From a bacterium (GTDB taxonomy: Bacteria > SAR324 > NAC60-12), in NCBI GenBank assembly GCA_965205865.1, contig CBDBHR010000030.1, positions 1 through 64,000 of the forward strand: DNA of 64,000 nucleotides, given 5' to 3'. Positions 1 through 64,000 of this stretch are shown here, one piece after another. The notes under the pieces were generated by a model. That model saw nothing but the letters and a program-made list of their open reading frames with translations. It was not told where the DNA came from and did not search any database. Made by a program: the position numbers and the translations under genes. Numbering within the stretch: the first letter of the stretch is position 1; every line of letters begins with the position of its first letter.

Positions 1-451
1 CCATGGTTGTCGGTCTGTCAGCGACCGCTGTTAATGATGTGGTGGCGGTGCTGATCGGTGGCATTTCAGGGTACATTGGTGGCAAATTGGACCTGGTGGT
101 GCAGCGCTTTGTCGATGCCTGGATGTGTCTCCCGGGACTGCTCCTGTTGTTAACCATCATGTCCATAGCCGGAAAGGGATTGTTACAGATAATACTGGTT
201 CTGGGGATATCAGGAGGCATCGGCGGCTCGAGTGTCATCAGAAGCGCCGTGATCGGTGTCAAAGAGAATGACTATTTTCTGGCCGCCAGGGCCGTGGGCA
301 CCCCCACGAGCCAAATCCTCTTACGACATGCGCTGCCTAATATTATGGCACCCGTCATCATTGTCTTCTCGATCAACATTGGCGGGGTCATCAACTCCGA
401 AGCCTCGCTGAGCTTCCTGGGATTCGGACTGCCAGTCCAGATTCCTAGCTG

Positions 452-2276
452 GATCCTAGCCGAAAAGGTATTTTTTAGAATTATATCTTTAAACTTGAGG
501 TTAAAAAGTGCCATAATTCATTGAAATAACTGTGAATAACTTCAATATTAAGAATTATGGCACCCAAAATGAAACCATTCATTCGAGCAGAAAAACATCT
601 TATTTTAAGCGCTCCTGATACAGAATTTGAAAATTTCTTATCAGAACTTGATCAATTGTCTGAGCGAGAGCCGGAGATATTGGACAAAATTGAACAGGAT
701 TTGGAGAAATACGCAAGAAATAAAAAGAAAGAGCGTTTAGAGGATAAACGATGGCAGGAAGCCCGGAATCCATGGCTTCCTCATCTTCCCGTAGAAGATG
801 AGGAATTGAAGCCGGAAGAACTGAGGCTGGAAATAGGGTGTCCTCGGATGTCGGCTTTTTTAGTCTACCTTTTTATGATGATTCGGGGATACTTAGGAAG
901 TATCAAATCCCAAACGGCCCAAATATTTCTTTCAGAGTCAATCACACTGCATCTGCTTCTGCTCAACCGTGGATTGAAAATGCCGGGAGCGAGTACAATC
1001 CTTGATAATGTCAATGCTGTCAGCAACGAGAGCAGACAGTTTATTTTCGATGCTCAAATTCGAATGGTTCTCAATGAAGAGTTGGACGATTTTGATATTT
1101 TAAAACTGGATAGCACCTCTGTAAAAGGAAATACAGCTTGGCCTACTGATTCGTCGATATTGACTCGTCTCGTGGAGCGAAGCTACCATCGAGGGCGTTC
1201 CCTTGATACATTTGGAATCGCTGAGATCAGTGAAAGAAATTTTGATTTCCTCATCAAGGAGATGAATAAGCTCTCTAAGATGATTGCTTTTGAGACAGGT
1301 AAAAAGGACAGTAAAACGAAGCGAAAAAAACATTACAAAACCCTATTGAAGAAAGCTCAAAGCGCTCATGGGAAATTTTTAAAAGAAATGGCAAAGGTGG
1401 ATATCCGTGCCCAAAAAGCTCTTCTCCCCCCTTCTCGGAAAACGCGTTTGATTCGCCTCATTGAAATGATGAATGAAGATATTTCTAATTTGCAACGGGT
1501 AATCATCTACTGTCATCAAAGAGTTTTTGAAGAAAAGAAGGTTCCTTCTACTGAGAAAGTATTGAGTCTTTCCGATCAGAGTTCGGCTTATATTCAAAAG
1601 GGAGATCGAGAAGCGCTTATCGGATATAAGCCTCAATTAGGAAGGAGCGGAAATGGTTTTATTTCCGTGTTAATTACTCCGGAGGGCAATGCTGCTGATT
1701 CAGGGCAACTCGACCCTGCCCTTGTTGAACATTTGAGATGCACCATCACCATTCCCTCTGAAGTGAGCCTTGATGATGGATATGCCAATCAGGCGATCAG
1801 AGAAAAGTGGATGGGCAAAGGCGTTAAGGTTTTTAGTATTAGTGGGGCAAAGGGAAAAAAGATGACCCCGATTGAAGAATGGGAAAGTGAAATCTATTTG
1901 GAATCACGAAATGGAAGATCTGCTGCAGAGTCGTTGATGTTTCATCTTAAGCATCGTTTCCATTTCGGACAAGTTATGCGCAGAGGGATTGAAAACGTTC
2001 GGGCAGAGTTGCTGGAAAAAGCATTAACCTATAATTTTTGCAAAATGATTGAGTTGAAAAAAAGACAACTCAAACAAGCGGCCTGAATATTCAATGGGGG
2101 AGTGTGAAATATGAGCAGGGGCGAGGAAAGTATGTCCAAAAAAGATTTTTCCCCTATAAAAACTGTGCTGTGGGCGAATAAAAAACAAAAATAAATCGTT
2201 TTCTCGTCATATTGAATCAAATAGAGAATCAAATTGGTTACATTTACTATTTTCGAAACCCTTTTCGGCTAGGGTC
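452..2276 (+). mobile_element. Complete insertion sequence with DDE transposase (IS5-like/ISNCY-type, family uncertain)
   Basis: Terminal IRs GATCCTAGCCGAAAAGG / rc GACCCTAGCCGAAAAGG (16/17). Direct repeat TAGCTG at 446-451 and 2277-2282. Confidence 0.9.
557..2086 (+). CDS. DDE transposase, 509 aa
   Basis: Motifs LDSTSVKGNTAWPTDSSIL, LDDGY, RSAAESLMFHLK; fills the IR-bounded element. Confidence 0.85.
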   Translation: MAPKMKPFIRAEKHLILSAPDTEFENFLSELDQLSEREPEILDKIEQDLEKYARNKKKERLEDKRWQEARNPWLPHLPVEDEELKPEELRLEIGCPRMSAFLVYLFMMIRGYLGSIKSQTAQIFLSESITLHLLLLNRGLKMPGASTILDNVNAVSNESRQFIFDAQIRMVLNEELDDFDILKLDSTSVKGNTAWPTDSSILTRLVERSYHRGRSLDTFGIAEISERNFDFLIKEMNKLSKMIAFETGKKDSKTKRKKHYKTLLKKAQSAHGKFLKEMAKVDIRAQKALLPPSRKTRLIRLIEMMNEDISNLQRVIIYCHQRVFEEKKVPSTEKVLSLSDQSSAYIQKGDREALIGYKPQLGRSGNGFISVLITPEGNAADSGQLDPALVEHLRCTITIPSEVSLDDGYANQAIREKWMGKGVKVFSISGAKGKKMTPIEEWESEIYLESRNGRSAAESLMFHLKHRFHFGQVMRRGIENVRAELLEKALTYNFCKMIELKKRQLKQAA

Positions 2277-2556
2277 TAGCTGGGGAGGGATGCTCAGCCG
2301 GGAAGGGCGTGTGTACATGGAGATGGCGACATGGCCAGCTCTCTGGCCGGGGCTTTTCCTGACGATTGTCGTTTACTCCCTCAACATGTTCGGCGACGCG
2401 GTGAGAGACCTGCTCGACCCCAGGATGCGGGGTGGTGAGGGCAGTTATGGTACCGCGAAAGTGAAACGCAAACGAGGCCTCTTGAACCGGTTGATCAACC
2501 CGTTCTCTTAGGAGGAGCCCTCTCCCCAGTCGGAGCGCAAAACTTCTAGATCAGGA

Positions 2557-2725
2557 GTGAAAATGAGCAACTTATTCGATCTCACAGGTAAGGTTTCAAT
2601 CGTTACCGGTGGAAACAGTGGGATAGGACGAGCCATAGCAATGGGACTTACCGAACATGGTTCAGAGATTGTCATAGCAGCCCGTAACGAAAAGAAAACA
2701 GAGCACGTTGTCAAACAAGTAGACG
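2557..2725 (+). pseudogene. Short-chain dehydrogenase N-terminal fragment
   Basis: LTGKVSIVTGGNSGIGRAIA Rossmann motif, then truncated. Confidence 0.8.
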
Positions 2726-2786
2726 GAGGAAGAAATGCCGGAGACATGGCTTGGCCACCAAATCCTGGCCAGCGAGGGTAGATCCA

Positions 2787-2976
2787 TCAAGGATCTTTAC
2801 GCACCAAGATCCAAGCGGTTTCGACGAGCATTCCTCGCAGATCCGCTTTGCCGGAGCGAGTAATGCCCATATGGACCTGATCGGAACTGGAAAACTGGGA
2901 AGGGGTTAAACCCACATAAGCAGCCAGTTGATCACTCTTCCTGAAATGCTGGAGATTTTCAAGATCGAGTAATAAA
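2787..2976 (-). mobile_element. IS110-family transposase internal fragment
   Basis: QLAAYVGLTPSQFSS..ITRSGKADLRGMLVETAW motif of the IS110 C-terminal domain. Confidence 0.8.
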
Positions 2977-3420
2977 GTCATCATCAACGAAGAAAACTCC
3001 CCCATATCTGTTACAAATTTTAACAGCGTGGGCGGAGGCACTGTCTTATTTGCAGGCCATTTCCCTCGATTTCACCCTTCCGATTTTCGCACTAAAACCC
3101 TGGATGGGGTGGGTGAGGATTAGCCCATTACCTATGAGACTCTTGCTCCTTATTATGATCAAAATAATTGGATGATGGGCGTCGCGGGGCTTGCTGGCGA
3201 TCCTGCCTACCCTCCCAATCCGGAAGTGATGCCACCTCTCCCCTTAGGCAAGTCGGGCACCGCACTCGCGCAAGGCTTCAACAAGCTGGGCTGGCATTGG
3301 TGGCCTTCAGATAGCGCTTTCACCACCGTGGTTTATGATGGCCGAGACAAGTGTATCAATTTGGGTGCCTGAACAAGTGGGTGTGCGCAAGGTGCCAAAG
3401 CAAACACGGATATCACCTGA
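2977..3420 (+). pseudogene. GMC oxidoreductase fragment with in-frame stops
   Basis: Reads NSVGGGTVLFAGHFPRFHPSDF..GVGED*PITYETLAPYYD..CINLGA*TSGC. Confidence 0.8.
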
Positions 3421-3469
3421 GGAGGAAAAGAAAGGTAATACCGATCAGGACCCTAAGACAAACAACCCT

Positions 3470-3901
3470 TTTGATGCCAACCAACAAGCGACATTGAGTG
3501 CCCTTGCTGTGCTGATCATTCCCCCCAGTCCCGAGTATGAGGTCCCTGGTACAAATGACCCGCAAATCTTTTCAGGCATCCTCACCCTCTGCGAATAGAA
3601 AGCCGAATTTGTATCAGCACAATTGAATGCTATTGAACAAACGACACAGGCACAGTTCAAGGAAGCATTCATTGAGGCAGGTGTTGAAGCTCAAATGCAA
3701 ATTGTAGAAACCGTAGGCCGCGATTCACCATTCTTCTCCTTCATACTCACTGCGGTCGCGCAATGTTATTACCAGGACGATCGGGTGCTGCAATCTCTCG
3801 AAATCGAACCGAGGCCGCCCTTTCCTCTTGGGCATGAGGTTGCCCCAAGAGGATTGGTCTTTGTTGGAGCCTGTGCGTATGCGAGGAGAAATTTATCGTA
3901 A
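3470..3901 (+). pseudogene. Degraded GMC-associated (gluconate 2-dehydrogenase subunit 3-like) gene
   Basis: LIIPPSPEY and YYQDDRVLQSL..PRPPFPLGHEV motifs in different frames, next to the GMC remnant. Confidence 0.45.
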
Positions 3902-3966
3902 ATGATACTTAAAAACGTTTTGAATTTGGCAGAACAGCCAGTGTGAAATTCAAAACGGACCTCTGG

Positions 3967-6068
3967 CTAGATCCGGATATCCTGCAGATGGTAGTCTGTG
4001 AGACCCGCTTTTGCTTTGGGGGTCCAGCGGTAGGCTTTCTCTTGTCCTGCAAACGGTTTGTACACAAAAGGGGCTTCCTCCGGATACTGTTTTCGCCGGG
4101 CGTCGATAGCGTACATGATCAACCGCGAACGTTCACGGATATACGCCGCATCGTAGACGGCATCAGGATTGGCCTGCACTTTACTGGGCACATCCAACAC
4201 CGACTGACGCCGGTGGAAGCCGAAGTTGATGGTAACGCGAAGGTCGGAGCTGGTGTTCGCGAAGGAACCATGAAGGATCTGACGGTTGCAGATGACGACA
4301 TCCCCTGGATTGCAGATCAGCGGCATGGCATCGGGCAACCGGTCCGACCCCGCTTCCTCAGCCCTGGCTTTGATGTCTGCCTTGCCTTGCCGATGAGATC
4401 CCGGCACCACCCATACACCATTTGCGGCATTGCACCCATAGAGTTGTGCCATGAAATTGAAGCCGTGGGTGTTTTCATCGAGATCGTGGTTGTCCCAATG
4501 GGTGACGCCATCCTGGTGCCAGGCGACGGAACCACCCAGTCTGGGATACTTGATCCACAAACCCTCATTGAATGGAGTGAAATCCTCGCCGTTGATCGCT
4601 TCAGCAATGGCAAGGAGTTGGGGATGTCCATAAACGTGCAGGCAGGTCTCAGAAAACTGCAAGGAACCATTGATGTATTGTATTACAAACTCCGGGGCAT
4701 CTTCCGATGCCACTGGTTCAAACATCTTGACCTGGTGACGACTATGATTTTTGGTGGTTCCCCCAGCCTCATCTGAAAGGGGCTTGACCCAACTAATGTC
4801 TTGCAATTGGCAAGCTGCATTGAAGGCCGGGCGTCCCTGATGATCGACTTGCGCACCTTTAGAACTTATCCTTTAATAACTTGAAAATTGGTATTTCCTG
4901 CATTATTTTTGTCATCATGTTCAACCATAAACGCATGGAGGCTATATGGCAAAAGTACAGTCGTGGGAAGTATCTGATTCATTTTGGGCCAGAGTGGAGC
5001 CACTGATACCAAAACCCAAACGTGACCCGAACAAGACCTACAAGCGCAAACCCGGTGGTGGTAGAAAGCCAATGCCTGCGCGCCAAATTTTCGAGGGAAT
5101 TGTATATGTTTTGCGCACCGGTTGTCAATGGAGAGCCCTTCCCAAGGAAAAATATGGGAGTCCTAGTGCCATCCATGCTCATTTCATGCGTTGGAATGAA
5201 GCGGGTTTCTTTTTGTCGCTTTGGCAAGCCGGACTTGCCGAATATGATGAGATGGAAGGGATCTCCTGGAAATGGCAAAGCATAGACGGCACGACTGTCA
5301 AAGCCCCACTGGCTCAGGAAACCGTTGGTCGAAACCCGACTGACAGGGGAAAAAAAAGGGAGCAAGCGTCATTTGCTGGTTGACGGCCGTGGTGTCCCGC
5401 TGTCCCTCGTCGTAACCGGGGCGAACCGGCATGATGTGACACAGTTGGAATTGGTCTTGGAGGAAATCGTCATTGCGCGGCCTGAGGGCATTGAACAACA
5501 TCTGTGTGCAGACAAAGGCTACTACGGTGAGCCAGCATCACAGATAATTCGATCCAATGACTATGTGCCACATGTGAAAAAACGGGGTGAAGAGATTCAA
5601 GAAAAAAAAGCAAATCCCCAATACAGACCCAGAAGATGGGTCGTCGAGGTGAGCCATTCATGGTTCAACAGGTTTCGCAAGATAATGGTCCGATTCGAAA
5701 AATATAATCAAACTTATCTCGCACTGCTTCAATTGGCTGCAGCTATCATAACTTACAGGAAAGTTAATGTTATTTAAGGATAAGTTCTTAGTCACCGGTG
5801 CATGGTCCAGCAGATCGGCCAGATCTTGTTCGATGTCCTGGAGTTCCTCTTCTTTGAGAATCCCTTCGAAAATGTAGAACCCGTTGCGTGAATAGGATTG
5901 AAGGATGACCGGATCAAGACGGCCTTCTTCATCAAAACGGATCGCACTTCGGTTGTCGAGTACCAAAGCGCGTCGGGTGCCCTCCTCCCGATAACGAACC
6001 ATGGCTGATTCTTCTGTCCCATAATCCACAAGGACGCTCTTTTCTAAAGATGGATGATCTATACTCAT
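3967..6068 (-). pseudogene. Phytanoyl-CoA dioxygenase family (2OG-Fe) gene split by IS5
   Basis: WHQD, VVPGSH, HGSFAN..R motifs. Removing the IS rejoins HAPVTK-GAQVDHQGRPAF..LQDISW in frame. Confidence 0.88.
4862..5787 (+). mobile_element. IS5-family element with two-ORF transposase (4946-5383, 5325-5777) joined by probable -1 programmed frameshift
   Basis: Near-perfect IRs GAACTTATCCTT(T/A)AATAAC; TSD TTA. Motifs LRTGCQWRALP, IDG, ADKGY, RWVVE. GGGG-A8-GGG slippery site at about 5346-5360. Confidence 0.92.
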
Positions 6069-6466
6069 ATTAACCTCACTGTCCATTTAGGAGAATCAAA
6101 AGGCTGCTTTTAAAAATATTAGCGCTATCATCTTTATTAAATCCGATGATTTAAATCAAGTTAATAAATAATCAATACCATGTAGACAGGCAATTGCAAT
6201 ATGAAGGGAATCTTGAGCGGCTTTTTCAGGGATAGCTTTAGAGACAATCAATGGGTTAGCTATACGATTAGAAAGCCTAGAGCTTTGCCCCCTCCAAATT
6301 GAAGGGAAATGGAGTCCCGACCTCAGTGTTCGTCATCAACGACCCTCAGCTCCTGTTTCACGGTCTTGCATTCCTCCAGAAAACTCACAAAAGTATTGCA
6401 TAAGTATGATTATTTAGTATAATTTTCAGTAATAATATTATCAATACTTATTTCAAGGAGATTCCA

Positions 6467-6724
6467 ATGCCAACAGTAAAAACGGCTATTTCGCTGGATC
6501 AAAACCTTTATGAAAAGGTGAATCATTTCGCTGAAGAACTCCATGTTTCAAGGAGCCGACTTTTTGCCTTAGCGATCGAAGATTATATGAAGAGTAAAGA
6601 AAATCAAATGCTCTTAGAACAACTCAATACGGCCTATAGTGATTTTCCGGATGAAGAAGAAAATATCAAACACAAGCAAATGATTCTAAAACAAAAATCG
6701 AGTATGAAGGAAATAAAATGGTAA
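6467..6724 (+). CDS. Ribbon-helix-helix antitoxin
   Basis: KTAISL..VSRSRLFALAIEDY RHH pattern; overlaps the toxin start. Confidence 0.8.
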   Translation: MPTVKTAISLDQNLYEKVNHFAEELHVSRSRLFALAIEDYMKSKENQMLLEQLNTAYSDFPDEEENIKHKQMILKQKSSMKEIKW

Positions 6725-7071
6725 TCAAGCAAGGAGAAATCTATTGGATAGATTTGGCAGAGCCAAGAGGGTCAGAACCAGCCCATCGGCATCCGTATAT
6801 TGTAGTTCAAAATAATCTTTTCAATGTCAGTAAATTAAATACGGTTGTCGTCTGTTCTCTCACTTCGAATTTGAAACGAGCGAGCGCACCTGGGAATGTG
6901 CTCTTGCCCAAAGGCGAGGCCAATTTACAAAAGAAAAGTGTCGTCAATATTTTACGAATCTATACGATCAACAAATCAGATTTAGGAGAAAAAATTGGAA
7001 AAGTTTCCGAAAAGAAATTTCAAGAGATTCTGGATGGAATCAAACTTTTATTTGAACCAAGATCTCTATAA
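6718..7071 (+). CDS. mazF: PemK/MazF family endoribonuclease toxin
   Basis: GEIYWIDL..GSEP..HPYIVVQNN..VVVCSLTS motifs. Confidence 0.88.
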   Translation: MVIKQGEIYWIDLAEPRGSEPAHRHPYIVVQNNLFNVSKLNTVVVCSLTSNLKRASAPGNVLLPKGEANLQKKSVVNILRIYTINKSDLGEKIGKVSEKKFQEILDGIKLLFEPRSL

Positions 7072-7439
7072 TAACTCGCCCCTCCCCTCAAGAAACCTGC
7101 CAAAATATCAAAAAAATTCTCTCGTAAATTTCCCTGGGCCAGTACGCTGATGCGCCCTGGATGCCGGACCACGTCCGCGGAAGCGACACTCCGCATCGAA
7201 GATCTGTCTGTCGTTTTCTTTTTTGATAGTTCTCAACGAAATCGCCTTTGGCTGAAGATTTTTTAGAATTTCTGTTAGTCTTTCTTTTTCTTTTTTGATA
7301 GTTCTCAACGAAATCGCCTTTGAATGACAGGCCAAAACTATTTGTCGAATTCAGGTTCACATCAAGTGATAGTTCAATGAGTCAGGAAATCTCGAGGAAA
7401 GAGGTTGTTCAAGCCGGTGGGGTGATGGGCGGAGCACGC

Positions 7440-8322
7440 ATGGTTACCCTTAGCAGGTCGGTGCGAGTCGTCGCTACAGGCTACGCTTTTATCATACCAG
7501 CGCTTATCGTATACGTTTTCTTCATCGTATCCCTTGTGCACCTCGTTCTACTACAGCCTCACCAGTTGGAATGGGGCAAAGCCCGTAAAAGAGTTTGTCG
7601 GGTTGGCGAACTATCGCGCCCTAATAGTCGACCCGCTGCTATGGGAGGCACAGTACCACAACCTGATTTGGATCATCCTGGGCTCGATAACGCCTATTTT
7701 AATCGGACTCGTGCTGGCGGTTCTCGTATGGAGTGGGGTGCGGGGCAGGGTGGTCTTTCGGACCATCTATTTCTTGCCGGTAGTTCTATCCCAGGTCGTG
7801 GTCGGGATCATTTGGAGCTGGATGTATAACCCACTGTACGGGGTTGTCAACAAGGTGCTGAAGGGCATCGGTCTTGACTTTCTGGCGAGAGCCTGGTTGG
7901 CGGATCCGACTTGGGCTCTGCCGTCCATAATCGTGGCTGCTGTCTGCACCCATGTTGGCTTCTGTTTTGTCATCATCTTGGCCGGTTTGCAGAATATTAA
8001 CCCAGAGCTGATCGAGGCCGCTTTGATTGACGGGGCCAATGCCTGGCAAAGGTTCATCTACATCATCATTGCTGAGCTGCGGCACGTGCTGACTATGCTG
8101 ATCACTTTCACGCTCATCGGTGGCTTCCAGGTTTTCGACCTCATTTGGATCATGAACAGGGGCGGCCCCGGCACGGCATCACAGGTGATCTCCACCTATA
8201 TCTACAAGATAGCTTTCAGGGAGAGTGACATTGGCTATAGTGCAGCGGTGTCGATGGTTTTGACCAGCCTGGCGCTGGTTACATCTTACATATTTATCCG
8301 CGTACGAGAGAGGGGGGAGTAG
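7440..8322 (+). pseudogene. Carbohydrate ABC permease 1, frameshift near 7530
   Basis: N-terminal GYAFIIPAL in one frame; FVGLANY..EAALIDGA..Q in the next frame. Confidence 0.75.
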
Positions 8323-8326
8323 CGAG

Positions 8327-9202
8327 ATGGAGATCGCAACTACCGATACGGTGAGGCAGTTGACGCCGAGGCGATCAAGGCGTTATTGGCTGAGTAGAGG
8401 TTTTAAGTACCGGGTTCTACTCCTCTATGCGCTGATCAGCTTAGCACCATTTTACTTTGTGGTTTCCACCGCTTTCAAGACGGAAAGAGAAATCTCAAGG
8501 AACCCTCTAGCACCACCAACCACTCTGCATTGGGAGAATGTCTCGAAGGTGTGGGAACAAGGTCGATTCGGCAGATACTTTCTCATCAGTGTAATCGTGT
8601 CCGTTCCAATTGTCCTGGGTACGGTGTGTCTTGCCAGCCTGGCCGGCTGCGCCTTGGCCCGTCTCAAACTGCCGGGCGCCAATTTTGTCTTTTACTTCAT
8701 CCTGATAGGGCTGATGGTACCGTTTACATCGATCATGATCCCGCTCTTCCACTTCTTGAAAGACATCCACTTGCTAGGTACCTATTGGGCGATGATTCTG
8801 CCTCAGATCGCACTGTGGTTGCCGTTTAGCATATTCTTTATGCGTGCGTTTTTCACCGGGCTACCTTACGAATTGGCCGATGCAGCGAAGATCGATGGGT
8901 GTAACGAATTTGGTGTCTTTTGGCGGGTCATGTTGCCGCTGTCTGGGCCGGCCATTTCCGCCATGGTGGTTTTTAACTTTATGGCAGCATGGAACGCATT
9001 TCTGCTGCCCCTGGTTTACATGCAGAGAGGCAGCCTAAGGCCCATCATGGTAGGCATGATGTTCTTCCGAGACGCCTACAGTAGAGCTTACTCGCTGGAA
9101 ATGGCCGGCGCGATCATCGTCATGCCGCCAATTATCGTGGTGTATGTAATTTTCCAGCGGAAGTTTGTCCAGAGGCTCACGGCAGGCGCTATCAAGGAAT
9201 AA
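8327..9202 (+). CDS. Carbohydrate ABC permease 2
   Basis: ELADAAKIDGC EAA motif; ends FQRKFVQRLTAGAIKE. Confidence 0.9.
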   Translation: MEIATTDTVRQLTPRRSRRYWLSRGFKYRVLLLYALISLAPFYFVVSTAFKTEREISRNPLAPPTTLHWENVSKVWEQGRFGRYFLISVIVSVPIVLGTVCLASLAGCALARLKLPGANFVFYFILIGLMVPFTSIMIPLFHFLKDIHLLGTYWAMILPQIALWLPFSIFFMRAFFTGLPYELADAAKIDGCNEFGVFWRVMLPLSGPAISAMVVFNFMAAWNAFLLPLVYMQRGSLRPIMVGMMFFRDAYSRAYSLEMAGAIIVMPPIIVVYVIFQRKFVQRLTAGAIKE

Positions 9203-9336
9203 TTAGCGCTTGTCCGAAAAATGTCTTTCATTATGGATAGCCTTGCGTGATTATGGAGTGGAACGATTATGAGTGGTAAAAATGTGAATTTTTCTTTTGC
9301 ATAAGTACTTAAATAGAGAAATAAGTAAGGAGTTAT

Positions 9337-10413
9337 ATGATTACCAAAAAATGGTCAGAATGGCGCACTTGGGAGAATTGGAAGAAAATGGCCTCTCAGC
9401 AGATCGAAGAGCGTGGCCTTACTAAAAATCTGGATGAGATTGAAGAGCAGGGATTCACCGTGATCACCCCTGAGCAAATGGGCGACACTCGCCTGTTAGA
9501 GCAAACCAAAGAAGCGCTCTTACGGGTTGGGGAAGAAATCACTGGGGTGCGGCCCGATGAAGAGACCGGGGAACATGGTTTCACCGACAACATGGCACCA
9601 ACCAAACCCAAAATTGGTACTTCGGGTTTATGGAAAAGGATCCGATTATTGAGGAAATCATCCAGCATCCCCTGACTCTGCCCTTGATAGATTACTACCT
9701 GGGTTCCGGTTGCCTGCTTTCCGCGTTCAACGGGATTGTCAAATGGCAGGACCCGGTGGGCTATGGGCACACAATGGGCTTACATGCCGATACCCACCTC
9801 TATCCTTTTGAACCGCTTCCCGATCCCCCAATGGTGTTCAATACAAACTGGTGTCTGATCGATTATACCAAAGACAATGGCGCCCTGGCGATCGTCCCGG
9901 GATCCCATAAACTCCGCCGCCACCCCAAGCCGGGTGAGGAGGTGGATCAGGCCATCGCTGTCGAAGCACCCGCGGGTTCGGTCATTGTTTTCATAGGCAC
10001 CCTCTTGCACGGAGCCTTTCCTCGGATCAATCCAGGTTTTCGATTGTGGGTCACCGCTTATTACAGTGCCTTCTACTGCCGCACGCAAGAGCATTACCCC
10101 CAGCCGGATTTCGGAAGAAAATCTGGCTCGCAATGGGGAGCGGTTCCGTCAACTGCTCAAAATCGATGAAGTCTGGAATTTTGAAGATCCTCGGGGGCCT
10201 ATTCCCCCGTGGGAGCGAACCTCCGGAAAAACGTATGGCCAAATCATGAATCAGATCGTCACCCACCATGGAAAAAAGTTTCGCGTTGAAACTGACCACT
10301 CCATCGTAAATCATGCGGAGGGAGTGCGCTACATCCCCATCGATGGCGAAGAAAATGAGGAATCACTCGATCAGTCCAAGGAAACGATAGGCCTCCCCCC
10401 GGGACTAAGATAG
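9337..10413 (+). pseudogene. Phytanoyl-CoA dioxygenase family gene with two frameshifts
   Basis: Three consecutive ORF pieces (9337, 9630, 10066); LHAD, IVPGSH, LLHG motifs. Confidence 0.75.
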
Positions 10414-10425
10414 ACCTTATTACAA

Positions 10426-10865
10426 CCTAAATTGAGCGATTCTGAAAAAGGATCAGATTTTCAAGATGATTTTTTTGCTTGAGAAATGCAATCGTTCTGA
10501 AATCAGATTTTGATCATCAAATCCATGGAAGTTGGAGTGAGAATGAGCATCAAAATGCTGTTTTCAGATGTGGAAAGTCTTCATTTCTCATGTCATGGAC
10601 GCACTCATCCCCTTAAACTTTAATGTTTTTGTTTTTTAGTTGAAGCGAAACCCGTTGATCAGATTGGCGCCAATGCATGCTGGCAGGTGGCAAATAGTTG
10701 GTCCAATTGCAAGCGCTCAAAGGTCGTTTTGGGTACTTTCAAGATCAATTTTCCGGCATGATGAACCGGTTTGCCTGCCGTATCAAGAAACTGGCGCCGG
10801 AAGGTATCAGCATACATCGTTACCACAATCACTGGCTTGCTGACATCTTCTTTGAAGGCTTCGAA
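10426..10865 (-). mobile_element. Partial, diverged IS1380-family copy (3' end only)
   Basis: Similar to 11256-11696 including the IR CCTAAATTGAGCGATTC; breaks just before AAAAGGGGTCAAAC. Confidence 0.85.
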
Positions 10866-11014
10866 ACATTTGAAAATGAAAAGGGGTCAAACCTCAATTG
10901 CCCGTTCCATGTCGGCCTTTGTCCCTGGATAATCCATTGGAGGAAATATTAACTTCTTGCAAAATCTATTCACATATACTCTAAACGGGTTTAAATTTCA
11001 CTTTTCAAAAGAAC

Positions 11015-11094
11015 TGTCATTCCGAGCTAAGGGGGCTGCCTAAGCAAGAATCTCATGGGAATCAAGAAGATTCTTCGGTTCCCTCAGGATGACA
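11015..11094. repeat. REP-like imperfect palindrome (TGTCATTCCGAG..GAATCT..AGATTC..CTCAGGATGACA)
   Basis: Complementary ends TGTCATTCCGAG / CTCAGGATGACA and inner AAGAATCT / AGATTCTT. Confidence 0.6.
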
Positions 11095-11255
11095 AAAAAT
11101 GAAGAAATAATCCGTTCACAGTATAACATCAGTTATAAGGAGACCCTATGCCCTGAAAAGTTGCTTACCGGAGGACACGGGGTGGCCGTGTTGGAATACG
11201 AAGATCGCCCGTTGGCGCCCAATTTAACAAATTTAAAATTCAATTGTAAATAATT

Positions 11256-13007
11256 CCCAAATTGAGCGATTCTAAAAAAGGATCAGATTTTCAAGATGAT
11301 TTTTTTGCCTGAGAAAGGCAATCATTCTGAAATCAGATTTTGATCATCAAATCCATGGATGTTTGAGTGAGAATGAGCATCAAAATGCTGTTTTCAGATG
11401 TGGAAGGTCTTCATTTCTCATGTTTTGGACGCACTTATCCCCTTAAACTTTAATGTTTTTGTTTTTTAATTGAAGCGAAACCCGTTGATCAGATTGGCGC
11501 CAATGCGTGCTGGCAGGTGGCAAATAGTTGGTCCAATTGCAAGCGCTCAAAGGTCTTTTTTGGTATTTTCAAGATCAGTTTTCCGGCATGACGAAGCAGT
11601 TTGCCTGCCGTATCAAGAAACTGGCGCCGGAAGGTATCAGCATACATCGTTACCGCAATCACTGGCTTGCTGACATCTTCTTTGAAGGATTCGAAGAGGT
11701 TATTGCCAAGCAGCATCAGATAGTACCATGCGGTATTGGAAATGAAGTCCTTGAAGGGAAGTTGTTGATGACCAAAGTTTTTCAGCGCCCGGTTGGCCAG
11801 TTCATCCTTTCCCCGTCCGTGGTACGAGCCAAGGATGCTATGAGCATCGATGCGCTTTTCTTCAGCGGCTTGGCTGAGTTGGCCATCAATGGCCTCTCCC
11901 ATACCAAGGTTCGTAATGATCACGCCATCATGATCCAAACCCGGCAAAGAGAGTTGGCTATCGTGTTCAATCAAGCGGCTGTAGATCGTGCGACGAGCCT
12001 TCTTCCATGTCCCCTGCTGGCTCTTAAACTCGGTGTACTGCCAGATCTCCTTCTTGCCCGATGAAGTGAAGGTCTGCCAGTCAGTGGCTTCTTCCGCAGC
12101 ATTCCTCACATTGGCATAGGACTTTCCTCCGCTTCAGCTAACCGATGTTCAGTCGTTCACAGGTTTCAAAGATTTTTTCGTCAAAAAAACCGGTGTCCAT
12201 GCGCACCATGATTGGTACATCATCTCGGTATTGGCGGCGAATCCTTTTCACGATATGAACCAGCATATTCTGAACAGTTTTCCCGTGATTCGAATGTTTG
12301 CTACCTCCGCGAAAAACTGCGTCAACCATATAACGACCCCAATTCATCTGCAGGGGATGAAATCCTTTGACCATCTTGTAAGTCGGCTGGACACCATGGC
12401 GTTTCAGGGCATCATCATTATCAAGTACCATCGAATCCAGACCCAACACAATCACCGTTGGACAAGTCTTCTTCAGTCTCCAGATAAACAGTATCTGCAG
12501 CAGATGACGAAACAGGTAGACTCGTACAAAAGAGAACTTTCCAAAAAATCTTTTCACGGCATGCGAGGAGGCAAGGTCTTGCTCACTGCATGACAGCAAG
12601 GCGGCATAACCCTCGCCCCTTTTGAGGTGATCGAACCAACTGAGATGACGGCTGCTGCCGTCCATGAAAAAACAGAGGATCTGCACAAAAAAATCAGAGA
12701 CAGCAATTCCTTTTTTATTTTTACGCATCGAACCAAACAACCTTTCGATGATCGGCATCAGCCGAATGCTTTGCAGATACTGGGCAAACAAGGCCAATCC
12801 GGCACGACTTGTCAAGTGTTCATCGGTTGGCTGAATGGCATCAATTATCTGTTTCTTTTTATCCTGAACTGTTATATTTTTTTCCATAAAGCTCTCTACC
12901 TGTTGGGTTGTGTTAGATTTTGTGAATTTTTTTATTTTAACCACTGAAATATAACACATTTTTCCCAAGGTTGGGAGCTTTTTTTATTACGAATCGCTCA
13001 ACTTAGG
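11256..13007 (-). mobile_element. IS1380-family element copy 1 (1752 bp), transposase split into two ORFs
   Basis: IRs CCCAAATTGAGCGATTC / CCTAAGTTGAGCGATTC. Motifs TSRAGL, LDS, RMDTGF, YHGRGKDE. Flanks TAATT/AAATT. Confidence 0.9.
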
Positions 13008-13424
13008 AAATTGTAACTGCCGCCTCTCTGCGCCTGTATATCTTTTTCGTTGCCCGGATACTCGATCTTCAAATTGGCGGCAAAATCGCGATGGAGCTCG
13101 GGTGGCAGAACCTGCTCATAGGGCATGTCGCTGAGTTCCCGCAGGCTTTCGATGATCGTCGTTCCAGGTGCAAAGACCAGCGCATTTTTCATAAACTTGC
13201 CCTCGGGGTAACGCAAAGACATAGCAAACTCGGTGACGACATTACGTAACTTCCAGTCTGTAGATATGCTTGATCAAAATACTTTTCATGTTAACATGAT
13301 CTATGATATCTTAGCAATGTTTATTGTTTCACAATACAGTTTCTAATGAAATCAGGTAAAAATAGAAAGCATGATCTTGTATTCGTGACTCTAAATAATG
13401 AGCAAATGAAATATGCAAAACAAG

Positions 13425-13582
13425 TTAAGGAATGAAATTTAAATAAGTTAGAAGTATGGATACGCAAAATTAGGGGACAGGTAACAGCAGGAAAACAGTA
13501 GAGTTGGGATGCCGCTGTACATGTCCCCCAATTTTGCTCACACCATTGGAAGAATTACAGGTTATTTAAGGTTTGTTCCTAA
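13425..13582 (-). repeat. Inverted-orientation copy of the GGGGACA palindromic repeat (family A) with flanks
   Basis: Reverse complement of the units at 42206, 46188 and 52239, with small deletions. Confidence 0.85.
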
Positions 13583-13808
13583 GGGCAAAGAAAAATGGGC
13601 GTAATTTTTCAGATGTGATCGAATTTTGCTTGTGTATTTCTGGAAATGCTTATTGGGTTGATGATATTCATAGTGGATACGGACATTCGTTACAATCGCC
13701 ATAAATACAGTATGCAGCGTGTCTCTTTATGGTTTTTGCAGTTTTTGATTTTCATAAGAAGCGATTTAGTTGCATGCGATAGATGCGGCATCGTGGAGAG
13801 TAACTGAC

Positions 13809-14510
13809 ATGCGAATTGAACCTGGTATCAGCGGAGTCAGCATCGTCTTTTTAGGTACTTTTAATCCGGCTATTTTCACTCCTGCCTGGTTTGCACTGCA
13901 TAAATTACTTTCTAAAAGCGTTGCGGAATGCGCGGATTTACAGATAGCGAATCCGTGGATAACGGTATTTACCGCTGATTGGCTTAGCCTGCGGGTAGGG
14001 ACAGAAAAGTTTTCGGCTGAGACCTCTCAGGCGCCCCATGTTCGTGTATGTGACCTTGTCATGCGCGTTTTCAAGGAACATCTGTACCATACGCCTCTTA
14101 AAGCCTTCGGTATCAATCGTGAAATTCATTTTCAAGTGGAAAGTTTCGCTGAACGTGATCGTATTGGAAGGACTTTGGCACCGGTGACGTCGTGGGGAGC
14201 TTGGAGTAAGGAACTCGGTACGGATGGCAAAAATGGTGGAATGACATCTCTGACTATGACACAAATCAATCCCGAAGGAAGGCCTGCAGGAGGACAAATC
14301 AACGTTAAGGTAGAACCATCTCAGCGGGTGGGTGGCGGACAAAATGGAGTTTATGTCAGCGTCAACGATCACTACGTCACTGACAAAACTGGTCCCGAAA
14401 TGGTGGTGGAATTAATGAGATTACTTGAGGATAACTTTGAAAATTCTATAAGGCGTAGCGAAGAGATCGTCAATCACATTATGTCATTGGCGAAAAGTCA
14501 CGAGGATTAG
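13809..14510 (+). CDS. Hypothetical protein, TIGR04255-like
   Basis: RBS GGAGAG before ATG 13809; SIVFLGTFNPAIFTPAWF, AFGIN and VNDHY motifs recalled from this family. Confidence 0.6.
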   Translation: MRIEPGISGVSIVFLGTFNPAIFTPAWFALHKLLSKSVAECADLQIANPWITVFTADWLSLRVGTEKFSAETSQAPHVRVCDLVMRVFKEHLYHTPLKAFGINREIHFQVESFAERDRIGRTLAPVTSWGAWSKELGTDGKNGGMTSLTMTQINPEGRPAGGQINVKVEPSQRVGGGQNGVYVSVNDHYVTDKTGPEMVVELMRLLEDNFENSIRRSEEIVNHIMSLAKSHED

Positions 14511-14514
14511 TTTC

Positions 14515-15123
14515 ATGCCGACAGTCAGTCAATCAACCACAACTCTGAACATCGCACCTTCGAAGCAGAATATCAGTTCTTATGCAGCTATCACACAGGA
14601 TGCTGTACATACCCCCGATGAGGCAATTAAAAAAATTTTATCGAATTGTACGAATGCTGCCTTAACAACCAGCGTATACGAGCATCACGAAGCTACGATA
14701 AACCGACATTCATTTGTTGATCAAGGACAGGATAACAAAAACCTCGAACCCGGCGAAATTTTAAACTTTCCGAATCCACGTCGTCATCGTACCGTGACCT
14801 TTCATGCTCTTCAAGAATGGGAAGGCTATGTCACCGAAATCAATGATACGAATTTCACTGCAAATTTGATTGACCTGACGGCTGGTGCATCATTTGAGAA
14901 AGAAGAAGCTGATATTCCTATCGATGAATTATCGGAAGAGGATGCCTCAAAGATGCTGGTCGGGAGTATTTTTCGATGGGTGATTGGTTACGAAAGATCG
15001 GTATCAGGAACCAAGAAACGTGTCTCCCACATCGTATTTCGCGATCTACCTGCAATAACCAAGTCCGACTTACGAGCAGGGGAGGAGTGGGCGCGTAAAA
15101 TCATGGAAGCATTTAAGCCGTGA
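14515..15123 (+). CDS. Hypothetical protein (C-terminal beta-rich domain LQEWEGYV..GSIFRWVIGYE)
   Basis: 202-aa ORF tightly packed between its neighbours (4-nt gap; GTGA overlap). Confidence 0.7.
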   Translation: MPTVSQSTTTLNIAPSKQNISSYAAITQDAVHTPDEAIKKILSNCTNAALTTSVYEHHEATINRHSFVDQGQDNKNLEPGEILNFPNPRRHRTVTFHALQEWEGYVTEINDTNFTANLIDLTAGASFEKEEADIPIDELSEEDASKMLVGSIFRWVIGYERSVSGTKKRVSHIVFRDLPAITKSDLRAGEEWARKIMEAFKP

Positions 15124-16211
15124 CGGGATCCCTAGCCGCGAGAAGCGCACCACGCCAAAATGAATTTGAGGTAACGTTATTCGGCCCGGGTTATGGGGAG
15201 AGCCTTGTCCTGCATATTGGTGATGGTAACTGGGTAATCATCGATTCATGTATCGACAGTGAGGGGAATCCAAGAGCTTTGAAGTATCTCGACAGCATCA
15301 GTGTCAACCCAACGCAAGCAGTAAAACTAATCGTAGCGACTCACTGGCATGACGATCATATACGCGGGATGACTGAACTGGTCGAAATCTGCTGTAACTC
15401 CAGTTTCTGTTGTGCTACCGCGCTCTGCAATCAAGAGTTTCTTGCCGCCATTGCTGCATTGGAAGGTCGCCACTTTTCAGTTAACGGTTCCGGAGTCCGA
15501 GAAATATACCGAGTAATCACTCAACTTGAATCCAGGGTTTCAAGGCCGACTTTCGCAATCGCAAACCGTCGCATCTACAACCAAAACAACTGCGAAATAT
15601 GGTCGCTTTCTCCTGATGATTCCGCCATCCGGAACTTCTTGAAATCCGCAGGTAATCTGTTCCCCCGAGAGGGCAAGGTTAAGAACCGAATTCAATCTAT
15701 TTCTCCTAATGATGCCGCAGTTGCGCTTTGGGTCGAGGTAGATGATGTTGGGGTATTGCTCGGTTCGGATTTGGAAAAACACGGTTGGATAAGAATTCTA
15801 CAAAATCAAGCACGGCCATCCGGCAAGGCATCGATATTCAAGGTTCCCCACCATGGTTCGAAAAATGCTCACGTTCCAAATGTTTGGAAACAGATGATTG
15901 AACCTGATCCCTTCGCAATACTCACACCTTGGCGCAAGGGCGGAGGAATCTTACCAACGCAACAAGATGTACGACGAATTCTTTGTGAAACGAAAAATGC
16001 ATATATCACCGCGAAGCATGACTCTCTAACCCGGTCGTCTGCGCGCAGAAACCCAACCATTTCTAAAACAATCCGTGAATCAGGCGTTAAACTACGCCAG
16101 CAGGTCATGTCATCCGGAGCGATTCGATTAAGGCGGCCGATCAATTCTCGAATGGGATGGAAGGTCGAGACATTTGGTTCTGCTTGCCATCTCCGTGAGT
16201 TAGCCATATAG
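15120..16211 (+). CDS. Metallo-beta-lactamase-fold hydrolase, ComEC/Rec2-like putative nuclease
   Basis: GYGES, IDS, THWHDDH (HxHxDH), LLGSD and KVPHHGS motifs; no signal peptide or TM segments seen. Confidence 0.85.
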   Translation: MTGSLAARSAPRQNEFEVTLFGPGYGESLVLHIGDGNWVIIDSCIDSEGNPRALKYLDSISVNPTQAVKLIVATHWHDDHIRGMTELVEICCNSSFCCATALCNQEFLAAIAALEGRHFSVNGSGVREIYRVITQLESRVSRPTFAIANRRIYNQNNCEIWSLSPDDSAIRNFLKSAGNLFPREGKVKNRIQSISPNDAAVALWVEVDDVGVLLGSDLEKHGWIRILQNQARPSGKASIFKVPHHGSKNAHVPNVWKQMIEPDPFAILTPWRKGGGILPTQQDVRRILCETKNAYITAKHDSLTRSSARRNPTISKTIRESGVKLRQQVMSSGAIRLRRPINSRMGWKVETFGSACHLRELAI

Positions 16212-16471
16212 CGTAGTTTGCCCATCCCAAAGTATCCGAGCAAGAAGTTTCGCCCTTTCAAAAAGCTCGTCATGGATGAAATCCCGTACGTCCCTTGGAC
16301 GAAAATGTCACCTATCGAGCCTGGCGCAAACTCGTCAAGGGCATGCTGAAATTTCCCGCGCCGATTCTGCGGAACGTCCGGATGGATCAGTGACTGAATT
16401 AGAAGGTCCGTAAAAAGGAGGGGCGACGACGAATCCCGTGCTTCAGGCCGACAGTCTGTTGGTAGGAATCT

Positions 16472-17344
16472 TTATCTGTTTCCCGGTGGCTCGTCGTCGC
16501 GAATGCGCAAGAAGACCGGGAACCGCGGTTTGCCCGTGGCGGTGAATCCTTGGTGCTTGAAGGTGACGGTAGTGCCAATGGGCGGCGGATTCTTATGCTC
16601 TTCGTCGGAAAACCCGCTGCCAATTCTAATGATGGCGCCCTGCGCAGTTCGCACCGTGACACTTCCCATCAGCCCGGCGAGCCTTCCCCGGCCGGGATTG
16701 TGGGTGATCACGATTCCTTCCGCGTCATCGAATCGTTTCAGTTTCAATAAATCCATGCTGCGCCCGCCATGGTAGCGAGAGTCGCCACGATGCAGCATCA
16801 GTCCTTCGCCACCGTTGGCAACGACGGTGTCCAGCTTTTCCAGCAGCGACTTGTGGTCAGGAAATTTGCGCTGTTCGATGACGGTGAGAAATTCGCTTGC
16901 CGATGCAGCGACGGCGGTCCGCAGATTTTGCAGCCGTTCATCAAACGTACCGGGGTCTTCGGGCAAGTCAAAGACCATGTAGCGCACTTGTCGCCAGCCG
17001 TCGTGTGGCGTGTGGCGGGATACGATGGATGCCGTCTCTTCAAACTGCCCGCGCCCGACCCACAGCTCGCCATCCAATACGACAGACGGGAAGTCGGCGG
17101 TAAACCACGATGGCGCCGCAAAGGTGTTGCCGCCACGCGAAATCAGCTGTTTGCCGTCCCAGAACGCCCGCACGCCGTCCAGTTTTTCGCTCACCCAATA
17201 GGCAGCAAGGTCAATATCCTCGTGGTATTTTTCAGCGAGGAGCAGAGCCGGCTTGTCTTCGGCGACAACCGCCGTCGTGAGAAGAATCGCGAGAATAACG
17301 CCTGTGGCGGGGGAAACAGATAACCTGAATAAAACGCGCTTCAT
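16472..17344 (-). CDS. ATP-dependent DNA ligase with N-terminal signal peptide (Lig E type)
   Basis: SEKLDGVRA, LDGEL, VFDLP, GEGLML, LLKLK and OB-fold IGSGFSD motifs; hydrophobic leader ending AVVA. Confidence 0.9.
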   Translation of the reverse strand: MKRVLFRLSVSPATGVILAILLTTAVVAEDKPALLLAEKYHEDIDLAAYWVSEKLDGVRAFWDGKQLISRGGNTFAAPSWFTADFPSVVLDGELWVGRGQFEETASIVSRHTPHDGWRQVRYMVFDLPEDPGTFDERLQNLRTAVAASASEFLTVIEQRKFPDHKSLLEKLDTVVANGGEGLMLHRGDSRYHGGRSMDLLKLKRFDDAEGIVITHNPGRGRLAGLMGSVTVRTAQGAIIRIGSGFSDEEHKNPPPIGTTVTFKHQGFTATGKPRFPVFLRIRDDEPPGNR

Positions 17345-17747
17345 CTTTGGGTTCCTTGCTTAATCACCGTGGCCTTTCCAAGGACGCATAGTGCGATAGT
17401 ATGCTGTTTTTTCGGAATGACGTCGCTTATGGATCAATGAATGATTCTCTCGAACTAAACGCTTGAAATGAAAACAATATCTTCCGACTTGAATCTTCCT
17501 GAGTCACAACAGAAAATTGATCTTGAAAGTAGCCAAAACTACCTTTGAGGGCATGCAGTTGGATCGACTGTTTGTCACATGCCGGCAAGCATTGGCGTCG
17601 ATTTGATCAACTGCTTTTGTTTCTATAAAAAAGCACTAGAGCTAAAGAGAATGAATGCGTCCACAATATGAGAAATGAAACCCCAGAGAATTCCTTCAAT
17701 GTCGACTTCGTTTTGGACATGGTAACAATGCCTGAACTCTCATCCGT

Positions 17748-17878
17748 AGGGAAGATGTGTTATATTTCAGGGAGTAAAAACAAAATTACGACAAAATCTG
17801 ACACGACCCAGCAGGTAGAAAACTTTAAAAAGATACAACAATTCAGGATAAAAAGAAACAGAAAATTGATGCCATTCT
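17748..17878 (+). mobile_element. Degenerate IS1380 5' remnant
   Basis: Similar to 56168-56320 (ATGTGTTATATTTCAG..CAGGATAAAAAGAAACAG..ATTGATGCCATTC). Confidence 0.6.
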
Positions 17879-18226
17879 GAGCAGTCCAAATAAAATTTTG
17901 GCGGCTGCTAATCCAGACCAACGAGCCCGACGAAGGACATTGTGATAATTTCAAAAATCAGAGATGTTTCCCAGACCAACGACTCTCAAACAAGAAGCAA
18001 CCGTGCGATGTCCCTGGCAAAGAATCGCTCCCGTGACGAAGAAAAAAGCTGTCTAAATGACTCTAAAAAGATTATAAATTCATTGGGAAGAGATAACATG
18101 GCAATCTTCTCTATGCATGGTTTTTTTGGAAACTCCACCATACAGAATGTTGGTCTGAATCTCTTCCTGAAAATTTACTCAAATGTCCAAAGTCCAGTTT
18201 ACTATTGAAGCGAAACCCGAAACAAT

Positions 18227-18877
18227 ATGCCCAACATACTCACAATCCCGACTCTCAAAGCCGAAGCAACTGACTTTGCGCGTCAGGAATCCACCCATCT
18301 GGAGCCGTCGTTGTTTGGTGTTACCGACGGGAAGGCTGTTGGCACCTATCTGGAGCACAAATTCCAAGCCTACCTCCAAACCAAATATGAATACATAGAA
18401 GGTTCTTCAGCAAAAGGGATAGATTTTCCAGAATTGGGAGTCGATATCAAGGTCACCAGTATTCGCCAGCCACAATCATCTTGTCCTTTCAAGTCGTCAC
18501 GGCAGAAAATTTATGGGCTTGACTACAATCTTCTGGTCTTCGTCTACGAGAAATCCGATGCCGAACAGACACACACGGGACGACTGAATATTCTACACAC
18601 CGTTTATATCGACCAGTCCAGAACATCCGACTTTCAAACTACATCAGGACTTGTCAAAATCATTGAAAACAGAGGGAACATCGACGACATAGTTGCATTT
18701 TTCGGCGAGCGAATGCTTCTCCTCGACGACGTTCAGGCTCAAGCGCTTGCCGAAGAAGTGCTGGAAAACCCACCTCAGATTGGGTATTTGACAATCTCGA
18801 ACGCACTTCAATGGCGGCTGCAATACAGACGTGTTATCCAACAAGCAGGAATCGTGACGGGAATCGACGCACTATGA
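18227..18877 (+). CDS. Type II restriction endonuclease (PD-(D/E)XK)
   Basis: GIDFPELGVDIK catalytic-like motif; ATGA overlap with the methyltransferase. Confidence 0.75.
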   Translation: MPNILTIPTLKAEATDFARQESTHLEPSLFGVTDGKAVGTYLEHKFQAYLQTKYEYIEGSSAKGIDFPELGVDIKVTSIRQPQSSCPFKSSRQKIYGLDYNLLVFVYEKSDAEQTHTGRLNILHTVYIDQSRTSDFQTTSGLVKIIENRGNIDDIVAFFGERMLLLDDVQAQALAEEVLENPPQIGYLTISNALQWRLQYRRVIQQAGIVTGIDAL

Positions 18878-20400
18878 GCGCTAAAAAGGAATTTGGAGAT
18901 TTTCAGACCCCCGATGGTCTGGCCCACAAGGTTACCATGCTGGTGGCAGATATTTTCGGAACTCCTGATTTGGTCGTGGAACCAACCGCGGGTTTTGGAG
19001 CTTTTCTCGCAGCATCCGTTGATCAATGGGGGCGGGATTGCCACTACGAGGGATATGAAGTCAACCGGCAATATGTTGACCTCGCTTGCAATCGCCTGGA
19101 AGGACTTGGGGTTGAGCTATTTCATCGCGATTTCTTCTCCGAGGACTGGAAACACAATCTCAACAGAAGCGGAGCGAAAAGGGTTCTTGTCATCGGCAAT
19201 CCCCCTTGGGTTACCAACTCTGATCTAGGTCTTCTGGGGAGTAAAAACCTTCCCAAGAAGATGAATTTTCAGGGCTTACGAGGGTTTGATGCACGCACCG
19301 GAAAGTCCAATTTTGACATCGCCGAGTGGATGTTGATCCGGTTGATCGAGGCTCTGCCTGCGGAGGGGGTCGTTGCAATGCTGTGTAAGACGATGACGGC
19401 CCGAAAAGTTTTGCGCCATTTCTGGAAGAGCGACGGAGGACGAGAGAACTCCTGTCTATTTCAGATAGATGCCAAGGCTGCATTTGACGTTGCGGTTGAT
19501 GCTTGTCTTTTCATGACGACCGGACAAGTCATCAATGATCGAATAGCCACTGTTTTTTCTGATCTTGATATTTACTCCAATTCTACGCAGTTCGGCTTCA
19601 TCGACGGAGACCTTGTATCAGATATCACGACGTATATGAGGCGCAGGGACTTTGATGGCGGTTCTTCGGCATATACATGGCGATCGGGAATCAAGCACGA
19701 TGCAGTCAAGATCATGGAATTCACCCACGACGGACGTCTGTTGCGCAACGGACTGGGAGAAGCAGTCGAATTAGAAAAAGAGCTTATTTACCCGCTTCTG
19801 AAGTCCTCAGATCTGGGGAATGGACGGATCATTCCTCGTAAGTGTGTGCTGCTCACTCAACATCATACAGGGGACGATACCTCGATCATCGAGTCCATCG
19901 CGCCAAAGACGTGGAAGTATTTGCTCTCGCATAGCGAAGCCCTTGATGGACGGCGAAGCTCTATTTACCAGAATCGCCCCCGATTTTCAGTATTCGGTAT
20001 TGGACGTTATTCGCTCGCACCTTGGAAGGTGGCAATTTCCGGACTCTACAAGTCATTCGGGTTTGTTGTTGTACCGCCAATCAATGATCGTCCCGTCATG
20101 ATTGATGATACGTGCTACTCGATTCCGTGCCATACAGAGGCAGAGGCCAATCTATTGTGCGAGCTACTATCCTCAGGATCGGCTATTGAGTTTCTCAGTT
20201 CGCTTGTATTCACAGATTCAAAACGTCCCATCACCATAGATGTGCTCCGGCGCATATCCATAGTCGAAGTGGCAAGGCACCTCGAAAGGTTGCATGAGCT
20301 TCAGTATTTTATTCACTGCGGAGTTCCCGACGAAAGCACTGAGCAGCAGATGTCTCTACTCATGGAGCCGAAACAAAAATATCGCATAAGACGGGATTGA
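18874..20400 (+). CDS. Amino (N6A/N4C) DNA methyltransferase
   Basis: GDFQTP, VEPTAGFGAF (SAM binding) and IGNPPW (motif IV). Confidence 0.88.
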   Translation: MSAKKEFGDFQTPDGLAHKVTMLVADIFGTPDLVVEPTAGFGAFLAASVDQWGRDCHYEGYEVNRQYVDLACNRLEGLGVELFHRDFFSEDWKHNLNRSGAKRVLVIGNPPWVTNSDLGLLGSKNLPKKMNFQGLRGFDARTGKSNFDIAEWMLIRLIEALPAEGVVAMLCKTMTARKVLRHFWKSDGGRENSCLFQIDAKAAFDVAVDACLFMTTGQVINDRIATVFSDLDIYSNSTQFGFIDGDLVSDITTYMRRRDFDGGSSAYTWRSGIKHDAVKIMEFTHDGRLLRNGLGEAVELEKELIYPLLKSSDLGNGRIIPRKCVLLTQHHTGDDTSIIESIAPKTWKYLLSHSEALDGRRSSIYQNRPRFSVFGIGRYSLAPWKVAISGLYKSFGFVVVPPINDRPVMIDDTCYSIPCHTEAEANLLCELLSSGSAIEFLSSLVFTDSKRPITIDVLRRISIVEVARHLERLHELQYFIHCGVPDESTEQQMSLLMEPKQKYRIRRD

Positions 20401-20445
20401 TCGGATGGAAATCCTCCCCCAAGCGATTCCTCCCGGACGTAATAC

Positions 20446-21762
20446 TCACATATGTCTGGTGGACTCGGGGATCAGTCCTCTGGGATTGAAACGAAGGACC
20501 AGGAGCAAGATGGTACCCATGCAGATCATGCGCATGTGGGCGGCACTTTCGAGGAGGTGCTTTTTGAGGCTGTTGTCATCAGCAAGGCCTGCAGTTATCA
20601 GCTCCATCAGGAAGAGCCCCACCGGTTCCGCTTCAACCCAGACGAACCAGACGAGGAAGCCTCCCAGCACCGAACCCCAGTTATTGCCCGAGCCCCCGAC
20701 AATGACCATCACCCAGATCAGAAAGGTGAAACGCAGGGGATTGTAGGTGGTTGGAGTGAACTGGCCGTCGAGGGTTGTCAGCATAGCGCCCGCAATTCCG
20801 ACGACGGCGGAGCCCAGAATGAAAATCTGTAAATGCTGGCCGGTGACGTCTTTTCCCATTGCTTCCGCCGCTTCGTGATTGTCTCGAATAGCGCGCATCA
20901 TGCGTCCCCAGGGGGATCGCAATGCTTGTTCGGCAAGCCAGAATATAATGAGCAGCACGATCGTAAACAATCCCGCATAACAGAGCTTGACAAAAATCGA
21001 AGAGGCTTCGATGACTCCCACGCCAAGCCAGCCAGCCCAGGAAATGAACCAATCGAATTGTTGCAGATCGATTTCATAAGGAACCGGTCGGGGCAAACCC
21101 GTGACGTTCTTGACGCCGCGGGTGAGCCAATCTTCGTTTTTAAGGATGGCGATGATGATTTCCGCAATTCCCAGCGTGGCAATTGCCAGATAATCTGTTC
21201 TGAGACCCAGGGTGACTTTGCCAACGATCCAGGCGGCGGCGGCGGCAAGTATTCCGCCCACCAACCATGAGAAGACAATGGGCGCGCCAAGCCCGCCCAG
21301 ATAACCTTCTTTGGCAGCATTGACTGCCTCGATGGCCTCCACTGCAGGATCAAAAAAAACTCGTATCAGAAAAAATCCCAAAATCGCGACAACAAATGAA
21401 ACGAGGTAACGCATTCCAGGTTTTGGAAGTTTGCGTTTTAAATAAAGGATCAGGCCTATTGTCAGAAGCAATGCCGCCAGCGCCCCCATGAGATTCATTC
21501 CCCCTGCCGACCAGGCGTCTGAAACCGGCTCTTTGGAAACCAACATTCCGGCCATCCCGCCCATGGCCGCAAATCCCATGATGCCCACGTTGAACAATCC
21601 ACTGTAGCCCCACTGCATGTTGACTCCGAGAGCCATGATGGCTGATATGAGACAAAGATTGAGAATCGAAAGGCTGACCGACCAACTCTGCGCCCAACCA
21701 ACCACGAGGAAAAGCGCAGCCATCAACGCAAAATAAAAAATGTGACGTATATTCTCAGTCAA
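20446..21762 (-). CDS. livM: Branched-chain amino acid ABC permease
   Basis: GYSGLFNVG, DYLAIATLG, SPWGRMMRAIRDN. Confidence 0.9.
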   Translation of the reverse strand: MTENIRHIFYFALMAALFLVVGWAQSWSVSLSILNLCLISAIMALGVNMQWGYSGLFNVGIMGFAAMGGMAGMLVSKEPVSDAWSAGGMNLMGALAALLLTIGLILYLKRKLPKPGMRYLVSFVVAILGFFLIRVFFDPAVEAIEAVNAAKEGYLGGLGAPIVFSWLVGGILAAAAAWIVGKVTLGLRTDYLAIATLGIAEIIIAILKNEDWLTRGVKNVTGLPRPVPYEIDLQQFDWFISWAGWLGVGVIEASSIFVKLCYAGLFTIVLLIIFWLAEQALRSPWGRMMRAIRDNHEAAEAMGKDVTGQHLQIFILGSAVVGIAGAMLTTLDGQFTPTTYNPLRFTFLIWVMVIVGGSGNNWGSVLGGFLVWFVWVEAEPVGLFLMELITAGLADDNSLKKHLLESAAHMRMICMGTILLLVLRFNPRGLIPESTRHM

Positions 21763-22772
21763 AACAGTCTTCCCTTGAAGAGTCCTGTTGGTCGTATGAG
21801 CAGCACGATGACCAGCATCATGAATGAGATGGCAAATTTATAGTCCGTGGACAAGAGTTGCATGAGACCGTCTGCTTGCCAACCCGAGGGGAGCAGATAA
21901 CCTAGAAATTTCTTATAGGCGTATGTGATCGATACTTCAGAGAAAGCAATGACGAAGCCTCCGACAACCGCGCCAATGGGCTGGCCGATACCGCCGACGA
22001 CGGCGGCGGCAAAAACAGGCAAAAGCAGTTGAAAGTAGGTGAAAGGTTTAAAACTCTTATCCAACCCATAAAGGACTCCCGCAATCGTTGCCAACACGGC
22101 GGCAATGACCCAGGTCATCATCACGACACGATTGGGGTCAATCCCTGAAAGCAAAGCTAAGTCCTCATTGTCTGAAAAGGCGCGCATGGCTTTGCCCATC
22201 CGGGTCTTGTTGAGAAAATGGAACAAGAGAATAACAGCGATCAAGGTAATGACAAGCGTCACTCCTTGCGTCATGCGGATCGACAATCCTTCCGCCAATC
22301 CCATGATTTCCTTGAATTCCCGCGCATGAATGATAAAGCGCTCGCCATCCGTAAACTGACGATCATTGGGACCGATGATAAAACGGGTAAGACCGTTCAT
22401 GACAAACATCACTCCCACAGACGCAATGACCATTAAAATGGAGGCGCTACGCTCTTCCCGAAAGTATTGATAGACCAGCTTGTCTGTTAAAAGAGCCATG
22501 GCAATGGCAGCAAGCGCGCCAAAAGGAATGGCAAGCAGCGCGGTGGGTAAGACTCCCAATCCCACTCCCATGGATTGTAAGAACCATGTGACTAAGATCG
22601 TCACCATGGCCCCGAAAGCCATCATCTCACCATGAGCGAAATTTGAAAATCGCAGGATGCCATAGATCAGCGTCGCCCCCAGAGCGCCCAGAGCGAGCTG
22701 CGCCCCATAAGCAATGCCGGGAATGATGACGTAGTTGCAAAGAAGAACGAGAGCATTGAGGAAATCTTCCAT
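21759..22772 (-). CDS. livH: Branched-chain amino acid ABC permease
   Basis: NFAHGE, TRMGKAMRA, RPTGLF. Confidence 0.9.
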   Translation of the reverse strand: MEDFLNALVLLCNYVIIPGIAYGAQLALGALGATLIYGILRFSNFAHGEMMAFGAMVTILVTWFLQSMGVGLGVLPTALLAIPFGALAAIAMALLTDKLVYQYFREERSASILMVIASVGVMFVMNGLTRFIIGPNDRQFTDGERFIIHAREFKEIMGLAEGLSIRMTQGVTLVITLIAVILLFHFLNKTRMGKAMRAFSDNEDLALLSGIDPNRVVMMTWVIAAVLATIAGVLYGLDKSFKPFTYFQLLLPVFAAAVVGGIGQPIGAVVGGFVIAFSEVSITYAYKKFLGYLLPSGWQADGLMQLLSTDYKFAISFMMLVIVLLIRPTGLFKGRLF

Positions 22773-22775
22773 TTT

Positions 22776-23483
22776 TCAGCCCCCCAAAAAGGACTTGCGC
22801 ACGTCAGGATTTTCAAGCAGAGCGGCACCGGTATCACTGAATCGATTTTCCCCATTGACCAATACATAACCAACGTCGGCAATCTCCAAAGCTTTGCGGG
22901 CATTTTGTTCCACCATGATTACCGCAATCCCTTGATTGCGGATTTCCAAAATGCGGTTGAATAGCTCGTCCATGATGATCGGAGAGACGCCCGCGGTGGG
23001 TTCATCCAGCATTAAAATCGAAGGCTGCGTCATCAATGCCCGAGCGACGGCAACTTGTTGACGCTGTCCTCCGGAAAGCTCGCCTGCCAGTTGCCGTTTT
23101 TTTTCTTTCAAGACCGGAAACAACGTATAGACTTGCTCGAGATTAGTCTGAAAGTATTTTCGGTGTTGGAAGGCCCCCATTTCGAGATTTTCGAGCACCG
23201 TCATTGTCGTAAAGATATTACTGTTCTGCGGAACAAACGCCATCCCTGCTTTCACCCGCTCTTGAGGCAACAAATCAGTGATGTCGCGACCCTCCAGTTT
23301 GACGCAGCCTTCGCGTAGGTTCAGCATGCCGATCACTGCGCGCATCGCTGTCGATTTACCTGCGCCATTGGGGCCGACCACGACCGCAATCTGCTTACGA
23401 TCGACGGCGATGGTGCAACCCCTGAGAATATTGTCCGCCTGACCATAGCCTCCCACCATATTTTCAGCGACAAGAAAACTCAT
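22776..23483 (-). CDS. livF: Branched-chain amino acid ABC ATPase
   Basis: GPNGAGKST, LSGGQ, LDEP, VEQNA; start set at MSFLV because the upstream extension is repeat-derived. Confidence 0.92.
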   Translation of the reverse strand: MSFLVAENMVGGYGQADNILRGCTIAVDRKQIAVVVGPNGAGKSTAMRAVIGMLNLREGCVKLEGRDITDLLPQERVKAGMAFVPQNSNIFTTMTVLENLEMGAFQHRKYFQTNLEQVYTLFPVLKEKKRQLAGELSGGQRQQVAVARALMTQPSILMLDEPTAGVSPIIMDELFNRILEIRNQGIAVIMVEQNARKALEIADVGYVLVNGENRFSDTGAALLENPDVRKSFLGG

Positions 23484-23513
23484 CAAAAATGTCCTTTCCA
23501 AAGTTTTGTTGGA

Positions 23514-23648
23514 TTGATCCCCCTCACCCTGACCCTCTCCCTCCGGGGGAGAGGGGACGTTGATCCCCCTCACCCTGACCCTCTCCCTCCGGGGGAGAGG
23601 GGACGTTGATCCCCCTCACCCTGACCCTCTCCCTCCGGGGGAGAGGGA
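23514..23648. repeat. Three tandem 46-bp REP-like hairpins (CCCCTCACCCTGACCCTCTCCCTCCGGGGGAGAGGG)
   Basis: Units start at 23514, 23560 and 23606; the last supplies the livG stop codon. Confidence 0.9.
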
Positions 23649-24410
23649 ACAGGGGCGCCCCTTGCCCAGGTAAGATTCGATCACTATTTCGTTAGACCTC
23701 ACTGCGTTCGCTGACCCTTCAAACAAAACGGCGCCTTCGGCCATCACGATCACCGGGTCGCACAGGCGTGTAATGAAATCCATATCATGTTCGATCATGC
23801 AAAAGGTATAACCCTGTTCTTCATTCAAGCGCAAAATAGCATCTCCTATCGTTTTAAGCAGGGTGCGGTTCACCCCGGCACCCACTTCATCCAAAAAAAC
23901 TATTTTCGTATCGACCATCATCGTGCGACCCAACTCCAACAGTTTTTTTTGACCCCCGGAGAGGTTGCCTGCCAACTCTTCCGCAACTTGGGACATTTGC
24001 AGAAATTCAATCACTTCGTCCGCTTTTTCACGATTGACCTTTTCCTGCGCGCGAACCTTGGCCCCGTGGAACCAGGCTTGCCAAAGGCGTTCACCCGCCT
24101 GCTTTCCCGGAACCATCATCAAGTTTTCACGTACCGTCAAAGTAGAAAATTCATGAGCAATCTGAAAAGTGCGCAGCAGTCCTTTGTAAAAAACCTGGTG
24201 GGGTTTGAGCCCCGTGATGTCTTCTTGATCAAGATAAACCTTGCCCGACGTGGGGGAAAGGGCACCGGCAACGACGTTGAAAAGCGTGGTCTTCCCGGCA
24301 CCATTGGGTCCGATCAAACCGGTGATGGAACCGTTGGCAATCTCGAGCGAAACCCCATTCAAGGCGCGGATTCCTCCGAAGAGCTTATGGATATTCTCAA
24401 CACGAAGCAT
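23616..24410 (-). CDS. livG: Branched-chain amino acid ABC ATPase
   Basis: GPNGAGKTT, RTFQ, LSGGQKK, IEHDM, ESYLG. Confidence 0.92.
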   Translation of the reverse strand: MLRVENIHKLFGGIRALNGVSLEIANGSITGLIGPNGAGKTTLFNVVAGALSPTSGKVYLDQEDITGLKPHQVFYKGLLRTFQIAHEFSTLTVRENLMMVPGKQAGERLWQAWFHGAKVRAQEKVNREKADEVIEFLQMSQVAEELAGNLSGGQKKLLELGRTMMVDTKIVFLDEVGAGVNRTLLKTIGDAILRLNEEQGYTFCMIEHDMDFITRLCDPVIVMAEGAVLFEGSANAVRSNEIVIESYLGKGRPCSLSPGGRGSG

Positions 24411-24437
24411 AGAGAGGAGCCATCAGGAAGAGGGGAG

Positions 24438-24461
24438 CATGCCTGGCGGAAGCCAGGCATG
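24438..24461 (-). terminator. Intercistronic stem-loop after the binding-protein gene (terminator or mRNA stabiliser)
   Basis: Perfect 10-bp stem CATGCCTGGC-GGAA-GCCAGGCATG. Confidence 0.55.
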
Positions 24462-24494
24462 GACAAGTTTCGTGGTCTGGTCAAACAGCGAGAA

Positions 24495-25679
24495 TCAATG
24501 GTATTGGACGACGGTATATTCACCGTTTTCAATCACCTGTTCTTTGTAGGAGCCATAAGTTTCGCCAATTTCATTCAACTCGACGTTGCTCGCCCCCACG
24601 TAATCAACGTCACCTCCCTCAGCAAGAATCTTCAGACCCTTGGCCAACTCACCCGGCATGATCATTTCACCAGGCGCGTTGGCAACATCCATGATTTTTT
24701 GCTGAATTGCCGCGCGGTCCGACGAGCCTGCGGCTTGCATTGCCAGGATAATCAGGGCTGCCGAGTCGTAGGATTCGCCGACAAAGGGATCTGATCCATC
24801 AAATCCGGCGGCCATGGCGATATCCAGGAAGGATGCCGCACCCGCAGAATCACTGCCGGGAACAACCGTCACCAGACCTTCGACTCCTTCTCCAAGATTC
24901 TCGATCAATGATTTTCCAACCATGCCGTCACCACCAAAAAAACTACTGAATGCCCCCGCGTCCAAGGCAGCCTGTATGATTCCTTTGCCACCTTGGTCCA
25001 CGTATCCGAAAACCATGAGATGCTCTGCACTGGTGGCAGCCAGGGCGCCCACTTCGGCAGAATAATCCGCTTTGCCATCTTCGTGGGCCGCAGTCATCCC
25101 GATGGTCCCGCCCTTTGCTTTAAAGGCGGCGCCAAAGGAATCGGCAAGACCCTTGCCGTAGTCGTTGTTGGTGTAAGTAATGGCAACGTTGGTGACGCCA
25201 CGACGCTCGAGGACATCGGCAATTACCTGTCCCTGGCGGACGTCCGAAGGGGCAACGCGAAAAAAATATCCGTTGTCGTTCAAGGTGGACAAAGCAGGAG
25301 AAGTGGCGGAAGGGGATACCATAACGACACCATTTGGAATGGCAACGTTATTGGCAACAGCCATGGTCACGCCGGAGCAATCCGCTCCCATAATCGCGGC
25401 CACTTTGTCTGAAGTGACCAGACGCTCCGCGGCAGCCGTTGCGGCGGCGGCATCTATGCAGGTGCTGTCTCCGCGTACCGATTCCACGGTTTGACCTCCT
25501 AACAAAATGCCGCTTTCGGATGCTTCCCTCATAGCGAGCTCCGCCCCTTGCGCAATAGCAGGTGTCAGTGATTCGATTGGTCCGGTAAAGCCGACGAGGA
25601 TTCCCACTTTGATGGAATCAGCGTAGGCATTCATCATAAAAAATGCGCTCATTATCGCAATTAAAGATAGCTTTTTCAT
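24495..25679 (-). CDS. livK: Branched-chain amino acid ABC substrate-binding protein
   Basis: Signal peptide MKKLSL..AYA; SPSATSPALS, FFRVAPSD, NDYG; RBS GGAGAG. Confidence 0.88.
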   Translation of the reverse strand: MKKLSLIAIMSAFFMMNAYADSIKVGILVGFTGPIESLTPAIAQGAELAMREASESGILLGGQTVESVRGDSTCIDAAAATAAAERLVTSDKVAAIMGADCSGVTMAVANNVAIPNGVVMVSPSATSPALSTLNDNGYFFRVAPSDVRQGQVIADVLERRGVTNVAITYTNNDYGKGLADSFGAAFKAKGGTIGMTAAHEDGKADYSAEVGALAATSAEHLMVFGYVDQGGKGIIQAALDAGAFSSFFGGDGMVGKSLIENLGEGVEGLVTVVPGSDSAGAASFLDIAMAAGFDGSDPFVGESYDSAALIILAMQAAGSSDRAAIQQKIMDVANAPGEMIMPGELAKGLKILAEGGDVDYVGASNVELNEIGETYGSYKEQVIENGEYTVVQYH

Positions 25680-25734
25680 GTTTCTCTCCATTTCATATTT
25701 AATACTCGATTCACGAGGATTCTCACCCGAGCGA

Positions 25735-26859
25735 TCAAATGAGATCATGGGCGAGTTTTGCGCCTGCGTGAACAATGGTTTTGAAATTTCCAGGCAACGT
25801 CACTTCCAATAATTCAAGCTCCTCCGAACAATTGGAAAGGGACGTTTTCAAATTTGGCGGAATGACGAATGCGTCACCCGCCCTCAACACATGAGACCTT
25901 TGACCCTCGGCGAGAAGGGTCAATTGCCCTTGTGTCACAAAGGAAAAAAGAAAATCTGCCGTGTGACTCGTCACTTGAGCCAACGCGCTGCCAGGATTCC
26001 GGGCCACCTGCACCGAAGCAATACCCGCCGTCGCACGGCAAATACCTGTTTCCCGAAAGGAAAATCCTGCCAGTCTCCAAGGATTCCAGACCGCCTTTCG
26101 CAGCTCATCTCTGCAAAATTTCTGCCCGCCAAAATCACGCTCCGGTTTGAAGACCGCAGTGGGCAAATTCAATTCATGATCGATGGTGGTGACGTGACGC
26201 GCCGGTACGCCAATTTCGATCACTTCAAGCATCTCGGATGCTTCAAGAACCCGATGCCTTATTTCAGGGGGTTGCAACAGACATTCCCCTGCTTTGAGAA
26301 CAAAAGGGGGCCCCTGATCTTCATAAACCACTCTGACCCAGCCTTTATAACAGAAAATCAATTGAAACTCAATGCTATGATAGTGAACCATGTCGGGCAC
26401 AGGTCCTCCTTGGGGGATACGGATGTGAGAGGCGATCATGAACCCCCCCAGGTGACCTGGAATCAAGTCCCGGTATTGCATCCCGGCGCGACCCATTCCC
26501 CACGAGGCATTATCCCGCAGGCGATGGACGACAAAAGCATGCTTCGGCTTGGGTGTCTGCAAAGGAAGCCTGGCATCCACAATCTCAATGCGAGTGCCGT
26601 TGGGCGCCTGCAAGTCCGGTGCGCCCCCTGCAAACGCTTGGGGATCGTTGCAGATCAATCTCAGTGAACCGGGAGCGATAGTTGCGCCGCGTTCCAAACG
26701 AATATGCGTCCCATACCCTGAGATTACCGCAACCGCCGGATCATCGGCAGGAAAAATCATATCCAAACGGAAACCCAGCTTCTTCGTAAAAAAAAGTAAA
26801 TCCGCCTGCAAGTCTTTGCACGGCAGGCGCACTTCAGCAAACACGACGTTTCCCACCAT
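25735..26859 (-). CDS. Glyoxalase-like N-terminal domain plus double cupin protein
   Basis: FFTKKLGFRL; GRAGMQYRDLIP, VHYH..QPPEIRHR cupin motif. Start uncertain; the long ORF extension overlapping murJ is rejected. Confidence 0.75.
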   Translation of the reverse strand: MVGNVVFAEVRLPCKDLQADLLFFTKKLGFRLDMIFPADDPAVAVISGYGTHIRLERGATIAPGSLRLICNDPQAFAGGAPDLQAPNGTRIEIVDARLPLQTPKPKHAFVVHRLRDNASWGMGRAGMQYRDLIPGHLGGFMIASHIRIPQGGPVPDMVHYHSIEFQLIFCYKGWVRVVYEDQGPPFVLKAGECLLQPPEIRHRVLEASEMLEVIEIGVPARHVTTIDHELNLPTAVFKPERDFGGQKFCRDELRKAVWNPWRLAGFSFRETGICRATAGIASVQVARNPGSALAQVTSHTADFLFSFVTQGQLTLLAEGQRSHVLRAGDAFVIPPNLKTSLSNCSEELELLEVTLPGNFKTIVHAGAKLAHDLI

Positions 26860-27005
26860 ATCGTTTGATCGTTCGGGTGGGAACCCAACCGAATTTTCCG
26901 TCATTGTCAATTCCCGCATTGGGTGGTAGTCCTCATAATCCGGCATAGGATTGGATTCTCTGAAACCATCATTCTTTAGTTGGATAGCACAAATGATTTT
27001 GAAAA

Positions 27006-28670
27006 TCACTGGCGTTTTGCCCAGTTCAGCCAGCGCATGGCCTGCGACTCCCGCAGCATGAGAAGTATTGCGAAATACAGGATCGAGGCGCCCACCAACA
27101 GGCCGCAAAAAATACCCCAATTTCTCAGGGAGAAAGAACCCTCCTGCCATTGTCCCCAATGGGAAATTTGCCAGGCGAATCCACCCATCACCGCAGAGGC
27201 GAGCGAATATTTCCAAAGATTGTTCCAAGACAGCCAGCGCCAGCGTAATTCTGCGCGCCGCCCCAGTAAGAGGATGAGCAACAGACACTGAAACCACGTT
27301 CCTGCGGACAATCCCAAGGCCAGACCGACGACCTCCAGAGAACGGCTCCACCACCAGCCGAGACCTCCGGTCACCAACAGGCTCAGGGCCGCGGCAACCA
27401 CAGGGGTTTTTGTGTCTTTGAAGGCATAGTAGACGGACACCAACAAGCGGATAGCCGTCACCGCGGGAAGCCCCAGGGCAAAGGCCTGCAGGGTGGGAAT
27501 GGTTTGTTGCGCGTCTGTCAGAGAATATGCGCCCCGCAGGTACATCATGGCGATGATGGGTTGCGCGGCTATTATCAATCCAACCGTGGAAGGCACCACG
27601 AAAAACATGGTAGCGGTAAAGGCGAAACGCAGCGTCTCTGTTGTCTTGTCCCAATCCGCTCGGGCAGCGTGCCGACTCATGTCCGGAAAACTGGCGGTGG
27701 TGAAGGCAAAGGCAAACAAACCCGCCACCAACTCCGTCAAACGACTTGCATTGTAATAGTAAGTGACCTGTCCTGATGGCAAAAAACTGGCAATGTTGCG
27801 CAGTATGATAATATTGATCTGATAGACGGCCACTCCGAACAAGGCGGGCGCCAGCAAACGCAATAGCCGGTGAATCCGGGGGTCATGCCAGGGCCAGCGT
27901 GGACGAATGGAGCGCGGAAATGGTCCGTCGAAGCGGCGGCGCAAAACAGGGGTCTGCAATGAAATCTGCATTATCCCTCCCAGCAGCACCCCCCATCCAA
28001 GCGCGACAACAGGCTGCTCCAAATAGGGAGAAAGGAACAGGGCTGCTCCAATGATGCACAGATTGAGCAAAATAGGAGCGGCGGCAGGCGCTGCAAAGTG
28101 TTTTTCCGCATTCAAGAGGCCCATGGCCCAGGCAACAACAGAAACCAGAATCAAATAGGGAAACATCAGGCGGGTCAAGTCCACCGTCAATTGAAATTTT
28201 GCAGGATCGCTGCGGAAACCGGTTGCGATCAGATAGACGAGTTGGGGACTGAAGATCATTCCCAAAGCCGTCAAAAAAAGGGTCGTCCAGAGCACCAGTC
28301 CCAGGGTTTTTTGAGCAAATTGTCGCGCCTGGGAGGCCCCTTCCTTTTCACGGACTTCCGTATAAACCGGTATGAATGCCAGAGTCATCGATCCTTCTGC
28401 AGTCAGCCTCCGTAAAAGGTTGGGGATGGTGAAGGCCTGGATAAACGCATCGGTGACCAGCCCCGCTCCAAAAACGTAAGCAATCACCAGGTCACGCAGG
28501 GCTCCTAAAATACGGGAAATCAGAGTATAGAAAGTAATGGTACCCGCATGTTGGTAAATTTGACGCTTTTCCGATGCCGCATTTTTGCCGACAGCGTTTT
28601 TCTCAATATTCAATTTTTCCAAAAAATAAAGAACTCGGGCTTGTGGGTTGTTCCAAGTTGCGGTATTCAC
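27006..28670 (-). CDS. murJ: Lipid II flippase MurJ/MviN
   Basis: SRILGALRD, DAF..AFTIPNLLRRLTAEG, ASRL, YYAFKDTKTP; true start may lie further downstream. Confidence 0.93.
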   Translation of the reverse strand: MNTATWNNPQARVLYFLEKLNIEKNAVGKNAASEKRQIYQHAGTITFYTLISRILGALRDLVIAYVFGAGLVTDAFIQAFTIPNLLRRLTAEGSMTLAFIPVYTEVREKEGASQARQFAQKTLGLVLWTTLFLTALGMIFSPQLVYLIATGFRSDPAKFQLTVDLTRLMFPYLILVSVVAWAMGLLNAEKHFAAPAAAPILLNLCIIGAALFLSPYLEQPVVALGWGVLLGGIMQISLQTPVLRRRFDGPFPRSIRPRWPWHDPRIHRLLRLLAPALFGVAVYQINIIILRNIASFLPSGQVTYYYNASRLTELVAGLFAFAFTTASFPDMSRHAARADWDKTTETLRFAFTATMFFVVPSTVGLIIAAQPIIAMMYLRGAYSLTDAQQTIPTLQAFALGLPAVTAIRLLVSVYYAFKDTKTPVVAAALSLLVTGGLGWWWSRSLEVVGLALGLSAGTWFQCLLLILLLGRRAELRWRWLSWNNLWKYSLASAVMGGFAWQISHWGQWQEGSFSLRNWGIFCGLLVGASILYFAILLMLRESQAMRWLNWAKRQ

Positions 28671-28729
28671 ATCGTTGATTTTTCAGCTCGCCTTGGCCTT
28701 CATGAGAAACTCCAACTGAGAAAATCAGA

Positions 28730-31700
28730 ATGCATCCATCATACAAAGGTTATTTTCGCAATCCAACTGTTTTTAAAGATCGCCTGGTTTTCGTCTGTGA
28801 AGATGATCTCTGGCAAGTCCCCTTATCGGGGGGTCTCGCATTGCGGCTCACCAGCTCGAGAGGTCATATTTTCTCCCCTCGCTTTTCAGCGGACGGGCAA
28901 TGGCTGGCTTGTTGCGGACGGGATGAGGGTCATGATGACGTTTATATTTTGCCCGCCAGCGGTGGTCCTTTGCAGCGTTTGACTTATCTGAACACTGCCA
29001 TGCGCGTTGTGGGTTGGATGCCGGAGGGCAAACGAATTGTTTTTTGGAGTACCCATCAATCCGTCCATCAAAACGCGGATGCCCGGCTTTATACCGTCAG
29101 CATCGAAGGAGGCCCTCTACAATCACTGCCATACGGTCCGGCGCACTTTATCGACTTTGCTCCTGATGACAAAGGTATCGTTCTGGGCAGAAATGCGGCG
29201 CACAATTTTCGCTGGAAACGTTATCGTGGTGGAATGAGCGGTGAAATCTGGGTTCGTTCTAAAGGCAAAAGGAAATTCGTACGTCTCCGTTTCGGTGGAT
29301 CGCGCCATTCACTGCAGGGCAATCCGGTATCTCCTTTGTGGATTGGCTCCCGTCTCTACTTCGTCTGCGATCACCAGGGGATTGGCAATCTCTATTCCTC
29401 TCTTCCCGATGGCAGTGATTTGCTTCAAGAAACGTTTCATGAAAAATCTTATGTGCGGGATCCGACAACGGATGGCCAAACCCTCGTCTATCACGCCCAC
29501 GGAGATCTGTATTCTCTCGATCCGAGCTCTAAAGTCCATCATGCGATAGATATCGAATGGCGCAGCCCGCGGGTCCAGCTACAACGTAAATTTTTCTATA
29601 GCGATGAATACCTGGAAAATGTCGCCATCCATCCGCAAGGCCATAGCATTGCTTTAACCGCGCGTGGCGCCTTGTTTTCCATGCCGCTCTGGGAAAAAGC
29701 AGTCAGCCAGCATGGACGGAATCAAGGAATTCGCTCGAGGCTTGTTCAATGGCTTCCGGATGGCCGTATGGCTACCTTGCTGGATTGGAAGAAAGCCGAG
29801 GGCTCCCAGCCGATCGATCAAACAATACTGTCGCAAGAAAAACTGGGGATTTTTCCGCATCATCCCCAATTGGAACCGGAGTTGGTGTTGGATCTTCCCC
29901 CGGGACGGGTGCAAAGCATGAAAAGTTCTCCCGAAAAAAATCAGCTTGCCTTGACCACAAATCGAATGGAACTCTTCTTACTCGAAATCGATTCTCAAAC
30001 TCTGTCCAAGCTCGATGATTCTCCCCTGCGAGAAATTCGAGACATCACCTTTTCTCCGGATGGCAACTGGCTGGCATACAGCAAACCTCTGGCCTTGGAG
30101 TTGACTGCGATCTTTCTGGTGAACTTGAACGGCAAAACAGTGCGCCAACTGACCCGGCCGGTGCGTTACGATTTTGCACCGGCTTTCGAACCTCACGGTC
30201 TTTACCTTTATTTTCTTTCTTCTCGCACCTACAATCCGATTGCCGATACCGTGCAGGTTGGGGTTGCTTTTTCACGCTCGATCAAACCTTATCTCATCAC
30301 TCTGCAAAAGGAAACCAGCAGTCCCTTTTCCCCTCAACCCCATGCTCCCGGAAAACACAAAGACCCGGACGAGGAGAAACCCCCTATCGGCGGGGCGTCG
30401 CTAAATAGAGAAAAAGCGCCGCCTCGAGATTTGAAAATCGATTTGGAGGGCATCGAAAACCGGATTGTCGAGTTTCCCGTCAAGGAAAGCTTATATGAGC
30501 AAATCATAGGACTCTCCGACAAAGTCATCTTTACGGAATTTCCCCTGACAGGAGAACTGGAAGAACACGAAGACGAAAAAAACGAAAAACACAAGGGGCT
30601 TTTATGGTGTTATGATTTTAAAAAACAGGAACTGGAAGAATGGGGGCGGGACGTCTCCTGGATGGAAACCACGCCCTGCGCGCAGACGCTGCTTTATTTC
30701 TCGGAAAACCGCATCCGGGTGGTGGAAGCGGTTCACCCGATTCCGGAAGAACAGGAACGCTACCCGGAAGGAGGAGAAAGCGCTTCCAGTCGCAAAAACG
30801 GGTGGCTGGATTTGAGCCGGGTGCGTATTTCTGTCGATTATGCGGCAGAATGGGAGCAAATGTTCCGGGAGACGTGGCGATTGCAAAAGGAATTTTTCTG
30901 GCGCCTGGATTTGTCCGGGGTGGATTGGGAAAGAATTTACGAACTATATGCCCCCTTGGTCCGGAGAGTGGGCTCACGTTCCGAACTTTCCGATTTGATT
31001 TGGGAAATGCAAGGCGAACTGGGCACGTCCCACGCTTATGAATACGGAGGGGACTATCCTCCTTCCGCAGAATACTGGATTGGACTCCTTGGCGCGGACT
31101 TGGAATATGACCGTCGCCGGAAATGCTATATTTTCCGAAAAATTTACCAGGGAGATGTTTGGAAGAAAAATGAGCATTCCCCTTTGTGTGAGCCCGGGCA
31201 TTTGATTGAGGAGGGGGATTGTCTGGTCGCAATTGGCGGCATCCCTGTTGGTCTTGAAACCTCCCCTGGACAATTACTGGCCCACCAGGCAGAACAGGAA
31301 GTACTGCTTTCCGTGAAGGCGCCCGACAAAAAAGCGGAGCTGCGGCATGTTGTCGTCAAAACCCTGCGCCATGAGCAACAGGTACGTTACCGGGATTGGG
31401 TCAAGGGCAATGCTCATTTTGTCCGTGAAAAGACCGCTGGGCAGATTGGCTACCTGCATATTCCTGATATGCAAGCTCGCGGAATTGCGGAATTCCATCG
31501 CGGGTATTTGTCACAAACCGACAAGGCCGGCTTGATCATCGATGCGCGTTACAACGCCGGGGGTATGGTTTCTCCTTTGATCCTGGAGAAACTGAGCCAC
31601 CGGCATCTCGGTTACGACGTTCCGCGCTGGGGTGTTCCGGAAACCTACCCTTACCACACCCTGCAAGGCCATCTGATTGTGCTGGCCAATGAATTCACCG

Positions 31701-32047
31701 GATCTGATGGAGATATGTTTTGTCAAAGCTTCAAGATGCTGAAGTTGGGAAAAATTATCGGGAAACGGACTTGGGGAGGAGTAATCGGGATCGACAACCG
31801 TTACCACTTGGTGGACAAAACCATGACCACCCAGCCTCAATACTCGGCTTGGTTTCATCATGCGGAATGGTCGGTGGAAAATTATGGCGTGGATCCTGAT
31901 ATCGAAGTGGAATTCCCACCGGAAGCTTATGCTGAAAATACGGATCCTCAATTGGAATTCGGCATTCGAGAAATGCTCACTCTTTTGGAAAAAGAACCCG
32001 TCCCCGTCATTCGATTTGATCCGGCCAACCGCCAGAAAATGCCTTAG
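28730..32047 (+). CDS. Tricorn protease homolog (S41 peptidase)
   Basis: Beta-propeller repeats, GELGTSHAY, PDZ, GYLHIPDM, DARYNAGG, GSDGD, GKRTWGG. Confidence 0.93.
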   Translation: MHPSYKGYFRNPTVFKDRLVFVCEDDLWQVPLSGGLALRLTSSRGHIFSPRFSADGQWLACCGRDEGHDDVYILPASGGPLQRLTYLNTAMRVVGWMPEGKRIVFWSTHQSVHQNADARLYTVSIEGGPLQSLPYGPAHFIDFAPDDKGIVLGRNAAHNFRWKRYRGGMSGEIWVRSKGKRKFVRLRFGGSRHSLQGNPVSPLWIGSRLYFVCDHQGIGNLYSSLPDGSDLLQETFHEKSYVRDPTTDGQTLVYHAHGDLYSLDPSSKVHHAIDIEWRSPRVQLQRKFFYSDEYLENVAIHPQGHSIALTARGALFSMPLWEKAVSQHGRNQGIRSRLVQWLPDGRMATLLDWKKAEGSQPIDQTILSQEKLGIFPHHPQLEPELVLDLPPGRVQSMKSSPEKNQLALTTNRMELFLLEIDSQTLSKLDDSPLREIRDITFSPDGNWLAYSKPLALELTAIFLVNLNGKTVRQLTRPVRYDFAPAFEPHGLYLYFLSSRTYNPIADTVQVGVAFSRSIKPYLITLQKETSSPFSPQPHAPGKHKDPDEEKPPIGGASLNREKAPPRDLKIDLEGIENRIVEFPVKESLYEQIIGLSDKVIFTEFPLTGELEEHEDEKNEKHKGLLWCYDFKKQELEEWGRDVSWMETTPCAQTLLYFSENRIRVVEAVHPIPEEQERYPEGGESASSRKNGWLDLSRVRISVDYAAEWEQMFRETWRLQKEFFWRLDLSGVDWERIYELYAPLVRRVGSRSELSDLIWEMQGELGTSHAYEYGGDYPPSAEYWIGLLGADLEYDRRRKCYIFRKIYQGDVWKKNEHSPLCEPGHLIEEGDCLVAIGGIPVGLETSPGQLLAHQAEQEVLLSVKAPDKKAELRHVVVKTLRHEQQVRYRDWVKGNAHFVREKTAGQIGYLHIPDMQARGIAEFHRGYLSQTDKAGLIIDARYNAGGMVSPLILEKLSHRHLGYDVPRWGVPETYPYHTLQGHLIVLANEFTGSDGDMFCQSFKMLKLGKIIGKRTWGGVIGIDNRYHLVDKTMTTQPQYSAWFHHAEWSVENYGVDPDIEVEFPPEAYAENTDPQLEFGIREMLTLLEKEPVPVIRFDPANRQKMP

Positions 32048-33117
32048 AGCGCTTGTAGAGATTTTATGACGTTCTCCGCAATTGTGCGGAAAGCTATTCC
32101 GGCAGGCGCATCGCTTTGCCGCGCCATTAAAGGTTCTCCAATATCTCCCCCCCTTCGGATTTCCAATTCGATGGGAATACCTCCCAAAAACGGGACATCC
32201 AATCTCTCACTTTCCCTTTGAGCGCCATGAGAACTGAAAATGGGGGTTTCTTTCCGGCAATGGGGACAGAGGAAAAAACTCATGTTCTCCACAATTCCCA
32301 AAATGTCGATATCGACTTTGCTGAACATGGTGACGGCTTTTGCCGCATCGAGCAATGCCACGTCCTGAGGAGTGGAAACCACCACCGCGCCCGATATTTC
32401 CACGGTCTGTGAAAGCGTCAGTTGCGTGTCCCCGGTCCCGGGGGGCAAATCCAGCACTATGTAATCACCGCCCGGCCATCGGGTGTCGCGCAGCATTTGT
32501 TCGATCGCCTGGTGCACCATCGGCCCTCTCCAAATCATGGAAACCGATTCGTCAACCAAGTTGCCAATGGAAAGCGCGCTGATGCCATATTTTTGCAGGG
32601 GAATCAACTGGTTCCCCTCGATATCGGGTTTCCTGTTCCTCAAGCCCATCATGATAGGCAGGCTGGGTCCGTAAATATCGGCGTCAAAGAGAGAAACCCG
32701 ATTTCCCATCTGTGCCAGAGTGAGGGCTAAATTTACGGCAACCGTGGATTTTCCCACTCCCCCTTTTCCGCTGGCAACGGCAATCACATTGTCATAATTC
32801 TGTAAGTAGGCGGTGCGTTGGGGTTGTTGGGCGGGGGGGGTTCGCTCCTGTTTCGGAGCTTCCTCGTCCGCAGGAGACTCTGCCAGAATTTCCACGGCAA
32901 CTCGACTGATTTGAGGGATTTCTTTCAGCCTGCCTTCTATTTGCGCGGGAAGGATTTGACGCAAAGCCGAACCTTCTTCCAGAATAATGGTGACTTTGGC
33001 AAAATCGTGATTGACGACACATCCATGCACGATGTTGGCTTCCAGCAAGTTCCTTCCTGAATCGCCATACTGAATTTCGGCAAAAGTCGATGCGAACTGT
33101 TGTTGCAGATCATCCAT
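32044..33117 (-). CDS. apbC: Mrp/NBP35 (ApbC) Fe-S cluster carrier ATPase
   Basis: SGKGGVGKST, DADIYGPS, WRGPM, DLPPGTGD, ENMS..CPHC. Confidence 0.93.
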   Translation of the reverse strand: MDDLQQQFASTFAEIQYGDSGRNLLEANIVHGCVVNHDFAKVTIILEEGSALRQILPAQIEGRLKEIPQISRVAVEILAESPADEEAPKQERTPPAQQPQRTAYLQNYDNVIAVASGKGGVGKSTVAVNLALTLAQMGNRVSLFDADIYGPSLPIMMGLRNRKPDIEGNQLIPLQKYGISALSIGNLVDESVSMIWRGPMVHQAIEQMLRDTRWPGGDYIVLDLPPGTGDTQLTLSQTVEISGAVVVSTPQDVALLDAAKAVTMFSKVDIDILGIVENMSFFLCPHCRKETPIFSSHGAQRESERLDVPFLGGIPIELEIRRGGDIGEPLMARQSDAPAGIAFRTIAENVIKSLQAL

Positions 33118-33138
33118 TTTGATCCTCTCAGGATATTG

Positions 33139-33197
33139 TTTGATCGATCGGGCGGCAACCCTGCCACGATATTGTTTGATCGTTGGGGTGGAAACCC
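33139..33197. repeat. Two direct copies of the TTTGATCG-x-CGGG/GGGG..AACCC motif (family F)
   Basis: 33139-33161 and 33175-33197; related copies at 25717-25739 (rc) and 26864-26886. Confidence 0.7.
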
Positions 33198-33417
33198 TTG
33201 CTTTTCAGCGAACGATGGCACTCGAAAATATCAAACTATCATCAAATCCTTGGGGCATCAAGCCAATCTTACCAAGCAAAGTACCGCATACTTGTCCGCA
33301 ATCCTTGACTGGCGCGTGAACGAATCGGCTCACCAAGTAAATCGTTGCGGAACTTCCGGAAAAAGCTGGCCCAATGGTCGGGGCGCCGGCGCCTGTTTGG
33401 TCTCCGGGAAAAACGGG

Positions 33418-33939
33418 TTATAGTGGATGTTGCAGAGGAAGGGTCAGTCGCCAGAGCAGATATTTTCTGAGAAGGGCCGAGCATATCAATTGTTGAACCT
33501 GAAAGTTTGAATTGAGGGTTTCGATCACTTCATCGATGTTGTGATACTGCAGGTAATGACGCAGGATGTTCAGGTAGAGGCGATTGGATCGTCTTTCATT
33601 GGGCGCCTCTTTGAATTCCTGATTATTTTCCACGTCATGGATGCGTTGCGCAATGTGGAAAACCAGCACCGGTTTTTCTTCCACTTTGCGGCGAAAGCGG
33701 GCAAACAATTCGTCACTGAATAATTCCACCAGAATTATCGTCAGTTCTTTTTCAAAATCTAGATCGTCTATCCGATAATATTGGCTGATTCGATGGACCA
33801 GATGATCCAACATCCGCCCCTGCACCATGTTGGTCAGGAATTGCACGATAGAACAATCCTGAGATGCTTCGCCAAAGGGACGATTCAATTTTTCCAGACA
33901 AGTGCCCATGGCTCTCGTGTAGGGGTTCAACTCTGTCAT
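33418..33939 (-). CDS. Hypothetical protein
   Basis: 173-aa ORF in core synteny with plausible composition. Confidence 0.65.
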   Translation of the reverse strand: MTELNPYTRAMGTCLEKLNRPFGEASQDCSIVQFLTNMVQGRMLDHLVHRISQYYRIDDLDFEKELTIILVELFSDELFARFRRKVEEKPVLVFHIAQRIHDVENNQEFKEAPNERRSNRLYLNILRHYLQYHNIDEVIETLNSNFQVQQLICSALLRKYLLWRLTLPLQHPL

Positions 33940-34147
33940 TGCTTCCTGGATTCGACTGAATTGGATAACTGAAAATAGGGCGCATTTTGATTAAATATCT
34001 ATTTGGACAGTATGAAATGCGTGAAGATTCTTTCAAGGAGACTTTTCTTTGCCTACAGTCCCATACAACCCTACAGGCTATAAACTTTACGGGGGAATAT
34101 TCAAGCTGTTCTTATTGACGCGCCGTAAAAAAGTAAAAACGTTTCCT

Positions 34148-35077
34148 TTATGGTCCCAGGTGAGTCCCAAGCAAGTGCGGAGATCCTCTTAGAAATTCTT
34201 CCGCCTTCATCTCTTTTTTACCCTCGGGTTTGAGAGTCAGCACCCGCACTGCGTCTTGTGCCGTTCCCACTACAAATCCTGGTTTCACAAGGCCAGCGGG
34301 GAGGGAGGCGCCGGCGACGATTTCCAATTGGCTGATTTGCAATCTGCGACCCTCCGCGTCGAAAGTAAAAAGGCCAGGCCATGTTGTGAATGCGCGCAAT
34401 TTACGTTCCAACTCGATCGCCGTTTCGCAGCCCCAATGCGCGCACCCTTCTTCTTTTTTGATGGTCCTGCAAAAAGTGGCGGTAGCTTCATCCTGCTCCC
34501 GCATGGTATGAGTTTGATCAAAGAGATCGGACAAAGCGTCCCCCAGCAATTTTGCGGAAAGCAGACTCAGCCTGTTGGCCAAAGAGACGTATGTGTCCAT
34601 GGCGAGAATCCTTTCTTTGCGGGATACGGCAATAACGGGTCCCGCATCCAGTTTCAAGACCACTTTTTGCAAGGTAACTCCTGTCTCTTGATCTCCTGCC
34701 CGAATGGCGGCTTGTACGGGGCTCGCTCCTCGCCAGCGGGGAAGAAAAGAAAAATGAAGATTGAAACAGCCCTTGGTTGGAATGTCCAACAAAGCTTGTG
34801 GTAAAATTTGTCCGTAGGCGCAAACAATGATCAAATCCGGCGCCATTCGCTTCAATTCATCGAGAACCTCCGGATTTTTTATGGCCTCCGGGGTCTTCAG
34901 GGGAATGCCTGCCTGCAGGGTATGGACTTTTACGGGAGAGGGGGTGAGCTTTTTACGGCGCCCTCCCGGACGGTCCGGTTGGCTGTAAATGCTCCGCAGG
35001 GAACAGTCCGGAAAATCGATCAGGGTCTGAAGCGCGGGAATCGCCTCTTGTGGGGTTCCCATGAAAACCACGTTCAT
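34148..35077 (-). CDS. fmt: Methionyl-tRNA formyltransferase
   Basis: VFMGTP, SQPDRP, AYGQILP, NLHFSFLPRWRGASP, LDAG. Confidence 0.95.
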   Translation of the reverse strand: MNVVFMGTPQEAIPALQTLIDFPDCSLRSIYSQPDRPGGRRKKLTPSPVKVHTLQAGIPLKTPEAIKNPEVLDELKRMAPDLIIVCAYGQILPQALLDIPTKGCFNLHFSFLPRWRGASPVQAAIRAGDQETGVTLQKVVLKLDAGPVIAVSRKERILAMDTYVSLANRLSLLSAKLLGDALSDLFDQTHTMREQDEATATFCRTIKKEEGCAHWGCETAIELERKLRAFTTWPGLFTFDAEGRRLQISQLEIVAGASLPAGLVKPGFVVGTAQDAVRVLTLKPEGKKEMKAEEFLRGSPHLLGTHLGP

Positions 35078-35228
35078 TTCATAACCTTTTTTCGCATTAT
35101 TGTTTTCAGTCCCAGCTTATGATATATTTCACTCTTTTAGCAACATTTATTCAGGGGCTCGAGCCGGAGGAAGACGTTCCTGCCGGGCCTCGTGAAAACA
35201 GGTTTATATTGCTCATATCCGGGAACTC

Positions 35229-36593
35229 ATGACCACCGCCAAACCATCAATCCCTTCATCGAGGAAAGTCAACGTTCAGACCTTTGGCTGTCAGATGAAT
35301 GAATACGACACCGATAAGATGCTGGAAGTCCTGCAGCGGGAAAATTACGTTTACACGGACAATCACAAGGAGGCGGACTTGATCATCTTGAATACCTGCT
35401 CGGTGCGTGAAAAAGCGGAACAGAAAGTCTACAGCCTGCTGGGAAGACTTCAGCCCTTGAAAAAGAAGAATCCGCAATTGATCATAGCAGTGGGGGGATG
35501 CGTGGCTCAACAGGAAGGGGAAAAAATTCTGCAACGGGCCCGCAACGTGGACATGGTCTTTGGAACCGACAACCTCTTCGATCTGCCGGAGTTGCTGCAA
35601 GCAGTGCGGCAGGGACAACGGATAGCGCAAACCGAGCGTAAAGCCTATAAACAAAAAGTTCGAAATTTTATCCCGGATTTTACTTTCCAAAATGTCTCGC
35701 ACCCTGCAGTGAAAGCGTATATTGCCATTACCAAAGGCTGCAATAATTTCTGCAGTTTTTGTATTGTTCCCCTCACTCGAGGTTTGGAAGTGAGCCGGAA
35801 ACCGGAGAATATTTTCCGGGAAGCCGCTCATTTGGTGAGTCGGGGAACGAAAGAAATTTGCCTGCTGGGACAGAACGTCAACTCCTACAAAGCAGAAGGG
35901 TCAGCAGGCGAAGTGGTGGATTTTGTGGAACTGCTTCGTCGCTTGAATGACGTTGCAGGTTTGGAACGCATTCGTTTCACCTCCCCGCATCCCAAGGATT
36001 TCAACGCCTCCCTGGCAGTGGCCTTACGCGACCTGGATGCAGTCTGCGAGCAACTTCACTTGCCCTTGCAGGCCGGTTCGGACCATATTCTCCGGCGCAT
36101 GAATAGGCGTTATACCCTCGATGATTATATGGAAAAAGTGCGGCTCTTGCGCAGTCACCTGCCACAGGCTACCCTTTCCACCGACTTGATTGCCGGATTT
36201 CCAGGAGAATCAGAAGCCGATTTTGAAAAAACGATGCAAGCCCTGGAAGCCATTCGCTTTGACCAGATCTATGCTTTCAAATATTCCCCACGACCTGGCA
36301 CGCCTGCCGCCGCTTACGCGGACCAACTCGAAGAAACGGTCAAGAATGAACGCCTGGGACGTCTCTTGAAAGCTCAAGAGTCCATTCTGGCGGAAAAACA
36401 CGCAGAGATGATGGGTCGGGAATTGGAAGTGTTGGTGGAAGGCGTTTATCCCAGAGAACCCCGTTCACGTTCAGGTCGTTCCCGAGGCCATCATCCGGTA
36501 GTGATTGCGGAAAGCGAAGCGCAAGTTGGCGATTTGCTGACGGTCCGGGTCACGGGCGCTAAAAAATATTCTCTTGAAGCGGAAGTTTGCTGA
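35229..36593 (+). CDS. miaB: tRNA-2-methylthio-N6-dimethylallyladenosine synthase
   Basis: TFGCQMNEYD, NTCSVREKAE, GCNNFCSFC, LLGQNVNSY, FKYSPRPGT, TRAM domain. Confidence 0.96.
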   Translation: MTTAKPSIPSSRKVNVQTFGCQMNEYDTDKMLEVLQRENYVYTDNHKEADLIILNTCSVREKAEQKVYSLLGRLQPLKKKNPQLIIAVGGCVAQQEGEKILQRARNVDMVFGTDNLFDLPELLQAVRQGQRIAQTERKAYKQKVRNFIPDFTFQNVSHPAVKAYIAITKGCNNFCSFCIVPLTRGLEVSRKPENIFREAAHLVSRGTKEICLLGQNVNSYKAEGSAGEVVDFVELLRRLNDVAGLERIRFTSPHPKDFNASLAVALRDLDAVCEQLHLPLQAGSDHILRRMNRRYTLDDYMEKVRLLRSHLPQATLSTDLIAGFPGESEADFEKTMQALEAIRFDQIYAFKYSPRPGTPAAAYADQLEETVKNERLGRLLKAQESILAEKHAEMMGRELEVLVEGVYPREPRSRSGRSRGHHPVVIAESEAQVGDLLTVRVTGAKKYSLEAEVC

Positions 36594-36609
36594 AGATGGC
36601 TTGCCCTTC

Positions 36610-37548
36610 TTACCAGCTTTTATCGTTGGCAGGCGGAATCTGTTTTTGACGGTTGAGAAGACGTTGAATGAATTGGCGACGGTCTTCTGAAATCGAGTTG
36701 AGCAGTTGTTCCGCCTGCTGACGGGTCAAAGCGGCCCGCATGGCGTCTTGTTCCTCCTCCTCACCGTTGCCTTGCGCAGTTGCGAGTGATTGCTCTTCCG
36801 GGGAATCATCGCTGTCCGGGTGTTGGTCTTTTTGCGGATTTGATTCTTGCCGGGAAACCTCCTGCGTATTTTGATTTGAATTCTCTTCCTCCGCTGACGT
36901 TTCCGTCGGAGGACGGTCCGGGTCGGATTCGAGTTGCTGTTCTGAAGCGCCGGGAGATTGTTGAGAATCAGTTTGTTCGTGGTTATCGTCGGAGTTGCCT
37001 CGAGGTTGTTGTTGCCGTTGCTGCTCTTGCTGTTGTTGCTGCTGAGCAAGCAATTGGATCAACGCCAGGTTGTGTTGGGTATCGGCATCTTGCGGTTCCA
37101 GACGCAGGGTTTCCTTGTACTGGGCAATAGCGTTTTCAAATTGGCGCTGACAGGCATAGACGTTTCCCAACTGGTGATAAATACGGGCCACCCTCTCTTT
37201 TTTCCGTTCAAAACTCAATGCTTGAAATAATGATTTTTCAGCCTCCTCCCATTGCTGCAAACGAGCAAACAAAATGCCCAGCTTGTACTCTACTTCCGCG
37301 TTGCGGGGAGACTCGTTTCTTGCTTGCAAATACTCTTCGAGGCGTTCTTGGTAGAGTTTCGCTCCGGAGGATTGCCGCTCCGGAGGGACGCAAGTCCGCA
37401 AAGGATCCTCTGCCGCCGCTTGATCGGAAACTGAAAGATTCGGAGCGCCTGGAGAGGGGGCTTGGGAATGGGATTGGGCCCTGGCAGTCGTAGAAAAGAG
37501 AAAAAAAAGGACAACCCCTCCAATTAACCATCTAGACCAACGCTTCAT
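36610..37548 (-). CDS. Exported TPR protein with Gln/acidic low-complexity tail (BatC-like)
   Basis: Signal peptide, TPR motifs (YHQLGNVY, AIAQYKETLRLEP), poly-Q, ends QAEQLL..DKSW. Confidence 0.75.
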   Translation of the reverse strand: MKRWSRWLIGGVVLFFLFSTTARAQSHSQAPSPGAPNLSVSDQAAAEDPLRTCVPPERQSSGAKLYQERLEEYLQARNESPRNAEVEYKLGILFARLQQWEEAEKSLFQALSFERKKERVARIYHQLGNVYACQRQFENAIAQYKETLRLEPQDADTQHNLALIQLLAQQQQQQEQQRQQQPRGNSDDNHEQTDSQQSPGASEQQLESDPDRPPTETSAEEENSNQNTQEVSRQESNPQKDQHPDSDDSPEEQSLATAQGNGEEEEQDAMRAALTRQQAEQLLNSISEDRRQFIQRLLNRQKQIPPANDKSW

Positions 37549-37586
37549 AACTGATGTTACGTACACGGATTTTGCAGTTATGCGTC

Positions 37587-37684
37587 TCATCGAGTTGTCA
37601 TTCCTGGCGAAGATCAGGAATCCACTTTGCTGGCGATTCAAGTTGTCATTCCTGGCGAAGACCAGGAATGACACGCTTGTGGGG
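37587..37684. repeat. Two GTCATTCCTGG..CCAGGAAT palindromes (family D), minimal version of the 58-60 kb array
   Basis: Same core and same linkers (CATCGAGTT, GCTGGCGATTCA, GACACGCTTGTGGGGA). Confidence 0.85.
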
Positions 37685-37767
37685 AAGCGTATTCATGGAA
37701 ACCGCTGAATGCAAAAAATATACGCGTAACATGACTTCATAACTCAATACGGAGAAAAAAACTTTTT

Positions 37768-38607
37768 TCAGGCAATTAAGCTGTAGCTACCCAATACCTT
37801 GCACTTGAAACGAGAGTCTTGCAGCACCTCCAGACACTGGTAGGAGTATTGATTGTTGGTAAAGTCGACATAGAATTCGTAAAACCATGGCGTTTCTTTC
37901 GACGGCCTTGATTCCAACCGGCAGAGATTGATTTTAAATATATTGAAGATGCTGAGCAATTCGTACAACAAGCCTGCCCGGTCTTCCTTTAACTCGATGA
38001 ATAAAGATGTTTTTTGCCGGCTGAAGTCGATATTTGATTCGTTATTCCGGCTTTCAACCACCAGAAAGCGGGTTGTATTGCTCTTGTAGTCCTGAATGTC
38101 TTTTTCGAAAAGATATTCCGGATATTTTTCAGCAAACGTCACGGGCACGATGGCGGCAACCAATTGCTTCTTGCGTACGGATTCAAAAAAACGCATCCCG
38201 GAATCAACGTTGCTGTTGCTGAATACCACCTTGGATTGTGGGAAATGTTGGGCCGTAAATTTGCTGGTTTGCTCAATGGTCTGGGGATGGGCGTAGTGAG
38301 TACTGATCCCATCCAAGGGTCCATGAGCCAAAAGAGAATAGCGAACTGGTAGTTTGATTTCGGCGACAACGTTCAAGTTGTCACTGACCAATATATCTTG
38401 CACCTGAGCCACCATGCCGGCTACGGAATTTTCAATGGGAACTACGGCAACGGCTCCGGGTACTTTGGAAAGCATGAACAGCGCTTCCGCGAAAGTATGC
38501 GTGTAAGTTATCACGGAAGACGCGGAACAAATCTTTTGCGCCGCGTCGTCACTGAAAGTACCCGCAGGACCCAGCGTCAATATGGAAGGAAAATTGAATT
38601 CGGGCAT
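37768..38607 (-). CDS. pheA: Prephenate dehydratase (PDT plus ACT)
   Basis: LGPAGTFS, VPIENS, NTTRF, INLCRLESRP, FYVD. Confidence 0.92.
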   Translation of the reverse strand: MPEFNFPSILTLGPAGTFSDDAAQKICSASSVITYTHTFAEALFMLSKVPGAVAVVPIENSVAGMVAQVQDILVSDNLNVVAEIKLPVRYSLLAHGPLDGISTHYAHPQTIEQTSKFTAQHFPQSKVVFSNSNVDSGMRFFESVRKKQLVAAIVPVTFAEKYPEYLFEKDIQDYKSNTTRFLVVESRNNESNIDFSRQKTSLFIELKEDRAGLLYELLSIFNIFKINLCRLESRPSKETPWFYEFYVDFTNNQYSYQCLEVLQDSRFKCKVLGSYSLIA

Positions 38608-38646
38608 GTCCGCAATCTTGGAGACGCAAACCGTTTCAAGGAAACC

Positions 38647-38838
38647 TCAAGTCGCGACCAGAGTTTTTCCCGAACGAATGCACTGGGTGCAGACGCGCAT
38701 CTTTTTACGACCGCCTCCCCTGGACATCCGGATGGTTTGCAAATTGGGCAACCAGCGCCGCCTTGTCTTATTGTGAGCATGACTGACGTTGTTGCCCACC
38801 ATTGGCTTTTTACCACAAATTTCACACTTCATCGACAT
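38647..38838 (-). CDS. rpmB: 50S ribosomal protein L28
   Basis: [42 protein letters not shown]. Confidence 0.96.
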
Positions 38839-39290
38839 GCCGGCCTCCCTTGGAGGATGATCAGAACGTTGTACATTTCAAGCTTGGGAATAAGCGCATA
38901 CAGGAATAATAAAAATTAAACGTCCTTTATAGCAGTAAAAATCGCGGAGGCCAATTCATTTTTTCAACGGCGTTGACTATTTGCCGGCTCCTGATTGTTG
39001 GCGAAGGTCAAGGAAGATACGATCTGCTCTTGGCGCCTTTGTGTTCTTTTTGCCAAAAAAAAAGGGATGCTGAGAACCATTTTCAGCGAATATTTTATTT
39101 GTCCGCAACTATTCAGGTCTCTTCAGAGACCCCTTCGATTTTGGCACGGATTTTCCATTTAAATATCGTGGGAAAACGTGAAAAAGATGGATCCTCCCCG
39201 GGAATCTTTTTTCAACGTTATTTAATCAATCGGGTTCTTAAGAGACCTGAATAGTTACAATATGTCTTCGGATTTTATGATTTCCTCGTA

Positions 39291-39701
39291 TTGAAAGTCG
39301 TTCGCGACATCCAATTACAACCTTATCTTGGACTGGGGGCGGGTTATACCAATTACAGACTGAAGGACTTCGTTCAACGGTTTCCAGACCCCGATGCTCA
39401 TAAATCTTTGCGCCGGGGTCCCAATGGAGAAATCCCCTATACCGGTCTGCCCCAGGGAAGTGGACAGGAGTTTACATACATGTTTAGCACTGGCATGCTC
39501 ATACCGGTTACGGATCGTATGAAACTCGACTTGAGCTATCGTTATACGGATGCGGGAGAGATAAGAACCGACATTGGTGACATCACCATTGTACGATACG
39601 GGGAGGATGGCAGCCGCAGGGAAATCCCGGTTAAGATCGACGAAACTGTGGCTGACTTCAAAACCCACGCCTTGCTGGTGACACTCAGGTACGATTTCTA
39701 G
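39291..39701 (+). pseudogene. Outer-membrane beta-barrel (porin/Opa-like) C-terminal fragment
   Basis: PYLGLGAG, LDLSYRY, terminal LRYDF; no N-terminus; paralogous to 62057-62592. Confidence 0.75.
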
Positions 39702-39793
39702 TATTTTATAGTCGAGACTGATAAAATTCAGGCTCATGATTATGGGGAACCGTTTTGCCCCCAGTGAGAATTGAACCCACGTGGCGCCAGCGT

Positions 39794-40128
39794 TTACTGG
39801 CAAGCGGAGGAAAGGCAATTCTCGCTGTAGCGCTCTCCGGCTAAGTGTGTCACTTCCTCTTGCAGTATTTCCTCGACTGCCATCAGTCCTCGAGGAATCA
39901 ACTGTTGAATCAACGTTAAGCGGGTGGAAAACTCAAAATCGCCCTGCGCTGATTCTTTATACGCCTCCACGCGATCTTTCGCATTGCTTCTTTCTCGGGT
40001 TTTGCTTACCTTTTTTTTCATACGACCTCCGTTCGTTGGGTTGGGTTCGGTTTTGTGGGGTAAATAAAACCACAACATAACGAATGGAAGGTCATCTTTC
40101 GATTTTCAACTAATTTCAGGACATTTCC
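39794..40128 (-). mobile_element. IS256-family 5' remnant
   Basis: LIPRGLMAVEEILQEEVTHLAGERYS; IR-like end GGAAATGTCCTGAAATTAGTTG. Confidence 0.65.
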
Positions 40129-40145
40129 TGAAGGAGACATTATGA

Positions 40146-41897
40146 CCCAAATTGAGCGATTCTAAAAAAGGATCAGATTTTCAAGATGATTTTTTTGCCT
40201 GAGAAAGGCAATCATTCTGAAATCAGATTTTGATCATCAAATCCATGGATGTTTGAGTGAGAATGAGCATCAAAATGCTGTTTTCAGATGTGGAAGGTCT
40301 TCATTTCTCATGTTTTGGACGCACTTATCCCCTTAAACTTTAATGTTTTTGTTTTTTAATTGAAGCGAAACCCGTTGATCAGATTGGCGCCAATGCGTGC
40401 TGGCAGGTGGCAAATAGTTGGTCCAATTGCAAGCGCTCAAAGGTCTTTTTTGGTATTTTCAAGATCAGTTTTCCGGCATGACGAACCAGTTTGCCTGCCG
40501 TATCAAGAAACTGGCGCCGGAAGGTATCAGCATACATCGTTACCGCAATCACTGGCTTGCTGACATCTTCTTTGAAGGATTCGAAGAGGTTATTGCCAAG
40601 CAGCATCAGATAGTACCATGCGGTATTGGAAATGAAGTCCTTGAAGGGAAGTTGTTGATGACCAAAGTTTTTCAGCGCCCGGTTGGCCAGTTCATCCTTT
40701 CCCCGTCCGTGGTACGAGCCAAGGATGCTATGAGCATCGATGCGCTTTTCTTCAGCGGCTTGGCTGAGTTGGCCATCAATGGCCTCTCCCATACCAAGGT
40801 TCGTAATGATCACGCCATCATGATCCAAACCCGGCAAAGAGAGTTGGCTATCGTGTTCAATCAAGCGGCTGTAGATCGTGCGACGAGCCTTCTTCCATGT
40901 CCCCTGCTGGCTCTTAAACTCGGTGTACTGCCAGATCTCCTTCTTGCCCGATGAAGTGAAGGTCTGCCAGTCAGTGGCTTCTTCCGCAGCATTCCTCACA
41001 TTGGCATAGGACTTTCCTCCGCTTCAGCTAACCGATGTTCAGTCGTTCACAGGTTTCAAAGATTTTTTCGTCAAAAAAACCGGTGTCCATGCGCACCATG
41101 ATTGGTACATCATCTCGGTATTGGCGGCGAATCCTTTTCACGATATGAACCAGCATATTCTGAACAGTTTTCCCGTGATTCGAATGTTTGCTACCTCCGC
41201 GAAAAACTGCGTCAACCATATAACGACCCCAATTCATCTGCAGGGGATGAAATCCTTTGACCATCTTGTAAGTCGGCTGGACACCATGGCGTTTCAGGGC
41301 ATCATCATTATCAAGTACCATCGAATCCAGACCCAACACAATCACCGTTGGACAAGTCTTCTTCAGTCTCCAGATAAACAGTATCTGCAGCAGATGACGA
41401 AACAGGTAGACTCGTACAAAAGAGAACTTTCCAAAAAATCTTTTCACGGCATGCGAGGAGGCAAGGTCTTGCTCACTGCATGACAGCAAGGCGGCATAAC
41501 CCTCGCCCCTTTTGAGGTGATCGAACCAACTGAGATGACGGCTGCTGCCGTCCATGAAAAAACAGAGGATCTGCGCAAAAAAATCAGAGACAGCAATTCC
41601 TTTTTTATTTTTACGCATCGAACCAAACAACCTTTCGATGATCGGCATCAGCCGAATGCTTTGCAGATACTGGGCAAACAAGGCCAATCCGGCACGACTT
41701 GTCAAGTGTTCATCGGTTGGCTGAATGGCATCAATTATCTGTTTCTTTTTATCCTGAACTGTTATATTTTTTCCCATAAAGCTCTCTACCTGTTGGGTTG
41801 TGTTAGATTTTGTGAATTTTTTTATTTTAACCACTGAAATATAACACATTTTTCCCAAGGTTGGGAGCTTTTTTTATTACGAATCGCTCAACTTAGG
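40146..41897 (-). mobile_element. IS1380-family element copy 2 (1752 bp), split transposase
   Basis: Near-identical to copy 1; flanks TATGA/TTTGA. Confidence 0.92.
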
Positions 41898-41898
41898 T

Positions 41899-42153
41899 TT
41901 GAATAACAATGAAATAATTCAAGAGCAAGTACATCAAAATTATGAGTTTTTTAAAACGCAACTACCTCGATTAATGAAAGAACACGAAGGAGAGTTTGCT
42001 GTTATTCGTAATCAAAAGATCATTCAATATTTCCCCAATTTAGAGGATGCTTATTGGTTCAGTAGAAAAGAATATCCGGATCGGATTTTTTCAATCCAAG
42101 AGGTTAAAGACAGACCAATAAATTTAAGGAATATTGGTCATGTCATATCTTGA
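41899..42153 (+). pseudogene. DUF5678-like small protein; its RBS and ATG (40132-40144) are separated from it by IS1380
   Basis: AGGAGACATTATGA | IS | TTTGAATAACAAT reconstructs MNNNE; LMKEHEGEFAVI..DAY pattern. Confidence 0.6.
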
Positions 42154-42205
42154 GATCCCACTAAAGAACAAACCTTAAATAACCTGTAATTCTTCCAATG
42201 GTGTG

Positions 42206-42457
42206 AGCAAAATTGGGGGACATGTACACTGCCGCGCATCCCAACTCTACTGTTTTATGCCTGCTGTTACGTGTCCCCTAATTTTGAGCAAAATTGGGGG
42301 ACATGTACACTGCTGCGCATCCCAACTCTACTGTTTTATGCCTGCTGTTACGTGTCCCCTAATTTTCAATGGTGTGAGCAAAATTGGGGGACATGTACAC
42401 TGCTGCGCATCCCAACTCTACTGTTTTATGCCTGCTGTTACGTGTCCCCTAATTTTG
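42206..42457. repeat. Three tandem ~81-bp palindrome-ended units (family A)
   Basis: Unit AGCAAAATTGGGGGACATGTAC..GTTACGTGTCCCCTAATTTTG at 42206, 42287 and 42377. Confidence 0.93.
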
Positions 42458-42587
42458 CGTATCCATACTTCTGACTTATTTAAATTTCATTCCTAAATGT
42501 CAGACTGAGACACTACCTCTTTTCTTCAGTTGACTACCTTCCCGGTATGAAGTCCGTACAATTTCGAAGACAATTTAATACTTGATC

Positions 42588-43048
42588 GTGCCAAGGTAAA
42601 TCCGAGGCATTGGAATTGGGAGCAATCCCATGAAATTTGTTAATGTTACCCAATGGGTGCTCACGCGAATATCTCTGAAATTCCCATCAGACCAAAGTTT
42701 AGCCAACGGGTCAGTAGAGAAATCCGCGTGCGTCACAGTAATGTGGGGTATGAAGCCGGATGGAACAAGAGTGTAGGCCGCGTGATTGAGCCCCGAAATA
42801 GAAATTGTTGTGGTTAATGAATAGCTCCAGTGAAGGATCATGTTGGAGGAAAGCCGACGGCGTTCAAGTGTCGGAAGGCAGCAGTCCGAGTGCGCATCTA
42901 AGGGCTAACACGAGGACACCACCGGGGTCGGAGAGCGGGGCATGCGCTCATAGGGGTAGCTCGAACTTGGGAGAACCTGTTGTCTCCCTGCCATCGATTG
43001 CCGGAAGCGGGGGGGGGCTGGCTGGGTAACCACTGGCTCTACCCGGAC
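42588..43048 (+). ncRNA. Internally deleted (ORF-less) group II intron remnant
   Basis: 5' GTGCC; domain I motifs GGCCGCGTGATTGAGCCCCGAAA, GCCGAC..GTCGGAAGGCA, CCGGGGTCGGAGAGCGGGGCATG, GAACTTGGGAGA; DVI-like end GGGTAACC..CTACCCGGAC. No DV and no RT ORF. Confidence 0.8.
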
Positions 43049-43054
43049 CCCTTC

Positions 43055-43551
43055 TCATATTTTAGCTATGGATTTATACTCTGACCGGCAATATTTTAAA
43101 GAAAACTTTTTAGAAATTTTTACACAAATTCCATAGGCTTTTATCGTATTTCTTAACTCACCATTGGTCCATTCAAAAAACCATACTTTAGCAAAAGAAA
43201 GCTCTACTTTCTTTTTGGTTAAGCCTAGTTTTTCCGTCTCCTTCAGAATTAAAATCTTTTCCTCTTCCTCGGGCCAATCGTTAAAAGCAAGAATAATTCC
43301 CTTTACTCTTTTTGAATTCCGAGAACCTTTAGATGTAGGAGCCCTCGATGGCTCAACAAAAGCTTTTGCTCGGCTCTCTCTAATGTTATGATCGCTATTT
43401 GGACTAACCGTTTGAGACATAAGTATGGAAGTTCTTCGTAATAAGGAAGAATTTTTCTTATTGTCATTTTTATACTGTGAGCCCGTTCCCCAAGTAAAAG
43501 GAACAAAGAAGACAAAAAGAAGAATTTTAAGAAAAACCTATTATAAATCAT
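43055..43551 (-). pseudogene. Low-GC hypothetical exported protein, frameshifted
   Basis: Signal-like ORF 43303-43551 overlapping ORF 43055-43420. Confidence 0.45.
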
Positions 43552-43719
43552 TATATATAAAAAAAGTTAATAAAATAGTGATTTTATTTATACCTAAATC
43601 CTGCAATTGCATATTTTGACTGAGTTTTCCCCCCACTCTTTGGCAGGTTTTTTTAAAAAAAGGATAAAAACAGGATCAATAAAAATGAGTTTCTCATCTG
43701 CCAAGCTCCTTTCCAATAA

Positions 43720-43953
43720 TCAACCAAGCAACTTTTGCGCAGTGAAACTGATGGCGATGGCAACGCCAATATTGCTGACGACTAACCCCACGCCCCATTG
43801 AAACATCCTACCTTCCAAACGGACAATTTCAGTATTGAGATTGGCGATATCACCCTTCAATTCTGTGCGGAGATTGGCAATATCCTCTTTGGTTGCCATT
43901 CGCTCCACAATGGTTTCCAGCCGAATGACACGATGGTCCAATGCGTGTTCCAT
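43720..43953 (-). CDS. Small coiled-coil protein with C-terminal TM (DUF1640-like)
   Basis: ATKEDIANLRTELK-GDIANLNTEI repeat followed by a hydrophobic tail. Confidence 0.65.
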   Translation of the reverse strand: MEHALDHRVIRLETIVERMATKEDIANLRTELKGDIANLNTEIVRLEGRMFQWGVGLVVSNIGVAIAISFTAQKLLG

Positions 43954-44170
43954 AGTTCTTGCCCCAATTAAAGACTCAAGTGTGACGGTAAAGGTGAGGA
44001 GTGACCCCGTGTCTGAAATCCGGACTCCTGTGTTTGCCGGGTAACCCGGCAATTATCCACATTGACGTTCACGTCGTAATTTATAACGATTTTGACGAAG
44101 TTCCAACCAAAAAAGTGATCCCTGTCAGTCAACTTGGGAAGTGGCAATCGTATGGGAGGGAGAGTACTGG

Positions 44171-44331
44171 AAAAGCTGCACGACTCGTAGTTCACCACGG
44201 AGGCGTTGGTAACTGTGGAGTTGGGCGTTCGAGTCGCGTTCTTCCCGGATGATCACTAGCTGCGGGCTGAAGCCGAAGAGGGTCAGGGCGCGGTTGAAGG
44301 CCGAAAGTTGGTAGGTGCGCGTGAGATCCTT
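44171..44331 (-). pseudogene. Displaced slam 3' fragment (shortest, most diverged)
   Basis: Encodes KDLTRTYQLSAFNRALTLFGFSPQLVIIREERDSNAQLHSYQRLRGELRVVQLF. Confidence 0.85.
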
Positions 44332-44763
44332 TTTTCAAGAGCACCCGATGACCCTTGATTCCTTTTGTGATGTCGGGTTTCAGTCCCAATACCTTTTCCA
44401 CAAGCTCCAGCGAGGTGACACAATATCCTTGGTCAGCGGAAAAAGCTCTCAAGCTTGCATATTTCCGGGTAGTGGGTCAGTTTGATTTTTGGGATATGTT
44501 CTCATAAATCGAAGATCAATCAACCGAAATTTATAATATTTCTTGACATTTCCATTAATTGTTCTATAGTATTTGCTTGGCATAATGTCAATCCTGTTTG
44601 TCGGGTTACCCGATGAATACAAAAGTCGCAATCAATCCGAGGGGTCATGACCCTCGGAGCGGCGAATAATCGGGAAACATTTTCCATTTGGTTTGATGTT
44701 GCGCAATAACCCGGCGCCCTTCAACAAGGCATCGAAGCACAAATCTTAAACCAAAGAGGGAAA

Positions 44764-44955
44764 ATGCGATATTTCGTAATTTTTTTGTTGTGTTCAGTTG
44801 CAGGAACTGTTTTTGCGCATGGGGGTGGGACTAATTCCAGTGGATGTCATACCAATCGAAAAACAAGGGGTTATCATTGTCATAATAAGACTCCTCGCCA
44901 GGTTATTCCATATAAAGAAGTTCGGCCTTCATGCGAAATCGAAGATTACTTTTGA
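44764..44955 (+). CDS. YHYH-domain exported protein (probably truncated)
   Basis: Signal peptide, then HGGGTNSSGCH..GYHCH. Confidence 0.7.
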   Translation: MRYFVIFLLCSVAGTVFAHGGGTNSSGCHTNRKTRGYHCHNKTPRQVIPYKEVRPSCEIEDYF

Positions 44956-45296
44956 TGGCGGCGCACTCGATATTCGTCATTTTCCAAGGGAATTGACGAT
45001 TCGTTATGAAGTCAAACCATTGGCGGTTTGGAAAGGGAAAAACCCAGAATTACGATAACATTGTTGATGATGATTTTACAAATGAAAAATATAGAAAAAT
45101 ATAGAAAATCGTTTAAAAATCAAGAAGAACCCAAGCCAGAGCCAGAACCGGAACCAACGCCTAGTCCTGATCCACAACGTGCGCCGATTAGGCCATTACA
45201 TGTGCCGCCATATCCTCCAAGGCCCCCTGACCCGCCTTTCCCGAGTCCGCCGCAGGAGGACAACTTTTAACTTATTTTGGATAGTAAGGAGGAAAT

Positions 45297-45830
45297 ATGA
45301 AGCCTAATAAAAAATTGAGAAATTCTTATTGGGAAGAAATGTTGGAATCTGAAAGAGTATCTCGTTATTATAATTATTTGTGTGAGTATTTTTTATTTCA
45401 GACGAAGTTGTATAAATGGTTATTTTTAATAACTTCGGCTAGTTTCACAACAAGTATTTTGATTCAAATATTCAAGGTTATTCCATTTGAATATCATACA
45501 TTTTCACAAGTGTTGATTTTGTTTGTGAGTATCATATTGACAGGAATTTCTCTCATATTTTTTATTAAAAATCCTCAGCAACAAATAATTATGACTACTG
45601 TGATTAGTGATCAAATCGATCCGATTGTTGATCAATATAAGCATAATTGGAATATGATGAATGAAGCCGATTTTGAAATAAATGAAGAGAGCATACGTAA
45701 TTTCATTAAAGATTCCAGAGAAAAAATAACACTGATTACAAGTAGAGGAAAAGGGTTAGCACGCAATAAAAAATTGGAAATGAAAGCTCACAAAGAAGTT
45801 GTTGCTTTGTTTTCAGCTCAACAGGCATAA
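45297..45830 (+). CDS. Low-GC two-TM protein (SLATT-like topology)
   Basis: Strong RBS TAAGGAGGA; two hydrophobic helices and a helical cytoplasmic tail; preceded by Pro-rich ORF 45028-45270. Confidence 0.65.
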   Translation: MKPNKKLRNSYWEEMLESERVSRYYNYLCEYFLFQTKLYKWLFLITSASFTTSILIQIFKVIPFEYHTFSQVLILFVSIILTGISLIFFIKNPQQQIIMTTVISDQIDPIVDQYKHNWNMMNEADFEINEESIRNFIKDSREKITLITSRGKGLARNKKLEMKAHKEVVALFSAQQA

Positions 45831-46142
45831 CTTCAAAAAATCATCAAAGCCTAAATCAAGCGGCAAGACAAAGTTTCAAGGTGTCGGTGAACATGTTTTC
45901 ATTACGGCGGTTGTTATATTTGAAGCATGATTCGCCGATGTACAGGTGAGCGTATCGCCTGCCATACCAGTGATGCTGGCCATACCAGGATTTATTTCTA
46001 AAATAATTAATTCATTTATGAGTAAAGACGAACAATAAGAGTTCCCCAAGTGAAATATCCGGGCCTTTTTATGTAGTTTCTTCAGGTACATTAATTGTTG
46101 GGAAGATTCTGTGACTGGGAAAATTAAATCTCGACCTATGAA

Positions 46143-47000
46143 CTTAGGAACAAACCTTAAATAACCTGTAATTCTTCCAATGGTGTGAGCAAAATTGGGG
46201 GACATGTACACCGCTGCGTATCCCAACTCTACTGTTTTATGCCTGCTGTTACGTGTCCCCTAATTTAGCAAAATTGGGGGACATGTACACTGCTGCACAT
46301 CCCAACTCTACTGTTTTATGCCTGCTGTTACGTGTCCCCTAATTTTGCGTACATACTTCTAACTTATTTAAATTTCATTCCTAAATGTCAGACTGAGACA
46401 CTACCTCTTTTCTTCAGTTGACTACCTTCCCGGTATGTAGTCCGTACAATTCCGAAGACAATTTAATACTTGACCCCTTTTCAAATATGTCCAAACAAAG
46501 AAAAAAATAACCTGTAATTCTTCCAATGGTGTGAGCAAAATTGGGGGACATGTACACCGCTGCGTATCCCAACTCTACTGTTTTATGCCTGCTGTTACGT
46601 GTCCCCTAATTTAGCAAAATTGGGGGACATGTACACTGCTGCGTATCCCAACTCTACTGTTTTATGCCTGCTGTTACGTGTCCCCTAATTTTGCGTATCC
46701 ATACTTCTGACTTATTTAAATTTCATTCCTAAATGTCAGACTGAGACACTACCTCTTTTCTTCAGTTGACTACCTTCCCGGTATGTAGTCCGTACAATTC
46801 CGAAGACAATTTAATACTTGCCCCCTTTTCAAATATGTCCAAACAAAGAAAAAAATAACCTGTAATTCTTCCAATGGTGTGAGCAAAATTGGGGGACATG
46901 TACACTGCTGCGCATCCCAACTCTACTGTTTTATGCCTGCTGTTACGTGTCCCCTAATTTTGCGTATCCATACTTCTAACTTATTTAAATTTCATTCCTT
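46143..47000. repeat. Tandem composite repeat: five family A units in three modules with IS-end and GACAATTTAATACTTG(A/C)CCCC linkers
   Basis: Units at 46188, 46267, 46534, 46613 and 46882; module period about 347 bp. Confidence 0.92.
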
Positions 47001-47220
47001 AAGAAATCTGACTTGGCAGAATCTCGGTCACAGAATGGCTCAGCGTTTTGGAAAACAATCGATGGTTCATGGGCATCTTGGTTGCATGCGCATCGGCAAT
47101 CGGTGTTATTTTTGGAACAATCCTGGAAATTTTGTCAAATACTATGGGATAATTGCTGACAAATAGCAGAACAGACAGATTTATGTCGCTTGCCTTTGAA
47201 CGAGGAAAGCGGCATTTTTT

Positions 47221-47640
47221 TTAGAAAAGTCGCACGACTCGTAGTTCACCACGGAGGCGTTGGTAGCTGTGGAGTTGGGCGTTGGACTCGCTTTCTTCGC
47301 GGATGATCACCAGTTGCGGGCTGAAGCCGAAGAGTGTCAGGGCGCGGTTGAAGGCCGAGAGTTGGTAGGTTTGCGTGAGATCCTTGCGTTTCGCGGGCCC
47401 CAGGGTGAGATAGGACCAGTCGGGTTGGAAGAAGCTGCGGGCCACGGTGGCCGAGGCACCCACGCTGAAGCCCAGCGGCAACGCGTAGGAAGCCGAGAGG
47501 CGGCCCCAGGGTCGCGTCAGGCGATGAGAACGCAGGCGGGGCTTTTCTTCGCCATAGCCGGCGCTCAGGCTGAGGGAGAGCGAGGGGCTGGCCTGCCAGC
47601 GTCCGGTCAGCGAGAAATTCCAGCGAGGACCGTCCAGGTG
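47221..47640 (-). pseudogene. Displaced slam 3' fragment (420 bp, in frame)
   Basis: Part of the ~910-bp direct repeat 46730-47640 / 52087-52995. Confidence 0.92.
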
Positions 47641-47641
47641 A

Positions 47642-47733
47642 AAAGGGGTCAAGTATTAAATTGTCTTTTTATACTTGGCCACTTATTGATCCCCTCTCCA
47701 TCTTAAAAAGACAATTTAATACTTGACCCCTTT
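47642..47733. repeat. Perfect 30-bp inverted repeat (family B) with 32-nt spacer
   Basis: AAAGGGGTCAAGTATTAAATTGTCTTTTTA (47642-47671) / TAAAAAGACAATTTAATACTTGACCCCTTT (47704-47733). Confidence 0.92.
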
Positions 47734-47737
47734 CCTT

Positions 47738-49357
47738 TCATTCCATCTCTTTTTTCAGTTGCTGGTCAATCCAGAGACGGGCCAGGATGACTGCAGAATT
47801 TTCCGGTCCCAAGCTGGTTTCGCCGTTATAACCTCAGACCCACGGCTGATGCGCGTTATACTGTATAGGATTAGCAAGCCATAACTGCGGATACTGCGCA
47901 ATTTCGTGCATATCTTTACTTGTCATTGCGGCTGTGGCACCGTAAACGAACATCGAACCCGAGTGAAGTTGGTCTTCCATCATGGCAGCATAATCGCTGT
48001 CCGCGCTGGCCATTCCTTCATAAATACTCGAGAAGAGCCTACCGTGATATTCGGCGTTGGTCAGTACGTTAATCTTAACCTTGACGCCAATCTTAGCCCA
48101 GTAGTCGGCGGCTAATTCTGCATAGGCTATGCTGGCCAAAGGTGCGAAATCCAGGGTGGTCTTGAAACCTTTGGAATAGCCTGCATTAGCCAGTAGCTGC
48201 TTCGCTCTTCCCGGGTCATAGCGATAGTACTGCTTGACCTCTTCGGACCAGTCTTCAAACGTGGTGAAATCCCCAGTCTTCATCGTCAATCCCTGAGGGG
48301 TTGGATCGGCATAACCCATCCAGTAAGTCTTGGCAATGTTCTCGTTGTCCAGCGCCAGTTGCATGGCATGACGCACGTTGATGTCGTTAAAGGGCGGTTT
48401 GTTTAAATTTCCGAAAACTAAACTGTTGTTGGACCTAAAAGGCCAGAAAATGATTTCTGGGTTGGTTCGCCTGAGACTGTTTATTTTGTCGATGGATATT
48501 TGAGAGTCACCGACTGTTCCCAGAAAATCGATCCGACCCGTGCGCAGTGACGCTAAACGTGTTGCTTGGTTTGGCATTATATGGGCCGTAATCTCATCAA
48601 TATAAGGCAATCTGTTCCCTTGATATTTTTCGTCGACGTCCCAGTAATCAGGATTCTTGGTCCAGGTCAAAGATCTTCCTTCGAGCACATCCTCCAGTTC
48701 ATAGGGCCCGGTGCCGACCAAGTTCCTCCAATCCTTAAGGTCTCCTTCTTGCTTGATGACCTCGGGAGGGTATACAACTGTAATCCAGCTGCCGAGGATT
48801 GTTCGTAGGGCACCCGGGTTTGACTGCTTCAGCTTGACAACAACCGTATATTTGTCGGTGGCCGTTATCGATTCTAATGGCAAATTGGCGAGTTGGGGTA
48901 CAAAAGGACTAGGTCCGGCTTCACTGAAATTGCCCATCCCAAATAAACGATGAAAGTTATATTCGACATCTTGGGCGGTTAGTTCCCGACCGTTCATCGG
49001 CGCCTTGTTTTGCCAGTGAACCCCCTTGCGGATTTTGAAGACCGTCGTGAGCTGCTCGGGCTGCTCCCAGCTTTCCGCCAGTGCTTCTATGGTAGATGGA
49101 GGTTCATTCGTTGAATACCAGCCATCTTCCTCTCTATCTATTCCCCACTCCCCTACTAGTTTCTCATTAACCAAACCGACATAATGAATAGCCCTGCGAC
49201 CAATGTACCAACTATCCGGGTGCTCACCTATCCAGGTGAGGGCGTATGCTAATTTTCCTCCATATTCAGGTGCGGAAAATTCTTCACCGTTAGTGACCAC
49301 CGGTATGCTGAGTATGACCAATATTGCTAAAATTTTTTTGAAGATGAAATGACACAT
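47738..49357 (-). pseudogene. Family 5 ABC substrate-binding protein with premature stop at 47834-47836
   Basis: LAESWE..FKIRKGVHW, VGTGPY, VRHAMQLALD; frame continues after TGA as GYNGE..LWID..EME*. Confidence 0.8.
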
Positions 49358-49434
49358 GACGACTCCTTCTGCTTTAGTTGATTCAGGACAATATGTATTC
49401 GCGTTACAGACAAAGAGAACACCAGTTTTGTAAA

Positions 49435-49854
49435 TTAACACGCCCGCTCTTCCCAACTCATGTCATCGGGAACCATTGGGGGAGAATCTTGATCAGCGCA
49501 TGCAGAATCCAATTGATTTTGACTGAAATTTTTTACGAATTTGAGATTAGCCCCCGTGAGGTCAGCATCTGTGAGATCAGTTTTTCTAAGATCAGCATCT
49601 GTGAGAACAGCCCGCGTGAGGTTTGCATTTCTGAACGTTGCATTGGCAAGAATGGCTCTTTCTAAGCTAGCCTCGGTGAGTGTGGTACATAAAAGCTCGG
49701 CATGCTTCATATTTGCGCCTTTCAGAATTGCATTTGAGAGATGCGCGTTAATAAGGATTGCCTGTTCCAAATTGGATTCTTCAAAATCAATATTTCTAAC
49801 GTCAGCATTTCGTAGGTCGATACCATATCCTGCATTGCGATTATGAAAATTCAC
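49435..49854 (-). CDS. Pentapeptide-repeat protein (probably a fragment)
   Basis: A(D/N)LxxA repeats. Confidence 0.8.
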   Translation of the reverse strand: MNFHNRNAGYGIDLRNADVRNIDFEESNLEQAILINAHLSNAILKGANMKHAELLCTTLTEASLERAILANATFRNANLTRAVLTDADLRKTDLTDADLTGANLKFVKNFSQNQLDSACADQDSPPMVPDDMSWEERAC

Positions 49855-50269
49855 TTTGCTGGCATTTATATATTTTAGGGAAAATTCATCTTTGAGGTCG
49901 ACTATTGGGATTTTATTTTTACAATTTTCATTTGATTGGTCCGGTTCATTATTTGCGGCTTCAAGTCTCTCCGCTATATCAAATTCAACAATGAGTTCGA
50001 GTATTTTGATTTGACCACGATTTATTAACGCTGGATTGTAATCAGGCCAGTTGCGTATTCAATAATTATGCGTTTTTCGTTGGCATCTTTTGTGACATTT
50101 GCTATGCTTTGTGTGCCTGATGACCTCAGGAGAGAAAAGTGAAACAGATTTCGTTCTCTTTCAATTATCCTCTTAGGTTAATCTTCGCAATCTTATTTGG
50201 AGAGTGTTCATCTCATCGTATTTGTACAAAAACGCCCATTTGACAAATCTTTAGATAAGGAGAAAGACA

Positions 50270-50797
50270 ATGAACTGTCTAAACTACATTGCGCCCTTAG
50301 TGCTTGATGGGGCAACGTCCATGAGATTATTTCGGTGTGCTGGAGTCCTGGCAGGGCTGACCTGTTGCTTGCTGTTTTCTACTGGGGCCGACGCACAGGA
50401 CAACACATCCAAAGATTCAGGCTTTAGAAAATTTCCCGGAACAGTGGTGGTCGAGCCTCTCGACCCTGGTGTTCCCCTTCGCCGCACTGCCCCTGGTTTT
50501 TTAGGAATTTACGGTCAAAAGATGGGAAAAACGACGGATAATAAATATTATCTTATTCTGGAAGGTCTGCAAATTCCCCTCTTTTTCCAGAAAATCCGCT
50601 GGGTAAAGGTCGCTCCAATCAAGTTAATTGAAAATAAATTTGAAATCGATAATAAATATTCTTGGGTGTATTGGGGCAAAGTCGGTCAAGGCACTAGTCC
50701 GAACTTCAAAATTGTTGCTCAGGACGAAATTAACCAGAAACAGAAGTTGAAGCTTGAAACATTCTGGAAACAGTACATACAAGAAAAGGCTGAGTAA
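50270..50797 (+). CDS. Hypothetical exported protein
   Basis: RBS AAGGAG; signal-like segment ending ADA; coupled to a truncated membrane ORF at 50797. Confidence 0.6.
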   Translation: MNCLNYIAPLVLDGATSMRLFRCAGVLAGLTCCLLFSTGADAQDNTSKDSGFRKFPGTVVVEPLDPGVPLRRTAPGFLGIYGQKMGKTTDNKYYLILEGLQIPLFFQKIRWVKVAPIKLIENKFEIDNKYSWVYWGKVGQGTSPNFKIVAQDEINQKQKLKLETFWKQYIQEKAE

Positions 50798-51147
50798 TGG
50801 TAACCTCGCCCTGGTGGCAGTTGATACTGAGTTGGATTTTCATATATGGGTCCCCGTTCGCTGCATTCTTTTTTGGCGTTTATATTTCGATTCGTCTGAA
50901 TCTAAATGGAGATTTAAGTCGAGCGCATGTATGGCTCATGTCCCTTCACAAACTCACTTCGGGCAGGTGTCCCCCTTATTATCTCTATATTAATCGATGC
51001 AATCTTTGGTCTGCGCGCATCGGCAATCGGCGTTATTTTTGGAACAATCCTGGAAATTCTGTCAAATACTATGGGATAATTGCTGACAAATAGCAGAACA
51101 GACAGATTTATGCCGCTTGCCTTTGAACGAGGTAAGCGGCATTTTTT

Positions 51148-51340
51148 TTAGAAAAGTCGCACGACTCGTAGTTCACCGCGGAGGCGTTGGTAGCTGTGGA
51201 GTTGGGCGTTCGACTTGCGTTCTTCCCGGATAATCACCAGTTGCGGGCTGGAGCCGAAGAGGGTCAGGGCGCGCTTGAAGGCCGAGAGTTGGTAGGTTTG
51301 CGAGAGATCCTTGCGTTTCGCGGGCCCCAGGGTGAGATAG
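51148..51340 (-). pseudogene. Displaced slam 3' fragment (193 bp) with its downstream flank from about 51015
   Basis: YLTLGPAKRKDLSQTYQL..GELRVVRLF*; ends at the family B motif GACAATCTGATACTTGACCCCTTT. Confidence 0.9.
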
Positions 51341-51376
51341 AAAGACAATCTGATACTTGACCCCTTTTTATTTTGT

Positions 51377-51610
51377 TCAATCAAAAATGTTTTGTGGAAG
51401 ATTGAAATGTCGAATTATTGATTTCTGGTAACCTGGATATATTTCAGTCTTATCACCATGAAACTTGATTGGATAGTGTCTTTCTTTACCCAAAATATCT
51501 GGATGGACAATCATCCGGTGACTTCCTTTACCTCTGTAATCAGAGACGTTAAATCGAGTATCATGTTTTTTCAGAATTTTTATGATTTCACGATAAGTAC
51601 GAGTTTTCAT
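51377..51610 (-). CDS. hicA: HicA-family toxin
   Basis: RGKGSH motif, basic, 77 aa. Confidence 0.8.
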   Translation of the reverse strand: MKTRTYREIIKILKKHDTRFNVSDYRGKGSHRMIVHPDILGKERHYPIKFHGDKTEIYPGYQKSIIRHFNLPQNIFD

Positions 51611-51957
51611 GGATGAAGAGATTCATTAGAAACGTTCTGATTTATGGAAGGCATAAATACGTCTTGAACAATATAATCTTTCTCATGCTCTTTTGATTCT
51701 GAATCCATCCTTCTTTGTTTGATTTCTTCAATTACAATTTTTTCATATAAATCCAAATAATATTTATCTGCCGGAATAAATATTTGATCCAATGTGCCAT
51801 GATGTATTGCATAATTTATTTGGAATTCAATTGTCTCTAAGAGATCATCTAAAGCCTCTTCGGAATTTTTCCCAAACCCCCTTAAATTCATATCAATAGC
51901 AATTGCATACCAACCATTATCCTCTTGAACACCTAAAACTTTTAGCGCAATGCTCAT
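51607..51957 (-). CDS. hicB: HicB-like antitoxin
   Basis: WYA..GFGKNSEEALDDL partial RNase H fold; acidic; ATGA overlap with hicA. Confidence 0.7.
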   Translation of the reverse strand: MSIALKVLGVQEDNGWYAIAIDMNLRGFGKNSEEALDDLLETIEFQINYAIHHGTLDQIFIPADKYYLDLYEKIVIEEIKQRRMDSESKEHEKDYIVQDVFMPSINQNVSNESLHP

Positions 51958-52577
51958 ATTTACCTCCCCTTCTTTATTTCAAATACTTGTTAAAAGATGA
52001 TATTAATTTATCCCGTATAACAAGTTTTTTGTACATTTATCGTGAAAAAACGTCAACTTATCAACAAAATCGCAATTATCAGAACTTAAATGTCAGACTG
52101 AGACACTACCTCTTTTCTTCAGTTGACTACCTTCCCGGTATGTAGTCCGTACAATTCCGAAGACAATTTAATACTTGCCCCCTTTTCAAATATGTCCAAA
52201 CAAAGAAAAAAATAACCTGTAATTCTTCCAATGGTGTGAGCAAAATTGGGGGACATGTACACTGCTGCGCATCCCAACTCTACTGTTTTATGCCTGCTGT
52301 TACGTGTCCCCTAATTTTGCGTATCCATACTTCTAACTTATTTAAATTTCATTCCTTAAGAAATCTGACTTGGCAGAATCTCGGTCACAGAATGGCTCAG
52401 CGTTTTGGAAAACAATCGATGGTTCATGGGCATCTTGGTTGCATGCGCATCGGCAATCGGTGTTATTTTTGGAACAATCCTGGAAATTCTGTCAAATACT
52501 ATGGGATAATTGCTGACAAATAGCAGAACAGACAGATTTATGTCGCTTGCCTTTGAACGGGGGAAGCGGCATTTTTT

Positions 52578-53895
52578 TCAGAAAAGTCGCACGACTCGTA
52601 GTTCGCCGCGCAGGCGTTGGTAGCTGTGGAGTTGGGCGTTGGACTCGCGTTCTTCCCGGATGATCACCAGCTGCGGGCTGAAGCCGAAGAGGGTCAGGGC
52701 GCGGTTGAAGGCCGAGAGTTGGTAGGTTTGCGTGAGATCCTTGCGTTTCGCGGGCCCGCGGGTGAGATAGGACCAGTCGGGTTGGAAGAAGCTGCGGGCC
52801 ACGGTGGCCGAGGCTCCCACGCTGAAACCCAGCGGCAGCGCGTAGGAAGCCGAGAGGCGGCCAGGGTCGCGTCAGGCGACGAGAGCGCAGGCGGGGCTTT
52901 TCTTCGCCATAGCCGGCGCTCAGACTGAGGGAGAGCGAGGGGCTGGCCTGCCAGCGTCCGGTCAGCGAGAAATTCCAGCGGGGACCGTCCAGGTGTTTGG
53001 ATTGCTCGTTTCGCCGTTCGTGCCAGCTCGCCCTTTCGATGGCCAACCATTGCGCTCCCAGTCGTTGCGCGCTTTCCAGGCGCAGGCCCTTTTCCAGGTA
53101 GGCGGGCTGGTTGGCCGACCACTGCTGGCGGCGACTGGCGAGCAGGCTGATTTCCGTGTTGCGCGTCATGATCCAACGTGGCCCGGCATGCAGCGAGATC
53201 AACATGCGATTGTACTGCGTTTCGCGGTGCTCCTGTCGCCAGAGGTCGGCGCCGGCGCGCAGTTTCAATCGTTGCGAGAGGGGATGCTCGTATTCGGCGC
53301 CACCCCAGACGATGAGGCCCACCCCGGAGGAGGGTTTCGATTCATCGGTCACCGTTAAGGGGAAGCCGTAGAACCAGACGATATCCGCGGATGAAGCGGC
53401 GTTGACGTTGCTGTCCGGCGCCAGGGCCAATCCGAAGTGCGCGTCCCAACGACGGCGGGCGCGGATGGCGTCGAGGTAGCGCTGCACGTTCTTGGCAACG
53501 GCTTCGGGAGGTTTGCCGGCCAGCACGCGCTCGAAATGCTGCCGGGCCAGGTTGTCTTCCCCTTTGAGAAAGAAGGCGCGAGCCAGTTCGAGTCGTGGCC
53601 TGCTCAGCTCGGGCTGGAAGATGAGAATGCGTCTCAGGGCGGCGATGGCCGCATCCAGCAAGGCTTCACGGGTGTCTTCATCGAGGCCGGGCTCGTGCGA
53701 CGCGCCAATGCCCGCCAGTCCTGTGAGGAAAAGCACTTCCACGTCGTCCGCATTGGCCTCTAGCAGGGGCCGGAGAAGCTTGAGCGCCTCGAGGTGGCGT
53801 CCATTTTGGATCAGTTTTTCGGCATCTTTGACACTGGCCTGCAGCGCTGCCGTCATCAGCAGAAAAACGGCGAGCATCGCCAGCAAACGCAACAT
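52578..53895 (-). pseudogene. Slam-like surface lipoprotein exporter (TPR plus DUF560 barrel), frameshifted at about 52861
   Basis: Signal peptide, RLELARAFF TPR, APDSNVN barrel start, terminal Phe; two C missing relative to the 47 kb copy. Confidence 0.88.
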
Positions 53896-54063
53896 AATGA
53901 ATATAGGATGTGGGAGATAATGTTGGAGGGTGAGCCTGGGGGAGTGACAGCCTCCCCCGGTTCTCGGCTGGGTCTTCAGTGTTATGGTTCGCTCTCAAAA
54001 TAAGAAGGGCAGTTTTCAGGCCACCCTCCAAGGTTCATCACAACTGCAGATGTCTTCTGAAGA

Positions 54064-55707
54064 TTATTCGTCCTCCCGTGTGGCATAGGCACCGGCAGCA
54101 TTGCCATCTGAGAAATTGGCATTGAAGGTGCCGAAGATGCCTGTGGGGCGTTCATTTGAAGTACCGTAGCCTTGCGCCTTCCATTTGCCATCGATAGTAT
54201 TATTGCTAGTGAACGTTTCACCATTCTCTAACTCAGCATTGCCAAACGCAGCTTCCTTAAGAGTAACTTCCCAAGTGGGGTTAACCGCGTTACCTCTGAA
54301 ATTTGAGATTTCACCACTAATCATCGGGGAGTCCCCAAACTTCACTTCTAAGCTGACTTTGGCTTCGAACTCGCCAGATCGAACATTATCCCCATCACGG
54401 TAAGCGGATATGCCAACGGCTGGCCCGCTATATGAGGCGCTTGTGTCTGTTGGATCATCTGCGGGGATAGCGAGATCAAGATTAGCCGTGTTGGCGTCCG
54501 TTCTAGCGTAAGTTGTGACCATCTCTTCGTCATCGCCATTAACCGAAATCCAATAACCATATTGGGCGTAATCTGTATCCTCACTGTATGTCACTGGGTC
54601 TGCGCTCGTGTCTGCGACATAGAGCCTCTCCTCATTAGTCGGAGTGAAATACCAACTCCCCGTCAGCATCCTATCGTCAGTCTCCGGCCCAGCTGCCACA
54701 ATGCAATCGCTGCCGAGGCAGATTGCTATGCCTGGAATACCATTGTGCGTAGCAACTTTCTGCGTACCAAACATCGCCGCATCGGTGTTTACATTTAGAG
54801 TAGAAGCGGAAGTGACGGTTTCACCATTGATTGATGCCACTTTAACGGCCTTTAGGTTGTTATCACCGTCGACAATATTCGCATCCATGGTTGTGCCGAC
54901 GATCTCGCTCCATGTTTTGCCTAGCTGATCTTTACGCATGGTCCGCCGTACCTCAGGGATGTCATCAACAACGGGTGCGATTTCTCCCGCTACTAATAAG
55001 GCACTGCTTTTTAGCGCACCCTCAATAGCCTCCGCAACTTCCATGGCTATACTAGCGGGCGATGTTGGCATTTTGGCATCGGAAGGACCGGTAACTTTTT
55101 CGACAGATGCTTTCGCATTTTCCAGGAACATTTCGATGGCCTCGATATTCTTCTGGACTTCTGCGATCGCAACTTCCAGCGCAGCCGTCGCAGCGTCATC
55201 GGCTCCTTCTTTCGCCGCTTCGAGCGCTGCCCGCGCCTCTATTGCAGCTGTCAAAGCGTCATCGATCGTCGTCTTGGCGTCCAGCACTTTCTGAGCATTC
55301 TCCATAGCGGTCATGGATTCGCCGCCGACACCAAGCACCTCGAGCATATCTGGCATTGAGTATTTAATCGCGTTCGCCAAGGCGGTATTCGCCGTATTTT
55401 TAGCTTCATCAGCCTTGTTGTCTTCCTCGAATGCCACTTGGAACGGACCTCGCTCGTCCACCATCTCTTCACCATCCTCCTCTTCACCATCCTCTACCAT
55501 TTCCATCTCTTCTTCGGCAGTTGCCTTCGATTTACTCGACGTAGTGCAGGAGGTCAAGAAGCCGACCGCCGCTAACATGAAGAGCGCGACCACCAAAATT
55601 CTGAGGTACGTATTTTTTCCCGTCCTGCATCCAACTGGGGAAACAAGAGCGGTCTCCTCACCGATTTTTTCTTTTTCCATTTTTCCACTTTTTTCAAATT
55701 CACTCAT
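54064..55707 (-). CDS. Surface lipoprotein with TbpB-like C-terminal beta-barrel
   Basis: Lipobox LTSC, acidic linker, Ala-rich helices, YGYW, ASYSGPAVG, SGEFEA, GKWKAQGYG, GTFNA..GAY; directly upstream of the slam gene. Confidence 0.82.
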   Translation of the reverse strand: MSEFEKSGKMEKEKIGEETALVSPVGCRTGKNTYLRILVVALFMLAAVGFLTSCTTSSKSKATAEEEMEMVEDGEEEDGEEMVDERGPFQVAFEEDNKADEAKNTANTALANAIKYSMPDMLEVLGVGGESMTAMENAQKVLDAKTTIDDALTAAIEARAALEAAKEGADDAATAALEVAIAEVQKNIEAIEMFLENAKASVEKVTGPSDAKMPTSPASIAMEVAEAIEGALKSSALLVAGEIAPVVDDIPEVRRTMRKDQLGKTWSEIVGTTMDANIVDGDNNLKAVKVASINGETVTSASTLNVNTDAAMFGTQKVATHNGIPGIAICLGSDCIVAAGPETDDRMLTGSWYFTPTNEERLYVADTSADPVTYSEDTDYAQYGYWISVNGDDEEMVTTYARTDANTANLDLAIPADDPTDTSASYSGPAVGISAYRDGDNVRSGEFEAKVSLEVKFGDSPMISGEISNFRGNAVNPTWEVTLKEAAFGNAELENGETFTSNNTIDGKWKAQGYGTSNERPTGIFGTFNANFSDGNAAGAYATREDE

Positions 55708-55747
55708 GGTATTTCTCCTTCTTATTCGATTAAAATAACATCAAAAC

Positions 55748-57930
55748 GATTTTGCCTGCTCTTTTATAATTCCCCGTAAAACCATTGTCGAGTCTTTTTC
55801 CAAACCATTCTGAAAAAAACCGGACAGGCCAAACTTCAATGATTTTGATTTTGCCTGCTCTTTTTTAAATCCCCTTAAAACCAATGTCAACACCTTTTTT
55901 CAAACTGAAAAAAACGGACGAGCAAAACTTCAATGATTTTGCCTGACCTTTTTTAAAATACTATAAAGCCAATGCCAAGTCTTTTTTTCAAATCCCGAAA
56001 ACCCGACGAGCAAAACTTCAATGATTTTGATTTTGCCTGCTCTTTTATAAAGCACTATAAAGCCATTGCCAAGTCTTTTTTCAAATCTGAAAAAAACCCG
56101 ACCAGCAAAACTTCAATGATTCCGCCTGCTCTTTATTAAAACACTCCTAAGTTGAGCGATTCGTAATAAAAAAAGCTCCCAACCTTGGGAAAAATGTGTT
56201 ATATTTCAGTGGTTAAAATAAAAAAATTCACAAAATCTAACACAACCCAACAGGTAGAGAGCTTTATGGGAAAAAATATAACAGTTCAGGATAAAAAGAA
56301 ACAGATAATTGATGCCATTCAGCCAACCGATGAACACTTGACAAGTCGTGCCGGATTGGCCTTGTTTGCCCAGTATCTGCAAAGCATTCGGCTGATGCCG
56401 ATCATCGAAAGGTTGTTTGGTTCGATGCGTAAAAATAAAAAAGGAATTGCTGTCTCTGATTTTTTTGCGCAGATCCTCTGTTTTTTCATGGACGGCAGCA
56501 GCCGTCATCTCAGTTGGTTCGATCACCTCAAAAGGGGCGAGGGTTATGCCGCCTTGCTGTCATGCAGTGAGCAAGACCTTGCCTCCTCGCATGCCGTGAA
56601 AAGATTTTTTGGAAAGTTCTCTTTTGTACGAGTCTACCTGTTTCGTCATCTGCTGCAGATACTGTTTATCTGGAGACTGAAGAAGACTTGTCCAACGGTG
56701 ATTGTGTTGGGTCTGGATTCGATGGTACTTGATAATGATGATGCCCTGAAACGCCATGGTGTCCAGCCGACTTACAAGATGGTCAAAGGATTTCATCCCC
56801 TGCAGATGAATTGGGGTCGTTATATGGTTGACGCAGTTTTTCGCGGAGGTAGCAAACATTCGAATCACGGGAAAACTGTTCAGAATATGCTGGTTCATAT
56901 CGTGAAAAGGATTCGCCGCCAATACCGAGATGATGTACCAATCATGGTGCGCATGGACACCGGTTTTTTTGACGAAAAAATCTTTGAAACCTGTGAACGA
57001 CTGAACATCGGTTAGCTGAAGCGGAGGAAAGTCCTATGCCAATGTGAGGAATGCTGCGGAAGAAGCCACTGACTGGCAGACCTTCACTTCATCGGGCAAG
57101 AAGGAGATCTGGCAGTACACCGAGTTTAAGAGCCAGCAGGGGACATGGAAGAAGGCTCGTCGCACGATCTACAGCCGCTTGATTGAACACGATAGCCAAC
57201 TCTCTTTGCCGGGTTTGGATCATGATGGCGTGATCATTACGAACCTTGGTATGGGAGAGGCCATTGATGGCCAACTCAGCCAAGCCGCTGAAGAAAAGCG
57301 CATCGATGCTCATAGCATCCTTGGCTCGTACCACGGACGGGGAAAGGATGAACTGGCCAACCGGGCGCTGAAAAACTTTGGTCATCAACAACTTCCCTTC
57401 AAGGACTTCATTTCCAATACCGCATGGTACTATCTGATGCTGGTTGGCAATAACCTCTTCGAATCCTTCAAAGAAGATGTCAGCAAGCCAGTGATTGCGG
57501 TAACGATGTATGCTGATACCTTCCGGCGCCAGTTTCTTGATACGGCAGGCAAACTGGTTCGTCATGCCGGAAAACTGATCTTGAAAATACCAAAAAAGAC
57601 CTTTGAGCGCTTGCAATTGGACCAACTATTTGCCACCTGCCAGCACGCATTGGCGCCAATCTGATCAACGGGTTTCGCTTCAATTAAAAAACAAAAACAT
57701 TAAAGTTTAAGGGGATAAGTGCGTCCAAAACATGAGAAATGAAGACCTTCCACATCTGAAAACAGCATTTTGATGCTCATTCTCACTCAAACATCCATGG
57801 ATTTGATGATCAAAATCTGATTTCAGAATGATTGCCTTTCTCAGGCAAAAAAATCATCTTGAAAATCTGATCCTTTTTTAGAATCGCTCAATTTGGGACA
57901 CTATAAAGCCAATGCCAAGTTTTTTTTCAG
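55748..57930 (-). promoter_or_regulatory. Five diverged ~90-bp tandem repeats, each with a sigma70-like promoter facing the lipoprotein gene; fifth unit split by IS1380
   Basis: Units at 55748, 55847, 55935, 56029 and 56118. Minus-strand TCGACA/TTGACA/TTGGCA-N17-TATAAA/TAAAAA/TAATAA. Confidence 0.65.
56146..57897 (+). mobile_element. IS1380-family element copy 3 (1752 bp), split transposase
   Basis: Same IRs; perfect 5-bp TSD ACACT. Confidence 0.95.
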
Positions 57931-58159
57931 CTCACAAAGTTGCTGGCTGAAACAGACAGTCTCCGAGGGTTGTGAAAAAAGGAAGTTTCACAAAAACAAA
58001 CAACCCTCGCAAAGGAGACTGTCATGGAAAAAATTAACATTGAATCTTTCTCATGTCAAACACTTTTTTTGGAATTGACGCGCATTAGAAGACCTTTGCC
58101 TCAATTCCACGCACCCCCACTCCGTATTTCGCAAGGGGCGATTCGATCCGGCCAGCTCC

Positions 58160-59843
58160 GATTCCCAACAGAAAAGATTCGACGAGACGTCTTCATACGA
58201 TCCGGCTGGATTCCTGGTCTTCGCCAGCAATGACAACTGGATTCCCAACAGAAGGGATTCGAAGAGGCGTCTTCATACGATCCGGATGGATTCCTGGTCT
58301 TCGCCAGCAATGACAACTGGATTCCCAAGAGAAGGGATTCGAAGAGGCTTCTTCAAAAGCGTTCTTCAGTTTACCGAAGCCATCCTATAGTTACAAGGAA
58401 AAAACTTCAGCTGCTCGATCTCGCTATTCTCCCTGCCCTCAATCCATGCATTCCTCATGCCTAAGCTGGCATAGACGCAACCAAAAAGGTTGTTTATGAC
58501 GGTATATCGCTCAAAATGAACCTCGAGATGGCAGGGCCGGGTGACCTGCCGGTCAAAAATGTATCGAGTTGTCATTCCTGGCAAAGACCAGGAATCCACC
58601 GCTATGCCTCTCATCGAATTGTCATTTCATCGAGTTGTCATTTCATCGAGTTGTCATTTCATCGAGTTGTCATTGCTGGCGATTCAGAGTGACTCCTGGA
58701 TTCCTGGTCTGCGCCAGGAATGACACGCTTGTATCCAGGGTGACTCCTGGATTCCTGGTCTGCGCCAGGAATGACACGCTTGTATCCAGGGTGACTCCTG
58801 GATTCCTGGTCTGCGCCAGGAATGACACGCTTGTGGGGACAGGAATGACACGCTTGTATCCAGGGTGACTCCTGGATTCCTGCAAAGACCAGGAATCCAC
58901 CGCTATGCCTCTCATCGAATTGTCATTCCTGGCGCAGACCAGGAATCCACCGGTATGCGTCTCATCGAGTTGTCATTCCATCGAGTTGTCATTCCTGGCA
59001 ATGACCTGGAATCCACCGCTTTGCCTCTCATCGAGTTGTCATTTCATCGAGTTGTCATTCCTGGCGCAGACCAGGAATCCACCACTATGCCTCTCATCGA
59101 GTTGTCATTTCATCGAGTTGTCATTCCTGGCAATGACCAGGAATCCACCACTATGTCTCTCATCGAGTTGTCATTTCATCGAGTTGTCATTTCATCGAGT
59201 TGTCATTTCATCGAGTTGTCATTCCTGGCAAAGACCAGGAATCCACCGCTATGCCTCTCATCGAGTTGTCATTTCATTGAGTTGTCATTTCATTGAGTTG
59301 TCATTTCATTGAGTTGTCATTCCTGGCGCAGACCAGGAATCCACCGCTATGCCTCTCATCGAGTTGTCATTTCATCGAGTTGTCATTCCTGGCGCAGACC
59401 AGGAATCCACCGGGCTGGCGATTCAGGGTGACTCCTGGATTCCTGGTCTTCGCCAGGAATGACACGCTTGTATCCAGGGTGACTCCTGGATTCCTGGTCT
59501 TCGCCAGGAATGACACGCTTGTGGGGACAGGAATGACACGCTTGTATCCAGGGTGACTCCTGGATTCCTGGTCTTCGCCAGGAATGACACACTTGTGGGG
59601 ACAGGAATGACACGCTTGTATCCAGGGTGACTCCTGGATTCCTGGTCTTCGCCAGGAATGACACGCTTGTGGGGACAGGAATGACACGCTTGTATCCAGG
59701 GTGACTCCTGGATTCCTGGTCTTCGCCAGGAATGACACGCTTGTGGGGACAGGAATGACACGCTTGTATCCAGGGTGACTCCTGGATTCCTGGTCTTCGC
59801 CAGGAATGACACGCTTGTGGGGACAGGAATGACACGCTTGTAT
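58160..59843. repeat. Mosaic REP/BIME-like array of about 20 GTCATTCCTGG-N6-CCAGGAATCCA palindromes (family D)
   Basis: Forward blocks padded with 16-bp CATCGAGTTGTCATTT repeats; reverse blocks with 51-bp and 74-bp periods; 78-bp duplication at 58160-58350. Confidence 0.92.
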
Positions 59844-60191
59844 GGATAAATTGAAAGAAGTCGTTTGGATTCTTGTAGAGAAGAAAGTAGATGGAGGACC
59901 GCTGGTGCAGTCCCCCATCCGAAAGGTAATTATGAAACTGCGGGTGTTATAAAGGCACCGCCCGCTGGCCTGGAATGCTCTCAAAGGGGGAGTTTAAAAC
60001 ATGGAACCAGACATGCAATTTATTTGCCAAACATCTTCTAAATGAGGTGGGGTCAAGATGGGGTCAGGCTTGCATACTTGCGCATTGGTATTTTTTTCGT
60101 TTCATAGGTGAAGAGTCTCCCTCAGAACTCTTGCTTCATGTCTCGCTTGATGTGGTTGTGGTCAAATTGGCCTGGCAAATCCGGGACCTGC

Positions 60192-60525
60192 TCAGAATGA
60201 GTAGAACGCCCCTAGATGGGCGCGATGTTCGTCCCCACCGTGATCGTCACTGAGCGGCAGGTACAGGTACTCGATACGAAACGAAGCGGCGTTGGTTATC
60301 GGTACGTCGAGGCCGCCACCCAAGAGGAGCCCAAGGCCGTTGTCGTCATCTTTTTCTGACATCGATACCAGGCGGTTCGCAATCGTTATCGTTGCCGTTC
60401 CCTCGAATTCATCATGCCATCGCCTCACCCCGATCTTGACGAAAGGCATGACGAAGGAGGAATCAAGCGACACTTGCCTTACGAGGGCGCCGTACAGTGA
60501 CCAGCGCCTCAGCTTGACCTTGGCA
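60192..60525 (-). pseudogene. Outer-membrane beta-barrel C-terminal fragment
   Basis: PFVKIG, LGGGLD, FRIEY, terminal AFYSF. Confidence 0.7.
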
Positions 60526-60599
60526 TTAAAATTAAACGTAGCGCAAGATCGGCAAGACATGTTTATAGCACTTAAACAGAGGAATGAATAGAACTTGTC

Positions 60600-60902
60600 A
60601 TGTTTGAATCGTTCCTGTACTTACGGAAGTTGATTCATCAAATGAAATTTCTGAAAATGGAAGCAGAAGTAGAATTTGATCCTCTTGACAGGCTACTCAA
60701 AAAATTAAGGGACCACGCTGTTGATCACAAATCAAAAATTGTTTCTATGAACGAGGAGATGACAAAAGAATTTGTCGGCGTGAAGAAGCAACTCAGGGGA
60801 ATGGACGAGCGACTCAAGGAAATGGACGAGCAATTTCAAGGTCAATTTAGTGAAATGGTAAGTAAGATTGATGCGCTGGCAGACCTTTTGAGGAAGGAAT
60901 GA
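60600..60902 (+). CDS. Small coiled-coil hypothetical protein
   Basis: MDERLKEMDEQF heptads; start uncertain. Confidence 0.5.
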   Translation: MFESFLYLRKLIHQMKFLKMEAEVEFDPLDRLLKKLRDHAVDHKSKIVSMNEEMTKEFVGVKKQLRGMDERLKEMDEQFQGQFSEMVSKIDALADLLRKE

Positions 60903-61029
60903 AACTTATGAGGAGAGGGGTATAACTCTTGTGCGCCCGCTGGCCTGCAAACCTCTCAGACCATTCCTGATCGCTTGCATACGTCAATCCATCTCCTCCT
61001 GAATAATGGGACTAGTCATGCAATTTATA

Positions 61030-61262
61030 TGCAATTTATTTGCCAAACACCTTCTGAGAAAACGCTTCATTATTGAAACCATCAACAACCAACTGAAAAA
61101 TATATCACGAATTGAGCATTCCGGACGTCGCAGCGTTAAAAACTTTATGGCTGATTCACTCGCAGGCTCAATTGCTTATACCTGGCAACCGCAAAAACCG
61201 ACCCTCAATAGAATGAAAGAGGCAACGCCGCTTCAAATCATCGAGTGCGCTATCTCGTACTC
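61030..61262 (+). mobile_element. IS982-family transposase 3' remnant
   Basis: LLRKRFIIETINNQLKNISRIEHS..RSVKNF..IAY..KP. Confidence 0.8.
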
Positions 61263-61515
61263 GGGTGAGAGATGTTGTTGAACATCCAATTGCCATCGGG
61301 AATTCGCATATTCGTTGATGATAACCTGAATCCTGCTTGCGCATGAATTGAAAAAAGCTTGATATGACAATAATGAGGTTATAAAAGTCATAAAGCTGAA
61401 TACCGAAAGGAAAGGGAATAAGCGCTATCACTTTGTCATAACGGAGCTGATCATGCAACCAGGAAAATCAAAACTGCGCATTTCAAATTAGAAACGGTTC
61501 AGATAATCAGATACA

Positions 61516-61788
61516 ATGGAAATAATAACTTCCTTTGCAATTTCGCTCTCTGCCGTTATTATAGCTGGGATTGGGCTTTTTTGGAAAATAAGGACGGATT
61601 ACCGCAGAGAGTTTGATGAGCGAATTAAAGGTGTCGAGAATAATTTGACCGATCGCCTTAAGGACGTCGAGAATAATCTGACCGATCGCGTCAATAAGGT
61701 CGATGACCGGTTGCGAGAAATTGAATCAAATATACAACGGGCGCTCGGACGGCTGGAAGGACGTCAAGACGCTCAGAATAAAATATAG
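61516..61788 (+). CDS. Small N-terminal TM coiled-coil protein with 11-aa repeats
   Basis: RIKGVENNLTD-RLKDVENNLTD; ends GRLEGR. Confidence 0.65.
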   Translation: MEIITSFAISLSAVIIAGIGLFWKIRTDYRREFDERIKGVENNLTDRLKDVENNLTDRVNKVDDRLREIESNIQRALGRLEGRQDAQNKI

Positions 61789-61985
61789 TAGTTAAAGCGG
61801 AGTATGCATATGGAACCGAATACCCATCTCCTTCCTCAAAAGGTTCAGCAAAGACCGGGTCTTACAATCGATTGGAGTTTCCAACGCGTCGAGTCAGCGT
61901 TTGTGCGTGTCGAAGGGTCTGTGGAAAGAATCGAACGATTGGTAAAGAAATTCGATGAACTTGAAAAAAAGGCCAAGCAAAGCTG

Positions 61986-62053
61986 AGATGGGGTCAAGAT
62001 GGGTCAGGTTTGCATACTTGTATTTCCTTCCGAATACATGCAAGCCTGACCCA
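61986..62053. repeat. Family C palindrome (GGGTCAGG(C/T)TTGCAT..ATGCAAGCCTGACCC); half or partial copies at 60047-60082 and 62592-62640
   Basis: Direct reading of three related copies. Confidence 0.8.
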
Positions 62054-62056
62054 ATA

Positions 62057-62592
62057 CTAAAAATAGAACCTGAGTGTTGCCAGCAAGGCGTGGGTTTTGA
62101 AATCGGCCACGGTTTCGTCGATTTTGACTGGAATTTCTCTGCGCCTGCCATCCTCCCTGTATCGCACGATGGTGATGTCACCGACGTCGGTTCTTATTTC
62201 TCCGGCGTCCGTATAACGATAGCTCAAGTCGGGTTTCATGCGATTCGAGACTGGTATGACCAGACCGGTGGTCAACATATATGTAAATTCCTGTCCGCTT
62301 CCTTCGGGGAGACGGGTAAACGGGATTTCTCCATTGGCACCCCGGCGCAAATAACCTTTAGGATTATCGGGGTCTGGAAACTGTTGAACGAAGTCTTTCA
62401 GTCTGTAATTGCTGTAACCCATCCCCACTCCAAGATAGGACTGTATCCGTAGATCGCTGATGACTTTCCACGGCGGGAAATCGTAGAATCCGGATAATAA
62501 GAGTTGCCGCGTTTCCAGCTTGGCTATCGAAGGTTGACGATCTCCCGATCTCGCATAGTTGGTATTCCCCTTGAAGTCGAGATTCCCGGCCG
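62057..62592 (-). pseudogene. Outer-membrane beta-barrel C-terminal fragment, paralog of 39291-39701
   Basis: Shared YRLKDFVQ..DLSYRYTDAGEIRTD..KTHALL..LR.F; bracketed by family C repeats. Confidence 0.8.
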
Positions 62593-62670
62593 AGATGGGG
62601 TCAGGCTTGCATACTTGTATTTCTCTGAATACAAGTATGGTCACCGTAAAGAACTGATTTATAGTGACTT

Positions 62671-62892
62671 TCAGTCACCTTTCATCATTCCTCCGGTACA
62701 GATCCGGACATCTTGGCTGACACGGACTGACCAGAAATTCGGATCTTTGGCTTTATCCAGCTTGTGGAACTGCAATCCCGGCCGGGTAGGATTCAATTGA
62801 AGGTCAAAGGCCGTGGTCTTCACGGCATTTTGCTCGTCACCGGTGAGCTTGGCGAGGCTGTCGGTGAAGGTGTCGGCAATGCGGAAGTTCAC
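62671..62892 (-). pseudogene. RelE-like N-terminal domain of a UvrD-type helicase, truncated
   Basis: MNFRIADTFTDSLAKL..KTTAFDLQLNP..FHKLDKAKDPNFWSVRV recalled as the N-terminus of large helicases in R-M/defence loci. Confidence 0.65.
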
Positions 62893-62922
62893 ATCAGGTC
62901 TCGACTTGGACCACAGAGGCGC

Positions 62923-63954
62923 TCAGACCTCCTCCACGACGATACAGCCACAGTGAATTCTTCTTTGTCCCGCGCTATGACTTTGAGCAGTCGTGGGTTG
63001 ATACTCCGCTATTGTAAATAGCATCCATATTTTAGAGAATTGAAGGTATTTTTCGATAGGAATACATTCAGATTGAGGTAATTCTTTGGGGCCATAGGAT
63101 TTATGTAGCTCGTCCACTTTAAGTATTGAGCGCGTAAGGTGCCCTACTAGTTGTACAAAGAACACATGGAAAATGTTTTCCGGTTTCTGATCGGCAATCT
63201 TCAATTGGATGGGCTCATGCCGGTCCCACATGAATGTGGCATCACCAGAACTGCCATCCGCCGGCGAATACCATGCTGCACCATGTCCAAGCACGTAAAG
63301 ATTCTTTACCATCTCATCACGGTTAAGGCATGCGTTTATCTGACCAAATCGGCGAGCAACATCCCGAAATTCAATGCCGTCTTCCAGTTTTGTCGCAAGC
63401 ACAGTAGTCCAGAGTGGATTCAATATATAACCCTCCTTATCAAAATCCCGAATATGTTGATTCTCGGTGAGATACCCGTAACTCCGTTCAGGGCGGAACA
63501 GACGCGAAACTGTGACGAGCTTTCTCATGGCTTCGTCGAGCTCTTCAAACCCGAGTGTTCGCTTCACTTCGACTACCGAATAAATGCCTTCTATGGGAAA
63601 GTGCACGCGACGTGATCCGGAAGTCGCTCCGAGCTTGACCACAGACGCCCAAATTCGGTTCGTGATCAAAACTTCGCAGTCGCCTGCCGTTTTCCCGTCC
63701 TTGTCGTTCACGACCCCAGCATCCACGGAGTATCGTTCCGGGAGCAATTTCGAGAGCTCTTGACGTACTATGTCCTCAAGTCCAGGGCCTGCATCGTAAT
63801 TGTTTATGCTGAATCTCTCTTCGATATTGACCTCGTTTATGATGCGACTTTGAACTGCCTGGCACGTCATCTCTAGTCCGGCACTGAGGGTTTTGCTTTT
63901 CTCGGATTGTGGCTGCCATTCACCGACATCAGGCAGTTTATCTTTCCAATTCAT
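62923..63954 (-). CDS. DUF6602-like PD-(D/E)XK nuclease-domain protein
   Basis: G..LEDIVR..LLPERY..G.V.D..DCEVLI..FPIEGIYSVVEVK; RBS AGAGGA. Confidence 0.65.
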   Translation of the reverse strand: MNWKDKLPDVGEWQPQSEKSKTLSAGLEMTCQAVQSRIINEVNIEERFSINNYDAGPGLEDIVRQELSKLLPERYSVDAGVVNDKDGKTAGDCEVLITNRIWASVVKLGATSGSRRVHFPIEGIYSVVEVKRTLGFEELDEAMRKLVTVSRLFRPERSYGYLTENQHIRDFDKEGYILNPLWTTVLATKLEDGIEFRDVARRFGQINACLNRDEMVKNLYVLGHGAAWYSPADGSSGDATFMWDRHEPIQLKIADQKPENIFHVFFVQLVGHLTRSILKVDELHKSYGPKELPQSECIPIEKYLQFSKIWMLFTIAEYQPTTAQSHSAGQRRIHCGCIVVEEV

Positions 63955-64000
63955 GTGATTCCTCTTGAAGTGGCGACCGACGAGGGACGATCCCTGAAAG

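Follow-up and report, generated by a model that had tools for sequence, protein, structure and literature searches.

The locus considered here raises the question of what is carried out by three tightly packed genes, designated A, B and C, that lie in a 64,000-nucleotide stretch of bacterial DNA (the window). They had been proposed to be an uncharacterised anti-phage operon in which a cytoplasmic nuclease is controlled by a sensor-like protein and a small beta-barrel partner. We have analysed the sequences, predicted structures and genomic surroundings of the three genes and of their relatives in order to judge this proposal.

Gene layout and surroundings in the window

The features of the locus are collected in Table 1. 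Direct reading of the sequence bore out the three intact open reading frames, their coordinates and both of the junctions described for them, with the A/B junction reading TAG-TTTC-ATG (a 4-nt gap) and genes B and C sharing a GTGA start/stop overlap. A 4-nt B/C overlap is also projected in 56/79 cassettes (78 related loci plus the window). As A, B and C have 689, 998 and 2431 full-length homologues, respectively, they represent more than chance open reading frames. A longer form of A beginning at a TTG codon (position 13770) was unsupported, and the ATG was taken as the start because homologues begin at MRIEP; the GGAG sequence sits 10 nt ahead of this ATG. The leader upstream of A is the sole non-coding stretch common to a related locus, with 88.9% identity over 63 nt to locus L001. 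A scan for transcription signals returned 3 promoter-like sites versus 5.8 expected, including a single one on the forward strand (13667-13696), and 0 terminator-like sites versus 4.4 expected, and neither class was above chance. A search of positions 12900-17600 against Rfam gave 0 matches at E<=1.

Table 1. Coordinates of the features discussed, given as positions in the window.
Feature	Position	Strand	Remarks
Leader upstream of gene A	13746-13808	+	GGAG ribosome-binding site at 13795-13798
Gene A	13809-14510	+	ATG start, 233 aa
Gene B	14515-15123	+	202 aa
GTGA start/stop overlap B/C	15120-15123	+	direct reading; translational coupling
Gene C	15120-16211	+	GTG start, 363 aa
IS copy	11256-13010		upstream of cassette
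Inverted IS-like remnants	17512-17877		76-83% identical to IS 11256-13010
Type II R-M REase	18227-18877		REase_II match 3.4e-94
Type II R-M MTase	18811-20400		MTase_II match 7.5e-144

The neighbours of the three genes in the window are an IS element, an ATP-dependent DNA ligase gene (260 nt downstream, opposite strand), a type II restriction-modification pair and transporters. The restriction-modification pair, which had been placed about 2 kb away, begins 2016 nt downstream of the cassette, and both of its members were matched by the REase_II and MTase_II models. The repeat said to precede the cassette was likewise found, as a unit of about 150 nt at ~13425-13583, upstream of A, that recurs at least 9 times in the window with 90-95% identity. 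The further claim that most neighbours are pseudogenes was checked only in part, and stands for a PhyH-like open reading frame, which is truncated (covering profile positions 98-211 of 213), and for the IS transposase, which is broken into two open reading frames. A reading of cassette and ligase as the cargo of a composite transposon, bounded by the IS copy and the inverted remnants, was judged weak, as the identity between the remnants and the IS amounts to no more than 76-83%.

The three proteins and their predicted complex

The product of C is, by its sequence, a soluble hydrolase of the ComEC-type metallo-beta-lactamase (MBL) fold, and is presumed to be the DNase effector. Its only Pfam domains are Lactamase_B (8.5e-6) and Lactamase_B_2. 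In the PDB it matches the ComEC MBL domains 9ic4_A (6.4e-8) and 30bt_A (9e-7), and among PADLOC models the best match is LmuA PDLC03854 (2.1e-15, residues 16-303 on profile positions 3-319 of 345), followed by RTasMBL (1.1e-13), PDC-M48B (1.6e-7) and Avs1a (1.8e-5). The LmuA, RTasMBL and Avs1a models carry no description, and we infer from their lengths and from the published papers that they represent the MBL partner of each system. In NCBIfam the scores of C lie far below every curated cut-off (Avs1a, 24.8 vs 420 bits; 6A-MBL, 24.6 vs 220; ComEC TIGR00361, 19.9 vs 190). The HxHxDH and PHHGS-type metal motifs originally noted in the third gene are conserved, with H77, D79, H80, D217, H244 and H245 kept in 62/62 aligned sequences and H75 in 61/62. 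No transmembrane segment was found in C (highest 19-residue Kyte-Doolittle mean 1.51), in agreement with the original observation that no membrane domain is visible, and the matches to ComEC and to the PADLOC MBL models are consistent with the cytoplasmic ComEC-type nuclease that had been suggested. When aligned with ComEC 9ic4_A, C shows two additions, one of about 40 residues separating the two aligned blocks and one of about 50 residues at the C-terminus.

The B protein matched no family in Pfam, NCBIfam or PADLOC, its sole Pfam match being at chance level (HVO_B0008_N, E 0.076, 13.3 bits vs a cut-off of 27), and a PDB sequence search with the B profile gave no match at all. It is divided into a variable, disordered N-terminal region (residues ~1-90) and a conserved C-terminal beta-barrel plus helix (~95-200). 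This division is seen both in the alignment, where the N-terminus varies and residues 97-193 are highly conserved, and in the AF2 model, where pLDDT is <50 for residues 1-32 and 44-82 and 81-93 for residues 91-200. The small beta-barrel partner originally postulated is thus recovered as a barrel whose nearest structures are of OB type, the match being weak: the fold search returned LysRS chains (E 0.012), eIF5A and a HIN domain, and no structure at E<=0.001. No transmembrane segment was detected (highest 19-residue Kyte-Doolittle mean 0.62).

The A protein also had no family match in Pfam, NCBIfam or PADLOC, and a PDB sequence search with its profile gave a best E no better than 0.4. Its own family comprises 2321 clusters at 50% identity (E<=1e-3). 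The AF2 model (pLDDT 84.6, pTM 0.81) suggests a TBP-like alpha/beta fold of no assigned family, with Foldseek neighbours AdoMetDC/prozyme, RepDE, McsB and TBP at E ~2e-4 and TM ~0.3, and an unnamed viral protein at E 8.6e-10 (TM 0.57/0.64). Residues G16, P20 and W27 are invariant, and among 114 divergent members conservation is >=90% at each of D82, N103, S171 and N186. No transmembrane segment was found (highest 19-residue Kyte-Doolittle mean 1.47). The description of A as TIGR04255-like was not borne out by profile search. With the NCBIfam HMM, which was presumed to be present in the library copy, A gave no match at E<=1, and neither did any of the 62 close members at E<=10 (0/62) or of the 114 divergent members at E<=1 (0/114). 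The only echo of the name comes from a language-model comparison, in which the ESM Atlas cluster most similar to A was automatically named TIGR04255 (0.97, 238/256 features shared); this is weak evidence, as query recognition was 1996, below the mark of 2300. A literature search by name returned nothing on TIGR04255.

A complex of A, C and residues 88-202 of B was predicted with B as the scored partner and with three controls. The complex scored 0.76 as compared with 0.30 for the best control, contact agreement between runs was >=90% and partner pLDDT was >=81, giving a verdict that the model supports binding but does not show it. That mark is attained by 116/157 solved complexes and by 2/215 mismatched pairs, counts which are only a rough guide here because the prediction involved three chains and alignments of our own; the score is accordingly to be read as model confidence outside the calibration of the tool. 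In the model B contacts C at positions 25, 45-49, 82, 103-143, 182-192, 273-274 and 304-330, and A at positions 4-9, 35-37, 73-93 and 200, which suggests that B is a bridging subunit between the two. The majority of the modelled contacts of B on C fall in regions that are extra relative to ComEC 9ic4_A. By residue numbering alone, the contact sites on C would also lie near published gating-loop positions (published D73, S128/129 and S191/192, vs D79 here). A natural fusion of the first two proteins was found in P0363 (438 aa), in which residues 1-230 correspond to A and residues 311-436 to B at 63% identity.

Linkage, spread and Hma-locus context

Related loci were collected by a scan seeded on A with two peptide patterns, from which 120 relatives were confirmed and the best 80 kept. 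These 80 loci are close relatives only, all from metagenome-assembled genomes labelled by their submitters, and in 12/80 the flanking sequence on one or both sides is shorter than 10 kb. A lack of conserved linkage among homologues had been named as one of the outcomes that would refute the operon. The gene order was kept in 78-80 of the 80 loci: B follows A in 80/80, and C or a fragment of C follows in 78/80, one of the other two (L040) ending with its contig. All three genes are apparently intact in 66/80 loci, and 14/80 carry damaged copies. In a tree of A plus C from 47 loci and the window, phyla were intermixed, the phylum labels requiring 18 changes as compared with a minimum of 7. The cassette is shared across many bacterial phyla and is most likely horizontally mobile.

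With respect to the surroundings of these loci, 24/80 contain at least one co-oriented part of an Hma / type-2 BREX-related system, the parts being a DUF499/HmaC ATPase, a DUF7680 protein, a DUF1156/HmaB methylase and an HKD-SNF2 helicase. A script counted 16 loci in which the cassette is sandwiched between such parts, and inspection by eye added L074 and L067 to give 18. The insertion site in these 16-18 loci, which come from several phyla, is constant, the DUF7680 gene lying on one side of the co-oriented cassette and the methylase gene on the other. In the excerpts available, Hma-type loci are described as RM-like defence systems and as hotspots for inserted defence genes, with insertions in 66.5% of hma loci (PMC11232893; PMC12839542). 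In the loci that host the cassette the helicase carries an HKD (PLD) domain at its N-terminus, in keeping with the description of type 2 in the accessible part of PMC12839542. The cassette differs in not being among the three core parts of that system, and the small gene beside the ATPase encodes DUF7680 here and DUF3780 in the same portion of that paper. Literature searches returned nothing on DUF7680 by name, and nothing relevant on sponge, MBL and defence in combination. In the supplement of PMC11232893, 32 of the 99 occurrences of 'lactamase' were covered, and these referred to generic MBLs, RNase J and glyoxalase among them.

The defence context expected of the operon was therefore present in the form of these Hma surroundings in 24/80 loci, and the proposed check for defence-island enrichment gave a divided result. 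PADLOC matches at E<=1e-10 were found for 30/154 of the nearest open reading frames on each side versus 6/129 of the outermost ones (odds ratio 5.0, Fisher p 1.4e-4), a comparison in which the Hma loci are non-independent observations and 34/154 of the nearest open reading frames took their PADLOC status from a cluster representative and not from an individual scan. When the open reading frames of Hma clusters were left out, proximal enrichment was not significant (12/120 vs 6/129, p = 0.14). Among the non-Hma loci examined, the immediate neighbours were mostly housekeeping genes, for example transporters and metabolic enzymes. Most of the large neighbouring open reading frames that had a Pfam match and no PADLOC match were over-extended reading frames of housekeeping genes.

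Proposed function and competing explanations

We give about an even chance to the reading that the three genes are a self-contained, horizontally mobile cassette, most likely an anti-phage or anti-mobile-DNA defence module, in which a DNase is regulated by partners that are not proteases. The computed support consists of the conserved gene order and coupling, the intact and conserved active site, the homology that C shows to ComEC and to defence MBLs, the predicted ternary complex, repeated residence in Hma loci and the spread over phyla; what we infer is that C acts as a DNase, that B inhibits it, that A is the sensor, and what then becomes of the cell. The original candidate defence operon is in this respect favoured by nuclease kinship, linkage and the Hma context, which together point to a probable defence role. 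As in the original description, the operon could be matched to no named system, A and B having no family in Pfam, NCBIfam or PADLOC. Since neither A nor B matches a defence family, the case is carried by the kinship of the effector and by its context.

In the sections available of PMC12799240 and bioRxiv 10.1101/2025.09.03.673762, the ComEC-like MBLs of Hachiman, AVAST and Canu are described as DNases which are latent until activated, activation of the published defence relatives is by a linked protease, and this pairing of nuclease and protease genes is also reported in Lamassu and DRT systems. C resembles these pro-nucleases in that it is a soluble, ComEC-like MBL of comparable size with a gene to itself, in its matches to the LmuA, RTasMBL and Avs1a models, and in having extra segments near the active site relative to ComEC. 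It differs in being the last gene and not the upstream one, and in having no protease beside it, its partners being TBP-like and OB-like proteins. A search of A and B against Pfam, NCBIfam and PADLOC found no protease domain. As no protease is detectable in the cassette, the mechanism of the known defence MBLs cannot simply be transferred, and any gating of C would have to occur in trans by B, or by some other route. ComEC/Rec2 shares the HxHxDH and KVPHHGS-type motifs and is the best PDB sequence match, but C is soluble, has 363 aa and lacks the competence channel and membrane domain, scoring 19.9 bits vs 190 with TIGR00361. The analogy drawn originally with Avs1 is loose, the Avs1a model giving 1.8e-5 in PADLOC and 24.8 bits vs a cut-off of 420 in NCBIfam; no STAND ATPase of AVAST type 1 was found in the cassette with Pfam, NCBIfam or PADLOC. 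Unlike Lamassu, the cassette has no LmuB SMC-like ATPase or LmuC, and A and B match no PADLOC model. The 6A-MBL system, listed among jumbo-phage defence systems of Pseudomonas aeruginosa in the accessible part of one preprint, also has an MBL-fold protein, to which C gives a weak local match (1.2e-5); NF058524 scores 24.6 bits vs a cut-off of 220, and the corresponding partner is absent from the cassette.

In the mechanism that we propose, C would be the effector, a ComEC-type MBL DNase, and B would dock on it through the conserved barrel-plus-helix domain, on segments absent from ComEC MBL domains and at the rim of the active site. B would also hold A, giving an A-B-C complex within which the nuclease may be restrained or kept off the cell's own DNA. 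A, and perhaps also the disordered tail of B, would be the infection-responsive part, and on a trigger the DNase would be released or directed onto DNA so that phage replication stops, possibly at the cost of the cell. A more specific version can be formulated, which as a whole we regard as rather unlikely. Here protease-free gating would occur in trans, the barrel of B resting on the two conserved segments of C at residues ~117-143 and ~175-196, where the protease-activated relatives carry inhibitory loops in cis, A would be an infection sensor that releases B, and the cassette would be a new and widespread defence system with a preference for type-2 BREX-related loci, passing between phyla that share one type of microbial community. 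The finding that ComEC-like MBL nucleases act as latent DNases in several defence systems is a recent one, and as far as the available text of PMC12799240 and bioRxiv 10.1101/2025.09.03.673762 extends, it is always a linked protease that turns them on. A cassette with a related nuclease, two partners of unnamed families and no protease could reveal a second mode of control for an MBL effector. If true, the reading as a defence module would also give a first function to the A family, with its 2321 clusters, and to the unannotated relatives of B. The conserved insertion in Hma / type-2 BR loci would offer a concrete case in which to ask whether guest modules cooperate with BREX-like hosts, and the spread of the cassette over >10 phyla of uncultured bacteria makes it suitable for tracing gene flow inside a community.

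One competing explanation is a protease-activated pro-nuclease resembling Canu. A would then be a protease that has escaped recognition, with B as its partner, and C would be a gated pro-DNase cleaved on activation. In the portion of PMC12799240 available, Canu (CanABC) consists of CanA, a caspase with an Ig-like domain, a small second protein which complexes with the first, and an MBL nuclease encoded third, so that the cassette has the same layout of three genes with a small middle protein and the nuclease last. Residues D82, S171, N186, D187 and H188 of A are kept in 82-95% of the 114 divergent members, and the conserved loops of C at ~117-128 and ~175-196 lie, by numbering only, near the cut sites of published relatives (bioRxiv 10.1101/2025.09.03.673762, accessible part). 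Against this, A has no Pfam protease domain and no caspase signature, and its fold resembles TBP, AdoMetDC and RepDE and not a caspase or trypsin. A is likewise a doubtful candidate for a Ser/His/Asp hydrolase, as the secondary structure of the AF2 model puts S171 and H188 at opposite ends of a hairpin and suggests no catalytic triad despite the conservation of these residues. We consider a Canu-like arrangement improbable. A housekeeping role in DNA uptake, repair or recycling is the least probable of the explanations weighed and would be surprising. It would combine a ComEC-like nuclease with an OB-type DNA-binding subunit and perhaps with the adjoining ATP-dependent ligase, and could appeal to ComEC nuclease domains as the nearest solved relatives of C, to the resemblance of the B barrel to OB folds and to the ligase gene 260 nt downstream on the other strand. 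A functional link to this ligase was rejected because no ligase recurs as a neighbour in the 80 loci. The patchy distribution across phyla and the damaged copies in 14/80 loci are also unlike a core function, and the link to Hma loci would be left unexplained.

Two other explanations are unlikely, to a similar degree. In one of them the cassette is not autonomous and would be an accessory or back-up nuclease module of Hma systems that needs their ATPase, methylase or helicase, stand-alone copies being orphans left after loss of the host system. The constant, co-oriented insertion site between DUF7680 and the methylase in 16-18 loci of several phyla argues for such a dependence, as do the back-up nucleases embedded in BREX and BR loci, a recurring theme in the available text of PMC12839542. 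On the other hand, the 10 kb around the cassette contain no Hma component in 56/80 loci (12/80 of all loci having <10 kb on at least one side), the three genes are apparently intact in 66/80 loci, and the copy in the window is intact with no Hma / type-2 BR parts flanking it. Hma linkage was furthermore unclustered on the A plus C tree (15 changes vs a shuffled mean of 14.7), and MBL nucleases are absent from the main text of PMC12839542, where 'mbl', 'lactamase' and 'comec' each occur 0 times. The remaining explanation, given comparably little weight, is addiction without any dedicated antiviral role. The cassette would then resemble a toxin-antitoxin module, with C as the nuclease toxin, B as a labile antitoxin and A as a stabilising third component, and would persist on mobile DNA through post-segregational killing. 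The tight coupling of the genes, the modelled position of B at the active-site rim of C, the disordered and variable tail of B, the patchy distribution across phyla, the finding of isolated cassettes inserted between housekeeping genes and close to transposases, and the IS copies in the window are all consistent with addiction. No toxin or antitoxin family was matched in Pfam or PADLOC, and addiction by itself leaves the preference for defence loci (24/80) unexplained, although roles in addiction and in defence are compatible with one another.

Layout, surroundings and conservation of the cassette

Direct reading of the sequence confirmed the original prediction of three intact, tightly packed ORFs with a 4-nt gap and a GTGA overlap. 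Between the TAG stop codon of the first gene (A) and the start of the second (B) lies TTTC, while the GTG start of the third (C) overlaps the TGA stop of B. The start of A was placed at the ATG at 13809 and not at the TTG at 13770, since its homologues begin with MRIEP; a GGAG is found 10 nt upstream. With respect to hydropathy, no 19-residue window of A, B or C exceeded 1.51.

Features of the cassette and its surroundings in the window
Feature	Position	Strand	Remarks
Gene A	13809-14510	+	ATG start, 233 aa, intact ORF
Gene B	14515-15123	+	ATG start, 202 aa, intact ORF
Gene C	15120-16211	+	GTG start, 363 aa, intact ORF
IS copies	11256-13010; 40146-41897; 56145-57897 (-)		99.8% identical to each other
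Partial copy of IS end	10426-10865		440 nt, duplicated
Older inverted IS remnants	17512-17682; 17749-17877		76-83% identical
Dispersed repeat unit, ~120-150 nt	about 13425-13583		~225 nt upstream of gene A
Short arrays of the repeat unit	42166-42494; 46143-47002; 52210-52359		90-95% identical; orientation opposite every time
ATP-dependent DNA ligase	16472-17344	-	290 aa; DNA_ligase_A_M and DNA_ligase_OB_2
Type II restriction enzyme	18227-18877		PADLOC 3.4e-94
Type II methylase	18811-20400		PADLOC 7.5e-144
PhyH-like dioxygenase gene	9337-10169		appears truncated or split; 179-aa ORF spans only profile positions 98-211 of 213

The transposase of the IS, one copy of which lies upstream of the cassette, is of the DDE_Tnp_1_4 type and is read as two ORFs. 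This upstream copy and the inverted remnants bracket the cassette together with the ligase gene, which converges on the cassette and encodes a hydrophobic, signal-like N-terminus; the ligase was not found as a recurrent neighbour in related loci. The repeat unit upstream of A is probably the one called family A in the original prediction. Neither the type II restriction enzyme nor the methylase had a Pfam match, and their ORFs as listed overlap by 67 nt, so the methylase may have a later start.

Searches for homologues yielded 2431 sequences for C, 689 for A and 998 for B, whose lengths hardly vary. A profile of A run against 1.84 billion representatives recovered 2321 proteins at E<=1e-3, of which 440 reached E<=1e-30. 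A genome scan for A, which reaches close relatives only because two peptide patterns were used as seeds, confirmed 120 relatives, and the best 80 were retained. In all of these best 80 of 120 loci B followed A, and C or a fragment of C came next in 78, locus L040 ending with its contig and L078 being without C. All three genes look intact in 66 of the 80, with split, truncated or missing genes in the other 14. Of 79 cassettes, 56 are projected to have the 4-nt B/C overlap and 49 an A-B gap of 2-13 nt. In the 438-aa representative protein P0363, a natural A-B fusion, A occupies residues 1-230 and the conserved domain of B residues 311-436 (63% identity to B of the window); it shows that such a fusion is tolerated and could stem from stop-codon loss.

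Some loci were irregular. At L009 (11272-14055) a 2784-nt ORF that extends to the helicase gene has taken in the first ~125 residues of C; a separate ORF for the methylase was not found, and the arrangement looks like a deletion. A second, degraded A-B remnant was present in L064 (4090-4697, minus strand), ~5 kb from the intact cassette and on the opposite strand. L043 carries an insertion of ~1.35 kb (11247-12595) between B and a split C, with a DDE_Tnp_1 transposase just downstream.

The three proteins and their predicted assembly

Pfam Lactamase_B matched C at the N-terminus only (8.5e-6), whereas the PADLOC model named LmuA (PDLC03854) matched it nearly end to end (2.1e-15; C residues 16-303 against profile positions 3-319 of 345). 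Further PADLOC matches were to RTasMBL (1.1e-13), PDC-M48B and Avs1a, and NCBIfam matches (Avs1a, 6A-MBL, ComEC) all fell far under their cut-offs. A PDB search using a profile built from 62 homologues returned only metallo-beta-lactamase (MBL) domains of ComEC (9ic4_A, 6.4e-8; 30bt_A, 9e-7). Of the metal residues, H75 was conserved in 61 of the 62 sequences and H77, D79, H80, D217, H244 and H245 in all of them. Judged by its PADLOC matches, C appears to belong to a wider group of ComEC-like defence MBLs. Compared with ComEC 9ic4_A, it has ~40 extra residues between two aligned blocks and ~50 at the C-terminus.

No match for A was found in Pfam, NCBIfam or PADLOC. Its earlier label, 'TIGR04255-like', was not upheld, as the HMM matched none of 62 close and none of 114 divergent members; the nearest ESM Atlas cluster does carry that name (0.97), with a low recognition value. 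The AF2 model of A was confident (pLDDT 84.6, pTM 0.81) and resembled two-layer alpha/beta pseudo-dimers (AdoMetDC/prozyme, RepDE, McsB, TBP) at E ~2e-4 and a TM of only ~0.3. Against a viral structure library the top match was an unnamed protein (8.6e-10, TM 0.57/0.64), with TBP-like proteins of giant viruses ranking next. This top match, BFVD entry A0A515MGR4 (202 aa, 17% identity), was the best structural match by far and may be a phage-borne relative of A or a mimic.

The N-terminal 90 residues of B are variable and were modelled with low confidence, while residues ~95-200 are highly conserved and fold into a five-stranded barrel with a terminal helix. The nearest folds were LysRS chains (E 0.012), eIF5A and a HIN domain, none at E<=0.001, all of which we take to be OB-type barrels.

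To predict the complex, A and C were modelled together with residues 88-202 of B, the chain that was scored as the partner. This gave a score of 0.76 against 0.30 for the best of three controls, and an unrelated protein in place of C gave 0.30. Of 157 solved complexes 116 reached that mark, as did 2 of 215 mismatched pairs; these counts apply only roughly here, since three chains and alignments of our own went into the prediction. Runs agreed in at least 90% of contacts, with partner pLDDT of at least 81. The model favours B binding, as support and not as demonstration. Predicted contacts of B on C (25, 45-49, 82, 103-143, 182-192, 273-274 and 304-330) were mostly in segments missing from ComEC domains, the others adjoining invariant Y25/G26/E27, D42/S43/C44 and H80; those on A involved the N-terminal strand and helix 73-93 (near-invariant D82, F88, L92).

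Association with defence loci and proposed control of the nuclease

Flanking ORFs of the related loci were clustered and cluster representatives scanned. A recurrent co-oriented order was observed: a DUF499/HmaC ATPase of ~1000 aa (PADLOC HmaC, 2.9e-95), DUF7680, A-B-C, a DUF1156 N6-methylase (HmaB, 4.2e-66) and a helicase with N-terminal PLD/HKD and SNF2 (PLD_Helicase, 7.9e-68; HmaA, 2.4e-54). At least one Hma part was present in 24 of the 80 loci, and full sandwiches in 16 by script, or 18 with L074 and L067 added by eye. In the literature this locus type is identified as the Hma system, and it is also described among the DUF499-centred 'BREX-related' systems. According to PMC11232893, HmaA confers protection on E. 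coli against T4, and inserted genes, including Septu, PARIS and Ppl, are present in 66.5% of hma loci. According to PMC12839542, the BREX-related systems of type 2 contain one small additional gene and a helicase with HKD at its N-terminus, and back-up nucleases (HNH, PD-(D/E)XK, TOPRIM/OLD, HEPN, PIN, Schlafen) are often embedded in such loci, the main text making no mention of MBL nucleases. The position published for the DUF3780 gene of type 2 is held here by DUF7680, a likeness of position only. The DUF7680 gene is small (about 160-234 aa), had no PADLOC match, and lies between ATPase and cassette directly in 13 loci and in 16 overall; in L006, L009, L016, L036, L039, L046 and L071, among others, it is just upstream of A.

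As a local control, the ORFs of 120 aa or more that lie closest to the cassette on either side were compared with the outermost ones (PADLOC E<=1e-10). Nearest ORFs were positive in 30 of 154 cases and outermost in 6 of 129 (odds ratio 5.0, p = 1.4e-4). This enrichment derived mainly from Hma loci, and without them was 12/120 versus 6/129 (p = 0.14). Other positive neighbours were NsnC, PDC-S28, PtuA, PDC-S01 (x2), capP, a type IIG enzyme, mad2 (x2), PDC-M38B and PDC-M41B. A type III methylase was directly downstream in four Latescibacterota loci, and many other loci had plain housekeeping neighbours.

According to two recent reports (PMC12799240; bioRxiv 10.1101/2025.09.03.673762), ComEC-like MBLs from Hachiman, AVAST and Canu act as DNases and carry two inserted loops that block the active site; on infection these loops are cut by a linked trypsin-like or caspase protease, with indiscriminate DNA degradation as the outcome, and Lamassu and DRT systems share the same nuclease-protease gene pair. 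The PADLOC matches place C in this MBL group, but the cassette has no protease, and we therefore propose that the partner proteins control the nuclease. In this scheme B would serve to dock on, or gate, the extra segments of C, and A would respond to infection. The published cut sites (S128/129 and S191/192, catalytic D73) are near the B-contact segments 119-143 and 182-192 of C (D79) by residue numbering, not by alignment, a correspondence which we regard as a lead.

Among the rival readings, dependence on an Hma/BR host, as an accessory module, would fit the co-oriented sandwiches and would have to accommodate the loci lacking any Hma part. A housekeeping DNA-processing function would fit the ComEC relatives of C and would leave the Hma association unaccounted for. 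The tight coupling of the genes and the predicted B contacts might also be those of a toxin-antitoxin-like addiction module, to be set beside the association with defence loci. A Canu-like system would make A an unrecognised protease, a protein for which the family searches gave no match. Conserved linkage, effector kinship, the predicted complex and the specific defence-locus association back the earlier proposal of a candidate unnamed defence operon, and from them we infer its function and mechanism: the cassette is a candidate MBL-nuclease defence module, in which the non-protease partners are what is new.

Spread among related genomes

All 80 loci were from metagenome-assembled genomes, with submitter labels of 11 phyla. 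Record names included Latescibacterota, Entotheonella, Binatia, Foliamicus and Bryobacterales, as well as Vicinamibacterales, Gemmatimonadota, Nitrospira, Dehalococcoidia and Spirochaetia. Such a mix of taxa is typical of the microbiomes of marine sponges and corals and would suggest exchange of the cassette within one habitat. A tree of 47 loci and the window was built on concatenated A and C sequences; the other 33 loci were left out since one of the three proteins had no single ORF covering 90% of its HMM, in many cases attributed to the variable N-terminus of B. Phylum labels required 18 changes on this tree (minimum 7, shuffled mean 25.8). Hma linkage was unclustered, with 15 changes where shuffling gave 14.7 on average and came out as low in 326 of 500 rounds, so that cassettes often enter or leave the locus, or the host system is often lost.

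What the first reader, a model, noticed from the sequence alone, without database searches (positions are those of the whole stretch)
42165..55707. Cassette-accreting locus behind a Slam exporter: repeated displaced slam 3' ends alternate with unrelated cargo
Seen: downstream of the slam gene (52578-53895, minus) lie three co-oriented copies of its 3' end (51148-51340, 47221-47640, 44171-44331). They differ by many synonymous and a few amino-acid changes (ERES/ESES/ERKS/ERDS). Unrelated cargo lies between and beyond them: hicBA; secreted, pentapeptide and SBP genes; YHYH, Pro-rich and 2TM genes; small coiled-coil ORFs. Established: islands that integrate in a gene 3' end displace the old end and can pile up in tandem; Rhs/CDI orphan modules and integrons form similar arrays, with TA cassettes stabilising the latter. 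Inference: an integron-like accretion or shuffling platform using the slam 3' end plus palindromic repeats as entry site. No integrase is visible in the window, and I know no description of this at a Slam/type XI secretion locus.
Basis: partly seen in the sequence, partly recalled or inferred. Interest (0 to 1): 0.8.

Follow-up and report, generated by a model that had tools for sequence, protein, structure and literature searches.

The report
Displaced slam gene ends pile up
Behind a broken outer-membrane exporter gene (slam) in an uncultured marine-type bacterium lie three leftover copies of that gene's tail, separated by unrelated genes; they look like scars of repeated sloppy recombination rather than a purpose-built gene-capture machine.

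Summary
Three co-oriented, 5'-truncated slam 3' ends (51148-51340, 47221-47640, 44170-44331) lie downstream of slam (52578-53895, minus), 91-98% identical to it. The repeats run past the stop codon (+133, +490, about +40 nt). The 'intact' slam carries a 2-nt frameshift. Two independently inserted IS1380 copies bracket the locus. PRP, SBP and a group II intron are damaged. A related MAG (L001, about 77% nt) has slam, then pentapeptide-SBP, then a slam 3' relic, so one layer is old. A near-identical f2 junction occurs on another contig, so f2 is not a misassembly. Differences between copies are mostly synonymous, and several amino-acid variants recur in intact alleles elsewhere: the relics are snapshots of earlier functional alleles plus some decay. 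The relic junctions differ (-189, -417, about -165), no recombinase was found in the scanned ORFs, and cargo lies on both strands. A 27-nt motif or hairpin abuts f1 and f2 here, the L001 relic, and the intron fragment. Best reading: sequential 3'-end displacement by illegitimate or homology-facilitated recombination, then gene conversion, as proposed for Rhs and T6SS arrays. It is not an integron-like platform. Interest is moderate.

The parts
54064..55707 (-). 547-aa lipoprotein (lipobox-like LTSC), the candidate Slam-dependent surface lipoprotein upstream of slam
   Evidence: ORF. No Pfam or NCBIfam hit. 25% identity over its C-terminal 138 aa to the L001 lipoprotein (E 0.006), which hits NF041636 slam_lipo at E 2e-15, below the curated cut-off. 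The Atlas lead points to TbpB_B_D clusters, score 0.89. The AF2 model is unusable, pLDDT 33.
52578..53895 (-). slam (T11SS outer-membrane protein) with a 2-nt deletion after codon 345 (52860/52861) that puts the last 93 codons out of frame
   Evidence: Pfam SlipAM PF04575 at E 4e-10 on the N part and 4.4e-5 on the C-terminal 80 aa; TPR hits fall below their cut-offs. The frameshift is seen. GC is 63.7% against 47.7% for the window.
52087..52577 (-). Downstream flank 'DS' of slam: DS-a 52445-52577, DS-b 52360-52444, hairpin repeat R 52210-52359, unit S with the motif 52087-52209
   Evidence: Repeated after f2 (whole) and after f1 (DS-a only). Only 3 substitutions in 491 nt against f2's copy, all within the first about 90 nt.
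51377..51957 (-). hicB-hicA toxin-antitoxin pair; the discrete module spans 51376-52067
   Evidence: HicA_toxin PF07927 at E 5.9e-8. The module is 89.6% identical over 693 nt to L001 4013-4698, with sharp ends, where it lies elsewhere and in another orientation.
51342..51366 (-). 27-nt motif copy whose inner end abuts relic f1
   Evidence: One search finds 6 copies in the window against 0.00 expected. The junction is read.
51015..51340 (-). Relic f1: the last 189-193 nt of slam (51148-51340) plus 133 nt of DS-a
   Evidence: It has 2 private non-synonymous changes (K-42, S-34) and 2 shared with intact alleles elsewhere.
50270..50797 (+). 175-aa ORF on the opposite strand to slam; its secreted nature is judged by eye from the translation
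   Evidence: ORF; no family hit.
49435..50016 (-). Pentapeptide-repeat gene, 5'-truncated relative to the 349-aa L001 orthologue and abutted by a short remnant that I take, from recall, to be IS5-like
   Evidence: PF00805 at E 1e-42. 79.4% nt identity to L001 12510-13117. Stops lie upstream of the homology.
47741..49456 (-). Family-5 solute-binding protein gene; a premature stop at 47834 removes about 31 codons compared with L001
   Evidence: PF00496 at E 8e-64. 71-77% nt identity to L001 13340-15139. The gene end is aligned. The L001 copy is split into two ORFs.
47642..47733 (.). 92-nt perfect palindrome made of two motif copies; its outer end abuts relic f2
   Evidence: I2: 30-nt arms, 100% complementary. 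The DNA fold gives -30.5 kcal/mol, z -9.65. The Rfam mir-8517 hit is below its gathering score and is taken as chance.
46730..47640 (-). Relic f2: the last 417 nt of slam plus stop (47221-47640) and the whole DS (46730-47220)
   Evidence: 97.6% over 911 nt. The frame is intact where the main gene is shifted. The same junction (ORF start MTPFHLDG) is seen in P0001 from another contig.
46142..46729 (.). Further tandem R-S units (period 348 nt; hairpin sub-repeat of 79-81 nt)
44764..45830 (+). YHYH-domain ORF, Pro-rich ORF and a 2-TM SLATT-like ORF on the opposite strand
   Evidence: NF033223 at E 3e-10; SLATT_4 only weak at E 0.002-0.004.
44170..44331 (-). Relic f3: 162 nt of the slam end, fused upstream to the 5' part of another small ORF (44332-44452), with a degenerate DS-a start downstream
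   Evidence: It has 2 private non-synonymous changes and 1 shared. It sits in a 545-nt segment between two copies of a CGGGTAACCCG-type repeat (44023-44052 and 44598-44627), where L001 has a single palindrome.
43720..44052 (-). Small ORF read by eye as a coiled-coil plus one TM segment
   Evidence: ORF. ORFs that look similar by eye occur at L001 5137, 6189 and 18164.
42588..43050 (+). Group II intron 5' fragment with no IEP ORF, abutting a truncated motif copy (42563-42587)
   Evidence: Rfam RF02005 at 87.8 bits on 42678-42937. Sequence read.
42160..42592 (.). A further R-S repeat block with no slam relic
40146..41897 (-). IS1380-family element, copy A (transposase split into 276 + 206 aa)
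   Evidence: NF033539 and PF13701. Flanks are TATGA and TTTGA.
56146..57897 (+). IS1380-family element, copy B, inverted relative to A, with its own 5-bp target duplication ACACT

Best explanation
This is a horizontally acquired, now decaying Slam (type XI secretion) and surface-lipoprotein locus in a SAR324-like bacterium. The DNA just 3' of slam has been rebuilt several times. Each rebuild left a working slam 3' end, with some of its downstream flank, upstream of the previous one. The older end was pushed downstream as a 5'-truncated relic. I commit to recombinase-independent sequential displacement as the mechanism. One crossover is homologous and lies within slam. The other join is illegitimate, at short microhomology, preferentially at a 27-nt motif and its 92-nt hairpin. 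The events could be homology-facilitated illegitimate recombination of imported DNA, or local duplication at the same fragile site. Afterwards the direct repeats exchange sequence by gene conversion, the active gene is replaced by alleles from other strains, and the relics decay. The hicBA pair lying between direct repeats may hinder loss of the array. Shown: the relics, their junctions, the allele-like divergence, the mosaic identity, the shared layer in L001 and the lack of a recombinase in the scanned ORFs. Inferred: the type of recombination, the fragility of the motif and the stabilising role of hicBA.
For: Relics and identities. Allele-like divergence: main versus f2 has 12 synonymous and 3 non-synonymous events in 417 nt. 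P(12 or more of 15 synonymous) is 1.4e-5 if both copies are neutral and 1.2e-3 if only one is. Of about 10 amino-acid positions that vary among the four copies, L-60, S-51, R-50 and K-22 are seen in intact alleles elsewhere. At -101, f2's H is the state of all six intact alleles, while main's R is shared only with the fragment P0001. Five changes are private to one relic. Mosaic pattern: the distal 401 nt of DS are identical between main and f2, although synonymous sites differ by 11%. Old layer plus concerted evolution: L001 has slam, pentapeptide, SBP and then a 182-nt relic. That relic is 93.6% identical to L001's own slam end over 140 nt but 74-76% to the window copies. Heterogeneous junctions with short microhomology were read by eye: GTC.T at f1, CA at f2, and up to AAGGATCTCAC at f3. 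No integrase, resolvase or HUH enzyme appeared in the scanned ORFs. IS copy B carries its own 5-bp target duplication, so the two ISs are separate insertions and did not move or flip the locus as a unit since. The published model for such arrays without a recombinase is Kirchberger et al. 2017, PMC5361080 (passages read).
Against: Three of four relic 5' ends (f1 -189, L001 relic about -178, f3 about -165) fall within 27 nt, about 0.005 under uniform breakpoints. The slam ORF of a sister strain (P0157) leaves slam at the very nucleotide before f1's first base. The 27-nt motif is a discrete unit at four junctions. All three points could indicate a targeted process. Nothing shows import rather than local duplication. 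The near-identity of DS fits a recent local duplication as well. Natural competence of the host is unknown. Relics f1 and f3 have no independent confirmation from another assembly.
Confidence: 0.5

Rival explanations
1. Site-specific accretion: small integrase-less cassettes (CIME-like or integron-like) are inserted into an attachment site in the slam 3' end. The recombinase is encoded elsewhere in the genome, and the 27-nt motif or hairpin is the cassette-side site.
For: The breakpoint cluster at -165 to -189 in three of four relics. P0157's break coincides with f1's. The motif lies at the f1, f2 and L001-relic junctions and at the intron fragment. Inverted motif copies flank pentapeptide-SBP in both genomes. 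The hairpin is strong. From recall, not from any call here, some group II introns insert at hairpin sites such as terminators or attC.
Against: No recombinase in the scanned ORFs. No common core sequence at the junctions. The motif meets slam by opposite ends at f1 and f2. f2 starts at -417. The repeats extend 133-490 nt past the stop, which an att site does not need. Cargo lies on both strands. There was no slam tail in phages or plasmids. The apparent recurrent -56-codon boundary in database fragments is at least partly an alignment artefact: P0135, P0147 and P0140 share native sequence upstream of it.
Confidence: 0.15
2. Purely local history: an ancestral tandem duplication, or two tandem slam genes, followed by unequal crossing-over, nested deletions and gene conversion. 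No DNA was imported with each layer. The allele-like differences come only from ordinary allelic replacement of the active gene.
For: 911-nt direct repeats and 348-nt tandem R-S arrays invite unequal exchange. DS is identical over 401 nt. Within-genome similarity exceeds between-genome similarity. The same left side (TTGAC[C/G]CCCTTTT) meets different slam positions in the window and in L001, as nested deletions from one point would give. DUF560 genes very often neighbour other DUF560 genes, 928 of 1,111 neighbourhoods in PMC12282271 (passages read).
Against: It needs several extra deletions to give three different 5' ends and three different 3' ends. The hicBA module, at 89.6% to L001 against about 77% for its neighbours, looks exchanged rather than inherited in place. 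It does not explain why the motif sits at the junctions.
Confidence: 0.25
3. Assembly artefact: strain variants or paralogous slam loci of a metagenome were stitched into one contig.
For: The copies differ by 2-9%, as strain variants would. Many relatives in the databases carry frameshifts (P0158, P0192, P0139), so the assemblies of this group may be error-prone.
Against: The slam, pentapeptide-SBP, relic order recurs in an independent 4.26-Mb chromosome assembly. The palindrome-f2 junction recurs in P0001 from another contig. The DNA between the copies is unique, not duplicated haplotype sequence.
Confidence: 0.05

Closest known systems
Sequential displacement arrays at Rhs, CDI and T6SS effector-immunity loci (Kirchberger et al. 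2017, PMC5361080, passages read; that paper cites Jackson et al. 2009 on rhs C-terminal displacement, seen only in its reference list)
   Same: There is a constant 5' gene body. Older 3' ends are shifted downstream in the same orientation as new DNA enters. No recombinase is present, and homology-facilitated illegitimate recombination was proposed as the mechanism. The arrays then spread or homogenise by ordinary homologous recombination.
   Different: In those loci the displaced ends are polymorphic toxin domains, each with an immunity gene that selection retains. Here the displaced ends are near-identical tails of an outer-membrane barrel with no variable module. The intervening genes have no evident link to slam, and the active gene is itself frameshifted.
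Tandem accretion of integrative elements at a gene 3' end (ICE/CIME arrays, tRNA or tmRNA islands); recalled, no paper read here
   Same: Direct repeats made of a gene's 3' end separate unrelated segments. The functional end lies upstream and the old ends lie downstream.
   Different: Those arrays have an integrase and a fixed crossover point, and the repeat is limited to the att region. Here no integrase was found, the breakpoints differ, and the repeats run up to 490 nt beyond the stop codon.
Integrons, or chromosomal cassette arrays stabilised by toxin-antitoxin cassettes
   Same: An ordered array in which newer material lies nearest the anchor. A TA pair lies inside the array. Hairpin-forming repeats occur at some junctions.
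   Different: There is no intI, no attI or attC at every boundary, the cassettes are not co-oriented or promoterless, and at least one layer is conserved between genomes about 23% apart.
Slam / type XI secretion loci (Hooda et al. 2017, PMC5449769, and Grossman et al. 2021, PMC8406197, both seen as search listings and abstracts; PMC12282271, passages read)
   Same: A DUF560/SlipAM outer-membrane protein lies next to a lipoprotein gene. T11SS genes co-occur with transposases and mobile islands and with further DUF560 genes. [quoted passage not shown]
   Different: Two full-text searches and the passages read turned up no description of ordered, co-oriented 3' relics interleaved with cargo. The host appears to be SAR324-like rather than classical Proteobacteria, and a search for SAR324 together with 'surface lipoprotein' found 0 papers.

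Membership tests
Slam / T11SS outer-membrane protein | C-terminal DUF560 (SlipAM) beta-barrel domain | tested here: met
   PF04575 at E 4e-10 (profile 1-187) on the N part and 4.4e-5 (profile 231-279) on the out-of-frame tail. 1815 relatives at E<=1e-20 among 8000 scored candidates.
Slam / T11SS outer-membrane protein | N-terminal periplasmic TPR region | tested here: inconclusive
   TPR_19 at 5e-5 and TPR_Slam at 0.0021, both below their curated cut-offs. Intact relatives carry precomputed TPR domains.
Slam / T11SS outer-membrane protein | Uninterrupted reading frame, that is, a working exporter | tested here: not met
   A 2-nt deletion after W345. It could be a sequencing error, but relic f2 with the same local sequence reads correctly.
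Slam / T11SS outer-membrane protein | Neighbouring cargo with a TbpB-like C-terminal 8-stranded barrel | tested here: inconclusive
   The window lipoprotein has no Pfam, NCBIfam or PDB hit. The Atlas lead to TbpB_B_D clusters scores 0.89. The L001 orthologous-position lipoprotein hits NF041636 at 57 bits, below the 80-bit cut-off. The AF2 model has pLDDT 33.
Integron | intI tyrosine recombinase next to the array | tested here: not met
   None among the ORFs scanned in the 64-kb window. The rest of the genome was not seen.
Integron | attC-type site at every cassette boundary | tested here: not met
   Within the window the 27-nt motif abuts 2 of 3 relic junctions (f1, f2), in both orientations; it also abuts the L001 relic. 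It is absent at f3 and at the 3' sides of the segments.
Integron | Co-oriented, mostly promoterless cassettes | tested here: not met
   ORF175 and the YHYH, Pro-rich and SLATT ORFs lie on the opposite strand. hicBA carries about 110 nt of conserved upstream sequence.
Integrative island / CIME tandem accretion | Integrase and one fixed crossover point within the target gene's 3' end | tested here: not met
   No integrase was found. The relic starts are at -189, -417 and about -165, although three of four relics (with L001) cluster within 27 nt.
Sequential displacement array (Rhs / CDI / T6SS type) | Constant gene body with older 3' ends shifted downstream, same orientation, no recombinase | tested here: met
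Sequential displacement array (Rhs / CDI / T6SS type) | Displaced ends are polymorphic toxin domains, each followed by its immunity gene | tested here: not met
   The ends are 91-98% identical barrel tails. The only toxin-like gene, hicA, belongs to a self-contained TA pair.
Sequential displacement array (Rhs / CDI / T6SS type) | Formation by homology-facilitated illegitimate recombination of imported DNA | not testable with these tools
   Only junction microhomologies could be read. Donor and recipient states are not available.
HicAB toxin-antitoxin | HicA toxin domain with an adjacent HicB antitoxin | tested here: inconclusive
   HicA PF07927 scores above its cut-off. The upstream 116-aa partner has no family hit and is called HicB only from position and conservation with L001.

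The most novel reading that the evidence does not exclude
The slam 3' end, about 55-63 codons before the stop, together with the 27-nt motif or hairpin, is the attachment system of a recombinase-in-trans cassette platform in SAR324-type bacteria. Small integrase-less modules (hicBA, pentapeptide-SBP and others) would be inserted there one after another, each restoring the exporter gene and leaving the previous tail behind. The breakpoint cluster, the motif at four junctions and the matching break in a sister strain would be its footprints.
Probability: 0.1. Interest if true: 0.75.

Novelty: new variant of a known kind. Interest (0 to 1): 0.38.

Why it matters
If the reading holds, sequential 3'-end displacement is not confined to polymorphic-toxin loci, where selection for immunity genes explains the arrays. 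It can also build ordered relic arrays behind an ordinary outer-membrane transporter gene. That makes such arrays a general by-product of one-sided homologous recombination. The relics then serve as a small fossil record of past alleles and of gene conversion in an uncultured lineage. It also places a horizontally acquired T11SS/Slam locus in a SAR324-like genome. Finally, it flags a short hairpin motif as a possible recombination hot spot that could be tested directly.

Tried and rejected
- Composite transposon or IS-driven inversion: rejected. IS copy B has its own 5-bp duplication (ACACT) and copy A has near-matching flanks, so they are separate simple insertions. Their mobilising (IRR) ends point away from the locus.
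- The motif as an IS256 end: the IS256-like remnant at 39794-40078 shows no motif.
- The motif as a dispersed MITE: it occurs only inside this locus in the window. L001 has no copy within 3 mismatches, only diverged copies at the orthologous places.
- A phage or plasmid carrying a slam tail as attP: no tblastn match in either collection.
- A general hot spot at about -56 codons across Slam genes: 267 database hits at E<=0.001, of which the best 150 were listed. From that list I picked 27 short proteins with unaligned N-termini. Ten of them start at SlipAM profile positions 228-235. However, P0135, P0147 and P0140 share native sequence upstream of that point, and several others are frameshift products, so this is largely an alignment-boundary effect.
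- Structure of the lipoprotein C-terminus: the single-sequence AF2 model has pLDDT 33, so no fold search was made.
- Rfam at a permissive threshold: only the intron fragment and a chance miRNA hit on the palindrome.

Full report
**1. What is there**

Read on the minus strand, the locus runs as follows.
- A 547-aa lipoprotein gene (55707-54064).
- slam (53895-52578; Pfam SlipAM).
- A 491-nt downstream flank, DS (52577-52087).
- A hicB-hicA module (52067-51376).
- A 27-nt motif (51366-51342).
- Relic f1 (51340-51148) with the first 133 nt of DS.
- An opposite-strand 175-aa ORF.
- A 5'-truncated pentapeptide-repeat gene (PRP) and a family-5 solute-binding-protein gene (SBP), 50016-47741.
- A 92-nt perfect palindrome built from two motif copies (47733-47642).
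- Relic f2 (47640-47221) with the whole DS and two more tandem R-S units (to 46142).
- Opposite-strand SLATT-like, Pro-rich and YHYH ORFs.
- Relic f3 (44331-44170), fused to the start of another small ORF.
- A small ORF that looks by eye like a coiled-coil membrane protein, and a 121-aa ORF.
- A group II intron 5' fragment (Rfam RF02005, 42678-42937) that abuts a truncated motif.
- One more R-S block (42592-42160).

IS1380-family copies lie on either side (40146-41897 and 56146-57897).

**2.

Identities:
- Main versus f2: 97.6% over 911 nt.
- Main versus f1: 95.1% over 326 nt.
- f1 versus f2: 95.7% over 326 nt.
- f3 versus the other three: 90.7-92.6% over 162 nt.

Corrections:
- The repeated unit always runs through the stop codon into the flank: +133 nt for f1, +490 nt for f2, and about +40 degenerate nt for f3.
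- The 'intact' slam has a 2-nt deletion (GGGG to GG) after codon 345, so its last 93 codons are out of frame. Relic f2 keeps the correct frame at that spot.
- Much else is damaged. PRP lacks the first 120 or so codons of its L001 orthologue. SBP has a premature stop. The intron is a stump. The IS transposase is split in all copies.
- IS copy B has its own 5-bp duplication (ACACT) and copy A has near-matching flanks (TATGA/TTTGA). They are therefore separate insertions, not the ends of a composite transposon, and no inversion between them has occurred since.

**3. Host and origin**

- The window's MiaB is 73-74% identical to proteins named as coming from SAR324 cluster MAGs.
- slam is 63.7% G+C (GC3 0.76) in a 47.7% window.
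- The closest Slam relative that carries an organism name is a Rhodospirillaceae MAG protein at 57% (P0179).

slam was probably acquired horizontally. The neighbouring lipoprotein is only weakly recognisable as Slam cargo.

**4. Comparison with a related genome**

Only L001 is a true relative (60% aa, about 77% nt).

L001 has a lipoprotein gene, an intact 443-aa slam, a 349-aa PRP gene and an SBP gene (split into two ORFs). A 182-nt slam 3' relic follows. One layer of the array therefore predates the split of the two lineages.

L001's relic is 93.6% identical to L001's own slam end over its last 140 nt. It is only 74-76% identical to the window copies, and its first 40 nt or so resemble window-type alleles. 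That is the signature of gene conversion within each genome.

The hicBA module is 89.6% identical to L001's copy, has sharp ends, and lies elsewhere and in another orientation there. The lipoproteins are almost unrelated (25% over 138 aa).

**5. The relics are snapshots of working alleles**

- Main versus f2: 12 synonymous and 3 non-synonymous events in 417 nt. P(12 or more of 15 synonymous) is 1.4e-5 under neutrality of both copies and 1.2e-3 if only one copy were constrained.
- Pairwise omega among the four window copies is 0.06-0.33.
- About 10 amino-acid positions vary among the copies. L-60, S-51, R-50 and K-22 are found in intact alleles elsewhere (P0154, P0005, P0155, P0156, P0159, L001). 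At -101, f2's H is the state of all six intact alleles, while main's R recurs only in the fragment P0001.
- Five changes are private to one relic: f1 K-42 and S-34, f2 S-23, f3 D-22 and Q-3. These fit later decay.
- The distal 401 nt of DS are identical between main and f2, although synonymous sites differ by 11%. The 911-nt repeat is therefore a mosaic. Either recent gene conversion or an allelic replacement ended about 90 nt past the stop.
- P0001, from another contig, has the same palindrome-f2 junction (ORF start MTPFHLDG). It differs from f2 at two residues, both matching the main copy.

**6. Junctions**

- f1...GATTGTCTT(T) | CTATCTCACC, the inner end of a forward motif joined to slam at -189.
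- f2...TTGACCCCTTTT(CA) | CCTGGACGG, the outer end of an inverted motif joined to slam at -417.
- L001 relic...TTGACGCCCTTTT | CTGGGGCC, at about -178.
- f3: the 5' part of another ORF joined to slam near AAGGATCTCAC, at about -165.

Any shared sequence at these joins is 2-11 nt of microhomology, read by eye; there is no common core. The 3' limits differ too.

The motif occurs 6 times in the window, all within this locus, against 0.00 expected. The palindrome folds at -30.5 kcal/mol, z -9.65.

**7. Points that favour a targeted process**

- Three of four relic starts lie within 27 nt, about 0.005 under uniform breaks, unless some are the same event.
- P0157 is a 95%-identical Slam from a sister genome. 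It ends ...FFQPDWS-LN-stop, so it leaves slam at the nucleotide before f1's first base. The residues L-N-stop are what an IS1380 end of the form CCTAAATTGAGCG would encode. That variant end is present in the window as a partial fourth IS copy (10426-10865).
- f1 lacks the 5-bp duplication expected on the far side of such an IS, so f1 is not simply the other half of that insertion. The coincidence has a chance of about 0.04 given the pairs I looked at. It remains unexplained.

**8. No recombinase**

No tyrosine or serine recombinase or HUH enzyme appeared among the ORFs scanned (22, 33 and 47 ORFs). The window has 156 ORFs of 90 aa or more. The unscanned ones were mostly antisense or overlapping frames, and the rest of the genome is unseen. 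The slam tail has no match in the phage or plasmid collections.

**9. Broader database view**

- The f2 protein finds 4 proteins of 78-251 aa among 105 candidates.
- It finds 267 representatives at E<=0.001; the best 150 were listed and many of them are short.
- I chose 27 short ones with unaligned N-termini. Twenty hit SlipAM, and ten of those start at profile positions 228-235.
- P0135, P0147 and P0140 share native sequence upstream of that point, and several others are frameshift products. I therefore treat this as an alignment-boundary effect, not as evidence for a universal hot spot.
- Close relatives of slam are often broken: P0157, P0158, P0192, P0139 and the window itself. P0154, P0005, P0155 and P0156 are intact. 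This reflects either real decay or error-prone assemblies.

**10. Interpretation**

The data fit sequential displacement of the slam 3' end without a dedicated recombinase: one homologous crossover in slam and one illegitimate join, often at the motif or hairpin. Gene conversion between the direct repeats, allelic replacement of the active gene and decay of the relics follow.

The same logic was proposed for T6SS effector-immunity arrays and Rhs loci (PMC5361080, passages read). The differences here are that the displaced ends are conserved barrel tails, not polymorphic toxin domains, and that no immunity-type selection is evident.

A purely local history (duplication, unequal crossing-over, nested deletions) explains much of the same evidence and cannot be excluded. 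A site-specific platform is the most novel reading still open. I give it about 0.1-0.15.

**11. Literature**

- Two searches on Slam/T11SS with 'genomic island' or 'pseudogene', plus passages of PMC12282271, show that T11SS genes co-occur with transposases, islands and further DUF560 genes. [quoted passage not shown]
- None of the listings or passages I saw describes ordered 3' relic arrays.
- A search for SAR324 with 'surface lipoprotein' found 0 papers.
- Supplements were not consulted.

**12. Not checked**

- Metagenome and viral collections (closed).
- The rest of this genome.
- Read-level support for the f1 and f3 junctions.

Noticed in passing
window 52860-52861: The main slam gene has a 2-nt deletion in a G run (GGGG to GG) that relic f2 lacks. 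Relatives P0158, P0192 and P0139 are frameshifted at other points, and P0139 runs into the same wrong frame. This is either real recurrent decay or assembly error.
   Followed up: partly
window 10426-10865, 11256-13007 and 17512-17877: Besides the two flanking copies there is a third full IS1380 copy, a 440-nt partial copy with a variant end (CCTAAATTGAGCG), and a degenerate remnant. All three full copies share the same split transposase (276 + 206 aa).
   Followed up: partly
window 55745-56145 and 57899-57938: An array of 88-94-nt hairpin-containing tandem repeats lies upstream of the lipoprotein gene. IS copy B inserted into it with a 5-bp duplication (ACACT).
   Followed up: partly
window 58160-59843; L001 2400-3350, 5600-7330, 11450-11850, 18000-18810: Dense tandem and dispersed REP-like repeats (periods 16, 51, 66, 74, 80 and 98 nt; core CCTGGTCTTCGCCAGGAATGACA) are shared between the window and the related genome.
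   Followed up: no
window 51376-52067 versus L001 4013-4698: The hicBA module is 89.6% identical between the two genomes while neighbouring genes are about 77%. It has sharp boundaries and a different place and orientation, as if it moves or is exchanged as a unit.
   Followed up: partly
window 39794-40078; L001 12024-12121: An ORF that I take from recall to be the N-terminus of an IS256/Mutator-type transposase (no Pfam hit) is cut by IS1380 copy A. A 98-nt homologous remnant lies between slam and the pentapeptide gene in L001.
   Followed up: partly
window 3-524, 7534-9202, 4946-5777 and 6718-7071: ABC permease genes (BPD_transp_1; from recall the type that partners family-5 binding proteins) are interrupted by an IS4/5-type element, and a MazF/PemK toxin gene lies nearby. 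They might once have served the SBP next to slam.
   Followed up: no
window 44023-44052 and 44598-44627; L001 about 4990-5020: A palindromic CGGGTAACCCG-type repeat occurs once in L001, upstream of a coiled-coil gene. In the window it occurs twice, flanking the 545-nt segment that holds relic f3, as if that segment had entered at the palindrome.
   Followed up: partly
window 52578-53895; L001 9989-11320: slam keeps about 64% G+C in both genomes although its surroundings are 40-50%, despite synonymous divergence of 0.6-0.9 between them. GC-biased gene conversion among the repeats is one possible reason.
   Followed up: no
window 54064-55707 versus L001 8025-9896: The lipoprotein genes upstream of slam are almost unrelated (25% over 138 aa) while slam is 60% identical. 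The presumed cargo gene turns over much faster than the exporter.
   Followed up: partly
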